DNA of 64,000 nucleotides from Mobula birostris (lineage: Eukaryota), in NCBI RefSeq assembly GCF_030028105.1, contig NC_092398.1:24877649-24941648 (forward strand), read 5' to 3'. Positions 1-64,000 of the stretch are shown here, one piece after another. Each line of letters starts with the position of its first letter. The first letter of the stretch is position 1. The notes beneath the pieces are model-generated. The model searched no databases. It worked only from the letters and a program-made list of their open reading frames with translations, and was not told the DNA's origin. Position numbers and translations under genes: made by a program.

Positions 1-1823
1 CTGGTAAAGACAAATGTCGGTCCCCTACAGACAGAAACAGGTGAAATGATTATGGGGAGCAAGGACATGGCAGACCAATTGAATGATTACTTTGGTTCTG
101 TCTTCACTAAGGAGGACATAAATAATCTTCCAGAAATAGTAGGGGACAGAGGATCTAGTGAGATGGAGGAACTGAGCGAAATACATGTTAGTAGGGAAGT
201 GGTGTGAGGCAAATTGAAGAGATTAAAGGCAGATAAATCCGCAGGGCCAGATGATCTGCATCCCAGAGTGCTTCAGGAATTAGCCCAAGAAATAGTGGAT
301 GCATTAGTGATAATTTTTCAAAACTCTTTAGATTCTGGACTAGTTCCTGAGGATTGGAGGGTGGCTAATGTAACCTCACTTTTTAAAAAAGCAGGGAGAG
401 AGAAACTGGGGAATTATAGACTGGTTAGCCTAACATCGGTGGTGGGGAAAATGCTAGAGTCAGTTACCAAAGATGAGATAACAGCACATTTGGACAGTGG
501 TGAAATCATCGGACAAAGTGAGCATGGATTTGTGAAAGGAAAATCATGTCTGATGAATCTCATAGAATTTTTTGAGGATGTAACTAGTAGAGTGGACAGG
601 GGGAGAACCAGTGCATGTGGAATATTTGGATTTTCAAAAGGCTTTTGACAAGGTCCCACACAGGAGATTAGTGTGCAAACTTAAAGCACACGGTATTGGG
701 GGTAAGGTATTGACGTGGATGGAGAATTGGTTAGCAGACAGGAAGCAAAGAGTGGGAATAAACGGGACCTTTTCAGAATGGCAGGCGGTGACTAGTGGGT
801 ACCGCAAGGCTCAGTGCTCGGACCCCAGTTGTTTACAATATATATTAATGACTTGGATGAGGGAATTAAATGCAGCATCTCCAAGTTTGCGGATGACACG
901 AAGCTGGGTGGCAGTGTTAGCTGTGAGGAGGATGCTAAGAGAATGCGGAGTGACTTGGATAGGTTGGGTGAGTGGGCAAATTCATGGCAGATGCAATTTA
1001 ATGTGGATAAATGTGAAGTTATCCACTTTGGTGGCAAAAATAGGAAAACAGATTGTTATCTGAATGGTGGCCGATTAGGAAAAGGGGAGGTGCAACGAGA
1101 CCTGGGTGTCATTATACACCAGTCATTGAAAGTGGGCATACAGGTACAGCAGGCGGTGAAAAAGGCGAATGGTATGCTGGCATTTATAGCAAGAGGATTC
1201 GAGACCAGTAGCAGGGTGGTACTACTGCAGTTGTACAAGGCCTTGGTGAGACCACACCTGGAGTCTTGTGTGCAGTTTTGGTCCCCTAATCTGAGGAAAG
1301 ACAACCTTGCCATAGAGGGAGTACAAAGAAGGTTCACCAGATTGATTCCTGGGATGGCAGGACTTTCATATGAAGAAAGACTGGATGAACTGGGCTTGTA
1401 CTCGTTGAAATTTAGAAGATTGAGGGGGTATCTGATTGAAACGTATAAAATCCTAAAGGGATTGGACAGGCTAGATGCAGGAAGATTGTTCCCGATGTTG
1501 GGGAAGTCCAGAACAAGGGGTCACAGTTTGAGAATAAAGGGGAAGCCTTTTAGGACCGAGATTATGAAAAACTTCTTCACACAGAGAGTGGTGAATCTGT
1601 GGAATTCTCTGCCACAGGAAACAGTTGAGGCCAGTTCATTGGCTATATTTAAGAGGGAGTGAGATATGGCCCTTGTGGCTACGGGGATCAGGGGGTATGG
1701 AGGGAAGGCTGGGGCGGGGTTCTGAGTTGGATGATCAGCCATGATCATAATAAATGGCGGTGCAGGCTCGAAGGGCCGAATGGCCTACTCCTGCATTAAT
1801 TTACTATGTTTCTATGTTTCAAT
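1..1823 (+). mobile_element. CR1 LINE, 3' part of ORF2 (RT) plus 3' tail, pseudogenised
   Basis: RT motifs YLDFQKAFDKVPH and KFADDTKLGG; CR1 C-terminus NFFTQRVVNLWNSLP; tail ctatgtttctatgtttc. In-frame TGA near 205 and two frameshifts split the ORF into 214-648, 611-1063 and 814-1662. Confidence 0.95.
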
Positions 1824-2213
1824 GATATCACCGGGGCTCTGCATTTATGCACTGGACGATGGAGTTGTTCAGTCTTATGATGTTTATATTCTCTTTTTTC
1901 GTCAGTTATTTCTCGTTATTGTGTGGCGTGTTTTGTTACTTCTTTGTGTGATAGAAAGGAGTTTGGAGTTTGATGTTCTGGTTCTTGACAGTTTTTTTTT
2001 GTGTGCGTGTAGGTTTTGATGTTTATCTTTGAATTATTTCCATGCATTTCTTTGTACTGTGGCTATCTGGAGAAGCCAAATCTCAGAGTTGCACACTGAG
2101 TACATAATTTAATAATAAATGAACCTTTGAACGATTTTTGATGCCTGACGGGGCGATTTGTGTATCTCAGAGAATGTTGAGCTCATGGGATTATCAGTCA
2201 CGAGTCTCTAGAG

Positions 2214-3404
2214 CAGGGGTCCCCAATCTATTTTGCACTACGGAGCGGTTTAATATTGACAATAATCTTGCGGACCGGCCGACCGGGTCGGGGGTGGGTA
2301 GGGTTGCCAACATACAAGAGCAGCAGTCAAATACGTTGTGTTCACCCGGAGAAAGATTTCAATAACCATGAAGCCTCGTGCGAGCACCAGTGCGCATGCA
2401 TTTACGTGCAGATGTTTTTTCCCCTACAAATTCCTTTTGGCGATTCTGTTCGGGGCATTTGGGGTTTGTTAACCACGACCGGAATATCGGTAATAACTGC
2501 CTAATACACTCAACTTTCTTTCTAAAAGGGTTTATCTAACAGACTTAATATTAAACACACTGCGCATATTTTCCTCATATGAATATAGTGATAAGTCAAT
2601 TATCAGGGGAGGACAGGGGAGCGTGAAGTAAGTGTTGAACGAACTTCCAGTAGAAGTGGTAGAGGCAGGTTCGATATTATCATTTAAAGAAAAACTGGAA
2701 GGGTGTATGGGTTGGAAAGGGATTGCGGGTTGTGGGCTGAGTGGAGATCGGTGGACTAGGTGAGAGTAGCGTTCAGAGCGGGCTAGACGGGCAGAAATGG
2801 CCTGTTTCCATGCTGTAATTGTTATATAGTTATATAAGTCAACAGCATCATAACATTTTAAGTAACGTTTGGATATTAAACACACAGCACATATTTTCCC
2901 CGTATAAACATATAAAATCATTGCAACACACCGATATCGCTGAATCAGTGGGAGCCTTGGACTTGATTCCTTGCAAGGAGACGGTCCTGTCGAGTGGTGA
3001 TGGGAGACAGCGATACTCGAAGCGGGGTCCTTATGTCCAGTATATTCCGCAATTTAGTTTTCATTGCATTGATTGCAGAAAAGCCCGCCATCGCAGAGAT
3101 ACTTTGGAAATGGAAGCAGTGTTTTCAGTGCTTTCGTGGCTACCTCAGGATATTTAGCCTTGGCTTTGATCCAGAATGCCGGCAGAGATGTTATGTCAAA
3201 CATACTTTATAGTCCGCCGTCATTTGCAAGCTCGGGGAGTTGATCTCCTTCCCGCCATGACATAGACGATGCACGGTTAATGACCTCGCGTGCGTAATGG
3301 CTCAACAGTGCGTGACAGGGAATGAGGAAAGGTTTCCTCGCGGCCCGCCGGCACATGCTTTGCGGCCAGGTAGCGGTCCGCGGCCCGGTGGTTGGGGACC
3401 GCTG
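2214..3404 (+). mobile_element. Non-autonomous hAT Charlie/Buster-type element
   Basis: TIRs CAGGGGTCCCCAA...TTGGGGACCGCTG; left flank CTCTAGAG is a Charlie-type target. Carries a degenerate Buster transposase C-terminus (family copy at 52434-52658 reads KTKLRNRLDIRNPLRVSLSP) and a captured CR1 3' piece. Right flank does not match as a TSD. Confidence 0.8.
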
Positions 3405-3439
3405 GCCAAAATAAAATTCTAGTGAGTGGAGGGGAATCT

Positions 3440-3666
3440 GCATGTAAACGCATGTGCACTGGTGCCCGCGCAAGGCTTCATGGACATTGAAGTCTTTCTC
3501 GGGGTAAACTCAACGTATTTGAGTGCTATTCTTGTCCGTTGGCAACCCTACTCCCCACAACCACCCACGCCCCACCCACTCCCCCCCGCCGCCGTCGGCC
3601 GGTCCGTAAGAATATTGTCAATATTAAACCGGTCCACAGTGCAAAAAAAATGTTTGGGGACCCCTG
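3440..3666 (-). mobile_element. Inverted partial left end of the same Charlie-type element
   Basis: Reverse complement of about 2214-2410, ending tttggggacccctg at 3666. Confidence 0.75.
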
Positions 3667-4115
3667 CATTCATCCCTACTCTTTTTTTCCTCTCTGTCAA
3701 CCAATTTTCTATCCCTGTCAGTACCCTACCCCCAATAACATTTGCTCTAATTTTGCACACTAACCTCGAAGTGGCTTTCTGAAAGTCCAGGTACAGTACA
3801 TCCACTGGCTTTCCCATATCCATTTTAAAAGTTACATTCACAAAAAAAATCCAGAAGATTAGTCAAGCATCATTTCCCTTTCGTAAATCCATGCTGACTC
3901 GGACCTATCCTGCCACTGCTATCCAAATATTCCACTTTTGCATCTTTTATACTTAATTCCAGTATCTTCCCCACCACTGATGTCAGACTTACTGCTCTAT
4001 AATTGCCTGCTTTCTCTCTCCCTCCTTTCTTAAAAAGTGGGATAACATTAGCTACCCTCCAATCCGTAGGGGCTGATCCTGAATCTATAGAACATTGGAA
4101 AATAGTTACCAAGCG
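3667..4115 (-). mobile_element. CR1 RT fragment
   Basis: DWRVANVIPLFKKGGREKAGNYRAVSLTSVVGK...QHGFTKGK and PVDVLYLDFQKA on the minus strand. Confidence 0.9.
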
Positions 4116-4159
4116 TCCAATGTAAAATTAAGTTGCAATGTAAATTGAAAAGCGTGAAT

Positions 4160-5535
4160 ACAGGACTGAAGGTGTCATATCTGAAAGCGTGCAGTACACT
4201 AGAATAAGGTCGATGAAGTTGTAGCACAGTCAGAGATCGGCAGGTATGATGTTGTAAGCAGCACGGAATCATGGTTAAAAGAAGATTATAGCTGGGAGAT
4301 TAATGTCCAACGGTACACATTGTATAGAAAGGACAGGCAGAAAGCCAGAGGAGCCAGTATTCTTCTGTTGGTAAAAAATGTAATTTAATCATTAGAAATG
4401 GTTGACATAGAGTCGGCAGGTGTTGAATCATTGTGGATAGAGCTTAGAAACTGCAAGGGGTATAAAGAGCCTGATAGGAGTTTTATACAGAAACCCCCAA
4501 AAGGATCAAACGGGGTATAGAAAATGCATTCCAAAAGGGTAACCTTACAATAGTCATGGGGGATTATAATACGTAGGTAGATTGGGTTGCTGAGGGATTC
4601 CAAGGGGGAAATTCCAGAATGCCTATGGGATGGTTTTTCAGAGCTGCTCGTGGTTGAGCCACGAAAGGAGAATCTATTGATGTTGTGTACTTGGGTTTTC
4701 AGAAGGCCATTGACAAGGTGCCACACGTGAGGCTGCTTGGTAAGTTACGAGCTCATGGTATTACAGGAAAGATTCCAGCATGGATAAGGCAGTGGCTGAC
4801 TGGCAGGAGGCAAAGACTAGGAATAAAGGGGGCTTTTCTGGTGGCTGCCGGTAACTACTGGTGTTCCACGGGGTCTGTGTTAGGACCGATTCTTCTTACA
4901 TTATATGTTAATGATTTGGATGATGGATTTAATGGCTTTGTTGCAACATTGCAGACGATACGCACATAGGTGGAGGGGCAGATAGTTTTGCAGAAATATA
5001 GAGGCTACAGAAGTACTTAGACATATTAGGAGAATGGACAAAGAGGTGTCAGGTGGAATACAGTGTCGGGAAGTGTTTGGTCATATACTTCGATAGAAGA
5101 AGTGAAAGGGTTGACTCTTTTCCAAGTGGAGAGAAAATACAAAATCTGAGGCACAAAGGGACTTCGGAGTCCTTGTGCAAGATTCTCTGAAGCTCAATTT
5201 GCAGGTTGAGACTGGTGAGGAAGTCAAATGCAATATTAGAATTAATTTCAAGAGGACTAGAATATAAAAGCAAGGATGTAATATTGAGACTTTATAAGGC
5301 ACTGGTAAGGCTTCACTTTGCGGTGAATCGGTGGATTTCGTTGCCACAGGCGGCTGCGGAGGCCAAGTCTTCATATATATTTAAGGCAAAGGTTGAAAGT
5401 TTCTTGATTGGTCAGGGCATGAAGGGATACGGGGAGAAGGTAGGAGATTGAGACTGAAAGGATAAACACATCAGTCATGATAAAATGGCAGGGCAGACTC
5501 AACGGGTCAAATGGCCTAATTGTGCTCCTATATTT
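4160..5535 (+). mobile_element. Internally deleted CR1 LINE (endonuclease, RT and 3' end remnants)
   Basis: EN-like segment (gtcgatgaagttgtagcacag, acggaatcatggtt), YLGFQKAIDKVPHVRLL, LRLYKALVR, CR1 3' tail. The paralog at 53740-56375 retains the deleted parts. Confidence 0.85.
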
Positions 5536-6028
5536 AGTGGTTTTGTCGTCAATGATTTGCAGAAGCGTTGATGCACTCGGACTGTACCATCGGCTTCAGA
5601 GGACGATGGAGACAGGCATTTATCGATGGCCTATGCCCAAGTGAGTATGTAAGGTGAGTGAGTAAGGGTGTCAAAGGTGACAGGGAGAAAGTAGGAAAAT
5701 GGAGTTGATGGGGGCATTAAATCAACCATGATGGGGTGATGGAGCAGGCTCGATGGGCTAAATGGCCTAAACCTGCTCCTCGGTCTTATTCTCACTGAGC
5801 AAAAACAGCCTCGTCCCTTCCTTCAGTTTTTTTTTGAACCCAACCTTGTTATTCTATTTTTTACACTTCTTAGTTATTCTAAACATTTATAGTAATCTTT
5901 TTATGTCTTTGCTCCGACCTTCACGTCACAGAAGTCAGTGATGATAAATCTGATTTGAGAATAGCGCAGAGACGGTTTCCCAGCTTAATCCACATTGATG
6001 AAGCTCTGTCAGCCTCTCAGCCACTTGC

Positions 6029-6142
6029 CCTTTGACGTGCAGCAGTACAAGATTCCAGTCACCACCATTGCGCACAGCCCAAGTATCCCCAGGACAGCTC
6101 CAACAATCATCAAAGCTTCATTCTCAAACAGTGCGTTGTGTT
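6029..6142 (-). pseudogene. Transmembrane exon of an MHC class I-like gene remnant (copy 1)
   Basis: Acceptor ttttctcctcag|AA; reads (E)HNALFENEALMIVGAVLGILGLCAMVVTGILYCCTSKG; 114 nt, phase 1-1. Donor is G|gcaagt here but canonical G|gtaagt in copy 3. Joins in frame to the C1 exon at 11640. Confidence 0.8.
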
Positions 6143-6204
6143 CTGAGGAGAAAACGTTGGAGGTTCTGTCGTTGTGTTAAGTCATGTTTCATATCATATC
6201 ATTA

Positions 6205-6835
6205 AGTTCAAAGTTAATTTATTATCAGAGTACTTACGTATATGTCAACCTATGCAACTCTGAGGTTCAAGCTCCTGTGGGCATAATCGGCAAATCTATA
6301 GAGTAGTAACTAGAACGGGATCAATGAACGATCAACTTGACTGCAGGAGACAACAAACTGTGCCACTGTGCTGTGCAATAAATAAATAGCATCAAATAAC
6401 CAGAAACTGCGATAAAGAGTCCTTAAAGAGAGATCATTGGTTGTAGGAGCATCTTAATGGATGGACAAGTGTGTGTAATCAAGAGCCCGATGGCTGAGGG
6501 GTGGTAACTGATTCTGAACCTGGTGGTGTGAGTCCCGCGGCTCCTGTACCTTCCACCTGATGGCAGCAGCGAGAGAAGTGTATGGCCTGGGTGGTGGGGA
6601 TCTCTGACAAAGAATACTTCTTTATACAATGTTGTTTCATGTAGATGTGATCAATGGTTGGGAGGGCTTCACCCGTGATGTACTGGACCAAATCCACTAT
6701 CTTTTGTAGGATTTTCCACTCAAAGGCATTGGTGTTTCCATACCAGTCTGTAATGCAGCCAGTCAATTCACATCTAGAAAAGTTTGTCAAAGTTTCAGTG
6801 TCAGGTCAAATTTCCAGTGACTCCTAAGGAAGTAG
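6205..6835 (-). mobile_element. Rex1/Babar-like LINE 3' fragment
   Basis: Minus-strand GCITDWYGN...LQKIVDLVQYITGEALPTID and LSLLPSGGRYRS...RFRISY, with a 3' tail ending (ttgaact)-like. Confidence 0.75.
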
Positions 6836-7037
6836 GAACAAGTCTACTTCCTTAAGAGGTGACTTGTTGTGAGCAGCTCCCATGGGAATCATCAAATATT
6901 CCCATTGTTCAGGACTACAACAGCTGAAATGCGTGGTCACGGTTATGGATACTTCAGTAAATAACACATTTCACAACGTATCCCAAAGATATTAAACCTG
7001 ATTCTGTTTTGTAAAGGCATGTTCAATGTACGAGGAG

Positions 7038-9631
7038 CAGGGGCAGCGCTTAGGTGGTGCTAGCTGGGGCTATAGCACCAGCAGAAATTACAATAGCTCC
7101 ACCATAGCACCACCAAGAAATTAACTGCAGCTGCTTTGTTTTCTCTGTATAGTTTTTAAAATAGCTTGTTTCCCCAGTTGATCTAGTGAAACAGCACCCC
7201 CAATTACCGTAGCAAACACGCAGCAATAAAGTTATAAACTCTCTCAGATCCACTCTACACTTCTGCTTATTCGTTCGTTGTCAATGTCTTGCCGTTGCGT
7301 TCCTCAGATCAGTTAAGCTGATCTAAGGTCACTTAAGCTTGTGACGTCACTCACTCTCCCTCACGCGAGAGATTCATAGTATAAATTAGGAGTATTATGG
7401 CAGATATGGTCGGACGTCAAATAAGTGCAGAAATCAAGGAGGCGGGATATTTTGCCAGCATGGTGGATGAAAGTAAGGACTTGAGTATAAAGGAGCAAAT
7501 ATCAGTGGTGCTGCGGTATTTGAATAAAGAAACAGTGCTTGAAGAATTCTTGCACTTCTCTCCAGCAGAAGGGTTGGACGCAGAGTCGCTTCTTAAAAGC
7601 ATTGAACAGACGCTCGCCTAGTGCGTTATTGATAAGAACGCGTGTATAGGTCAGTGTTATGACGGGGCGGCAGTGATGTCCGGGTGCAATAACGGGGTAC
7701 AAGAGAGGCATTATATATACACTGCCATGCTCACAGACTTAACCTTGTTTTACTGGATGTTGTGAGCAATGTACCAGAAGCGGGTGAGTTTTTTGAAACT
7801 GTGCAGCTGCTTTGCAACTTCTTTTCAAACTCTGTTCCCCACGATCTTTTCATGAAGAAACAGAGAGAATTTGAATCAACTGCACAGCCCGTGGAGTTGA
7901 AGAAATTGCCAGATACACACTGGGCATGGCGGTATACAGCTTTGTGGGCTATAAGGAAATCACTCTCCGCCATTCTAGCTACACTACAGGATATTATGGT
8001 TCACCAAATGCACCGAAGAAAACGGAGGCCAGAGCTTTAAATGGACTGATTGACGCGCAGTTTGCTTTACTTCTCTCTCTGTTTGAGGATTTACTCCGAG
8101 TCACTAAGTTCATGTCAGACCAACTGCAATCTCCCAGTTTGGAGCTTTCATCCTCTGTGGACTTGGCTCAGTTTGTTATCGATGCACTCTCAGCAAAACG
8201 GGGAGAGGAATCATGAAGTGAAATTCAGACAAGAGCTAGGGACCTGTGCGTCAAGGTCGGTATACAGAGCAGAGCACATGAAAGGAGACGGGCCCAGCCA
8301 CCCCGCCGCCTACATCATTTTGTTGTTGAGGGTCAAACTGAACGCACACCTGTCACATCCCATGATGACCTTCGCAGCCACAGTTTCTATCCAGCTATAG
8401 ACAGACTTCTGACTGAAATGGAAAGACGGTTCTCAATTGAGACTGGGGGAGTTCTGACTGGACTCTTGGCATTGACTCCTAAACACAAGTTCTTCCTAGA
8501 CAAGAATTGTCTTTGGCCAATGCCCCAATACTATGGAGTGACTGAAGTGAACCTGACTGCAGAGCTACATCAGGTTCGACGTCTGCTGGAAACAAAACAA
8601 AAGGAAGGACAGACAATGAATGACACAGTGGAATTTCTAGCTCTAATGAGACCCGACGGCGATGCATTTATAGATTTATACAAACTAATCTGCATATCAC
8701 TGACTCTGCCTGTTACATCTGCCTCATGCGAACGGAGTTTATTTTGCGTCAGACGCGTCGAAAACTACTTAAGGAGCAGCAGCGGCGATGCTCGGAACAG
8801 CAACTTGGCTCTGTTGGCAATAAACAGCCGGAGGACCAAAGCACTTGACATCCAGAAAATCATTGATGCTTTCGCCACCAATCACAACAACAGACGGATT
8901 TTGCTTGTCTGAAAATATTAATGGTGAGTGCAGTTGATTTTTTCAAAATTTGGGCCAAGACTAATGCTGATTATTATTATTATTTTGTGGTGGATACCCC
9001 AAAGTCCTTATCTTTCCTGCAGATCCTAAAATATTACATTCACTACTATTAAGCCTACTTGTTTTTCCTAGACTTCCAAACGGTGATTCTGTTGATTTGT
9101 GTTTTAAATGCAGTAGCCGAGCTAATTGAGGTATTGCATGGTCAGAGTACGATTTGTCCAACGCCTAGTAAAGCCTTGCATCTGTTGTTTGCCTTATTTG
9201 ACCTTAATAACGGTGTATCGTTTGGCATTGCTGTCTATGTAATGCGATTAGCAGTGGGTTCGTTTTGTCTTTTTCAGTTGAAAATCACGCATTAGACGCT
9301 GATTGCGGGATTGGTGCGTGATTCACGTTGTCCGCTGTTGCTCGGATACTGTTTGTTTTCTTTCGTTGTTTATGCTCCGTGTAGCCCAGTTGTCCTCGAT
9401 GCCATGTGACACTGGAACAGTTCACTTCTATATTAGATCTATCAATTGCTTTTGCTTGTGAATCAATAGAGGCATTTACAGTAGGCACATAATGCTTGAA
9501 ACTGACTTTTTAACGCCACGCGTCTGGCCTTGCGAATACATATTACCATACAGTGCATCCCTCAGCACCTTTACTGAATCATTCAGCCCCTACGCAGCAC
9601 CAGCAAGAAAAATTCTCTTGCGCCGTCACTG
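7038..9631 (+). mobile_element. hAT transposon (Tip100/ZMYM1-like transposase), defective, 5' coding part deleted
   Basis: Perfect 8-bp TSD ACGAGGAG at 7030-7037 and 9632-9639; imperfect TIRs CAGGGGCAGCGC / GCGCCGTCACTG (9/12). Motifs DESKD, YDGAAVMSG, HCHAHRLNL and the CERS dimerisation region; multiple stops and frameshifts. Confidence 0.93.
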
Positions 9632-9750
9632 ACGAGGAGCATTTGATGGGTCTGGGCCTGTACTCACTGTAGTTTTGAAGAATGAACGGAGATCCTATGA
9701 AATATTAGAAGTCCTAGATAGAGTGGATAAGGAGAGGATGTTTCCTATAC

Positions 9751-10915
9751 CTGGGCCTTAGCACTCAGATCTGCAGCTGGATTTTCAACTTCCTCACAGA
9801 CAGAACCCAGGCTGTAAAAATAGAGGACAAGCTCTCCTCTACAACCACTCTGAGCACCGGTGCCCCACAAGGCTGTGTACTCAGCACCCTGCTGTACTCA
9901 CTCTACACCCATGATTGCGTAGCCAAGTTTCCATCAAACTCAATAGATAAGTTTGCTGATGACACAACAATTGTAGGCCGTATCTCGGGTAATGATGAGC
10001 TTGAATACAGAGAGGAAATTAACAACCTGGTGGCATGGTGCGAAGGCAATAACCTATCCCTCTACGTCAGTAAGACGAAAGAATTGGTTGTTGAATTCGG
10101 AAGGAGTAGCGGACCGCCCGACCCAATTTCCATCCATGGTGCGAAAGTGGAACAGGTCAAAAACTTTAAGCTCCTCGGGGTCAATATCACAAATAACCTG
10201 ACTTGGTCCAACCAAGCAGAGTTCACTGCCAAGAAGGCCCACCAGCGCCTGTACTTCCTGAGAAAACTAAAGAAATTTGACCTGTCTCCTAAAACCCTCA
10301 CTAATTTTTATAGATGCACCGTAGAAAGCATTCTTCTCGGGTACATCAGAACCCGGTAGGGAAGTTGTCCTGTCCAAGACCGAAAGAAGCTGCAGGAGAT
10401 CGTGAACACGCCGCAGCGCATCACTCAAACCAATCTTCCATCCTTGGACTCACTTTACACCGCACGCTGTCGGAGCAGTACTGCCAGGGTAACAAAGGAC
10501 ACGACCCACCCAGCCAACATACATTTTTCGTCCTTCTTCCTTCCGGGAGAAGGCTCAGGAGCTTGAAGACTCGTACGCCCAGATTTGCGAACAGCTTCTT
10601 TCCAACTGTGATAAGACTGCTGAACAGATCCTAACCCGGATCTGGGCCGTACCCTCCAAATATCCGGACCTGCTTCTCGGTTTTTTTTGCACAACCTTAC
10701 TTGCCATTTTTCTATTTTCTATTTACGATTTATAATTTAAATTTTTAATATTTACTCATTTTAACTAGATTTACTATTTTAAATATTGAATATTTTTGAT
10801 CCAGGGAGTGTGAAGCGCAGAATCAAATATCGCTGTGATGATTTTACGTTCTAGTATCAATTGTTTGGAGACAATAAAGTATAAAGTATAAGTATAAGCA
10901 GAAGTGTAAGTATAG
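9751..10915 (+). mobile_element. Rex1/Babar LINE, 5'-truncated, pseudogenised
   Basis: [10 protein letters not shown]...YTHDC...[27 protein letters not shown], and tail aataaagtataaagtataagtataag. It splits a CR1 remnant at tttcctata|ggagggg. Confidence 0.9.
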
Positions 10916-11033
10916 GAGGGGAGTCCAGGACAAGAGAGCACTGCCTTGTCATAGAAAGATGTCCATTTAAAACAGAGATGAGGAGGAATTTCTTTAGCCG
11001 GAGGGTGGTGAATGTGCAGAATTTGTTGAGTTC

Positions 11034-11219
11034 TGTTCATTTGGGCTATGTAATTATTTAAGACGCATGCGTACTCTCCCAGTTATACGCGTGCACGCGG
11101 AAGGAAAAAGAGGAACTGTGGGATGTAAAGGTGGCGGCCCTTGGGTATTGAACGGAGACATTTAAAGTAAAGTGGTTTAAACAAAAGGAAAATGTGTCTT
11201 TGCTGTTTGGCCGTTATCA
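11034..11219 (+). mobile_element. Short LTR-like sequence (TG...CA, 186 bp) followed by a Met primer-binding site
   Basis: Starts TGTTC, ends TATCA, contains agtaaa; one base later TGGTAGC... complementary to the tRNA-iMet 3' end. No second LTR or gag/pol seen. Confidence 0.55.
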
Positions 11220-11220
11220 G

Positions 11221-11276
11221 TGGTAGCGGAGGACGGTTACGATCTATCGACCTCTGGGATATGGGCCCTGCGCACT
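11221..11276 (-). pseudogene. tRNA-iMet(CAT)-derived sequence with encoded CCA; non-functional
   Basis: Minus strand gggcccatatcccagaggtcgatagatcgtaaccgtcctccgctacca matches the 3' 48 nt of vertebrate initiator tRNA-Met (reference recalled from memory) at 43/48. A 13-nt D-arm segment is missing; the 5' piece agtgcgca is retained. Confidence 0.85.
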
Positions 11277-11639
11277 ACTGAGCATGTTTGAAGCAGAGGT
11301 CGATAGGTTTCTGATTGGAAAGAACATCAAAGGTTAAGGGGAGAAGTCAGGAGACTGGGGTTAAGAGAGACAATGAATCTGTCACGATTGAATCCCAGAG
11401 TAGACTTGATGAGCCAAATGGCCCAATTCTGCTCCTAGGGTCTATGGTTTTATGGTATATAAGCTGTCTGACTTGATTCTCACAATTGACAGCAGAGAGG
11501 ATGAGAGAGGTCTTGAGCAGTTGGGACTTGCTTCTGGACAGAAACGGGCCACGATGGATTCTGTGTCAAATTGACATCAGTGAGAATACGGTGGTGTTGA
11601 CGGGGTCAGGCGACATTTCTCCAACTTGCCCGTTCTTAC

Positions 11640-11908
11640 CTAGAGGTATCATGAGCTTCCCACTCACAGCCTCGTGTTCCATCTGACAGACGTACCCGTG
11701 ACTGTCTCCATCTAGGGGGCGGACACTCCTAACTTGAAAGGTTCCATTGCTTTGAGGGACAACGTTGGTCGTGTCTGATCCATTGTCAGTGACTTCCCCG
11801 TTTCTGACACAGTGAACTTTAATGTCCCGGGGAAGAAGTTCTTGGCCGTGCACACCGGATATATTTAGCCCCGTTTCTTCTGAGTCAAGGCTCTGGTACG
11901 GGTAGGAG
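11640..11908 (-). pseudogene. C1-set Ig exon, MHC class I alpha-3-like (copy 1)
   Basis: Acceptor ttccttcacag|CT, donor CTAG|gtaaga; 269 nt (270 needed). Motifs VCTAKNFFP(R)DIKVH, RNGEV, PQSNGTFQVRS, YVCQMEH. Lesions: -1 frameshift in ttcttccccggg, CAA>TAA stop, conserved Trp>Cys. Confidence 0.85.
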
Positions 11909-14501
11909 CTGTGAAGGAATTGGAGAACAGTGTATGGGTTCAAAGTAGCTCAGCTCTCTTGTGACTGGACGGTATGGACAGAACTTCACCCTGTGTCTGA
12001 CCCCGCGAGTATGTGATAGCACAGTGTACAGGGGGCTTCACTCTGCATCTAATAGCTAGTGGGACCTTGTCCACATTACCACACTCGGCTTTAAGAAAGC
12101 CCCCTGTTTAGCCAGGGCATCAAACGGTATGGGGAGAAGGCAGGGAAGTGGGGATGACTGGTAGAATTGCATCAGCCTATGATAGAATAGCAGAGCGGAC
12201 TTGATGGGCCGAATGGCCTGCTTCTGTTCCTATACCTTATGGTCTTATGGTCACGGGGAGAGCATTTGAAGTCAGACATCAAACATACAGACATCAGTGT
12301 AAATCGAACCCCGATCAATAATCACAGGCACGATAGAGCAATTCTGCTATCTGCTACGATAACGTGCAGTCCCTGATTGTGTTAATTAGACAGTTTAGAT
12401 TAACCTTTGTTTGTAATGTACACTTCTGCTGCTGAAAAAATTGATTTTGATGGTATTTATACTGATTGAGGCCCTCTGTTAGTCCAGGTTGACCACGGTG
12501 TCCTAGCTGTCTGCAAGATACGCAGCATGGTACACAACTCAGAGCCGTTGCCGACACAACAGGCTCCCCCCCTCTCCATGCTGCTGATAAAGCCAAAGGA
12601 ATGCCAGAGACTGATACAGTTTCAGCGAAGGTTTGAGATCAGACTTTTCCTTCTCTTCGATGGGATGCTGACCACAGCTGATGAGCCCCATCTGCCTGAA
12701 GCGATTGATTTTAAGGGACCAATAATCCACCTTTGCCCTTTCCCCTGTTATTAGAAATGGTTCTGCTGGGCTTAATAGCTAAGCCACATGTGAAGTTCCA
12801 GGAGCTAGACTTCGATGTCAGAGGCTATTTGAGCTGTGCACCATTGGGAGCTCATTCCAACTACCTTCCCAGGCTTTAACGACCTTAAGGAATTTGTATT
12901 TATAAGCTGTGCATCTGTTCCCATGATAATAAACTTGAACAAGAGAGAATGAACAGCAGAGGGGGCTATAGGGCAATGCTTACTCCAGACATCTGTCAGG
13001 AATGGCAGATGAAGTTCAATTCAGATAAATGCAAGGTGTTATATTTTCATGGATCAAACCAAGGCAGGGCATACACAGTGAACAGGCAAGTCCTGGTGAG
13101 TGTTGCAGACACTGTTCTCTCTCACCTGTATGTGTCTGCGACCATGCAGTAACTGTAATGCTCCCGCGCACATAGCCGTTGCTACTGCGCAGCTGAAATT
13201 CTCTTTTATATAATGTTAGTATAATTTTGAAATGATGCCAATATAATTTTGGAATCTATGTTAACATAATTCAGAAATACCCTGCAATTAATTATGTTAA
13301 TGAATATAGTTTATTAATTTTCTAAATAGTAAACATACCACACACTTTGAAACATTTTAGAGTTTCAATGCATTTACATTGTCAATGTTACAAGTTACAA
13401 CACTGTTACAAATTGTAACAATGAACACAGAATGGAAGGCGGCAGCTCATTGTTAATAAACTGCCGGCCTGCTGAAAGTTGATGCTGTCATATTCATGTT
13501 AAAAAAAACGATTTAAAGTGCCAGGTAGTTTTCAGAGCAGTGGTTAGTCCACACAGTGGTAAAAATAATTGGAGGGAAGGTCGGTTGTAGAACAGAGAGA
13601 CCAGGGTGTGTTGGTACATAAAACCATAAAGTGACGACACGGACAGGGAGGTAAAGAAGGTGTTTGTACACGTGCCGTCATCGGAAGGGCACTGAATACA
13701 GGAGTTGGGATGTCACGTTGTAACTGTACAAAGACTTCAAAGACAAAGTAACAAAGTACGCATCCTGTAGTGGGCTGGGTTGATCAGACCGAAACTAATC
13801 GAGTGTCCGGCAAATGTAATAAGTAAACAGATCCGACAAAGAAACTTAAGCCCAATTTATTATCACAAAAATGGAAAGGCACGCAAAATACTCCGTACCA
13901 AGTCACAAAGATTCCAGTGCTCACAATTCTTAGTGACCAGTTGATTGTTGTTGGGAGAACTGCGAACTCCAACTCGCTCGTGAAATCATCCTGGGTCGTA
14001 GGCATCGAAAGCGGTTTCCAGTCTAAAGAATCCAGGGAAAATTGTTCCAGTAAACAGGAGATCCACAAACGTAGAGAGAGACACACAGAGACAGACAGAT
14101 GCCTTGATCTTTTGCCCTCCTGCCATTAACCCAGCCTGGTTTCCTTCATTCATTAACGCAGTGTTCAGCATACCCTTAACATAGAACATAGAACATAGAA
14201 TAGCACAGCACAGTACAGGCCCTTCGGCACACAATGTTGTACCGACCCTCAAACCCTGCCTCCTATATAAGCCCCCACCTTAGATTCCTCCATATACCCT
14301 TACTAATCAGTTGGACACTGTAATGGTCAGTCTTTATCCATCAGTCCACCAATGTTTAGGACTTAACGTTCCTTGAAATTACGGACGATTAGTGTATCTT
14401 AAATGCCCTGCCTCTTCCCACTTTAAATGCCCTGCCCTCAATACCCTATAAACCTTTACGTGCCTAAAGGCTTCTAAATGCCTAACTGCCCTGCTTTTCA
14501 T

Positions 14502-14534
<33 letters not shown>

Positions 14535-15050
14535 TTCATCATCAGTCCGATGAGCCCTGAGCCCAGACTCTCGTTTTGTGGCCACTGTCCACGGCTCTCT
14601 GGGTAACCGAGACATTTCCTCCAGCCAAGATAGCGCCGAGTTTCAGTCTCTATCGAGGTTGTGGCTCAGACTGAAACTGATATCGTAGGTTCGTATCAAT
14701 GTTTTTGGTGACAGAGGGAGGTTTCACTGGTCAGGTTAGGATTTAGCGACAGGAATGTGGGGCAATTAGAGATCAGGCCAGGTCTAGGGCTTTACTCCAC
14801 GAGCGAAGGCCACAGATGACGTGAATGAAGGACTTTCATGGATGAGTGTCCAGTTGGCGAACATGTTGGACAAAGACTAGCTGGTTATCCTCCACACCCT
14901 GGGTCAGTCAGTTCGCTATATAAGCAGTGTGATTGGACGTCGAGGAGGGCTGGTGGCCCCTTAGCTACTCTAGTTGGTGTGTCTGGAGTAGGGCTCTAAT
15001 GCCATCGATGAGGCCGGAGTACGAGGACTGAAGTACAGGGTCCCATCATC
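14502..15050 (-). mobile_element. RTE-like LINE 3' fragment with (GAT)n tail ((CAT)n on plus, about 14502-14544)
   Basis: Trinucleotide tail directly after a degenerate ORF end (...SALSWLEEMSRLPREPWTVATKRESGLRAHRT-DDD). Clade assignment is tentative. Confidence 0.45.
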
Positions 15051-17779
15051 ATTGTGCCGTGCGGTCATGGACTGAAGGTCGATCGCGAGTCTGGAAATTG
15101 AGACCCGATGGCCTCCGACGCTGGGTCACCAACAGCCCCAGCCAGCCGGCCTTTCCTGGGTTTGGAGGACGGTCTGTGTGTGCGGGCGTGCGTGGCGGGT
15201 CAGCGGGTGAGAGGGAGGTACAAGGTTTCCTTTGCTGTTGTTCTGCTGAATGTGGTGGGCAAGCTACGTCGGCGTCAGAATGTGTGACAAGACTGGCGGG
15301 CTGCACCCAACACAGCCTACTGGTTGTTTCGATGCACACACACAATATATCAATCAGTCTGAATCTGGGGCCGTGACCCACTTCTGGAGCGAGCTGAGAT
15401 TAAGATCTCAGAAGCCGCTCTTGGAGTCTTCGGGAACTGCTACGCTGTGGGAGACGGTAGCGATGATGTGAAGGCGCAGCGAGGGAAGGGCACTGCCGGG
15501 GCGGGTGGGGAATGGTACCGAGGGATTGCGGCACTGCGAGAAGAGCGGGGAAATATGGCACTGCTGAGCTTTGTCAGGAACGCCACTCTGATGCAGTCTT
15601 CTAGAGTAGACGCTGCAGGTTCACATCAGCAAGTCAGGAAACAGTTGTATAAAACTTTGGAATGGGTGCACTTGGTTTAACTGTGTGCAGTTCTGACCAT
15701 TCCATTACAGGAAAGATGCGGAGGAGTGGAGTTTACAGAGAAAATAGAACACATCACAGCACAGAAAAGGTCGTGCGGCCCACAATGTAATTTGGAAGGT
15801 TCGGGGGTGGAATCTCATTGAAACCTTTCAAATGTTGAAAGGCCTAGACAGAGTATATGTGGGAAGGATGTGTCCCATGGTAGGGGAAGTCTAGGACAAG
15901 AGGGCACAGCCTCAGGATAGAGGGGCATCCATTTAAAACAGAGATGTGCAGAAATTTCTTTAGCCAGAGTCTGGAGAATTTGTCGAATCTGTCAGCTGTG
16001 GAGGCCAGGTCGTTGGGTGGATTTAAGGAAGAGCTTGATAGGTTCTTTACTGGACACAGCATCAAAGGTTACGGGGAGTGGGGCTGTCGCGGGGGGGGGG
16101 GTGGATCAGCCATGATTGAGTGGCAGAGCAGATTTGATGAGCCAAATAACATAATTCTTCCCCCATGTGTTAGGATGTTATGTTATGTCCAGCTATTTAC
16201 CTACTCTAAGATTAATCCAACCCTTCCGTCCTACATAGCCCTCCATTGTTCTATCATCCATTTGCCTGTCCAAGAGTTTCTTAAATGTCCCCAAAGTATG
16301 TGTGTCCACTACCACCCCGCTGATGCGTCCCGCGCACCCACCACTCTCTGTGTGAAAAACCTACCTCTGACATACCCTCTATACTTTCCTCTAATCTCCT
16401 TAAAATTATACCCCATCATATTAGGCATTTCCGCCCTGAGATAAAGCCTCTGGCTGTCCACTCGATCGATGCATATTATCGTCTTGCGCACCTCTATCAG
16501 GTCACCTTTATCAGGTCCTTTGCTGCGGAGAGAAAAGCCCCAGCTTTCTGAACCTGTCTTCATGCGACATGCTCTCTAATCCAGGCAGCATTCTGGTAAA
16601 TCTTCTCTGCACCCTCTCTAAATGAAGTGGTCTGAACTAAACACAATGCTTCAAGTGTGATCTAACTGGAGTTCTGTGGATATGAAACATTATCTGATGG
16701 ATCTGAAACGTAATCCTCCGACTGATGACGGCCAATACTCCTTATGCTTTCTTCACCGTTCTCTCGCCTTGCTACCGACTTTGAGGCATCTATGGGCTCC
16801 GTCTCTGTTCCTCCGCACTGCTAAAAGTTCTGACATAAACTCTGCCTTCAAGTTCAACCTTACAAAGTGAGTTATTTCACACTTTTCTGCGTAACACTCT
16901 GAGGTGTCAGAGTTCAGTGAATCAGCGATGACAGACTCTTTGGAGAGGGTGCAGAAAATGGGGCAAGTACGACTCAAGGGTTGAAACGGCTTCTAGATGG
17001 GCACGGGATAGAGGTACAGGAGCAGTATGACTTGGTCTGGCAGCATGGGCACGGACCTCATCTCTCTGGCTGTGAAACTGCAGAGGACCCTGTCACCACC
17101 GGGGTCTCATCACAAAGACAACAGCCGTTTACAGTTTACTGTTTACCGTTTACCTCTGTTGAGCGCTGCACCGACATTGAATTATACTTATAAACTTAAC
17201 TGTGGCAATATTTTGTGTCATGCGCTGTGTATGATGTATATTTTGTATGTTTCCGTGGTCCCGGGGAGCAATGCTTCGTTTGATCGTATATATGTACCGC
17301 CAGATGATAACAAATGTGAACTTGAGAAGGAGAAAGGATAAGTGACGTGTAGAAGTTAAATATATCATGCACTGCGTGATTGTTGACTGGAAATCGTTGT
17401 CATACAGACTCATAGATGGTGATTTAAAGGAACATCTGAAAATATATGGACGGACACAAACGCAAGCGAAGGCTGGGGTGACAAGTGTATTTACCTATGA
17501 CAGGATTGTGTTGAAAACTTGGCAGATGAAGGTTAATCCCGAATCAGTGGCCTGCTACACACTGTGCGTGGGGTGAGGTTAAATGCAATCATAAAGTATT
17601 TATTGAATGGACTGGATGCTTGGAAGTGTTAATGAACAGTCGGAACTTTGGCTGGACCTCCATGTCTTTCTGAATGTAACATGGCACGGAGAGATGTTGG
17701 TAAAGAAGGAGTAAGCATCCTTCTCTTAAATGGTCGTATTTTTAGTGATGTTCAATAAGTCTTGCAGCAACTGCGTGAA

Positions 17780-18230
17780 TGATTGAACGTCGATATCTCC
17801 GACTTCCAGTTCATTTTCCCCCTCTATTTTCCATTACTTTAATTCTCCACTCTGCCCCCACTTACTTCCTCTCTCTTCTCCCGGCGCATTTCCTCCGCAT
17901 ACTGCCCCGTTCCTCTCTCCTGTGATCCACTCGCTTTTCCGATCTGATCCCTTCTTCTGCTATTTGTCTTCCACTTATCACCACCTAACATTGCTTCACA
18001 CCCCTCTGGTATTCACTACTTTAACTGCCACGTTCTAGTCTGTACACATTCTCCTCCGTCCACCTCATTACTCTGATTTCTTTCCTCTTCCTTTCCAGTT
18101 TCGATGAAGGGTTCCGGAAAACTCGACTGTTTATTCATTTATATAGATTCTGCCTGAGCTAATGACCCCCCACGATTTTGTATGCGCTGCTGAGGATGCT
18201 TAGCATCTGCAAAATCTCTTCGCTGCAGAC
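17780..18230 (+). mobile_element. Degenerate Penelope-like element terminal region
   Basis: Pyrimidine-rich tract followed by a decayed hammerhead-like cgatgaagggttccggaaaactcgact (18098-18127) and an agcatctgca end, similar to the clean fragment at 58724-58855. Confidence 0.55.
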
Positions 18231-18639
18231 ATACGCACATTTGGACCGTCGTTCATTTGGTCTTCTAAGCATCACTTAGACAGATTATTGATTAAGCAGA
18301 GATTGACCATGGAGACGCACATGAGGAGTTTCAATTAGGGTTATTGTTGGCACCCCAATCATGTGCCGAACGGTCTATTCCTGTGCTGGACTCATCTGTA
18401 TTCATCATTTTCACCCACGTATTTATAAAATTGAGTTAAGTGCGGATTCTTTGATACGATTACTGGGCCAGACAGCCCTGTTTCCCATACTTCTTGAGAG
18501 ACAAACAGAATGATAGAATGCGGCATACAACTGCTGATATTTATTCCGCGACATAGAAGCTAGTCGTTTTTAAAGGAGCGGGAAGTTGAGGGAGGAAGTT
18601 ACATTTTAAGACTATATTATTTTTTTTTTATTTATCGAT

Positions 18640-18820
18640 ACAGCAGGGTTGCAGGGGTTCCCACCAGAACCTTCACGTCTTTGGAATGTGTATGCAACAG
18701 AGGCATCTGGAGTAAACCTCCGCCGTCGCCGATAGATCGTACAAAATTCATAGAGACGGCTGTGGGGACTGAAAGCGCGCCTCAGGCGCTGTGAAGCATT
18801 GTGCCGACCACTACGCTACG
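18640..18820 (-). mobile_element. tRNA-derived SINE remnant downstream of the GPCR stop codon
   Basis: Degenerate pattern ...gcgctgtgaagcattgtgccgaccactacgctac, with an A-rich tail on the minus strand. A similar remnant lies near 12255-12365. Confidence 0.45.
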
Positions 18821-18853
18821 TTTAATTGGTGGACTTAGTTTCCGATTAGCTTG

Positions 18854-20843
18854 TCACACCAGGCGAGAGAATGGAGATTTCAACACCTCCCGCATCTGCT
18901 CCCTGAACTTCTTCTGGGTCAAGGCGTAAAGAGCCGTGTTTGTGCAGCAGCTCAGAAGCTGCAGCATGTAGCCCAGCTCCCTCATGGTCGAAGGTGGGAA
19001 CAAGGCATACCTCAGATATGATAAACGAAAAAAATATGATCGTATCCACACAGTATGCACAACAAAAACCACCCACAACACGATGAAATTCGCCGACACG
19101 ACCAACAGTAAAATGAGCGACTTCCTCCGGCTTTGCATCTCCGGGTCTTTGGAGCCATCCCCATTGCTGTTATTCCGGAGTCTCCTCCGAGATCTGCTCG
19201 CCACTACCACGTGTCTGATGGTCAAAGCATTGAGCAGCAGAACGACCACAAACGGGATCACAGGCGTCAGAAAGAAGCTGCAAGACTCGACTACTGTCCA
19301 TGCAACTGAGAACAGAACACCGTCTCTTCCGTGGCAAAACCAAGGGACGTTATTAAACTGGTAGCGTCCTGAGAGCAAAAAATACCAGAAAATGTTCTTT
19401 AAACAGCTCAGGGCGGCCACAGTCCACAGAACAACAGCCGCGGTTCTCTCGGTGCAGTATTTAGCTTTCAGATTCTGGCAGCGAATAGCCACGAATCGGT
19501 CGAAGGTGAACATGACGGTGAACCAGACGGAGCAGTCGTTGGCTGTGTAACGTAGGACGGCGTGGATATTACACACGGGGATGTTCATCAGGAATATAAA
19601 CGCTCCCCAAAAAACAATAGGAATCTGCCTCAATACCAGGTCAAAGACAACAACGAGAAGATCCGCCATTGCCATGGCCATCAAGTAACGAGCGACGCCT
19701 TTCGAAAGACCGCACTTTCCCTGAGACAGGACCACAATCGTCAGCACGTTCACTATTGGGATTGAAAGAAACACAAGCATGTTTGTGGGCAAGGAATACT
19801 GTCAGCACAGTCACAGACAGAAAGTATAGAAACATGTTTTTGAACGCAGAATGGAAGACTGCGGTTTTACAGCATCCGTGATGCCTGCTGGTGACGAGGA
19901 TTATAGCTCAGTGAAATCGACAAAGAACTGGAAAATAACGTCACAACGCCAAACAACGAACAGCTGAGAAAATGTGCTCTCGGATTTCGGTGAAGATGAA
20001 TTTGAAATAGGGCTCGAAATTGGTCATTGAATTGGAATTGCTTTACTATTACGGAAGTGGCATCACAAGGGTACAGGGAAACACGCGTCTCCACAATATG
20101 CATACAGATCAATTCTTTACTCAGTGCTTTGAGGCGTGACGTAATATCAGCTCAGGCTCTCCACTTCTTCTGCCGGTCTTTTAAATTTATACAATATTTC
20201 GGAAGCCATCCATTTTAAACTGCAATCCAAATTGGGAGTTCGGTATCTAAAGCTGCAAGGGAGGCTTACTCAGTTGAAAATTTTAAACGCCAGCTCAGAA
20301 GATCTTTATTTAACCTTGATTTTAAAAGGAATTATTTTGTCTGCTCTTTTCATGTTATTTCTGTTTGTATTATAAAAGCACATTAAAACTTCGCCTATTT
20401 GGAAAGTGCTCTAATTATTATTATTATTATTTTTATTGTTGCTGTTTTTGTTGTTGTGATTGTTGTTGTTTAAAGAAAAAAAAAACAGGGAGATAAATGT
20501 TATTGACCGAGTCTGTCAATGTATTACAGGATCATCATCAAAAGTTCAGTTAGTGAGGACGATGGACTGCGTTAACCGGAAAATATCATTAAATTGCAAA
20601 CTATCAAATCTGTTTACAGGAACCCGTGATCACTGCTTCTCCTTCTCTGGTCAGCAACTTACCGGGAAATGCAACCAAAGCGAGAAGGGGATAGTAGATG
20701 GGCTGAATTGTCCGGAGTAAATACCAGATCCGTCTGTCTGCTGGTATCCAAGGGTCATTCGAAAAAATATAGGGAGCCAGGCTGAAGACACCCTTCTCTG
20801 TCCCTGGAACATTCCATGTTCCTATTTCTCGTTCCTGAACCAT
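18854..20843 (-). CDS. Two-exon GPR139/GPR142-like class A GPCR, 359 aa; join(complement 20663-20843, 18854-19752)
   Basis: Exon 1 MVQEREIG...IQPIYYPLLALVAFP ends CCC G|gtaagt; exon 2 starts tcccaatag|TG AAC giving PVNVLTIVVLSQGKCGLS. Seven hydrophobic segments, ADLL in TM2, DRF, ECL2 PWFC, TM7 CCTNTALY. ATG context GGCAATGG; no stops. Confidence 0.9.
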
Positions 20844-21299
20844 TGCCCGTCACCGTTCCCAGATTCCAGTCGGTGACCGGCGGTTCTCACGCTGCACATG
20901 TGACCGTTCACGTAAAATTCCACTTTGATGTTCGCAGTTCCCCAATTTTTGTCTTCCGCTGTCGAGCCACTGCGGTCCGTGTGTGACGGAGGGGTTGTTC
21001 TCGCTAACACTATGAAACTTAATCGAAAGGAGCAATTTTAAATAGAGCTGCTAATCCCCCAGTGAGACAACCAGGCTCCATACGGGCTGACGTTAATTAA
21101 CATACATCTACGGTTAACCCCTTTGGATCCGGATCGCGGGTGCCAAAGGTAAAACGAATTATTAAACAGGGTGGTGATGTCTAGGATATATGTCCACCGA
21201 TCTCGGACATTGGTTCTGCATTATCTTGCAGGAGACAGAATAGCCTGCAAGCACGTACCATTTGGCTCAGTAACAGCTTCAATCACGACATTATTAAAA

Positions 21300-21930
21300 T
21301 ATTCAACCCTTCCCCCTGACGATTAGATGGACTCTTGATATGGCAATCTGCCTCACTCTGACTTTGCAATTTGTTGTTCCCTTGCGCCGCACCTTCTCTG
21401 TAACTGCAGCACTTTATTCTGCATTCTGTCATTGTATGACCCGGAAATCAATGCACTGAGGCAATCATTCTTTTTTTTTGAATGAGGAGTGTGTAAAACA
21501 AGGTTGTTTTCTTTTCCCAGCATCGACAAATACAATGAAGTCCCGTGTACCATCAGTGTCCCACCAGGCAAGATGCTGCGCAGCGTCCTCACCAGGACCA
21601 GCAGTATCTAAAACAGTTACTTTCTCCAGACAGTAAGGTTGATCGACACTTATACCGACCAACACATTCCACCAGCTCCCTCTACCATCCAACACCACTA
21701 CCTTATCATTTCCTATCAGTAAACATGTGAACAGCCCTTAGAGTCACGTTGTAGACATATCAATCTCTGAATATGAACTATATATGTATTTATATTCATT
21801 GTCCTTTTTATTACTGTGCTCTTTGCCCTATTGTGTTTTTTGGCGCTGCAATGGATCCGGAGTAACAACTGTTTCGTTCTCCTTTGCGCTTGTGTAATGG
21901 AAATAATACTGAACAATTCTGAATCTTGAA
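21300..21930 (+). mobile_element. Rex1/Babar-like 3' end remnants
   Basis: accaggaccagcagtatctaaaacagttactttctcc (RTSSI*NSYF-like) and a 3' UTR ending in aataataaa. Boundaries approximate. Confidence 0.5.
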
Positions 21931-22239
21931 TAATAAACCCATTTACTAATTGAGCACTCTGCAGTGTGATGGACCAATCGGTTAGAGAGCCGCTTGCAGG
22001 TCTGATGAAAGGCTCAGAGGGGATCCTTTCTTTCGACGGGAGGAGGCTGATGGAAACCTTGCAACTTTGCTCCAGCTAATCTGACGTCACTGCGTCGGCG
22101 ATGAAGGAGTGGTTCATGTTGTATCGGATGAGTGACAATTCGGAAATTATGCGGTCGAAATTGCTTTATTTATGAAAGAGATTTGGACCAAATCTGTATT
22201 AAAGTTCAACATATATTAAATCCCGTTTAAACGCCCATC

Positions 22240-22620
22240 CACTCGACTGAAACAATGACAACAAACACAGACTGTTGGAGGAGCTTGGCAGTTCAGGCAG
22301 CCTATATGGAAGTGAATAAACAGTGGACGTTTCCGGTCGAGAACTTTCATCTGGACCGAAGATGAAGCAGGTTCACGCCAGAAGAAATGGTGAGGGAGGC
22401 GATAAGAAATACAGACCGGTATGAGATACTTGTAGCCAAGTGAGCGGGTAAATGGGTGGGTGGGGAAGAGGGATGAAGTAAAGACGTTGTAGTTGATATT
22501 TGGAAAAAATAAGAGCAAGAGAAGAAGGAATCTGATAAGAGAGGGGAATAGACCATGTGGGAAATTGAAGGAGGTGGTCACAAGGGGGAGGTGATCTGCT
22601 TGTGAGGGAATGAAGGAAGA
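22240..22620 (-). mobile_element. Penelope-like element terminal region (degenerate)
   Basis: acaaacacagactgttggaggagcttggcagttcaggcagcctat end, hammerhead-like gtggacgtttccggtcgagaactttcatctggac (22323-22356), then a purine-rich tract. Confidence 0.6.
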
Positions 22621-23754
22621 GTGGTGTCAGAATGGATAATTGAAGAAATGGGAAGGGGAAGGGAGAAAATTATCGGAAAACATTAAAACATTGACATTTT
22701 TCTTTTTATGCACCTACCATATCAAAAATATTTCCACGATTAAACCGGTTAGTACATCTGATGTGCTGCGTTTGGATCACATCGCAGGAAAATATAAGCC
22801 AGCCTACCAATATTTCGTCATAACCTGCAACCCAACAGATTGCCCAGAGATTTTCCTCCGCAATGCTTTGCATCCTCCTGTACAATGGTGACCAGAATTA
22901 CCCACAGTACTCTAAAAGCGGGCAACGTACTGTTATGCACATATCTTCATTATGATGCTATAATTTGTGGGTTCAATACCTCACCCTGGGTCCCTTTCAC
23001 TTTCCAGTTTTACCCTTTATACTCACAGGTACGCCCTGTCCTTCGCCTGTTGATCACTATGTTAACACTCTCTCACTCGCCGTCTCTTCTTTCTGTTCGA
23101 CTGCTGCTAGTTGTTGACGAAATGTCTGGATATTATCCCTGCTCTAGTTTATGGGCACAACGCTGTGAACCTTCATCGTTATTCGCGCCTGTGTTTCCTT
23201 TTCTTACAATTCTCCACCCTCTCTATCCTTACCCTCTCTCCTTGTCCCTGACTCCCACTCTCTCTCTCTCTCTAGCTGTGCTCCAGACCCCCTTGCTGTG
23301 TTAGCATCCATTGTGCGCACACCAGACAGCAGTACAAATGGGGCTCTATGTTGAGGGATGTGTGCACACAAAACAAACAAGCGCACAGCGGCGGTGTGGA
23401 GAGGACTCAAGTGCACTGGGGGCAGTTTTCGGATGTGTCTGTACAGACCGGACCAGTTAACGATGAAATTTCTTTTGACACACCTGCCATTGGAAAACAT
23501 ACTTCCGTGATTAATCCCGTCAGTACATTTCATCAACTGATGTATTTCCTTCGGGTCACCTTGCACGGAAGTTACGATCAACCTGTCCAATAGAGAGAGT
23601 CGTGGTGTAATAGAAAAGTACAGCACAGGAGAAGACCCTTCGGCCAATCTAGTCTGAGCCGAACTAATTAAACTTCTACTCCCCTCGACCTACACGCCTA
23701 TCACAGCCCTCCCTAACCCAGGCATCCGTTTATCTATCCAAGCGTATCTCAGAC

Positions 23755-24912
23755 CAGAGGTTCGCAACCATGGGGCCGCAGATCGGTACCGGGCCGCAAA
23801 GCATGTGCTACCGGGCCGCGAGGAAACCTTTCCTCATTCCTTGTCACGTACTTTTGAGCCATTACGCATGCGAGGTCATTAACCGCGCTTCATCCATCTC
23901 ACCGCGGGAAGGAGATCAATTCCCCGAGCTTGCAAATGACGGCAGGCTGAAAAGTATGTTTGACATAACATCTCAGCCAGCATTCTAGATCAAAATCAAG
24001 GCTAGATAACCTGAGATAGCCACGAAAGCACTGAAAACGCTGCTTCCATTTCCAAACTATCTCTGCGAAGCAGGCTTTTCTGCAATGAATGCAACGAAAA
24101 CTAAATTGCGGAATAGACTGGACATAAGTAACCCCCTACGAGTACCGCTGTCTCCCATCACCCCCCGATAGGACCGTCTCCTTGCAGGGAAACAAGCCCA
24201 GGGCTCCCAATGATTCACCGATATTGGTGTGTTGCAATGATTCTATATGTTCATACGGGGAAAATATGTGCTGTGTGTTTAATATCCAAACGTTACTTAG
24301 AATGTTATGATGCTATTGACTTATATAACCACATAACAATTACAGCACAGAAACAAACCACCTCTGCCCTTCTCGTCCGTGCCGAACGCTTACTCTCACC
24401 TAGTCCCAACGTTCAGCACTCAGCCCACAACCTGTCCTTTCCTGTCCATATATCTATGCATTTTTTCTATAAATGATAATATCGAACCTGCCTCTACCAC
24501 TTCTACTGGAATCTCCTTCAACACTTACTTCAAGCTCCCCTGTCCTCCCCTGATAACTGATTTATCACTATATTCATGCGAGGAAAATATGCGCTGTGTG
24601 TTTAATATTAAATTCGCCAGATAAACCCTTTTAGAAAGGAAATTGAGTGTAATAGGCACTTATTACCGATATTCCGGATGTGGTTCCCCCGCACCGCCGA
24701 ACAGAATCGCCAAAAGCAATTTGTAGGGGAAAAAATCGTCACGTAAACGCATTCGCACTGGTGTCCGCGCAAGGCTTCATTCTCATTGAAGTCTTTTTCG
24801 GGTAAACACAACGTATTTGTCTGCTACTCTTGTCCGTTGCCAATCCTACTCCCCACCACCACTCCAGCCCCCCAGTCGGCCGGTCCGCAGTGCAAAAATT
24901 TGGGGACCCCTG
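23755..24912 (-). mobile_element. Non-autonomous hAT Charlie/Buster-type element
   Basis: Ends cagaggttcgcaacc ... tttggggacccctg. Buster C-terminus on plus (YLCEAGFSAMNATKTKLRNRLDI...KQAQGS). No matching TSD. Confidence 0.8.
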
Positions 24913-25234
24913 ATCGTTTGCAGTGCTTTGCTGTTTGAAAGAAGATTCCAGGAAGTGAGTGCAAACTCGAACGGCCTTAAAGTGAAACAGTTTAGAGGTG
25001 GTGCCCCAGCCAATGATAGACTCCATTTCGCCGATTAAAGCATCGAGGAAGATTGAAATCAAGGCGAGTGCAGAAAAGGAGTGAGGGTTTAAAACTGACT
25101 GCTGTTTGATCGCAGGGACGGATCTCTCTGTTGTCAGATGAGTTGTGTAGTACCTTTCACTCACTGTTACCGGAGGGTAGGCCTCTGTGCTTCAGTGGTC
25201 TCTCTATCTCTATCTCTTGACGTTGGTCAGAGGA

Positions 25235-27900
25235 CATAAGCCGGGTAGATGTGGAATCGATATGGGTAGGGCTGCGTAACACTAAGGGGCAGAAGACGGT
25301 GATGGGAGTTGTGTACAGGCCACCTAACAGTAGTAGTGAGGTCGGAGATGGTATTAAACAGGAAATTAGAAATGTGTGCAATAAAGGAACAGCAGTTACA
25401 ATGGGTGACTTCAATCTACATGTAGATTGGGTGAACCAAATTAGTAAAGGTGCTGAGGAAGAGGATTTCTTGGAATGTATGCGGGATGGTTTATTGAGCC
25501 AACATGTCGAGGAACCAACTGGAGAGCAGGCTATTCTGGACTGGGTTCTGAGCAATGAGGAAGGGTTAATTAGCAATCTTGTCGTGAGAGGCCCTTTGGG
25601 TAAGAGTGACCATAATATGGTGGAATTCTTCATTAAGATGGAGAGTGACATAGTTAATTCAGAAACAAAGGTTCTGAATTTAAAAAGGGGTAACTTTGAA
25701 GGTATGAGACGTGAAATCGCTAAGATAGACTGGCAAATGACACTTAAAGGATTGACGGTGGATATGCAATGGCAAGCATTTAAAGGTTGCATGGATGAAC
25801 TACAACAATTGTTCATCCCAGTTTGGCAAAAGAATAAATCAAGGAAGGTAGTGCACCCGTGGCTGACAAGAGAAATTAGGATAGTATCAATTCCAAAGAA
25901 GAAGCATACAAATTAGCCAGAAAAAGTAGCTCACCTGAGGACTGGGAGAAATTCAGAGTTCAGCAGAGGAGGACAAAGGGCTTAATTAGGAAGGGGAAAA
26001 AAGATTATGAGAGAAAACTGGCAGGGAACATAAAAACTGACTGTAAAAGCTTTTATAGATATGCAAAAAGGAAAAGACTGGTAAAGACAAATGTGGGTCC
26101 CCTACAGACAGAAACAGGTGAAATGATTATGGGGAGCAAGGACATGGCAGACCAATTGAATGATTACTTTGGTTCTGTCTTCACTAAGGAGGACATAAAT
26201 AATCTTCCAGAAATAGTAGGGGACAGAGGATCTAGTGAGATGGAGGAACTGAGCGAAATACATGTTAGTAGGGAAGTGGTGTGAGGCAAATTGAAGGGAT
26301 TAAAGGCAGATAAATCCGCAGGGCCAGATGATCTGCATCCCAGAGTGCTTCAGGAATTAGCCCAAGAAATAGTGGATGCATTAGTGATAATTTTTCAAAA
26401 CTCTTTAGATTCTGGACTAGTTCCTGAGGATTGGAGGGTGGCTAATGTAACCTCACTTTTTAAAAAAGGAGGGAGAGAGAAACTGGGGAATTATAGACTG
26501 GTTAGCCTAACATCGGTGGTGGGGAAAATGCTAGAGTCAGTTACCAAAGATGAGATAACAGCACATTTGGAGAGTGGTGAAATCATCGGACAAAGTGAGC
26601 ATGGATTTGTGAAAGGAAAATCATGTCTGATGAATCTCATAGAATTTTTTGAGGATGTAACTACTAGAGTGGACAGGGGGAGAACCAGTGCATGTGGAAT
26701 ATTTGGATTTTCAAAAGGCTTTTGACAAGGTCCCACACAGGAGATTAGTGTGCAAACTTAAAGCACACGGTATTGGGGGTAAGGTATTGACGTGGATGGA
26801 GAATTGGTTAGCAGACAGGAAGCAAAGAGTGGGAATAAACGGGACCTTTTCAGACTGGCAGGCGGTGACTAGTGGGTACCGCAAGGCTCAGTGCTCGGAC
26901 CCCAGTTGTTTACAATATATATTAATGACTTGGATGAGGGAATTAAATGCAGCATCTCCAAGTTTGCGGATGACACGAAGCTGGGTGGCAGTGTTAGCTG
27001 TGAGGAGGATGCTAAGAGAATGCGGAGTGACTTGGATAGGTTGGGTGAGTGGGCAAATTCATGGCAGATGCAATTTAATGTGGATAAATGTGAAGTTATC
27101 CACTTTGGTGGCAAAAATAGGAAAACAGATTGTTATCTGAATGGTGGCCGATTAGGAAAAGGGGAGGTGCAACGAGACCTGGGTGTCATTATACACCAGT
27201 CATTGAAAGTGGGCATACAGGTACAGCAGGCGGTGAAAAAGGCGAATGGTATGCTGGCATTTATAGCAAGAGGATTCGAGACCAGTAGCAGGGTGGTACT
27301 ACTGCAGTTGTGCAAGGCCTTGGTGAGACCACACCTGGAGTCTTGTGTGCAGTTTTGGTCCCCTAATCTGAGGAAAGACAACCTTGCCATAGAGGGAGTA
27401 CAAAGAAGGTTCACCAGATTGATTCCTGGGATGGCAGGACTTTCATATGAAGAAAGACTGGATGAACTGGGCTTGTACTCGTTGAAATTTAGAAGATTGT
27501 GGGGGTATCTGATTGAAACGTATAAAATCCTAAAGGGATTGGACAGGCTAGATGCAGGAAGATTGTTCCCGATGTTGGGGAAGTCCAGAACAAGGGGTCA
27601 CAGTTTGAGAATAAAGGGGAAGCCTTTTAGGACCGAGATTAGGAAAAACTTCTTCACACAGAGAGTGGTGAATCTGTGGAATTCTCTGCCACAGGAAACA
27701 GTTGAGGCCAGTTCATTGGCTATATTTAAGAGGGAGTGAGATATGGCCCTTGTGGCTACGGGGATCAGCGGGTATGGAGGGAAGGCTGGGGCGGGGTTCT
27801 GAGTTGGATGATCAGCCATGATCATAATAAATGGCGGTGCAGGCTCGAAGGGCCGAATGGCCTACTCCTGCATTAATTTACTATGTTTCTATGTTTCAAT
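25235..27900 (+). mobile_element. 5'-truncated CR1 LINE (2.67 kb), EN-RT pseudogenised
   Basis: ESIWVGLRN, VYRPPNS, GDFNLH, LGKSDHN (EN); RT motifs; ctatgtttctatgtttc tail. Empty site in the paralog at 51401-51420 (ggtcagag|gatattacc); at most a 2-bp GA duplication. Confidence 0.96.
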
Positions 27901-28290
27901 GATATTACCGGGGCTCTGCATTTATGCACTGGACGATGGAGTTGTTCAGTCTTATGATGTTTATATTCTCTGTTTTCGTCAGTTATTTCTCGTTATTGTG
28001 TGGCGTGTTTTGTTACTTCTTTGTGTGATAGAAAGGAGTTTGGAGTTTGATGTTCTGGTTCTTGACAGGTTTTTTTTGTGTGCGTGTAGGTTTTGATGTT
28101 TATCTTTGAATTATTTCCATGCATTTCTTTGTACTGTGGCTATCTGGAGAAGCCAAATCTCAGAGTTGCACACTGAGTACATAATTTAATAATAAATGAA
28201 CCTTTGAACGATTTTTGATGCCTGACGGGGCGATTTGTGTATCTCAGAGAATGTTGAGCTCATGGGATTATCAGGCACGAGTCTCTAGAG

Positions 28291-29481
28291 CAGGGGTCCC
28301 CAATCTATTTTGCACTACGGAGCGGTTTAATATTGACAATAATCTTGCGGACCGGCCGACCGGGTCGGGGGTGGGTAGGGTTGCCAACATACAAGAGCAG
28401 CAGTCAAATACATTGTGTTCACCCGGAGAAAGATTTCAATAACCATGAAGCCTCGTGCGAGCACCAGTGCGCATGCATTTACGTGCAGATGTTTTTTCCC
28501 CTACAAATTCCTTTTGGCGATTCTGTTCGGGGCATTTGGGGTTTGTTAACCACGACCGGAATATCGGTAATAACTGCCTAATACACTCAACTTTCTTTCT
28601 AAAAGGGTTTATCTAACAGACTTAATATTAAACACACTGCGCATATTTTCCTCATATGAATATAGTGATAAGTCAATTATCAGGGGAGGACAGGGGAGCG
28701 TGAAGTAAGTGTTGAACGAACTTCCAGTAGAAGTGGTAGAGGCAGGTTCGATATTATCATTTAAAGAAAAACTGGAAGGGTGTATGGGTTGGAAAGGGAT
28801 TGCGGGTTGTGGGCTGAGTGGAGATCGGTGGACTAGGTGAGAGTAGCGTTCAGAGCGGGCTAGACGGGCAGAAATGGCCTGTTTCCATGCTGTAATTGTT
28901 ATATAGTTATATAAGTCAACAGCATCATAACATTTTAAGTAACGTTTGGATATTAAACACACAGCACATATTTTTCCCGTATAAACATATAAAATCATTG
29001 CAACACACCGATATCGCTGAATCAGTGGGAGCCTTGGACTTGATTCCTTGCAAGGAGACGGTCCTGTCGAGTGGTGATGGGAGGCAGCGATACTCGAAGC
29101 GGGGTCCTTATGTCCAGTATATTCCGCAATTTAGTTTTCATTGCATTGATTGCAGAAAAGCCCGCCATCGCAGAGATACTTTGGAAATGGAAGCAGTGTT
29201 TTCAGTGCTTTCGTGGCTACCTCAGGATATTTAGCCTTGGCTTTGATCCAGAATGCCGGCAGAGATGTTAGGTCAAACATACTTTATAGTCCGCCGTCAT
29301 TTGCAAGCTCGGGGAGTTGATCTCCTTCCCGCCATGACATAGACGATGCACGGTTAATGACCTCGCGTGCGTCATGGCTCAACAGTGCGTGACTGGGAAT
29401 GAGGAAAGGTTTCTTCGCGGCCCGCCGGCACATGCTTTGCGGCCAGGTAGCGGTCCGCGGCCCGGTGGTTGGGGACCGCTG
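28291..29481 (+). mobile_element. Charlie/Buster-type element (copy 2), plus inverted left-end fragment to 29743
   Basis: Same TIRs and CTCTAGAG left flank as 2214-3404. Confidence 0.8.
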
Positions 29482-29743
29482 GCCAAAATAAAATTCTAGT
29501 GAGTGGAGGGGAATCTGCATGTAAACGCATGTGCACTGGTGCCCGCGCAAGGCTTCATGGACATTGAAGTCTTTCTCGGGGTAAACTCGACGTATTTGAG
29601 TGCTATTCTTGTCCGTTGGCAACCCTACTCCCCACAACCACCCGCGCCCCACCCACTCCCCCCCGCCGCCGTCGGCCGGTCCGTAAGAATATTGTCAATA
29701 TTAAACCGGTCCACAGTGCAAAAAAAATGTTTGGGGACCCCTG

Positions 29744-31612
29744 CATTCATCCCTACTCTTTTTTTCCTCTCTGTCAACCAATTTTCTATCCCTGTCAGTA
29801 CCCTACCCCCAATAACATTTGCTCTAATTTTGCACACTAACCTCGAAGTGGCTTTCTGAAAGTCCAGGTACAGTACATCCACTGGCTTTCCCATATCCAT
29901 TTTAAAAGTTACATTCACAAAAAAAATCCAGAAGATTAGTCAAGCATCATTTCCCTTTCGTAAATCCATGCTGACTCGGACCTATCCTGCCACTGCTATC
30001 CAAATATTCCACTTTTGCATCTTTTATACTTAATTCCAGTATCTGCCCCACCACTGATGTCAGACTTACTGCTCTATAATTGCCTGCTTTCTCTCTCCCT
30101 CCTTTCTTAAAAAGTGGGATAACATTAGCTACCCTCCAATCCGTAGGGGCTGATCCTGAATCTATAGAACATTGGAAAATAGTTACCAATGCGTCCAATG
30201 TAAAATTAAGTTGCAATGTAAATTGAAAAGCGTGAATACAGGACTGAAGGTGTCATATCTGAAAGCGCGCAGTACACTAGAATAAGGTCGATGAAGTTGT
30301 AGCACAGTTAGAGATCGGCAGGTATGATGTTGTAAGCAGCACGGAATCATGGTTAAAGAAGATTATAGCTGGGAGATTAATGTCCAACGGTACACATTGT
30401 ATAGAAAGGACAGGCAGAAAGCCAGAGGAGCCAGTATTCTTCTGTTCGTAAAAAATGTAATTTAATCATTAGAAATGGTTGACATAGGGTCGGCAGGTGT
30501 TGAATCATTGTGGATAGAGCTTAGAAACTGCAAGGGGTATAAAGAGCCTGATAGGAGTTTTATACAGAAACCCCCAAAAGGATCAAACGGGGTATAGAAA
30601 ATGCATTCCAAAAGGGTAACCTTACAATAGTCATGGGGGATTATAATACGTAGGTAGATTGGGTTGCTGAGGGATTCCAAGGGGGAATTTCCAGAATGCC
30701 TATGGGATGGTTTTTCAGAGCTGCTCGTGGTTGAGCCACGAAAGGAGAATCTATTGATGTTGTGTACTTGGGTTTTCAGAAGGCCATTGACAAGGTGCCA
30801 CACGTGAGGCTGCTTGGTAAGCTACGAGCTCATGGTATTACAGGAAAGATTCTAGCATGGATAAGGCAGTGGCTGACTGGCAGGAGGCAAAGACTAGGAA
30901 TAAAGGGGGCTTTTCTGGTGGCTGCCGGTAACTACTGGTGTTCCACGGGGTCTGTGTTAGGACCGATTCTTCTTACATTATATGTTAATGATTTGGATGA
31001 TGGATTTAATGGCTTTGTTGCAACATTGCAGACGATACGCACATAGGTGGAGGGACAGATAGTTTTGCAGAAATATAGAGGCTACAGAAGTACTTAGACA
31101 TATTAGGAGAATGGACAAAGAGGTGTCAGGTGGAATACAGTGTCGGGAAGTGTTTGGTCATATACTTCGATAGAAGAAGTGAAAGGGTTGACTCTTTTCC
31201 AAGTGGAGAGAAAATACAAAATCTGAGGCACAAAGGGACTTCGGAGTCCTTGTGCAAGATTCTCTGAAGCTCAATTTGCAGGTTGAGACTGGTGAGAAAG
31301 TCAAATGCAATATTAGAATTAATTTCAAGAGGACAAGAATATAAAAGCAAGGATGTAATATTGAGACTTTATAAGGCACTGGTAAGGCTTCACTTTGCGG
31401 TGAATCGGTGGATTTCGTTGCCACAGGCGGCTGCGGAGGCCAAGTCTTCATATATATTTAAGGCAAAGGTTGAAAGTTTCTTGATTGGTCAGGGCATGAA
31501 GGGATACGGGGAGAAGGTAGGAGATTGAGACTGAAAGGATAAACACATCAGTCATGATAAAATGGCAGGGCAGACTCAACGGGTCAAATGGCCTAATTGT
31601 GCTCCTATATTT
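29744..31612. mobile_element. CR1 remnants (minus RT fragment, then plus internally deleted CR1), copy 2
   Basis: Duplicate of 3667-5535. Confidence 0.85.
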
Positions 31613-32104
31613 AGTGGTTTTGTCGTCAATGATTTGCAGAGTGTTGATGCACTCGAACTGTACCATCGGCTTCAGAGGACGATGGAGACAGGCATTTATC
31701 GATGGCCTATGCCCAGGTGAGTATGTAAGGTGAGTGAGTAAGGGTGTCAAAGGTGACAGGGAGAAAGTAGGAAAATGGAGTTGATGGGGGCATTAAATCA
31801 ACCATGATGGGGTGATGGAGCAGGCTCGATGGGCTAAATGGCCTAAACCTGCTCCTCGGTCTTATTCTCACTGAGCAAAAACAGCCTCGTCCCTTCCTTC
31901 AGTTTTTTTTTGAACCCAACCTTGTTATTCTATTTTTTACACTTCTTAGTTATTCTAAACATTTATAGTAATCTTTTTATGTCTTTGCTCCGACCTTCAC
32001 GTCACAGAAGTCAGTGATGATAAATCTGATTTGAGAATAGCGCAGAGACGGTTTCCCAGCTTAATCCACATTGATGAAGCTCTGTCAGCCTCTCAGCCAC
32101 TTGC

Positions 32105-32218
32105 CCTTTGACGTGCAGCAGTACAAGATTCCAGTCACCACCATTGCGCACAGCCCGAGTATCCCCAGGACAGCTCCAACAATCATCAAAGCTTCATTCT
32201 CAAACAGTGCGTTGTGTT
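32105..32218 (-). pseudogene. TM exon of MHC class I-like remnant (copy 2)
   Basis: Same reading frame and GC donor as 6029-6142. Confidence 0.8.
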
Positions 32219-33113
32219 CTGAGGAGAAAACGTTGGAAGTTCTGTCGTTGTGTTAAGTCATGTTTCATATCATATCATTAAGTTCAAAGTTAATTTATTA
32301 TCAGAGTACTTACGTATATGTCAACCTATGCAACTCTGAGGTTCAAGCTCCTGTGGGCATAATCGGCAAATCTATAGACTAGTAACTAGAACGGGATCAA
32401 TGAACGATCAACTTGACTGCAGGAGACAACAAACTGTGCCACTGTGCTGTGCAATAAATAAATAGCATCAAATAACCAGAAACTGCGATAAAGAGTCCTT
32501 AAAGAGAGATCATTGGTTGTAGGAGCATCTTAATGGATGGACAAGTGTGTGTAATCAAGAGCCCGATGGCTGAGGGGTGGTAACTGATTCTGAACCTGGT
32601 GGTGTGAGTCCCGCGGCTCCTGTACCTTCCACCTGATGGCAGCAGCGAGAGAAGTGTATGGCCTGGGTGGTGGGGATCTCTGACAAAGAATACTTCTTTA
32701 TACAATGTTGTTTCATGTAGATGTGATCAATGGTTGGGAGGGCTTCACCCGTGATGTACTGGACCAAATCCACTATCTTTTGTAGGATTTTCCACTCAAA
32801 GGCATTGGTGTTTCCATGCCAGTCTGTAATGCAGCCAGTCAATTCACATCTAGAAAAGTTTGTCAAAGTTTCAGTGTCAGGTCAAATTTCCAGTGACTCC
32901 TAAGGAAGTAGGAACAAGTCTACTTCCTTAAGAGGTGACTTGTTGTGAGCAGCTCCCATGGGAATCATCAAATATTCCCATTGTTCAGGACTACAACAGC
33001 TGAAATGCGTGGTCACGGTTATGGATACTTCAGTAAATAACACATTTCACAACGTATCCCAAAGATATTAAACCTGATTCTGTTTTGTAAAGGCATGTTC
33101 AATGTACGAGGAG

Positions 33114-35707
33114 CAGGGGCAGCGCTTAGGTGGTGCTAGCTGGGGCTATAGCACCAGCAGAAATTACAATAGCTCCACCATAGCACCACCAAGAAATTAA
33201 CTGCAGCTGGTTTGTTTTCTTTGTATAGTTTTTAAAATAGCTTGTTTCCCCAGTTGATCTAGTGAAACAGCACCCCCAATTACCGTAGCAAACACGCAGC
33301 AATGAAGTTATAAACTCTCTCAGATCCACTCTACACTTCTGCTTATTCGTTCGTTGTCAATGTCTTGTCGTTGCGTTCCTCAGATCAGTTAAGCTGATCT
33401 AAGGTCACTTAAGCTTGTGACGTCACTCACTCTCCGTCACGCGAGAGATTGATAGTATAAATTAGGAGTATTATGGCAGATATGGTCGGACGTCAAATAA
33501 GTGCAGAAATCAAGGAGGCGGGATATTTTGCCAGCATGCTGGATGAAAGTAAGGACTTGAGTATAAAGGAGCAAATATCAGTGGTGCTGCGGTATTTGAA
33601 TAAAGAAACAGTGCTTGAAGAATTCTTGCACTTCTCTCCAGCAGAAGGGTTGGACGCAGAGTCGCTTCTTAAAAGCATTGAACAGACGCTCGCCTAGTGC
33701 GTTATTGATAAGAACGCGTGTATAGGTCAGTGTTATGACGGGGCGGCAGTGATGTCCGGGTGCAATAACGGGGTACAAGAGAGGCATTATATATACACTG
33801 CCATGCTCACAGACTTAACCTTGTTTTAGTGGATGTTGTGAGCAATGTACCAGAAGCGGGTGAGTTTTTTGAAACTGTGCAGCTGCTTTGCAACTTCTTT
33901 TCAAACTCTGTTCCCCACGATCTTTTCATGAAGAAACAGAGAGAATTTGAATCAACTGCACAGCCCGTGGAGTTGAAGAAATTGCCAGATACACACTGGG
34001 CATGGCGGTATACAGCTTTGTGGCTATAAGGAAATCACTCTCCGCCATTCTAGCTACACTACAGGATATTATGGTTCACCAAATGCACCGAAGAAAACGG
34101 AGGCCAGAGCTTTAAATGGACTGATTGACGCGCAGTTTGCTTTACTTCTGTCTCTGTTTGAGGATTTACTCCGAGTCACTAAGTTCATGTCAGACCAACT
34201 ACAATCTCCCAGTTTGGAGCTTTCATCCTCTGTGGACTTGGCTCAGTCTATTATCGATGCACTCTCAGCAAAACGGGGAGAGGAATCATGAAGTGAAATT
34301 CAGACAAGAGCTAGGGACCTGTGCGTCAAGGTCGGTATACAGAGCAGAGCACATGAAAGGAGACGGGCCCAGCCACCCCGCCGCCTACATCATTTTGTTG
34401 TTGAGGCCCAAACTGAACGCACACCTGTCACATCCCATGATGACCTTCGCAGCCACAGTTTCTATCCAGTTATAGACAGACTTCTGACTGAAATGGAAAG
34501 ACGGTTCTCAATTGAGACTGGGGGTGTTCTGACTGGACTCTTGGCATTGACTCCTAAACACAAGTTCTTCCTAGACAAGAATTGTCTTTGGCCAATGGCC
34601 CAATACTATGGAGTGACTGAAGTGAACCTGACTGCAGAGCTACATCAGGTTCGACGTCTGCTGGAAACAAAACAAAAGGAAGGACAGACAATGAATGACA
34701 CAGTGGAATTTCTAGCTCTAATGAGACCCGACGGCGATGCATTTATAGATTTATACAAACTAATCTGCATATCACTGACTCTGCCTGTTACATCTGCCTC
34801 ATGCGAACGGAGTTTATTTTGCGTCAGACGCGTCGAAAACTACTTAAGGAGCAGCAGCGGCGATGCTCGGAACAGCAACTTGGCTCTGTTGGCAATAAAC
34901 AGCCGGAGGACCAAAGCACTTGACATCCAGAAAATCATTGATGCTTTCCCCACCAATCACAACAACAGACGGATTTTGCTTGTCTGAAAATATTAATGGT
35001 GAGTGCAGTTGATTTTTTCAAAATTTGGGCCAAGACTAATGCTGATTATTATTATTATTTTGTGGTGGATACCCCAAAGTCCTTATCTTTCCTGCAGATC
35101 CTAAAATATTACATTCACTACTATTAAGCCTACTTGTTTTTCCTAGACTTCCAAACGGTGATTCTGTTGATTTGTGTTTTAAATGCAGTAGCCGAGCTAA
35201 TTGAGGTACTGCATGGTCAGAGTACAATTTGTCCAACGCCTAGTAAAGCCTTGCATCTGTTGTTTGCCTTATTTGACTTTAATAACGGTGTATCGTTTGG
35301 CATTGCTGTCTATGTAATGCGATTAGCAGTGGGTTCGTTTTGTCTTTTTCAGTTGAAAATCACGCATTAGACACTGATTGCGGGATTGGTGCGTGATTCA
35401 CGTTGTCCGCTGTTGCTCGGATACTGTTTGTTTTCTTTCGTTGTTTATGCTCCGTGTAGCCCAGGTTGTCCTCGATGCCATGTGACACTGGAACAGTTCA
35501 CTTCTATATTAGATCTATCAATTGCTTTTGCTTGTGAATCAATAGAGGCATTTACAGTAGGCACATAATGCTTGAAACTGACTTTTTAACGCCACGCGTC
35601 TGGCCTTGCGAATACATATTACCATACAGTGCATCCCTCAGCACCTTTACTGAATCATTCAGCCCCTACGCAGCACCAGCAAGAAAAATTCTCTTGCGCC
35701 GTCACTG
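33114..35707 (+). mobile_element. hAT Tip100-type transposon (copy 2)
   Basis: TSD ACGAGGAG at 33106-33113 and 35708-35715; same motifs and lesions as copy 1. Confidence 0.93.
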
Positions 35708-35826
35708 ACGAGGAGCATTTGATGGGTCTGGGCCTGTACTCACTGTAGTTTTGAAGAATGAACGGAGATCCTATGAAATATTAGAAGTCCTAGATAGAGT
35801 GGATAAGGAGAGGATGTTTCGTATAC

Positions 35827-36991
35827 CTGGGCCTTAGCACTCAGATCTGCAGCTGGATTTTCAACTTCCTCACAGACAGAACCCAGGCTGTAAAAATAGA
35901 GGACAAGCTCTCCTCTACAACCACTCTGAGCACCGGTGCCCCACAAGGCTGTGTACTCAGCACCCTGCTGTACTCACTCTACACCCATGATTGCGTAGCC
36001 AAGTTTCCATCAAACTCAATAGATAAGTTTGCTGATGACACAACAATTGTAGGCCGTATCTCGGGTAATGATGAGCTTGAATACAGAGAGGAAATTAACA
36101 ACCTGGTGGCATGGTGCGAAGGCAATAACCTATCCCTCTACGTCAGTAAGACGAAAGAATTGGTTGTTGAATTCGGAAGGAGTAGCGGACCGCCCGACCC
36201 AATTTCCATCCATGGTGCGAAAGTGGAACAGGTCAAAAACTTTAAGCTCCTCGGGGTCAATATCACAAATAACCTGACTTGGTCCAACCAAGCAGAGTTC
36301 ACTGCCAAGAAGGCCCACCAGCGCCTGTACTTCCTGAGAAAACTAAAGAAATTTGACCTGTCTCCTAAAACCCTCACTAATTTTTATAGATGCACCGTAG
36401 AAAGCATTCTTCTCGGGTACATCAGAACCCGGTAGGGAAGTTGTCCTGTCCAAGACCGAAAGAAGCTGCAGGAGATCGTGAACACGCCGCAGCGCATCAC
36501 TCAAACCAATCTTCCATCCTTGGACTCACTTTACACCGCACGCTGTCGGAGCAGTGCTGCCAGGGTAACAAAGGACACGACCCACCCAGCCAACATACAT
36601 TTTTCGTCCTTCTTCCTTCCGGGAGAAGGCTCAGGAGCTTGAAGACTCGTACGCCCAGATTTGCGAACAGCTTCTTTCCAACTGTGATAAGACTGCTGAA
36701 CAGATCCTGACCCGGATCTGGGCCGTACCCTCCAAATATCCGGACCTGCTTCTCAGTTTTTTTTGCACAACCTTACTTGCCATTTTTCTATTTTCTATTT
36801 ACGATTTATAATTTAAATTTTTAATATTTACTCATTTTAACTAGATTTACTATTTTAAATATTGAATATTTTTGATCCAGGGAGTGTGAAGCGCAGAATC
36901 AAATATCGCTGTGATGATTTTACGTTCTAGTATCAATTGTTTGGAGACAATAAAGTATAAAGTATAAGTATAAGCAGAAGTGTAAGTATAA
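35827..36991 (+). mobile_element. Rex1/Babar LINE (copy 2)
   Basis: Duplicate of 9751-10915. Confidence 0.9.
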
Positions 36992-37109
36992 GAGGGGAGT
37001 CCAGGACAAGAGAGCACTGCCTTGTCATAGAAAGATGTCCATTTAAAACAGAGATGAGGAGGAATTTCTTTAGCCGGAGGGTGGTGAATGTGCAGAATTT
37101 GTTGAGTTC

Positions 37110-37351
37110 TGTTCATTTGGGCTATGTAATTATTTAAGACGCATGCGTACTCTCCCAGTTATACGCGTGCACGCGGAAGGAGGAAGAGGGACCGTGGGAT
37201 GTAAAGGTGGCGGCCTTGGGTATTGAACGGAGGCATACAAAGTAAAGTGGTTTAAACACAAGGAAAATGTGTCTTTGCTGTTTCGCCGTTATCAGTGGTA
37301 GGTGAGGACGGTTACGATCTATCGACCTCTGGGATATGGGCCCTGCGCACT
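37110..37351. mobile_element. LTR-like 37110-37294 plus antisense tRNA-iMet-derived sequence 37296-37351 (copy 2)
   Basis: Paralog of 11034-11276. Confidence 0.6.
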
Positions 37352-37714
37352 ACTGAGCATGTTTGAAGCAGAGGTCGATAGGTTTCTGATTGGAAAGAAC
37401 ATCAAAGGTTAAGGGGAGAAGTCAGGAGACTGGGGTTAAGAGAGACAATGAATCTGTCACGATGGAATCCCAGAGTAGACTTGATGAGCCAAATCGCCCA
37501 ATTCTGCTCCTAGGGCTTATGGTTTTATGGTATATAAGCTGTCTGACTTGATTCTCACAATTGACAGCAGAGAGGATGAGAGAGGTCTTGAGCAGTTGGG
37601 ACTTGCTTCTGGACAGAAACGGGCCACGATGGATTCTGTGTCAAATTGACATCAGTGAGAATACGGTGGTGTTGACGGGGTCAGGCGACATTTCTCCAAC
37701 TTGCCCGTTCTTAC

Positions 37715-37983
37715 CTAGAGGTATCATGAGCTTCCCACTGACAGCCTCGTGTTCCATCTGACAGACGTACCCGTGGCTGTCTCCATCTAGGGGGCGGACA
37801 CTCCTAACTTGAAAGGTTCCATTGCTTTGAGGGACAACGTTGGTCGTGTCTGATCCATTGTCAGTGACTTCCCCGTTTCTGACACAGTGAACTTTAATGT
37901 CCCGGGGAAGAAGTTCTTGGCCGTGCACACCGGATATATTTAGCCCCGTTTCTTCTGAGTCAAGGCTCTGGTATGGGTAGGAG
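37715..37983 (-). pseudogene. C1-set exon, MHC class I alpha-3-like (copy 2)
   Basis: 269 nt with AG/GT boundaries; same frameshift, TAA and Trp>Cys as copy 1. Confidence 0.85.
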
Positions 37984-40576
37984 CTGTGAAGGAATTGGAG
38001 AACAGTGTATGGGTTCAAAGTAGCTCAGCTCTCTTGTGACTGGACGGTATGGACAGAACTTCACCCTGTGTCTGACCCCGCGAGTATGTGATAGCACAGT
38101 GTACAGGGGGCTTCACTCTGCATCTAATAGCTAGTGGGAGCTTGTCCACATTACCACACTCGGCTTTAAGAAAGCCCCCTGTTTAGCCAGGGCATCAAAC
38201 GGTATGGGGAGAAGGCAGGGAAGTGGGGATGACTGGTAGAATTGCATCAGCCTATGATAGAATAGCAGAGCGGACTTGATGGGCCGAATGGCCTGCTTCT
38301 GTTCCTATACCTTATGGTCTTATGGTCACGGGGAGAACATTTGAAGTCAGACATCAAACATACAGACATCAGTGTAAATCGAACCCCGATCAATAATCTC
38401 AGGCACGATAGAGCAATTCTGCTATCTGCTAAGATAACGTGCAGTCCCTGATTGTGTTAATTAGACAGTTTAGATTAACCTTTGTTTGTAATGTACACTT
38501 CTGCTGCTGAAAAAATTGATTTTGATGGTATTTATACTGATTGAGGCCCTCTGTTAGTCCAGGTTGACCACGGTGTCCTAGCTGTCTGCAAGATACGCAG
38601 CATGGTACACAACTCAGAGCCATTGCCGACACAACAGGCTCCCCCCCTCTCCATGCTGCTGATAAAGCCAAAGGAATGCCAGAGACTGATACAGTTTCAG
38701 CGAAGGTTTGAGATCAGACTTTTCCTTCTCTTCGATGGGATGCTGACCACAGCTGATGAGCCCCATCTGCCTGAAGCGATTGATTTTAAGGGACCAATAA
38801 TCCACCTTTGCCCTTTCCCCTGTTATTAGAAATGGTTCTGCTGGGCTTAATAGCTAAGCCACATGTGAAGTTCCAGGAGCTAGACTTCGATGTCAGAGGC
38901 TATTTGAGCTGTGCACCATTGGGAGCTCATTCCAACTACCTTCCCAGGCTTTAACGACCTTAAGGAATTTGTATTTATAAGCTGTGCATCTGTTCCCATG
39001 ATAATAAACTTGAACAAGAGAGAATGAACAGCAGAGGGGGCTATAGGGCAATGCTTACTCCAGACATCTGTCAGGAATGGCAGATGAAGTTCAATTCAGA
39101 TAAATGCAAGGTGTTATATTTTCATGGATCAAACCAAGGCAGGGCATACACAGTGAACAGGCAAGTCCTGGTGAGTGTTGCAGACACTGTTCTCTCTCAC
39201 CTGTATGTGTCTGCGACCATGCAGTAACTGTAATGCTCCCGCGCACATAGCCGTTGCTACTGCGCAGCTGAAATTCTCTTTTATATAATGTTAGTATAAT
39301 TTTGAAATGATGCCAATATAATTTTGGAATCTATGTTAACATAATTCAGAAATACCCTGCAATTAATTATGTTAATGAATATAGTTTATTAATTTTCTAA
39401 ATAGTAAACATACCACACACTTTGAAACATTTTAGAGTTTCAATGCATTTACATTGTCAATGTTACAAGTTACAACACTGTTACAAATTGTAACAATGAA
39501 CACAGAATGGAAGGCGGCAGCTCATTGTTAATAAACTGCCGGCCTGCTGAAAGTTGATGCTGTCATATTCATATTAAAAAAAAAGATTTAAAGTGCCAGG
39601 TAGTTTTCAGAGCAGTGGTTAGTCCACACAGTGGTAAAAATAATTGGAGGGAAGGTCGGTTGTAGAACAGAGAGACCAGGGTGTGTTGGTACATAAAACC
39701 ATAAAGTGACGACACGGACAGGGAGGTAAAGAAGGTGTTTGTACACGTGCCGTCATCGGAAGGGCACTGAATACAGGAGTTGGGATGTCACGTTGTAACT
39801 GTACAAAGACTTCAAAGACAAAGTAACAAAGTACGCATCCTGTAGTGGGCTGGGTTGATCAGACCGAAACTAATCGAGTGTCCGGCAAATGTAATAAGTA
39901 AACAGATCCGACAAAGAAACTTAAGCCCAATTTATTATCACAAAAATAGAAAGGTACGCAAAATACTCCGTACCAAGTCACAAAGATTCCAGTGCTCACA
40001 ATTCTTAGTGACCAGTTGATTGTTGTTGGGAGAACTGCGAACTCCAACTCGCTCGTGAAATCATCCTGGGTCGTAGGCATCGAACGCGGTTTCCAGTCTA
40101 AAGAATCCAGGGAAAATTGTTCCAGTAAACAGGAGATCCACAAACGTAGAGAGAGACACACAGAGACAGACAGATGCCTTGATCTTTTGCCCTCCTGCCA
40201 TTAACCCAGCCTGGTTTCCTTCATTCATTAACGCAGTGTTCAGCATACCCTTAACATAGAACATAGAACATAGAATAGCACAGCACAGTACAGGCCCTTC
40301 GGCACACAATGTTGTACCGACCCTCAAACCCTGCCTCCTATATAAGCCCCCACCTTAGATTCCTCCATATACCCTTACTAATCAGTTGGACACTGTAATG
40401 GTCAGTCTTTATCCATCAGTCCACCAATGTTTAGGACTTAACGTTCCTTGAAATTACGGACGATTAGTGTATCTTAAATGCCCTGCCTCTTCCCACTTTA
40501 AATGCCCTGCCCTCAATACCCTATAAACCTTTACGTGCCTAAAGGCTTCTAAATGCCTAACTGCCCTGCTTTTCAT

Positions 40577-41125
40577 ATCATCATCATCATCATCATCATC
40601 ATCATCGTCTTCATCATCAGTCCGATGAGCCCTGAGCCCAGACTCTCGTTTTGCGGCCACTGTCCACGGCTCTCTGGGTAACCGAGACATTTCCTCCAGC
40701 CAAGATAGCGCCGAGTTTCAGTCTCTATCGAGGTTGTGGCTCAGACTGAAACTGATATCGTAGGTTCGTATCAATGTTTTTGGTGACAGAGGGAGGTTTC
40801 ACTGGTCAGGTTAGGATTTAGCGACAGGAATGTGGGGCAATTAGAGATCAGGCCAGGTCTAGGGCTTTACTCCACGAGCGAAGGCCACAGATGACGTGAA
40901 TGAAGGACTTTCATGGATGGGTGTCCAGTTGGCGAACATGTTGGACAAAGACTAGCTGGTTATCCTCCACACCCTGGGTCAGTCAGTTCGCTATATAAGC
41001 AGTGTGATTGGACGTCGAGGAGGGCTGGTGGCCCCTTAGCTACTCTAGTTGGTGTGTCTGGAGTAGGGCTCTAATGCCATCGATGAGGCCGGAGTACGAG
41101 GACTGAAGTACAGGGTCCCATCATC
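40577..41125 (-). mobile_element. RTE-like fragment with (GAT)n tail (copy 2)
   Basis: Duplicate of 14502-15050. Confidence 0.45.
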
Positions 41126-44100
41126 ATTGTGCCGTGCGGTCATGGACTGAAGGTCGATCGCGAGTCTGGATATTGAGACCCGATGGCCTCCGACGCTGGG
41201 TCACCAACAGCCCCAGCCAGCCGGCCTTTCCTGGGTTTGGAGGACGGTCTGTGTGTGCGGGCGTGCGTGGCGGGTCAGCGGGTGAGAGGGAGGTACAAGG
41301 TTTCCTTTGCTGTTGTTCTGCTGAATGTGGTGGGCAAGCTACGTCGGCGTCAGAATGTGTGACAAGACTGGCGGGCTGCACCCAACACAGCCTACTGGTT
41401 GTTTCGATGCACACACACAATATATCAATCAGTCTGAATCTGTGGCCGTGACCCACTTCTGGAGCGAGCTGAGATTAAGATCTCAGAAGCCGCTCTTGGA
41501 GTCTTCGGGAACTGCTACGCTGTGGGAGACGGTAGCGATGATGTGAAGGCGCAGCGAGGGAAGGGCACTGCCGGGGCGGGTGGGGAATGGTACCGAGGGA
41601 TTGCGGCACTGCGAGAAGAGCGGGGAAATATGGCACTGCTGAGCTTTGTCAGGAACGCCACTCTGATGCAGTCTTCTAGAGTAGACGCTGCAGGTTCACA
41701 TCAGCAAGTCAGGAAACAGTTGTATAAAACTTTGGAATGGGTGCACTTGGTTTAACTGTGTGCAGTTCTGACCATTCCATTACAGGAAAGATGCGGAGGA
41801 GTGGAGTTTACAGAGAAAATAGAACACATCACAGCACAGAAAAGGTCGTGCGGCCCACAATGTAATTTGGAAGGTTCGGGGGTGGAATCTCATTGAAACC
41901 TTTCAAATGTTGAAAGGCCTAGACAGAGTATATGTGGGAAGGATGTGTCCCATGGTAGGGGAAGTCTAGGACAAGAGGGCACAGCCTCAGGATAGAGGGG
42001 CATCCATTTAAAACAGAGATGTGCAGAAATTTCTTTAGCCAGAGTCTGGAGAATTTGTCGAATCTGTCAGCTGTGGAGGCCAGGTCGTTGGGTGGATTTA
42101 AGGAAGAGCTTGATAGGTTCTTTACTGGACACAGCATCAAAGGTTACGGGGAGTGGGGCTGTCGCGGGGGGGGGGGGTGGATCAGCCATGATTGAGTGGC
42201 AGAGCAGATTTGATGAGCCAAATAACATAATTCTTCCCCCATGTGTTAGGATGTTATGTTATGTCCAGCTATTTACCTACTCTAAGATTAATCCAACCCT
42301 TCCGTCCTACATAGCCCTCCATTGTTCTATCATCCATTTGCCTGTCCAAGAGTTTCTTAAATGTCCCCAAAGTATGTGTGTCCACTACCACCCCGCTGAT
42401 GCGTCCCGCGCACCCACCACTCTCTGTGTGAAAAACCTACCTCTGACATACCCTCTATACTTTCCTCTAATCTCCTTAAAATTATACCCCATCATATTAG
42501 GCATTTCCGCCCTGAGATAAAGCCTCTGGCTGTCCACTCGATCGATGCATATTATCGTCTTGCGCACCTCTATCAGGTCACCTTTATCAGGTCCTTTGCT
42601 GCGGAGAGAAAAGCCCCAGCTTTCTGAACCTGTCTTCATGCGACATGCTCTCTAATCCAGGCAGCATTCTGGTAAATCTTCTCTGCACCCTCTCTAAATG
42701 AAGTGGTCTGAACTAAACACAATGCTTCAAGTGTGATCTAACTGGAGTTCTGTGGATATGAAACATTATCTGATGGATCTGAAACGTAATCCTCCGACTG
42801 ATGACGGCCAATACTCCTTATGCTTTCTTCACCGTTCTCTCGCCTTGCTACCGACTTTGAGGCATCTATGGGCTCCGTCTCTGTTCCTCCGCACTGCTAA
42901 AAGTTCTGACATAAACTCTGCCTTCAAGTTCAACCTTACAAAGTGAGTTATTTCACACTTTTCTGCGTAACACTCTGAGGTGTCAGAGTTCAGTGAATCA
43001 GCGATGACAGACTCTTTGGAGAGGGTGCAGAAAATGGGGCAAGTACGACTCAAGGGTTGAAACGGCTTCTAGATGGGCACGGGATAGAGGTACAGGAGCA
43101 GTATGACTTGGTCTGGCAGCATGGGCACGGACCTCATCTCTCTGGCTGTGAAACTGCAGAGGACCCTGTCACCACCGGGGTCTCATCACAAAGACAACAG
43201 CCGTTTACAGTTTACTGTTTACCGTTTACCTCTGTTGAGCGCTGCACCGACATTGAATTATACTTATAAACTTAACTGTGGCAATATTTTGTGTCATGCG
43301 CTGTGTATGATGTATATTTTGTATGTTTCCGTGGTCCCGGGGAGCAATGCTTCGTTTGATCGTATATATGTACCGCCAGATGATAACAAATGTGAACTTG
43401 AGAAGGAGAAAGGATAAGTGACGTGTAGAAGTTAAATATATCATGCACTGCGTGATTGTTGACTGGAAATCGTTGTCATACAGACTCATAGATGGTGATT
43501 TAAAGGAACATCTGAAAATATATGGACGGACACAAACGCAAGCGAAGGCTGGGGTGACAAGTGTATTTACCTATGACAGGATTGTGTTGAAAACTTGGCA
43601 GATGAAGGTTAATCCCGAATCAGTGGCCTGCTACACACTGTGCGTGGGGTGAGGTTAAATGCAATCATAAAGTATTTATTGAATGGACTGGATGCTTGGA
43701 AGTGTTAATGAACAGTCGGAACTTTGGCTGGACCTCCATGTCTTTCTGAATGTAACATGGCACGGAGAGATGTTGGTAAAGAAGGAGTAAGCATCCTTCT
43801 CTTAAATGGTCGTATTTTTAGTGATGTTCAATAAGTCTTGCAGCAACTGCGTGAATGATTGAACGTCGATATCTCCGACTTCCAGTTCATTTTCCCCCTC
43901 TATTTTCCATTACTTTAATTCTCCACTCTGCCCCCACTTACTTCCTCTCTCTTCTCCCGGCGCATTTCCTCCGCATACTGCCCCGTTCCTCTCTCCTGTG
44001 ATCCACTCGCTTTTCCGATCTGATCCCTTCTTCTGCTATTTGTCTTCCACTTATCACCACCTAACATTGCTTCACACCCCTCTGGTATTCACTACTTTAA

Positions 44101-44927
44101 CTGCCACGTTCTAGTCTGTACACATTCTCCTCCGTCCACCTCATTACTCTGATTTCTTTCCTCTTCCTTTCCAGTTTCGATGAAGGGTTCCGGAAAACTC
44201 GACTGTTTATTCATTTATTTAGATTCTGCCTGAGCTAATGACCCCCCACGATTTTGTATGCGCTGCTGAGGATGCTTAGCATCTGCAAAATCTCTTCGCT
44301 GCAGACATACGCACATTTGGACCGTCGTTCATTTGGTCTTCTAAGCATCACTTAGACAGATTATTGATTAAGCAGAGATTGACCATGGAGACGCACATGA
44401 GGAGTTTAAATTAGGGTTATTGTTGGCACCCCAATCATGTGCCGAACCGTCTATTCCTGTGCTGGACTCATCTGTATTCATCATTTTCACCCACGTATTT
44501 ATAAAATTGAGTTAAGTGCGGATTCTTTGATACGATTACTGGGCCAGACAGCCCTGTTTCCCATACTTCTTGAGAGACAAACAGAATGATAGAATGCGGC
44601 ATACAACTGCTGATATTTATTCCGCGACATAGAAGCTAGTCGTTTTTAAAGGAGCGGGAAGTTGAGGGAGGAAGTTACATTTTAAGACTATATTATTTTT
44701 TTTATTTATCGATACAGCAGGGTTGCAGGGGTTCCCACCAGAACCTTCACGTCTTTGGAATGTGTATGCAACAGAGGCATCTGGAGTAAACCTCCGCCGT
44801 CGCCGATAGATCGTACAAAATTCATAGAGACGGCTGTGGGGACTGAAAGAGCGCCTCAGGCGCTGTGAAGCATTGTGCCAACCACTACGCTACGTTTAAT
44901 TGGTGGACTTAGTTTCCGATTAGCTTG

Positions 44928-46917
44928 TCACACCAGGCGAGAGAATGGAGATTTCAACACCTCCCGCATCTGCTCCCTGAACTTCTTCTGGGTCAAGGCG
45001 TAAAGAGCCGTGTTTGTGCAGCAGCTCAGAAGCTGCAGCATGTAGCCCAGCTCCCTCATGGTCGAAGGTGGGAACAAGGCATACCTCAGATATGATAAAC
45101 GAAAAAAATATGATCGTATCCACACAGTATGCACAACAAAAACCACCCACAACACGATGAAATTCGCCGACACGACCAACAGTAAAATGAGCGACTTCCT
45201 CCGGCTTTGCATCTCCGGGTCTTTGGAGCCATCCCCATTGCTGTTATTCCGGAGTCTCCTCCGAGATCTGCTCGCCACTACCACGTGTCTGATGGTCAAA
45301 GCATTGAGCAGCAGAACGACCACAAACGGGATCACAGGCGTCAGAAAGAAGCTGCAAGACTCGACTACTGTCCATGCAACTGAGAACAGAACACCGTCTC
45401 TTCCGTGGCAAAACCAAGGGACGTTATTAAACTGGTAGCGTCCTGAGAGCAAAAAATACCAGAAAATGTTCTTTAAACAGCTTAGGGCGGCCACAGTCCA
45501 CAGAACAACAGCCGCGGTTCTCTCGGTGCAGTATTTAGCTTTCAGATTCTGGTAGCGAATAGCCACGAATCGGTCGAAGGTGAACATGACGGTGAACCAG
45601 ACGGAGCAGTCGTTGGCTGTGTAACGTAGGACGGCGTGGATATTACACACGGGGATGTTCATCAGGAATATAAACGCTCCCCAAAAAACAATAGGAATCT
45701 GCCTCAATACCAGGTCAAAGACAACAACGAGAAGATCCGCCATTGCCATGGCCATCAAGTAACGAGCGACGCCTTTCGAAAGACCGCACTTTCCCTGGGA
45801 CAGGACCACAATCGTCAGCACGTTCACTATTGGGATTGAAAGAAACACAAGCATGTTTGTGGGCAAGGAATACTGTCAGCACAGTCACAGACAGGAAATA
45901 TGGAAACATGTTTTTGAACCCAGAATGGAAGACTGCAGTTTTCCAGCATCAGCGATGTCTGCAGGTGACGAGGATTATAGCTCAGTGAAATCGACAAAGA
46001 ACTGGAAAATAACGTCACAACGCCAAACAACGAACAGCTGAGAAAATGTGCTCTCGGATTTCGGTGAAGATGAATTTGAAATAGGGCTCGAAATTGGTCA
46101 TTGAATTGGAATTGCTTTACTATTACGGAAGTAGAATAACAAGGGTACAGGGAAACACGCGTCTCCACAATGTGCATACAGATCAATTCTTTACTCAGTG
46201 CTTTGAGGCGTGACGTCATATCAGTTCAGGCTCTCCGGCTTCTTCTGCTGGTCTTTTAAATTTATACAATATTTCGGAAGCCATCCATTTTAAACGGCAG
46301 TCCAAATTGGGAGTTCGGTATCTAAAGCTGCAACGCACACTTACTCAGTTGAAAATTTTAAACGCCAGCTCAGAAGATCTTTATTTCACCTTGATTTTAA
46401 CTGGAATTATTTTGTCTGCTCTTTTCATGTTATTTCTGCTTGTATTATAAAAGCACATTAAAACTTCGTCTATTTGGAAAGTGCTCTAATTATTGTTATT
46501 ATTATTTTTATTGTTGCTGTTTTTGTTGTTGTGATTATTGTTGTTTAAAGAAAAAAAAACGGGGAGATAAATGTTATTGACCGAATCTGTCAATGTATTA
46601 CAGGTTCATCATCAAAAGTTCAGTTAGTGAGGACGATGGACTGCGTTAACCCGAAAATGTCATTAAATTCCTACCTATCAAATCTGTTTACAGGAACCCG
46701 TGATCACTGCTTCTCCTTCTCTGGTCAGCAACTTACCGGGAAATGCAACCAAGGCGAGAACGGGATAGTAGATGGGCTGAATTGTCCGGAGTAAATACCA
46801 GATCCGTATGTCTGCTTGTATCCAAGGGTCATTCGAAAAAATATAGGGAGCCAGGCTGAAGACACCCTTCCCTGTCCCTGGAACATTCCATGGTCCTATT
46901 TCTCGTTCCTGAACCAT
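44928..46917 (-). CDS. Two-exon GPR139/GPR142-like GPCR, 359 aa (copy 2); join(complement 46737-46917, 44928-45826)
   Basis: Same splice sites (CCC G|gtaagt; caatag|TG). Exon 2 has 3 nt differences from copy 1 (one Cys>Tyr in DRFVAIRC/Y); exon 1 has 6 nt differences. Confidence 0.9.
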
Positions 46918-49387
46918 TGCCCGTCACTGTTCCCAGATTCCAGTCGGTGACCGGCGATTCGCACGCTGCACATGTGACCGTTCACGTAAAATTCCACTTT
47001 GATGTTCGCAGTTCCCCAATTATTGGTTTCCGCTGTCGAGCCACTGCGGTCCGTGTGTGACGGAGGTGTTGCTCTCGCTAATACTATGAATCTTAATCGA
47101 AAGGAGCAATTTTAAATACAGCTGCTAATCCCCCAGTGACACAACAGGCTCCATACGGGCTGACGTTAATTAACATACATCTACGGTTAACCCCTTTGAA
47201 TCCGTATCGCGGGTGCAAAAGGTAAAACGAATTATTAAACAGGGTGGAGATGTCCAGGATATATGTGCACCGATCTCGGACATTGGTTCTGCATTATCTT
47301 GCAGGAGACAGAATAGCTTGCAAGCACGTACCATCAGGCTCAGTAACAGCTTCAATCACGACATTATTAAAATATTCAACCCTTCCCGCTGACGATTAGA
47401 TGGACTCTTGATATTGCAATCTGCCTCACTCTGACTTTGCAATTTGTTGTTCCCTTGCGCCGCACCTTCTCTGTAACTGCAGCACTTTATTCTGCATTCT
47501 GTCATTGTATGACCCGGAAATCAATGCACTGAGGCAATCATTCTTTTTTTTTTTGAATGAGGAGTATGTAAAACAAGGTTGTTTTCTTTTCCCAGCATCG
47601 GCAAATACAATGAAGTCCCGTGTACCATCAGTGTCCCATCGGGCAGGATGCTGCGCAGCGTCCTCACCAGGACCAGCAGTATCTAAAACAGTTACTTTCT
47701 CCAGGCAGTAAGGCTATTCGACACTTATACCTACCAACACATTCCACCATCTCCCCCTCCCACCCAACACCACTACTTTATCATTTTCTATCAGTAAACA
47801 TGTGAACAGCCCTTAGAGTCACTTTGTAGACATATCAATCTCTGAATATAAACTATTTATGTATTTATATTTATTGTCCTTTTTATTACTGTGCTCATTG
47901 CCCTATTGTGTTTTTTGGCTCTGCAATGGATCCGGAGTAACAACTGTTTCGTTCTCCTTTGCACTTGTGTAATGGAAATAATACTGAATAAATTTGTATC
48001 TTGAATAGTAGACCCATTTACTAATTGAACACTCTGCAGTGTGATGGACCAATCGGTTAGGGAGCGACCTGCAGGTCTGATGAAAGACTCAGAGGGGATC
48101 CTTTCCTTCGAGGGGAGGAGGGTGATGGAAATCTTGTAACTTTGCTCCAGCTAATCTGATGGCACTGCGTCGGCGATGAAGGAGTGGATCATGTTGTATC
48201 GGATGAGTGACAATTCGGAAATTACGCGGTCGAAATTGCTTTAATTATGAAAGGGATTTGGACCAAATCTGTATTAAAGTTCAACATACATTAAATCCCG
48301 TTTAAACGCCCATCCACTCGACTGAAACACTGACAACAAACACAGACTGTTTGAGGAGCTTGGCAGATCAGGCAGCCTATATGGAAGTGAATAAACAGTG
48401 GACGTTTCCGGTCGAGACCATTCATCAGGACCGAAGAGGAAGGAGGCATACGCCAGAGTGAAATGGTGACGGAGGCGATAAGGAATACAGACCGGTACCT
48501 GATACTTGAAGCCAAGTGAGCGGGTAAATGGGTGGGTGGGGAAGAGGGATGAAGTAAAGACGTTGCAGTTGATAGTTGGAAAAAATAAGAGCTAGACAAG
48601 AAGGAATCTGATAAGAGAGGGGAATAGACCATGTGGGAAATTGAAGGAGGTGGTCACAAGGGGGAGGTGATCTCCTTGTGAGAGAATGAAGGAAAAGTGG
48701 TGTCAGAATGGATAATTGAAGAAAAGGGAAGGGGAGCGGAGAAAATTATCGGAAAACATTAAAACATTGACATTTTTCTTTTTATGCACCTACCATATCA
48801 AAGATACTTCCACGATTAAACCGGTTAGTACATCTGATGTGTTGCATTCGGATCACATCACAGGAAAATATGAGCCAGGCTACCAACATTTCGTCATAAC
48901 CTGCAAACCAACAGATTGCCCAGAGATTCTCCTCCGCACTACTTTGCATCCTCCTGTACGATGGTGTCCAGAATTACCCACAGTACTCTAAAAGCGGGCA
49001 ACGTAATATTATGTACATGAGAGTGGTGTTGATTAAAGGAACTGCTTTGACTGAATAGTGGAGAAGTCCTGTTGGGCAGAATAGTTTCATTATGATGCTA
49101 TAATTTGTGGGTTCAATACCTCACCCATGGTCCCTTTCACTTCCCAGTGTTACCCTTTATACTCACAGGTACGCCCTGTCCTTCGGCTGTTGATCACTCT
49201 GTTAACACTCTCTCACTGGCCGTCTCTTCTTTCCGTTCGACTGCTGCTACTTCTCGACGAAATATCTGGATATTATCCCTGCTCTAGTTTATGGCCACAA
49301 CACTGTGAACCTTCATCGCTATTCGCGCCTGTGTTTCCTTTTCTCGCAACTCTCCACCCTCTCTATCCTGACCCTCTCTCCTTGTTC

Positions 49388-49425
<38 letters not shown>

Positions 49426-49915
49426 GCTCCAGACCCGCTTGATGTGTTGGCATCCATTGTGCGCACACCAGATAGCAGTACAAGTGGGGTTCTATGTTGA
49501 CAGATGGGTGCACACAGAACAAACTAGTGCACAGCGGCGGTGTGGAGAGGACTGTGTACACGCCGGACTCAAGTGCACTGGGGACAGTTTTCAGATGTGT
49601 CTGTACAGACCGGACCAGTTAACAATGAAATTTCTTTTGACACACCTGCCATTGGAAAACATACTCCCGTGATTAATACGTTTGTACATTTCATCAACTG
49701 ATGTATTTCTTTCGGGTCACCTTGCATGGAAATTACGATCAACCTGTCCAATAGAGAGAGTCGTGGAGTAATAGAAAAGTACAGTACAGAAAAAGACACT
49801 TCGGCCAATCTAGTCTGAGCCGAACCAATTAAACTTCTGCTCCCCTCGACCTACACGCGTATCACAGCCCTCCCTAACCCAGGCATCCGTTTATCTGTCC
49901 AAGCGTCTCTCAGAC

Positions 49916-51090
49916 CAGAGGTCCCCAACCACCGGGCCGCAAAGCATGTGCTACCGGGCCGCGAGGAAACCTTTCCTCATTCCCTGTCACGTACTGTTGA
50001 GGCATTACGCATGCGAGGTCATTAAACTCGCTTCATCCATCTCAGCGCGGGAAGGAGATCAATTCCTCGTGCTTGCAAATGACGGCAGGCTGAAAAGTAT
50101 GTTTGACATAACATCTCTGCCGGCATTCTGGATCAAACTCAAGGCCAAATAACCTGAGATAGCCACGAAAGCACTGAAAACGCTGCTTCCATTTCCAAAA
50201 TATCTCTGCGCAGCGGGCTTTTCTGCAATGAATACAACGAAAACTAAATTGCGGAATAGACTGGACATAAGCAACCCCCTTCGAGTACCGCTGTCTCCTA
50301 TCACCCCTCGATAGTACAGTCTCCTTGCAGGGAAGCAAGCCCAGGACTCCCACTGATTCACCGATATTGGTGTGTTGCAATGATTCTATATGTCCATACG
50401 GGGAAAACATGTGTTGTGTGTTTAATATCCAAACGTTAATTAAAATGTTATGATGCTATTGACTTATATAAGCATATAACAATTACAGCACAGAAACAAA
50501 CCACCTCTGCCCTTCTAGTCCGTGCCGAACGCTTACTCTCACCTCGTCCCAACGACCAGCACTCAGCCCACAAACCTCCATTCCTTTCCTGCCCATATAT
50601 CTATCCATTTTTTCTTTAAATGATAATATCGAACCTGCCTATACCACTTCTACTGGAAGTTCATTCAAAACTTACTTCAAGCTCCCCGTCCTCCCCTGAT
50701 AATTGATTTATCACTATATTCATGCGAGGAAAATATGCGCTGTGTGTTTAATATTAAATTCGCCAGATAAACCCTTTTAGAAAGGAAATTGAGTGTATTA
50801 GGCACTTATTACCGATATTCCAGACGTGGTTTCCCCCCACCGCCGAACAGAATCGCCAAAAGCAATTTGTAGGGGAAAAAAATCGTCACGTAAACGCATT
50901 CGCACTGGTGCCCGCACAAGGCTTCATTGTCATTGAAGTCTTTTTCGGGTAAACACAACGTATTTGTCTGCTACTCTTGTCCGTTAGCAATCCTACCCCC
51001 CACCACCACCCCCGCCCCCCGGTCGGCCGGTCCGCAAGAATATTGTCAATATTAAACCGTTCCGCAGTGCAAAAAGTTTGGGGACCCCTG
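49916..51090 (-). mobile_element. Charlie/Buster-type element (paralog of 23755-24912)
   Basis: Ends cagaggtccccaacc ... tttggggacccctg. Confidence 0.8.
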
Positions 51091-51798
51091 TTCGTTCGTA
51101 GTGCTTTGCTGTTTGAAAGAAGATTCCAGGAAGTGAGTGCAAACTCGAACGGCCTTAAAGTGAAACAGTTTAGAGGTGGTGCGCCAGCCACTGATAGACT
51201 CCATTTCGCCGATTAAAGCATCGAGGAAGATTGAAATCAAGGCGAGTGCAGAAAGTGAGTGAGGGTTTAAAACTGACTGCTGTTTGATCGCAGGGACGGA
51301 TCTCTCTGTTGTCAGATGAGTTGTGTAGTACCTTTCACTCACTGTTGCCGGAGGGTAGGCCTCTGTGTTTCAGTGGTCTCTCTATCTCTATCTCTCGACG
51401 TTGGTCAGAGGATATTACCGGAGCTCTGCATTTATGGACTGGAGTATGGAGTTGTTCAGTCTTATGATGTTTATATTCTGCGTTTTCGTCAGTTATTTCT
51501 CGTTATTGTGTGGCGTGTTTTGTTAGTTCTTTGTGTGATAGAAAGGAGTTTGGGGTTTGATGTTCTTGTTCTTGACAGCTTTTTTTGTGTGATGTAGGTT
51601 TTGATGTTTATCTTTGAATTATTTCCATGCATTTCTTTGTACTGTGGCTATCTGGAGAAGACAAATCTCAGAGTCGCATACTGAGTACATAATTTAATAA
51701 TAAATGAACCTTTGAACGATTGTTGATGCCTGACGGGGCTATTTGGGTATCTCAGAGAATGTTGAACTCCTGGGATTATCAGGCACGAGTCTCTAGAG

Positions 51799-52987
51799 CA
51801 GGGGTCCCCAATCTTTTTTGCACTACGGAGCGGTTTAATATTGACAATAATCTTGCGGACCGGCCGACTGTGGCGGGGGGCGGGTAGGGTTGCCAACAGA
51901 CAAGAGTAGCAGTCAAATACGTTGTGTTCACTCCGAGAAAGATTTCAATGACCATAAAACCTTGTGCGGGCACCAGTGCGCATGCATTTACGTGCAGATG
52001 TTTTTTTCCCTAAAAATTCTTTTTGGCAATTCTGATCGGGGGATTGGGGGTTTGTTAACCACGACCGGAATATCGGTAATAACTGCCTAGTACACTCAAC
52101 TTTCTTTCTAAAAGGGATTACCTAACGAACTTAATATTAAACACACTGCGCATATTTTCCTCACATGAATATAGTGATAAGTCAATTATCAGGGGAGGAC
52201 AGGGGAGCGTGAAGTTAGTGTTGAACGAACTTCCAGTAGAAGTGGTAGAGGCAGGTTCGATATTATCATTTAAAGAAAAATTGGATGGGTGTATGGGTAG
52301 GAAAGGAATTGCGGGTTGTGGGCTGAGTGCAGATCGGTGGGACTAGGTGAGAGTAGCGTTCAGAGCGGGCTAGAAGGGCAGAAATTGCCTGCTTCCGTGC
52401 AGTAATTGTTATATGGTATATAAGTCAATAGCATCATAACATTTTAAGTAACGTTTGGATATTAAACACACAGCACATATTTTCCTCGTATAAACATATT
52501 AAGTCATTGCAACACACCAATATCGCTGAATCAGTAGGAGCCTTGGATTTGTTTCCCTGCAAGGAGACGGTCCTGTCGAGGGGTGATGGAGACAGCGATA
52601 CTCGAAGGGGGTTCCTTATGTCCAGTCTATTCCGCAATTTAGTTTTCGTTGCATTCATTGCAGAAAAGCCCGCTTCGCGGAGATATTTTGGAAATGGAAG
52701 CAGTGTTTTCAGTGCTTCGTGGCTATCTCAGGATATTTAGCCTTGGCTTTGATCCAGAATGCCGGCACAGATGTTATGTCAAACATACTTTTCAGCCTGC
52801 CGTCATTTGCAAGCTCGGGGAGTTGTTCTCCTTCCCGCGATGACATGGACGATGCACGGTTAATGACCTCGGATGAGTAATGGCTCAACAGTGCGTGACG
52901 GGGGATGAGGAAAGGTTTCCTCGCGGCCCGGTAGCACATGCATTGCGGCCAGGTATCGGTGCGCGGCCCGGTGGTTGGGGACCGCTG
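51799..52987 (+). mobile_element. Charlie/Buster-type element (copy 3), plus inverted left-end fragment to 53248
   Basis: TIRs as in copy 1; minus-strand MNATKTKLRNRLDIRNPLRVSLSP. Confidence 0.8.
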
Positions 52988-53248
52988 GCTAAAATAACAT
53001 TCTAGTGAGCGGAGGCGAATCTGCACGTAAACGCATGTGCACTGGTGCCCGCGCAAGGCTTCATGGACATTGAAGTCTTTCTCGGGGTAAGCACAACGTA
53101 TTTGACTACTATTCTTGTCCGTTGGCAACCCTACTCCCCACAACCACCCGCGCCCCACTCACTCCCCCCCCCACCCACCCCGGCGGTCCGCAAAATTATT
53201 GTCAATATTAAACCGGTCCACGGTACAAAAAAAGTTTGGGGACCCCTG

Positions 53249-56200
53249 CATTCATCCCTACTCTTTTTTTCCTCTCTGCCAACCAATTTTCTATCCCTGT
53301 CAGTTCCCTACACTCAATAACATTTGCTCTAATTTTGCACACTAACCTCGAAGTGGCTTTCTTAAAGTCCAGGTACAGTACATCCACTGGCTTTCCCATG
53401 TCCATTTTTATAGTTACATTCTCAAAAAAAATCCAGAAGATTAGTCAAGCGTCATTTCCCTTTCGTAAATCCATGTTGACTCGGACCTATCCTGCCACTG
53501 CTATCCAAATATTCCGCTATTACATCTTTTATAATTAATTCCAGTATCTTCCCCACCACTGATGTCAGACTAACTGCTCTATAATTGCCTGCTTTCTCTC
53601 TCCCTCCTTTCTTAAAAAGTGGGATAACATTAGCTCCCCTCCAACCCGTAGGAACTGATCCTGAATCTATAGAACATTGGAAAATAATTACCAATGCGTC
53701 CAATGTAAAATTAAGTTACAATGTAAATTGAAAAGCGTGAGTACAGGACTGAAGGTGTCATATCTGAAAGCGTGCAGTACACTAGAATAAGGTCGATGAA
53801 GTTGTAGCACAGTTAGAGATCGGCAGGTATGATGTTGTAAACATCACGGAATCATGGCTGAAAGAAGATCATACCTGGGAGATTAATGTCCAACTGTACA
53901 CATTGTATAGAAAGGACAGGCAGAAAGCCAGAGGAGCCAGTATTCTTCTGTTGGTAAAAAATGTAATTTAATCATTAGAACTGGTTGACATAGGGTCGGC
54001 AAGTGTTGAATCATTGTGGATAGAGCTTAGAAACTGCAAGGGGTATAAAGAGCCTGATAGGAGTTATATACAGAAACCCCCAAAAGGATCAAATGGGGTA
54101 TAGAAAATGCATGCCAAAAGAGTAACCTTACAATAGTCATGGGGGATTTCAATATGTAGGTAGATTGGGTTGCTGAGGGATTACAAGGGGTAAATTCCAG
54201 AATGCCTGTGGGATGGTTTTTCAGAGCTGCTCGTGGTTGAGCCCACAGGGGGATCAGCTATTCTGGATTGGGTGTTGTGCAATGAACTGGAATTGATTAG
54301 AGAGCTTAAGGTAAAGGGACCTTGAGGGAAAGTGCTCTTAATATGATCGACTTCACCCTGAAATCTGAGAGGGAGAAGCTAGGATGACATAACCATGGCT
54401 AACAAGGGCAGTCAGAGCCAACATAAAAGCCAAAGAGAGGGCATATAATAGAGCAAAACGTAGAGGATTGAGAAGTGTTTTGAAACCAGCAGAAGGCAAC
54501 TAAATTGTCATTGAGGTAAAGATACAACATTAAGCTGGCCAATAATATTAAAGACGATACCGAAAGTTTCTTCAGATACCTGGAGTGTAAAGCAGAGGCG
54601 AGTAGATATTGGACTGCTGGAAAACAATGCTGGAGAGGTAGTAATGGGGGACAAAGAAATGAAAGGCGAACTGAGTAGGCATATTGCCTCGGTCTTCACT
54701 GTGAAGACACTAGCAGAAAGGTGTAAGTTCCTGGTATCTGGGGTCATGAAGCAACGTGAAGTTACCATTACTAGAGAGAAGGTTCTTGGGAAAATGGAAG
54801 GTCTGAAGTTAGAGAAGTCACCTGGACCAGATGGTGTACACCCCAGGGTTCTGAAAGAGGTCGTTGAAGAGATCGTGGAGGCATGAGTAATGATCTTTCA
54901 AGAATCTCTGGATTCTAGAACGGTTCTGGAAGACTGGAAAATTGCAAATGTCTCTCCAGTCTTCAACAGGGGAGGGAGAAGAAGAAGGAAAATTATCGGA
55001 CAGTATGCCTGTCCTCAATAGTTGGGAAGACATGGGAGTCGATTGTTAAGAATGTGGTTTCAGGGTACTAGGAGGCACATGATAAAACAAGCTATAGTCA
55101 TCATGGTTCCCTCTGAGGAAAATCTTGCCTGACAAATCTGTTAGATTTCTTTGAAGAAATAACAAGCAAAAGAGACAAAGGAGAATCTATTGATGTTGTG
55201 TACTTGGGTTTTCAGAAGGCCATTGACAAGGTGCCACACGTGAGGCTGCTTGGTAAGCTACGAGCTCATGGTATTACAGGAAAGAATCTAGCATGGATAA
55301 AGCAGTGGCTGACTGGCAGGAGGCAAAGACTAGGAATAAAGGGGGCTTTTCTGGTGGCTGCCGGTGATTACTGGTGTTCCACGGGGTCTGTGTTAGGACC
55401 GATTCTTCTTACATTATATGTTAATGGTTTGGATGATGGATTTAATGGCTTTGTTGCAACATTGCAGACGATACGCAGATAGGTGGAGGGGCAGATAGTT
55501 TTGCAGAACTAGAGAGGCTACAGAAGTACTTAGACAGAATAGGAGAATGGACAAAGAAGAGTCAGGTGGAATACTGTGTCGGCAAGTACTTGGTCATATA
55601 CTTCGATAGAAGAAGTGAAAGGGTTGACCCTTTTCTAAGTGGAGAGAAAATACAAAACCTGAGGCACAAGTGGACTTGGGAGTCCTTGTGCTGGATTCTC
55701 TGAAGCTCAATTTGCAGGTTGAGTCTGTGGTGAGGAAGTCAAATGCAATATTAGAATTAATTTCAAGAGGACTAGTATATAAAAGCAAGGATGTAATACT
55801 GAGACTTTATAAGACACTGGTAAGGCTTCACTTTGAGTATTGCGAGCAGCTTGGTACCCGTTATCTTAGAAAGGATGTGCTGAAATTGGAGAAGGTTCAA
55901 AGGAGCTTCACGAAAATGATTCCAGAAATAAACATCTTATCATATGGAGAGTGTGTGATGGTATTAGGCTTGTATTCACTGAAATTCAGCATAATGAGGG
56001 GTGACATCATTGAAACCTATCAAATGGTTAAAGGCTTTGATAGAGTGGATGTGGAGAGAATGAGTCCTATGGTGGGAAAGTCTAAGACAAGAGGGAATAG
56101 CCTCAGAATAGAGGGGCATCCTTTTAGGACATAGGTAAGGAGGAATTTCTTTAGCCAGTTTGCGGTGAATCGGTGGATTTCTTTGCAATAGGCGACTGCG

Positions 56201-56375
56201 GAGGCCAAATCTTTATACATATTAAAGGTAAAGGTTGAAAGTTTCTTGATTGGTCAGCGCATGAAGGGATACGGGGAGAAGGCAGGAGACTGGGACTGAG
56301 AGGAAAAATACATCAGTCATGATAAAATGGCAGGGCAGACTCAACGGGTCAAATGGCCTAATTGTGCTCCTATAT
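53249..56375. mobile_element. CR1 remnants in unit 3: minus RT fragment (about 53249-53700) and a more complete plus CR1 (about 53740-56375)
   Basis: EN, linker (KSPGPDGVHPRVLKEV), RT and C-terminal segments in order, with many stops and frameshifts. Confidence 0.88.
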
Positions 56376-56870
56376 TTAGTGGTTTTGTCGTCAATGATTT
56401 GCAGAAGCGTTGATAAACTCGAACAGTACCATCGGCTTCAGAGGACGATGGAGACAGGCATTTATCGATGGCCTATGCCCAAGTGAGTATGTAAGGTGAG
56501 TGAGTAAGGGTGTCAAAGGTGACAGGGAGAAAGTAGGAAAATGGAGTAGATGGGGGCATCAAATCAACCATGATGGGGTGATGGAGCTGGCTCGATGGGC
56601 TGAATGGCCTAAACCTGCTCCTCGGTCTTATTCTCACTGAGCAAAAACAGCTTCGTCCCTTCCTTCAGTTTTTTTTGGAACCCAACCTTGTTATTCTATT
56701 TTTATCACTTCTTAGTTATTTTGGACATTTATAGTAATCTTTTTATGTCTTTGCCCCGACCTTCACGTCACAGAAGTCAGTGATGATAAATCTGATTTGA
56801 GAATAGTGCAGAGACGGTTTGCCAGCTTAATCCACATTGATGAAGCTCTGTAAGCCTCTCAGCCACTTAC

Positions 56871-56984
56871 CCTTTGACGTGCAGCAGTACAAGATTCCAG
56901 TCACCACCATTGCGCACAGCCCGAGTATCCCCAGGACAGCTCCAACAATCATCAAAGCTTCATTCTCCACCAGTGCGTTGTGTT
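56871..56984 (-). pseudogene. TM exon of MHC class I-like remnant (copy 3), canonical splice sites
   Basis: ctcctcag|AA ... AAG G|gtaagt; (E)HNALVENEALMIVGAVLGILGLCAMVVTGILYCCTSKG, open. Confidence 0.85.
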
Positions 56985-57758
56985 CTGAGGAGAAAACGTT
57001 GGAGGTTCTGTCGTTGTGTTAAGTCATGTTTCATATCATATCATTAAGTTCAAAGTTAATTTATTATCAGAGTACTGACGTATATGTCAACCTATGCAAC
57101 TCTGAGGTTCAATTTCCTGTGGGCATACTCGGCAAGTCTATAGAGTAGTAACTAGAACGGGATCAATGAACGATCAACTTGACTGCAGAAGACAACAAAC
57201 TGTGCCACTGTGCTGTGCAATAAATAAATAGCATCAAATAACCAGAAACTGAGATAAAGAGTCCTTAAAGAGAGATCATTGGTTGTAGGAGCATCTTAAT
57301 GGATGGACAAGTGAGTGTAACCAAGAGCCCGATGGCTGAGGGGTAGTAACTGATTCTGAACCTAGATGTGATCAATGGTTGGGAGGGCTTCACCCGTGAT
57401 GTACTGGACCAAATCCAGTATCTTTTGTAGGATTTTCCACTCAAAGGCATTGGTGTTTCCATACCAGTCTGTAATGCAGCCAGTCAATTCACATCTAGAA
57501 AAGTTTGTCAAAGTTTCAGTGTCCGGTCAAATCTCCAGTGACTCCTAAGGAAGTAGGGACAAGTCTACTTCCTTAAGAGGTGACTTGTTGTGAGCAGCTC
57601 CCATGCGAATCATCAAATATTCCCATTGTTCAGGACTAAAACAGCTGAAATACGTGGTCACAGCTATGAATACTTCAGTAAATAACACATTTCACAACGT
57701 ATCCCAAAGATATTAAACCTGATTCTGTTTTGTAAAGGCATGTTCAATGTACGAGGAG

Positions 57759-60459
57759 CAGGGGCAGCGCTAAGGTGGTGCTAGCTGGGGCTATAGCACC
57801 AGCAGAAATTGTAATAGCTCCACCATAGCACCACCAAGAAATTAACTGCAGTTGCTTTGCTTTCTCTGTATCGTTTTTAAAACAGCTTGTTTCCCCAGTT
57901 GATTTGGTGAAACAGCACCCCCAATTACCGTAGCAACCACGCAGCAATAAAGTTATAAACTCTCTCAGATCCACTCTACACTTCTGCTTATTCGTTCGTT
58001 GTCAATGTCTTGCCGTTGCGTTCCTCAGATCAGTTAAGCTGATCTAAGGTCACTTAAGCTTGTGACGTCACTCACTCTCACTCACGCGAGAGATTGATAG
58101 TATACATCCAGGCCCAGATCCGTGGCCTCGCGAGACTAACAGATGCCACACGCGCACACTGTGCTTTTACAAGCGAGCGTGGGCCTGGCACGTGCATTAT
58201 TTTGACCGGCGTGAAAAATTGATCGATTTTTAATCAGAAAACGACCTCATCCAGACGAATCAGTGGTGTCTCTGCCTGAGCATGTCTTAATTGAAAGTGA
58301 CATGCAGAAAGAAGTAAGTGGGGATGAGGACGACAGCAGTACATCGAAGGAGTGTGTGGGCGAAGTAGAGGAACAAGAAATGGAGCGGGATTCGGGAGAG
58401 AACGTGGATGAAGCTGCTCTTAGTGCGAGTGGAAATACTGTTAGCGATGTTAGCCAGCAGCCTGAAGAAAGACCCCGTCGCCCAGCATTGAAAAAGTGCC
58501 CTTCGCAACAGCTTGGCAATCACAAAGGAGTATTCGTAGCTGATTTGTCCTGTACTCCTTGCTGGAATACTCAGTCACAAAAGATGCTACATTCTGCTTC
58601 GCATGCAGACATTTCCTGTGTGGAGAACCTGGGTTCTATTCTGAGTCTACCTTCACTGTCACAGATTACCGCAACTGGCGGAAAGCTACAACAGCTTTCA
58701 AAACCCACCACCAAAGTGCAGCTAACAACAGGAATTCTGCAGATGCTGGAAATTCAAGCAACACACATCAAAGTTGCTGGTGAACGCAGCAGGCCAGGCA
58801 GCATCTGTAGGAAGAGGTGCAGTCGACGTTTCAGGCCGAGACCCTTCGTCAGGACAGAAGGGTTGGACGCAGAGTCGCTTCTTAAAGGCATTGAACAGAC
58901 GCTCGCCCAGTGTGTTATTGATAAGAACGCGTGTATAGATCAGTGTTATGACGGGATGGCAGTGATGTCCGGGTGCAATAACGGGGTACAAGAGAGGCAT
59001 TATACATACACTGCCATGCTCACAGACTTAGCCTTGTTTTAGTGGATGTTGTGAGCAATGTACCAGAAGCGGGTGAGTTTTTTTGAAACTGTGCAGCTGC
59101 TTTGCAACTTCTTTTCAAACTCTGTTGCCCACGATCTTTTCATGAAGAAACACAGAGAATTGGAATCAGCTGCACAGCCCGTGGACTTGAAGAAATTGCC
59201 AGATACCCACTGGGCATGGCGGTATACAGCTTTGTGGGCTATAAGGATATCACTCTCTGCCATTCTAGCTACTCTACAGGATATTATGGGTCAACCAAAT
59301 GCACGGAGGAAAACGGAGGCCAGAGGTTTAAATGGACTGATTGACGCGCAGTTTGCTTTACTTCTCACTCTGTTTGAGGATTTATTCGGAGTCAAAAGTT
59401 CATGTCAGACCAGCTACAATCTCCCACTTTGGAGCTTTCATCCGCTGTGGACTTGGCTCATCCTGTTATCGATGCACTCTCAGTAAAACAGGGAGAGGAA
59501 TCATGGAGTGAAATTCAGACAAGAGCTGGGGACCTATGCGTCAAGGCCGGTATACAGAGCAGAGCACATGAAAGGAGACGGGACCAGCCACCCCGCCGCC
59601 TACATCATTTTGTTGTTGAGGCCCGAACTGAACGCACAGCTGTCACATCCTACGATGACCTCCGCAGCCACAGTTTCTATCCAGTTATAGACAGACTTCT
59701 GACTGAAATGGAAAGACGGTTCTCAATTGAGACTAGGGGTGTTCTGACTGGAGTCTTGGCATTAACTCCCAAACATAAGATCTTCCTAGACAAGAATTGT
59801 CTTTGGCCAATGGCCCAATACTATGGAGTGACTGAAGTGAACCCGACTGCAGAGGTACATCAGGTTCGGCGTCTGTTGGAAACAAAACAAAAGGAAGGAC
59901 AGACAATGAATGACACAGAGGAATTTCTAGCTCTAATGAGACCCGACGGCGTTGCATCTATACATTTATACAAACTAATCTGCATATCACTGACTCTGCC
60001 TGTTACATCTGCCTCATGCGAACGGAGTTTATTTTGCCTCAGACGCGTCGAAAACTACTTAAGGAACAACAGCGGCGATGCTCGGAACAGCAACTTGGCT
60101 CTGTTGGCCATAAACAGCCGGAGGCCCAAAGCACGTGACATCCAGAAAATCATTGATGCTTTCGCCACAATCACAACAAAAGACGGATTTTGCTTGTTTA
60201 CACTCCGTGTAGCCCAGGTTGTCCTCGATGCCGTGTGACACTGTAACAGTTCACTTCTATATTAGATCTATCAATTGATTTTGCTTGTGAATCAATAGAG
60301 GCTTTTACAGTAGGCACATAATGCTTGAAACTGACTTTTTAACGCCACGCGTCTGGCCTTGCGAATACATATTACCATACAGTGCATCCTTCAGCACCAT
60401 TACTGAATCATTCAGCCCCTCCGTAGCAAAAGCAAGAAAAAATCTCTTTGCCGTCACTG
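57759..60459 (+). mobile_element. hAT Tip100-type transposon (copy 3), retains N-terminus and TTF-type zinc finger
   Basis: TSD ACGAGGAG at 57751-57758 and 60460-60467; WLEYS-like LEYSVTKDATFCFACRHF; central region replaced by a Penelope fragment. Confidence 0.93.
58724..58855 (-). mobile_element. 132-bp Penelope-like terminal fragment containing a minimal hammerhead ribozyme motif (58822-58855)
   Basis: Minus strand GUC-CUGACGA-A-GGG ucucgg CCU-GAAA-C-GUC-GAC, followed by the ccagcatctgcagaattcctgttgtt end. Absent from copies 1 and 2. Confidence 0.75.
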
Positions 60460-60577
60460 ACGAGGAGCATTTGATGGGTCTGGGCCTGTACTCACTGGAG
60501 ATTTGAAGAATGAAGGGAGATCCTATGAAATATTAGAACTCCTAGATAGAGTGCACAAGGAGAGGATGTTTCCTATA

Positions 60578-61740
60578 CCTGGGCCTTCGCACACAGAACT
60601 GCAGCTGGATTTTCAACTTCCTCACAGACAGAACCCAGGCTGTAAAAATAGAGGACAAGATCTCCTCTACAACCACTCTGAGCACCGGTGCCCCACAAGC
60701 CTGTGTACTCAGCACCCTGCTGTACTCACTCTACACCCATGATTCTATAGCCAAGTTTCCATCAAACTCAATAGATAAGTTTGCTGATGACACAACAATT
60801 GTAGGCCGTATCTCGGTTAATGATGAGTTTGAATACAGAGAGGAAATTAAGAACCTGGTGGCATGGTGCGAAGACAATAACCTATCCCTCTACGGCAGCA
60901 AGACGAAAGAATTAGTTGTTGAATTCGGAAGGAGTAGCGGACTGCACGACCCAATTTCCATCGGTGCTGCGCAAGTGGAACAGGTCAAAAGCTTTAAGTT
61001 CCTCGGGGTCAATATCACAAATAACCTGACTTGGTCCAACCAAGCAGAGTTCACTGGCAAGAAGGCCCACCAGTGCTTTACTTCCTGAGAAAACTAAAGA
61101 AATTTGGACTGTCTCCTAAAGCCCTCACTAATTTTTGTAGATGCACCGTAGAAAGCATTCTTCTAGGGTGCATCACAACCTGGTACGGAAGTTGTCCTGT
61201 CCAAGACCGGAAGAAGCTGCAGAAGATCGTGAACACGCCGCAACGCATCACACAAACCAATCTTCCATCCTTGGACTCACTTTACACCGCACGCTGTCAG
61301 AGCAGTGCTGCCAGGATAACAAAGGACACGACCCACCCAGCCAACACATTTTTTTCGTCCTCTTCCTTCCGGGAGAATGTTCAGGAGCTTGAAGACTCGT
61401 AAGGCCAGATTTGGGAACAGCTTCTTCCCAACTGTGATAAGACTGCTGAACAGATCCTGACCCGGATCTGGGCCGTACCCTCCAAATATCCGGACCTGCT
61501 TCTCAATTTTTTTGCACTACCTTACTTCCCATTTTTGTATTTTCTATTTATGATTTATAATTTATTTTTTTAATATTTACTCATTTTACCTAGTTTTACT
61601 ATTTTAAATATTTAATATTTGCGATCCACGGAGTGTGAAGCGCAGAATCAAATATCGCTGTGATGATTTTACGTTCTAGTACCAATTGTTTGGCGACAAA
61701 AAAGTATAAAGTATAAGTGTAAGCATAAGTGTAAGTATAG
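60578..61740 (+). mobile_element. Rex1/Babar LINE (copy 3)
   Basis: Paralog of 9751-10915. Confidence 0.88.
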
Positions 61741-61858
61741 GAGGGGAGTCCAGGACAAGAGAGCACTGCCTTATAATAAAAAGGTGTCCATTTAAAACAG
61801 AGATGAGGAGGAATTTCTTTAGCCGGAGGGTGGTGAATGTGCAGAATTTGTTGAGTTC

Positions 61859-62100
61859 TGTTCATTTGGGCTATGTAATTATTTAAGACGCATGCACACT
61901 CTCCCAGTTATATGCGTGCACGCGGAAGGAGGAAGAGGAACTGTAGGATGTAAATGTGGCGGCCTTGGGTATTGAACGGAGGCATACAAAGTAAAGTGGT
62001 TTAAACAAAAGGAAAATGTGTCTTTGCCGTTTGGCCGTTATCAGTGGTAGTGGAGGACGGTTACGATCTATCGACCTCTGGGATATGGGCCCTGCGCACT
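61859..62100. mobile_element. LTR-like 61859-62043 plus antisense tRNA-iMet-derived sequence 62045-62100 (copy 3)
   Basis: Paralog of 11034-11276. Confidence 0.6.
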
Positions 62101-62462
62101 ACTGCGTATGTTTGAAGCAGAGGTCGATAGGTTCTTGATTGGAAATAACATCAAAGGTTACGGGGAGAAGTCAGGAGACTGGGGTTGAGAGAGACAATGA
62201 ATCTGTCACGATGGAATCCCAGAGTAGACTTGATGAGCCAAATGGCCCAATTCTGCTCTTAGGGCTTATGGTTTTATGGTATCTAAGCTGTCTGACTTGA
62301 TTCTCACAATTGACAGCAGAGAGGATGAGAGAGGTCTTGAGCAGTTGGGACTTGCTTCTGGGCAGAAACGGGCCACGATGGATTCTCTGTCATTTGACAT
62401 CAGTGAAAATACTGTGGTGTTGACGGGGTCAGGCGACATTTCTCCAACTTGCCCGTTCTTAC

Positions 62463-62731
62463 CTAGAGGTATCATGAGCTTCCCACTGACAGCCTCGTGT
62501 TCCATCTGACAGACGTACCCCTGGCTGTCTCCATCTAGGGGGCGGACACTCCTAACTTGAAAGGTCCCATTGCTTTGAGGGACAACGTTGGTCGTGTCTG
62601 ATCCATTGTCAGTGACTTCCCCGTTTCTGACCCAGTGAACTTTAATGTCCCGGGGAAGAAGTTCTTGGCCGTGCACACCAGATACATTTGGCCCCGTTTC
62701 TTCTGTGTGAAGGCTCTGGTACGGGTAGGAG
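62463..62731 (-). pseudogene. C1-set exon, MHC class I alpha-3-like (copy 3), single -1 frameshift only
   Basis: Restoring one C gives (A)PTRTRAFTQKKRGQMYLVCTAKNFFPRDIKVHWVRNGEVTDNGSDTTNVVPQSNGTFQVRSVRPLDGDSQGYVCQMEHEAVSGKLMIPL with both Cys and the Trp; AG/GT intact. Confidence 0.88.
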
Positions 62732-63584
62732 CTGTGAAGGAATTGGAGAACAGTGTATGGGTTCAAAGTAGCTCAGCTCTCTTGTGACTGGACGGTATGG
62801 ACAGAACTTCACCCTGTGTCTGACCCCGCGAGTATGTGATAGCACAGTGTACAGGGGGCTTCACTCTGTGTCTGACCTAAGGAGTGGTAGATTGTGAGAT
62901 CAAGAGTCCATTTTATCATACGACAGAACCACTTAATACTTTTATAACAGCGGGGAGAAGCTGTCCTTAAGCCTGCTGGGATGTTCTTTCATGTTTTTGT
63001 ATCTTCTGCCCGATGGGAGAGGGGAGAAGTGGGAATCTCTAGAGGTGGGTGGGATCTCTCATCATTCTGGCTGCTGTACGCAGGCAGCGAGATGTCTATT
63101 GAGGGGAAGCTGCTTTCCGTGATGTGCTGAGATGTGTCCATGACTCTCCGCTGTCTCTTGTGGTCACGGGCAGAGCAGTTGCCGCACTGAGCGTCGATGG
63201 ATCTGGAGAGCGAGCAGGGGGCACGTTCTGACCGGCTGATATGCGATACTGCCGGAAACTCTGCACCTCTGGCCCGTACCACTGAACGGACCGAGCGTGG
63301 GTGGCACCTCACACATACACAGACAAGCAAATATTAAACTCCACCCTTCAAAGCCGCCAAGATCTTATATAAGACAATAGAATTTAAATAATTCATTTCT
63401 TGTTATACCTTTCTATGTGCAAACAAACCTTATTCATACGTTCTTTGTAGAAATAGAAGTACGTGAATTATATACGTCATCACGCGATCACATGATACGT
63501 GCGGGCCTCGCTTGAAGTTAGTCCACATCCTTTTGAATTAGTTTAATTAGTTGAGATACAAAGTATAACATCTCAGTCTCCCTC

Positions 63585-63875
63585 TCTTCCTCCCCTACCC
63601 TCTCCGCCTCCTCCCCTCCCCTCCCTCTCTCTCATCCCCCTCTCCTCCTCTCTCCTCTCCCCTCTCCCCTCTCCCCCTCCCCTTCCCCTCTCCCTCTCCC
63701 TGCCCTTGCTCTCTCTGTCTCCCCTCTCCCCTCTCCCCCTCCCCTTCCCCTCTCCCTCTCCCTGCCCTTGCTCTCTCTGTCTACCCGCTCTCCCTTTCCA
63801 CCACCTTGCTCTCTACCCTCTCACTCACTCTCTCTCGCTCCCCTCCTCACTTTCTCTCTCCTCCGTCTCTCCTTC
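63585..63875. repeat. Polypyrimidine (C/T) low-complexity tract with an internal 62-bp direct repeat
   Basis: About 290 bp almost entirely C/T; 63659-63720 is repeated at 63721-63782. Confidence 0.9.
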
Positions 63876-64000
63876 TAGTTGAATGACAGTAAACTTGAAC
63901 TAGATCAAATAGAACGATGGCCTCTATTGTGAGGGACTTGGCATATGGAAGCACAGATGAATGTTTATAAGGATGTTGGTAAGACCATGCCTGGTGTACT

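What the first reader, a model, noticed from the sequence alone, without database searches (positions are those of the whole stretch)
19725..19870. 26-kb tandem duplication whose junction lies inside the GPCR: a probable exon-1-swapped chimeric receptor
Seen: 1-19820 matches 26078-45894 almost perfectly, then 10 substitutions appear within about 50 bp from 19821/45895 and roughly 5% divergence persists. The switch is at the 3' end of the GPCR intron, about 70 bp from the exon-2 acceptor. Inference: unequal crossover between two older paralogs (U0, U1) gives exactly this pattern. The gene at 18854-20843 would have promoter, exon 1 (N-terminus and TM1) and intron from U0 but exon 2 from U1, while 44928-46917 is native U1. 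Both are open and spliceable, so this would be a newly born hybrid receptor.
Basis: partly seen in the sequence, partly recalled or inferred. Interest (0 to 1): 0.7.

Follow-up and report, generated by a model that had tools for sequence, protein, structure and literature searches.

The report
Hybrid receptor gene from array duplication
In a ray genome, two neighbouring 26-kb repeat units are almost identical up to a point just inside an orphan receptor gene and about 5% different beyond it, the ordinary footprint of unequal crossing-over that left one receptor copy with an older first exon and a younger second exon.

Summary
Observation confirmed. Window 1-25244 aligns to 26078-51421. The maximum-likelihood change point is 19820: 0.55% substitutions to its left (109/19820, 9 gap columns) and 5.3% to its right (287/5424, 149 gap columns).

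The switch lies 69 bp upstream of the exon-2 acceptor of a minus-strand, two-exon GPR139-like class A GPCR. Both copies are intact (359 aa) with identical canonical splice sites. They differ at five residues in exon 1 and one in exon 2.

The window holds part of an older array. A third partial unit (from 51411) is 4-6% from both copies. One LINE insertion site is filled in front of units 1 and 2 and cleanly empty in front of unit 3, so the young event copied more than 20 kb including the LINE. This favours a one-period unequal crossover over gene conversion.

The decisive prediction is a near-identical twin of 19821-26077 about 6.3 kb upstream of the window. I could not read that region. Short-read contigs show a third, copy-1-like version of the right part, which is suggestive only. 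No RNA evidence was found.

The mechanism is textbook (Lepore or opsin-type hybrid genes), and the functional change is small. Other scan notes describe mosaic units elsewhere in this array.

The parts
1..19820 (.). Young segment, copy 1 (a1'): 99.45% identical to 26078-45894
26078..45894 (.). Young segment, copy 2 (a1)
19725..19820 (.). Breakpoint interval in copy 1 (homologous to 45799-45894). It has no differences, lies between the last sparse difference (19724) and the first dense one (19821), and contains the exon-2 acceptor
19821..25244 (.). Old segment of copy 1 (b0'): 5.3% substitutions and 149 gap columns against 45895-51421
45895..51421 (.). Old segment of copy 2 (b1)
18854..19752 (-). 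GPCR copy 1, exon 2 (second half of TM1 to the stop codon; Pfam 7tm_1)
19753..20662 (-). GPCR copy 1 intron (phase 1, GT..AG), splitting TM1
20663..20843 (-). GPCR copy 1, exon 1 (N-terminal tail plus first half of TM1); 75% identical over 60 aa to Hemitrygon akajei P0006
44928..45826 (-). GPCR copy 2, exon 2
46737..46917 (-). GPCR copy 2, exon 1
25245..27900 (+). LINE insertion (endonuclease ORF 25251-25916, reverse transcriptase ORF 26891-27739) between units 1 and 2
1..1823 (+). 3' part of the same LINE at the same insertion site in front of unit 1, cut by the window start
51411..51421 (.). Empty LINE target site (GATATTACCGG) at the unit 2 to unit 3 junction
51411..62868 (.). Third, older partial unit: 4-6% from both units 1 and 2

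Best explanation
The window lies inside a long tandem array of roughly 26-kb units in a mobulid ray. Each unit carries a two-exon GPR139-like orphan GPCR on the minus strand. The older units are about 5% diverged. A recent unequal crossover (non-allelic homologous recombination) between two misaligned neighbouring units, resolved within 19725-19820 at the intron/exon-2 boundary of the GPCR, added one unit. The middle unit (window copy 1) is the recombinant: its left part, including GPCR exon 2, comes from the downstream parent (copy 2 type), and its right part, including the intron, exon 1 and promoter, comes from the upstream parent. Shown here: the step in divergence, its position, the intact gene models, the older third unit, and the shared LINE. 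Inferred: that copy number rose by one, that copy 1 rather than copy 2 is the recombinant, and that the gene is used.
For: There is a sharp tenfold step in divergence at 19820, with no indel scar. Units are in direct orientation, and a third unit is 4-6% from both copies, which matches the 5.3% of the right part. Differences between copies 1 and 2 are derived in both copies, 36 to 32. A LINE with endonuclease and reverse transcriptase ORFs occupies the same site before units 1 and 2 at about 99.3% identity, while the site before unit 3 is cleanly empty. The young event therefore carried at least 20.6 kb including a 2.66-kb insertion. This is far longer than the usual vertebrate gene-conversion tract (general knowledge). 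Short-read contigs of the probable source sample contain copy 1's exact right-part version (21096-21311, 0 differences at 9 diagnostic sites). They also contain a third, copy-1-like version with copy-2 letters at 21986/21991 and copy-1 letters at 21992/21994. Leads not tested here: scan notes place more units upstream and downstream. One upstream note ends 5235 letters before the window, which is where a GPCR start codon exactly one 26,077-bp period upstream of 20843 would fall.
Against: The predicted twin of 19821-26077 lies outside the window and was not read. The third version seen in contigs differs from copy 1 by about 1.35% over about 1.55 kb, more than the 0.55% expected for a same-age twin. 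It could instead be the other haplotype, another unit, or a mosaic contig. No depth or spanning-read evidence was available. The left part is not uniformly 0.55%: dispersion index is 2.7, there is a 2,053-bp tract with no difference at 16090-18143, and 15 substitutions fall in 11106-11442. Some gene conversion therefore also operates in the array.
Confidence: 0.62

Rival explanations
1. Long-tract gene conversion, or repeated conversion, homogenised the left 20 kb of two pre-existing old units without adding a unit. The GPCR is still a mosaic, but no new gene was born, and either copy could be the converted one.
For: It gives the same step in divergence. The heterogeneity within the left part (a zero-difference tract at 16090-18143 and a cluster at 11106-11442) shows that conversion-like processes act in this array.
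Against: The tract would have to exceed 20.6 kb and carry a 2.66-kb LINE into a previously empty junction. Differences are otherwise spread fairly evenly at about 0.55%, as expected from a single event.
Confidence: 0.15
2. Assembly artefact: two haplotypes, or two units, of a hard repeat were laid in tandem or joined wrongly, so the 26-kb duplicate does not exist on one chromosome.
For: Divergence of 0.55% is within the range of allelic differences in some species. The array is highly repetitive. I had no depth or spanning reads.
Against: There is no gap in the window. If the window is the manta assembly, as inferred, it is a hifiasm Hi-C haplotype-resolved HiFi assembly, and a difference about every 180 bp is easily resolved by such reads. 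Both versions of diagnostic sites occur in the reads. An allelic reading would still need a recombinant haplotype to explain the tenfold step, so the hybrid junction would survive; only the copy count would change.
Confidence: 0.12
3. The step reflects different evolutionary rates, with a fast-evolving 5' half under diversifying selection, rather than different ages.
For: Five of six exon-1 differences change the amino acid.
Against: The 5.3% divergence and the indel load extend over 5.4 kb of intron, promoter and transposon sequence. Exon 1 (3.3%) is less diverged than its flanks. The change is abrupt to the base.
Confidence: 0.02

Closest known systems
Hybrid genes from unequal crossing-over in tandem arrays (haemoglobin Lepore/anti-Lepore, red/green opsin hybrids, CYP11B1/CYP11B2 chimeras; ant odorant-receptor arrays, PMC6211649; chicken BG genes, PMC4046983)
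   Same: Direct tandem paralogs, a breakpoint at homologous positions inside the gene without a scar, and a product that joins the 5' part of one paralog to the 3' part of the other.
   Different: Here the second parent lies outside the window, so reciprocity is not shown. The parents differ by only about 5%, so the hybrid protein differs from its neighbour at six residues.
Human GPR139 (solved structures 7VUG and 9M42)
   Same: Class A (rhodopsin-type) 7TM receptor. It is the best solved relative and the name NCBI gives to the ray and shark homologues.
   Different: The score is only 38 bits (E = 1e-8), barely above muscarinic receptors at 30 bits. The ray genes belong to a very large elasmobranch-specific expansion (2123 hits) and are not orthologues. 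Ligand and tissue are unknown.
Annotated elasmobranch 'probable GPR139' genes (P0001 Mobula hypostoma, 95%; P0006 Hemitrygon akajei, 72%)
   Same: Same family and the same TM1-splitting intron. P0006 carries a collinear exon-1 sequence.
   Different: P0001 is annotated as a single exon starting at an internal ATG (window equivalent 19780) that lies in the intron's 3' end. If that form is the one made, the whole coding sequence sits in the young part and only the promoter is swapped.

Membership tests
Class A (rhodopsin-type) GPCR, Pfam 7tm_1 | Match to PF00001 above the gathering score | tested here: met
   55.8 and 58.2 bits against a cut-off of 30.5 for both exon-2 ORFs
Class A (rhodopsin-type) GPCR, Pfam 7tm_1 | Seven hydrophobic segments and a DRY-type motif after TM3 | tested here: met
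   The hydropathy scan gives about seven segments. DRF is at residues 144-146 (FDRFVAI), and NTALY stands in place of NPxxY
GPR139 orthologue | Close sequence relationship to vertebrate GPR139 | tested here: not met
   Only 38 bits to human GPR139 chains. The gene is one of thousands of lineage-specific paralogues
Elasmobranch GPR139-like expansion | High identity to annotated members and a shared two-exon structure with the intron in TM1 | tested here: met
   60-95% identity to ray and shark members. The exon 1/exon 2 join ...ALVAFP|VNVLT... matches P0006, P0015 and P0021
Unequal-crossover (NAHR) hybrid gene | Direct tandem paralogs with an abrupt, scar-free switch of affinity inside the gene | tested here: met
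Unequal-crossover (NAHR) hybrid gene | The other half of the hybrid is near-identical to the other parent (the upstream unit) | not testable with these tools
   The region lies about 6.3 kb upstream of the window. The contigs show a third copy-1-like version, but it cannot be placed
Unequal-crossover (NAHR) hybrid gene | Copy-number gain confirmed by depth or spanning reads | tested here: inconclusive
   Only Logan contigs of short-read runs were available, and the tool states that depth is not usable

The most novel reading that the evidence does not exclude
The TM1 intron of this receptor family may be a recurrent recombination point. Array members would then repeatedly exchange the N-terminal exon and promoter against the 7TM exon, a modular shuffling that builds receptor and expression diversity across the hundreds of elasmobranch GPR139-like genes. 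Scan notes on another piece of this genome (s1-145330) and on neighbouring units (s1-146388, s1-146389) report similar mosaics, but I tested only this one junction.
Probability: 0.12. Interest if true: 0.55.

Novelty: new member of a known kind. Interest (0 to 1): 0.25.

Why it matters
It is a clean, base-level example of how a large orphan receptor family in sharks and rays grows. Whole 26-kb units are added by unequal crossing-over, and the crossover can fall inside the gene and recombine its exons. It also warns annotators that a 'variable first exon, constant second exon' pattern in these arrays reflects different ages rather than selection. The mechanism is textbook, the protein change is small, and expression is unshown.

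Tried and rejected
1. Fetching the Mobula hypostoma locus of P0001 to look for orthologous or upstream units returned no DNA because the file is too large.
Rare variants are dropped (at 19999 only G is seen although both assembled copies have A). Depth is declared unusable and the tables are truncated (230 further sites not shown), so neither copy number nor the twin could be settled.
3. The RNA run search found no listed run holding exon 2. This is not evidence of silence.
4. Scan notes by words and by negative coordinates gave no sequence-level detail on the upstream unit.
5. Using unit 3 as an outgroup for the right part was not possible, because its GPCR region lies beyond the window end.
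6. The cluster at 11106-11442 is not a simple conversion patch from the unit-3 type, because the letters alternate between copies.
7. Literature searches found no paper on the elasmobranch GPR139-like expansion.
8. I considered testing N-terminal versus 7TM discordance in the protein database but dropped it. Clustering at 90% identity collapses exactly the young pairs that would be needed.

Full report
**Observation**

A gapped self-alignment shows that window 1-25244 matches 26078-51421 at 97.8% overall. Along that alignment, substitutions run at 0-8 per 500 bp up to 19500, with one bin of 15. From 20001 to 25000 they run at 16-35 per 500 bp.

A two-rate likelihood scan puts the change point exactly at 19820. 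Divergence is 109/19820 = 0.55% to the left and 287/5424 = 5.3% to the right, with a likelihood ratio of 479. Gap columns rise from 9 to 149.

The last isolated difference is at 19724. From 19821/45895 there are ten substitutions in 69 bp.

**The gene**

The minus strand carries a 312-codon ORF (18854-19792) that matches Pfam 7tm_1. It is 60-95% identical to more than 2,000 'probable GPR139' proteins of rays and sharks. The best hit is Mobula hypostoma P0001 at 95%.

An upstream ORF starting at ATG 20843 ends at a canonical donor (CCCG|GTAAGT, exon 1 = 20663-20843). A polypyrimidine tract and AG at 19754-19753 give an exon 2 that starts at 19752. The spliced product is 359 aa in both copies, and the splice signals are identical.

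The join ...ALVAFP|VNVLTIVVL... is the one found in annotated full-length homologues. Exon 1 is 75% (copy 1) and 78% (copy 2) identical over all 60 residues, without gaps, to the N-terminus of Hemitrygon akajei P0006. Exon 1 is therefore a real, conserved coding exon. It encodes the extracellular tail and the first half of TM1 (hydropathy).

The two proteins differ at T9P, E16G, P34Q, R37I and L53V in exon 1 and at C152Y in exon 2. Exon 1 is 3.3% diverged at the DNA level, less than its flanks, so the N-terminal differences reflect age and not accelerated evolution.

P0001 is annotated as a single exon beginning at an internal ATG. That ATG corresponds to 19780 in the window, inside the intron's 3' end. 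If that form is used, the whole coding sequence lies in the young part.

Human GPR139 is the best solved relative, but only at 38 bits against 30 for muscarinic receptors. 'GPR139' is therefore a nearest-hit label for a lineage-specific family. No listed RNA run holds exon 2.

**Context**

The window is part of a larger array.

- **Third unit.** A third partial unit begins at 51411 and matches 1824-12045 of unit 1 at 90-95%. In three-way alignments, units 1 and 2 differ by 0.6-0.9%, and each differs from unit 3 by 4-6%. The unit 1 versus unit 2 differences are derived in unit 2 at 36 sites and in unit 1 at 32. The 5.3% of the right part thus equals the divergence of old units, and the left part is about ten times younger.
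- **LINE insertion.** The 2.66 kb between units 1 and 2 (25245-27900) is a LINE, with an endonuclease ORF at 25251-25916 and a reverse-transcriptase ORF at 26891-27739. Its 3' 1.8 kb also opens the window (1-1823), at the same insertion site and at about 99.3% identity.
- **Empty site.** The unit 2 to unit 3 junction has a clean empty site, GATATTACCGG, at 51411-51421. One LINE insertion into one old junction has therefore been copied by the young event.

**Mechanism**

A tandem duplication of exactly one period by unequal crossing-over between misaligned old units gives the order a0 b0 LINE a1' | b0' LINE a1 b1. This matches everything visible: a1' = 1824-19820, b0' = 19821-25244, a1 = 27901-45894 and b1 = 45895-51421.

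The middle unit is the recombinant.

Gene conversion could give the same step. However, the tract would have to exceed 20.6 kb and carry a 2.66-kb heterology into an empty junction. On general knowledge of vertebrate conversion tracts, that is unlikely.

Some conversion does act in the array. The left part is over-dispersed (index 2.7). It has a 2,053-bp tract without any difference at 16090-18143 (P about 5e-4) and a cluster of 15 substitutions at 11106-11442.

**What could not be shown**

The model predicts that 19821-26077 has a twin at about 99.5% identity starting about 6.3 kb upstream of the window. I could not read that region.

Four runs from one sample, probably the assembly's source, hold the stretch, but only as Logan contigs of short-read, Hi-C-like libraries. 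The contigs give four limited results:

- They confirm copy 1's exact right-part version (21096-21311, 0 differences at 9 diagnostic sites).
- They confirm copy 2's versions.
- They show both states of the 2-bp indel at 18620.
- They reveal a third, copy-1-like right-part version. For example, 21858-22116 has 3 differences where copy 2 has 21. It carries copy-2 letters at 21986/21991 next to copy-1 letters at 21992/21994, so real 31-mers of a third sequence exist.

That third version is about 1.35% from copy 1 over the listed pieces. It may be the predicted twin, the other haplotype, another unit, or partly a contig mosaic. The tool states that depth from contigs must not be used, so I draw no copy-number conclusion.

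**Leads from the scan's notes (untested)**

- More units lie upstream (s1-145236, s1-146387) and downstream (s1-145509).
- Mosaic identity is reported in neighbouring units (s1-146388, s1-146389).
- On another piece of the genome, a 'variable exon 1, constant exon 2' pattern was judged a recombination effect (s1-145330).
- s1-145236 ends 5235 letters before the window. That is where a GPCR start codon exactly 26,077 bp upstream of 20843 would fall, which fits a young, indel-free twin. It remains only a lead.

**Artefact**

There is no gap in the window. A preprint describes the manta assembly as a hifiasm Hi-C, haplotype-resolved HiFi assembly (10.64898/2026.10.27.761883). That the window comes from it is my inference.

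A difference about every 180 bp is easily resolved by such reads. Even if the two copies were allelic, the tenfold step would still need a recombinant haplotype. Only the copy count would change.

**Verdict**

This is a real and well-resolved recombination footprint inside a GPR139-like receptor gene. It is most likely the product of a one-unit unequal crossover in an old tandem array. It is an ordinary mechanism acting in an uncharacterised family, with a small change to the protein and no evidence yet of expression.

Noticed in passing
window 23754-24862 and 2214-3405 (also 28291-29482, 49931-51090, 51870-52988): Each unit junction is flanked by inverted 1.1-kb repeats about 86% alike, separated by about 780 bp in the empty junction. 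The LINE sits between the arms. This may be a long-TIR or foldback-type transposon, or a palindromic junction structure.
   Followed up: partly
window 8418-8912 and 59402-60238: ORFs with a hAT C-terminal dimerisation domain occur in units 1 and 3 (and by homology in unit 2). They are a hAT transposon relic carried in every unit.
   Followed up: partly
window 16090-18143: A 2,053-bp tract has no difference between copies 1 and 2, against a 0.55% background (P about 5e-4). It probably marks a later small conversion between the two young copies.
   Followed up: partly
window 11106-11442: Fifteen substitutions between copies 1 and 2 fall within 340 bp. The derived states alternate between the copies, so this is not a simple conversion from the unit-3 type. 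It is unexplained.
   Followed up: partly
window 19780 (and 45854): An in-frame ATG in the intron's 3' end gives a single-exon ORF (MLVFLSIPIV...) whose hydrophobic start could replace the first half of TM1. NCBI models the Mobula hypostoma homologue P0001 this way. Two alternative forms of the receptor are conceivable.
   Followed up: partly
window 19821-19889: Ten substitutions fall in the first 69 bp after the switch (P = 0.003 at the 5.3% rate), followed by 169 bp with none. This is a locally hyper-diverged patch right at the breakpoint.
   Followed up: no
window 63588-63822: A C/T-rich 62-bp tandem repeat of about 3.5 copies lies near the window end.
   Followed up: no
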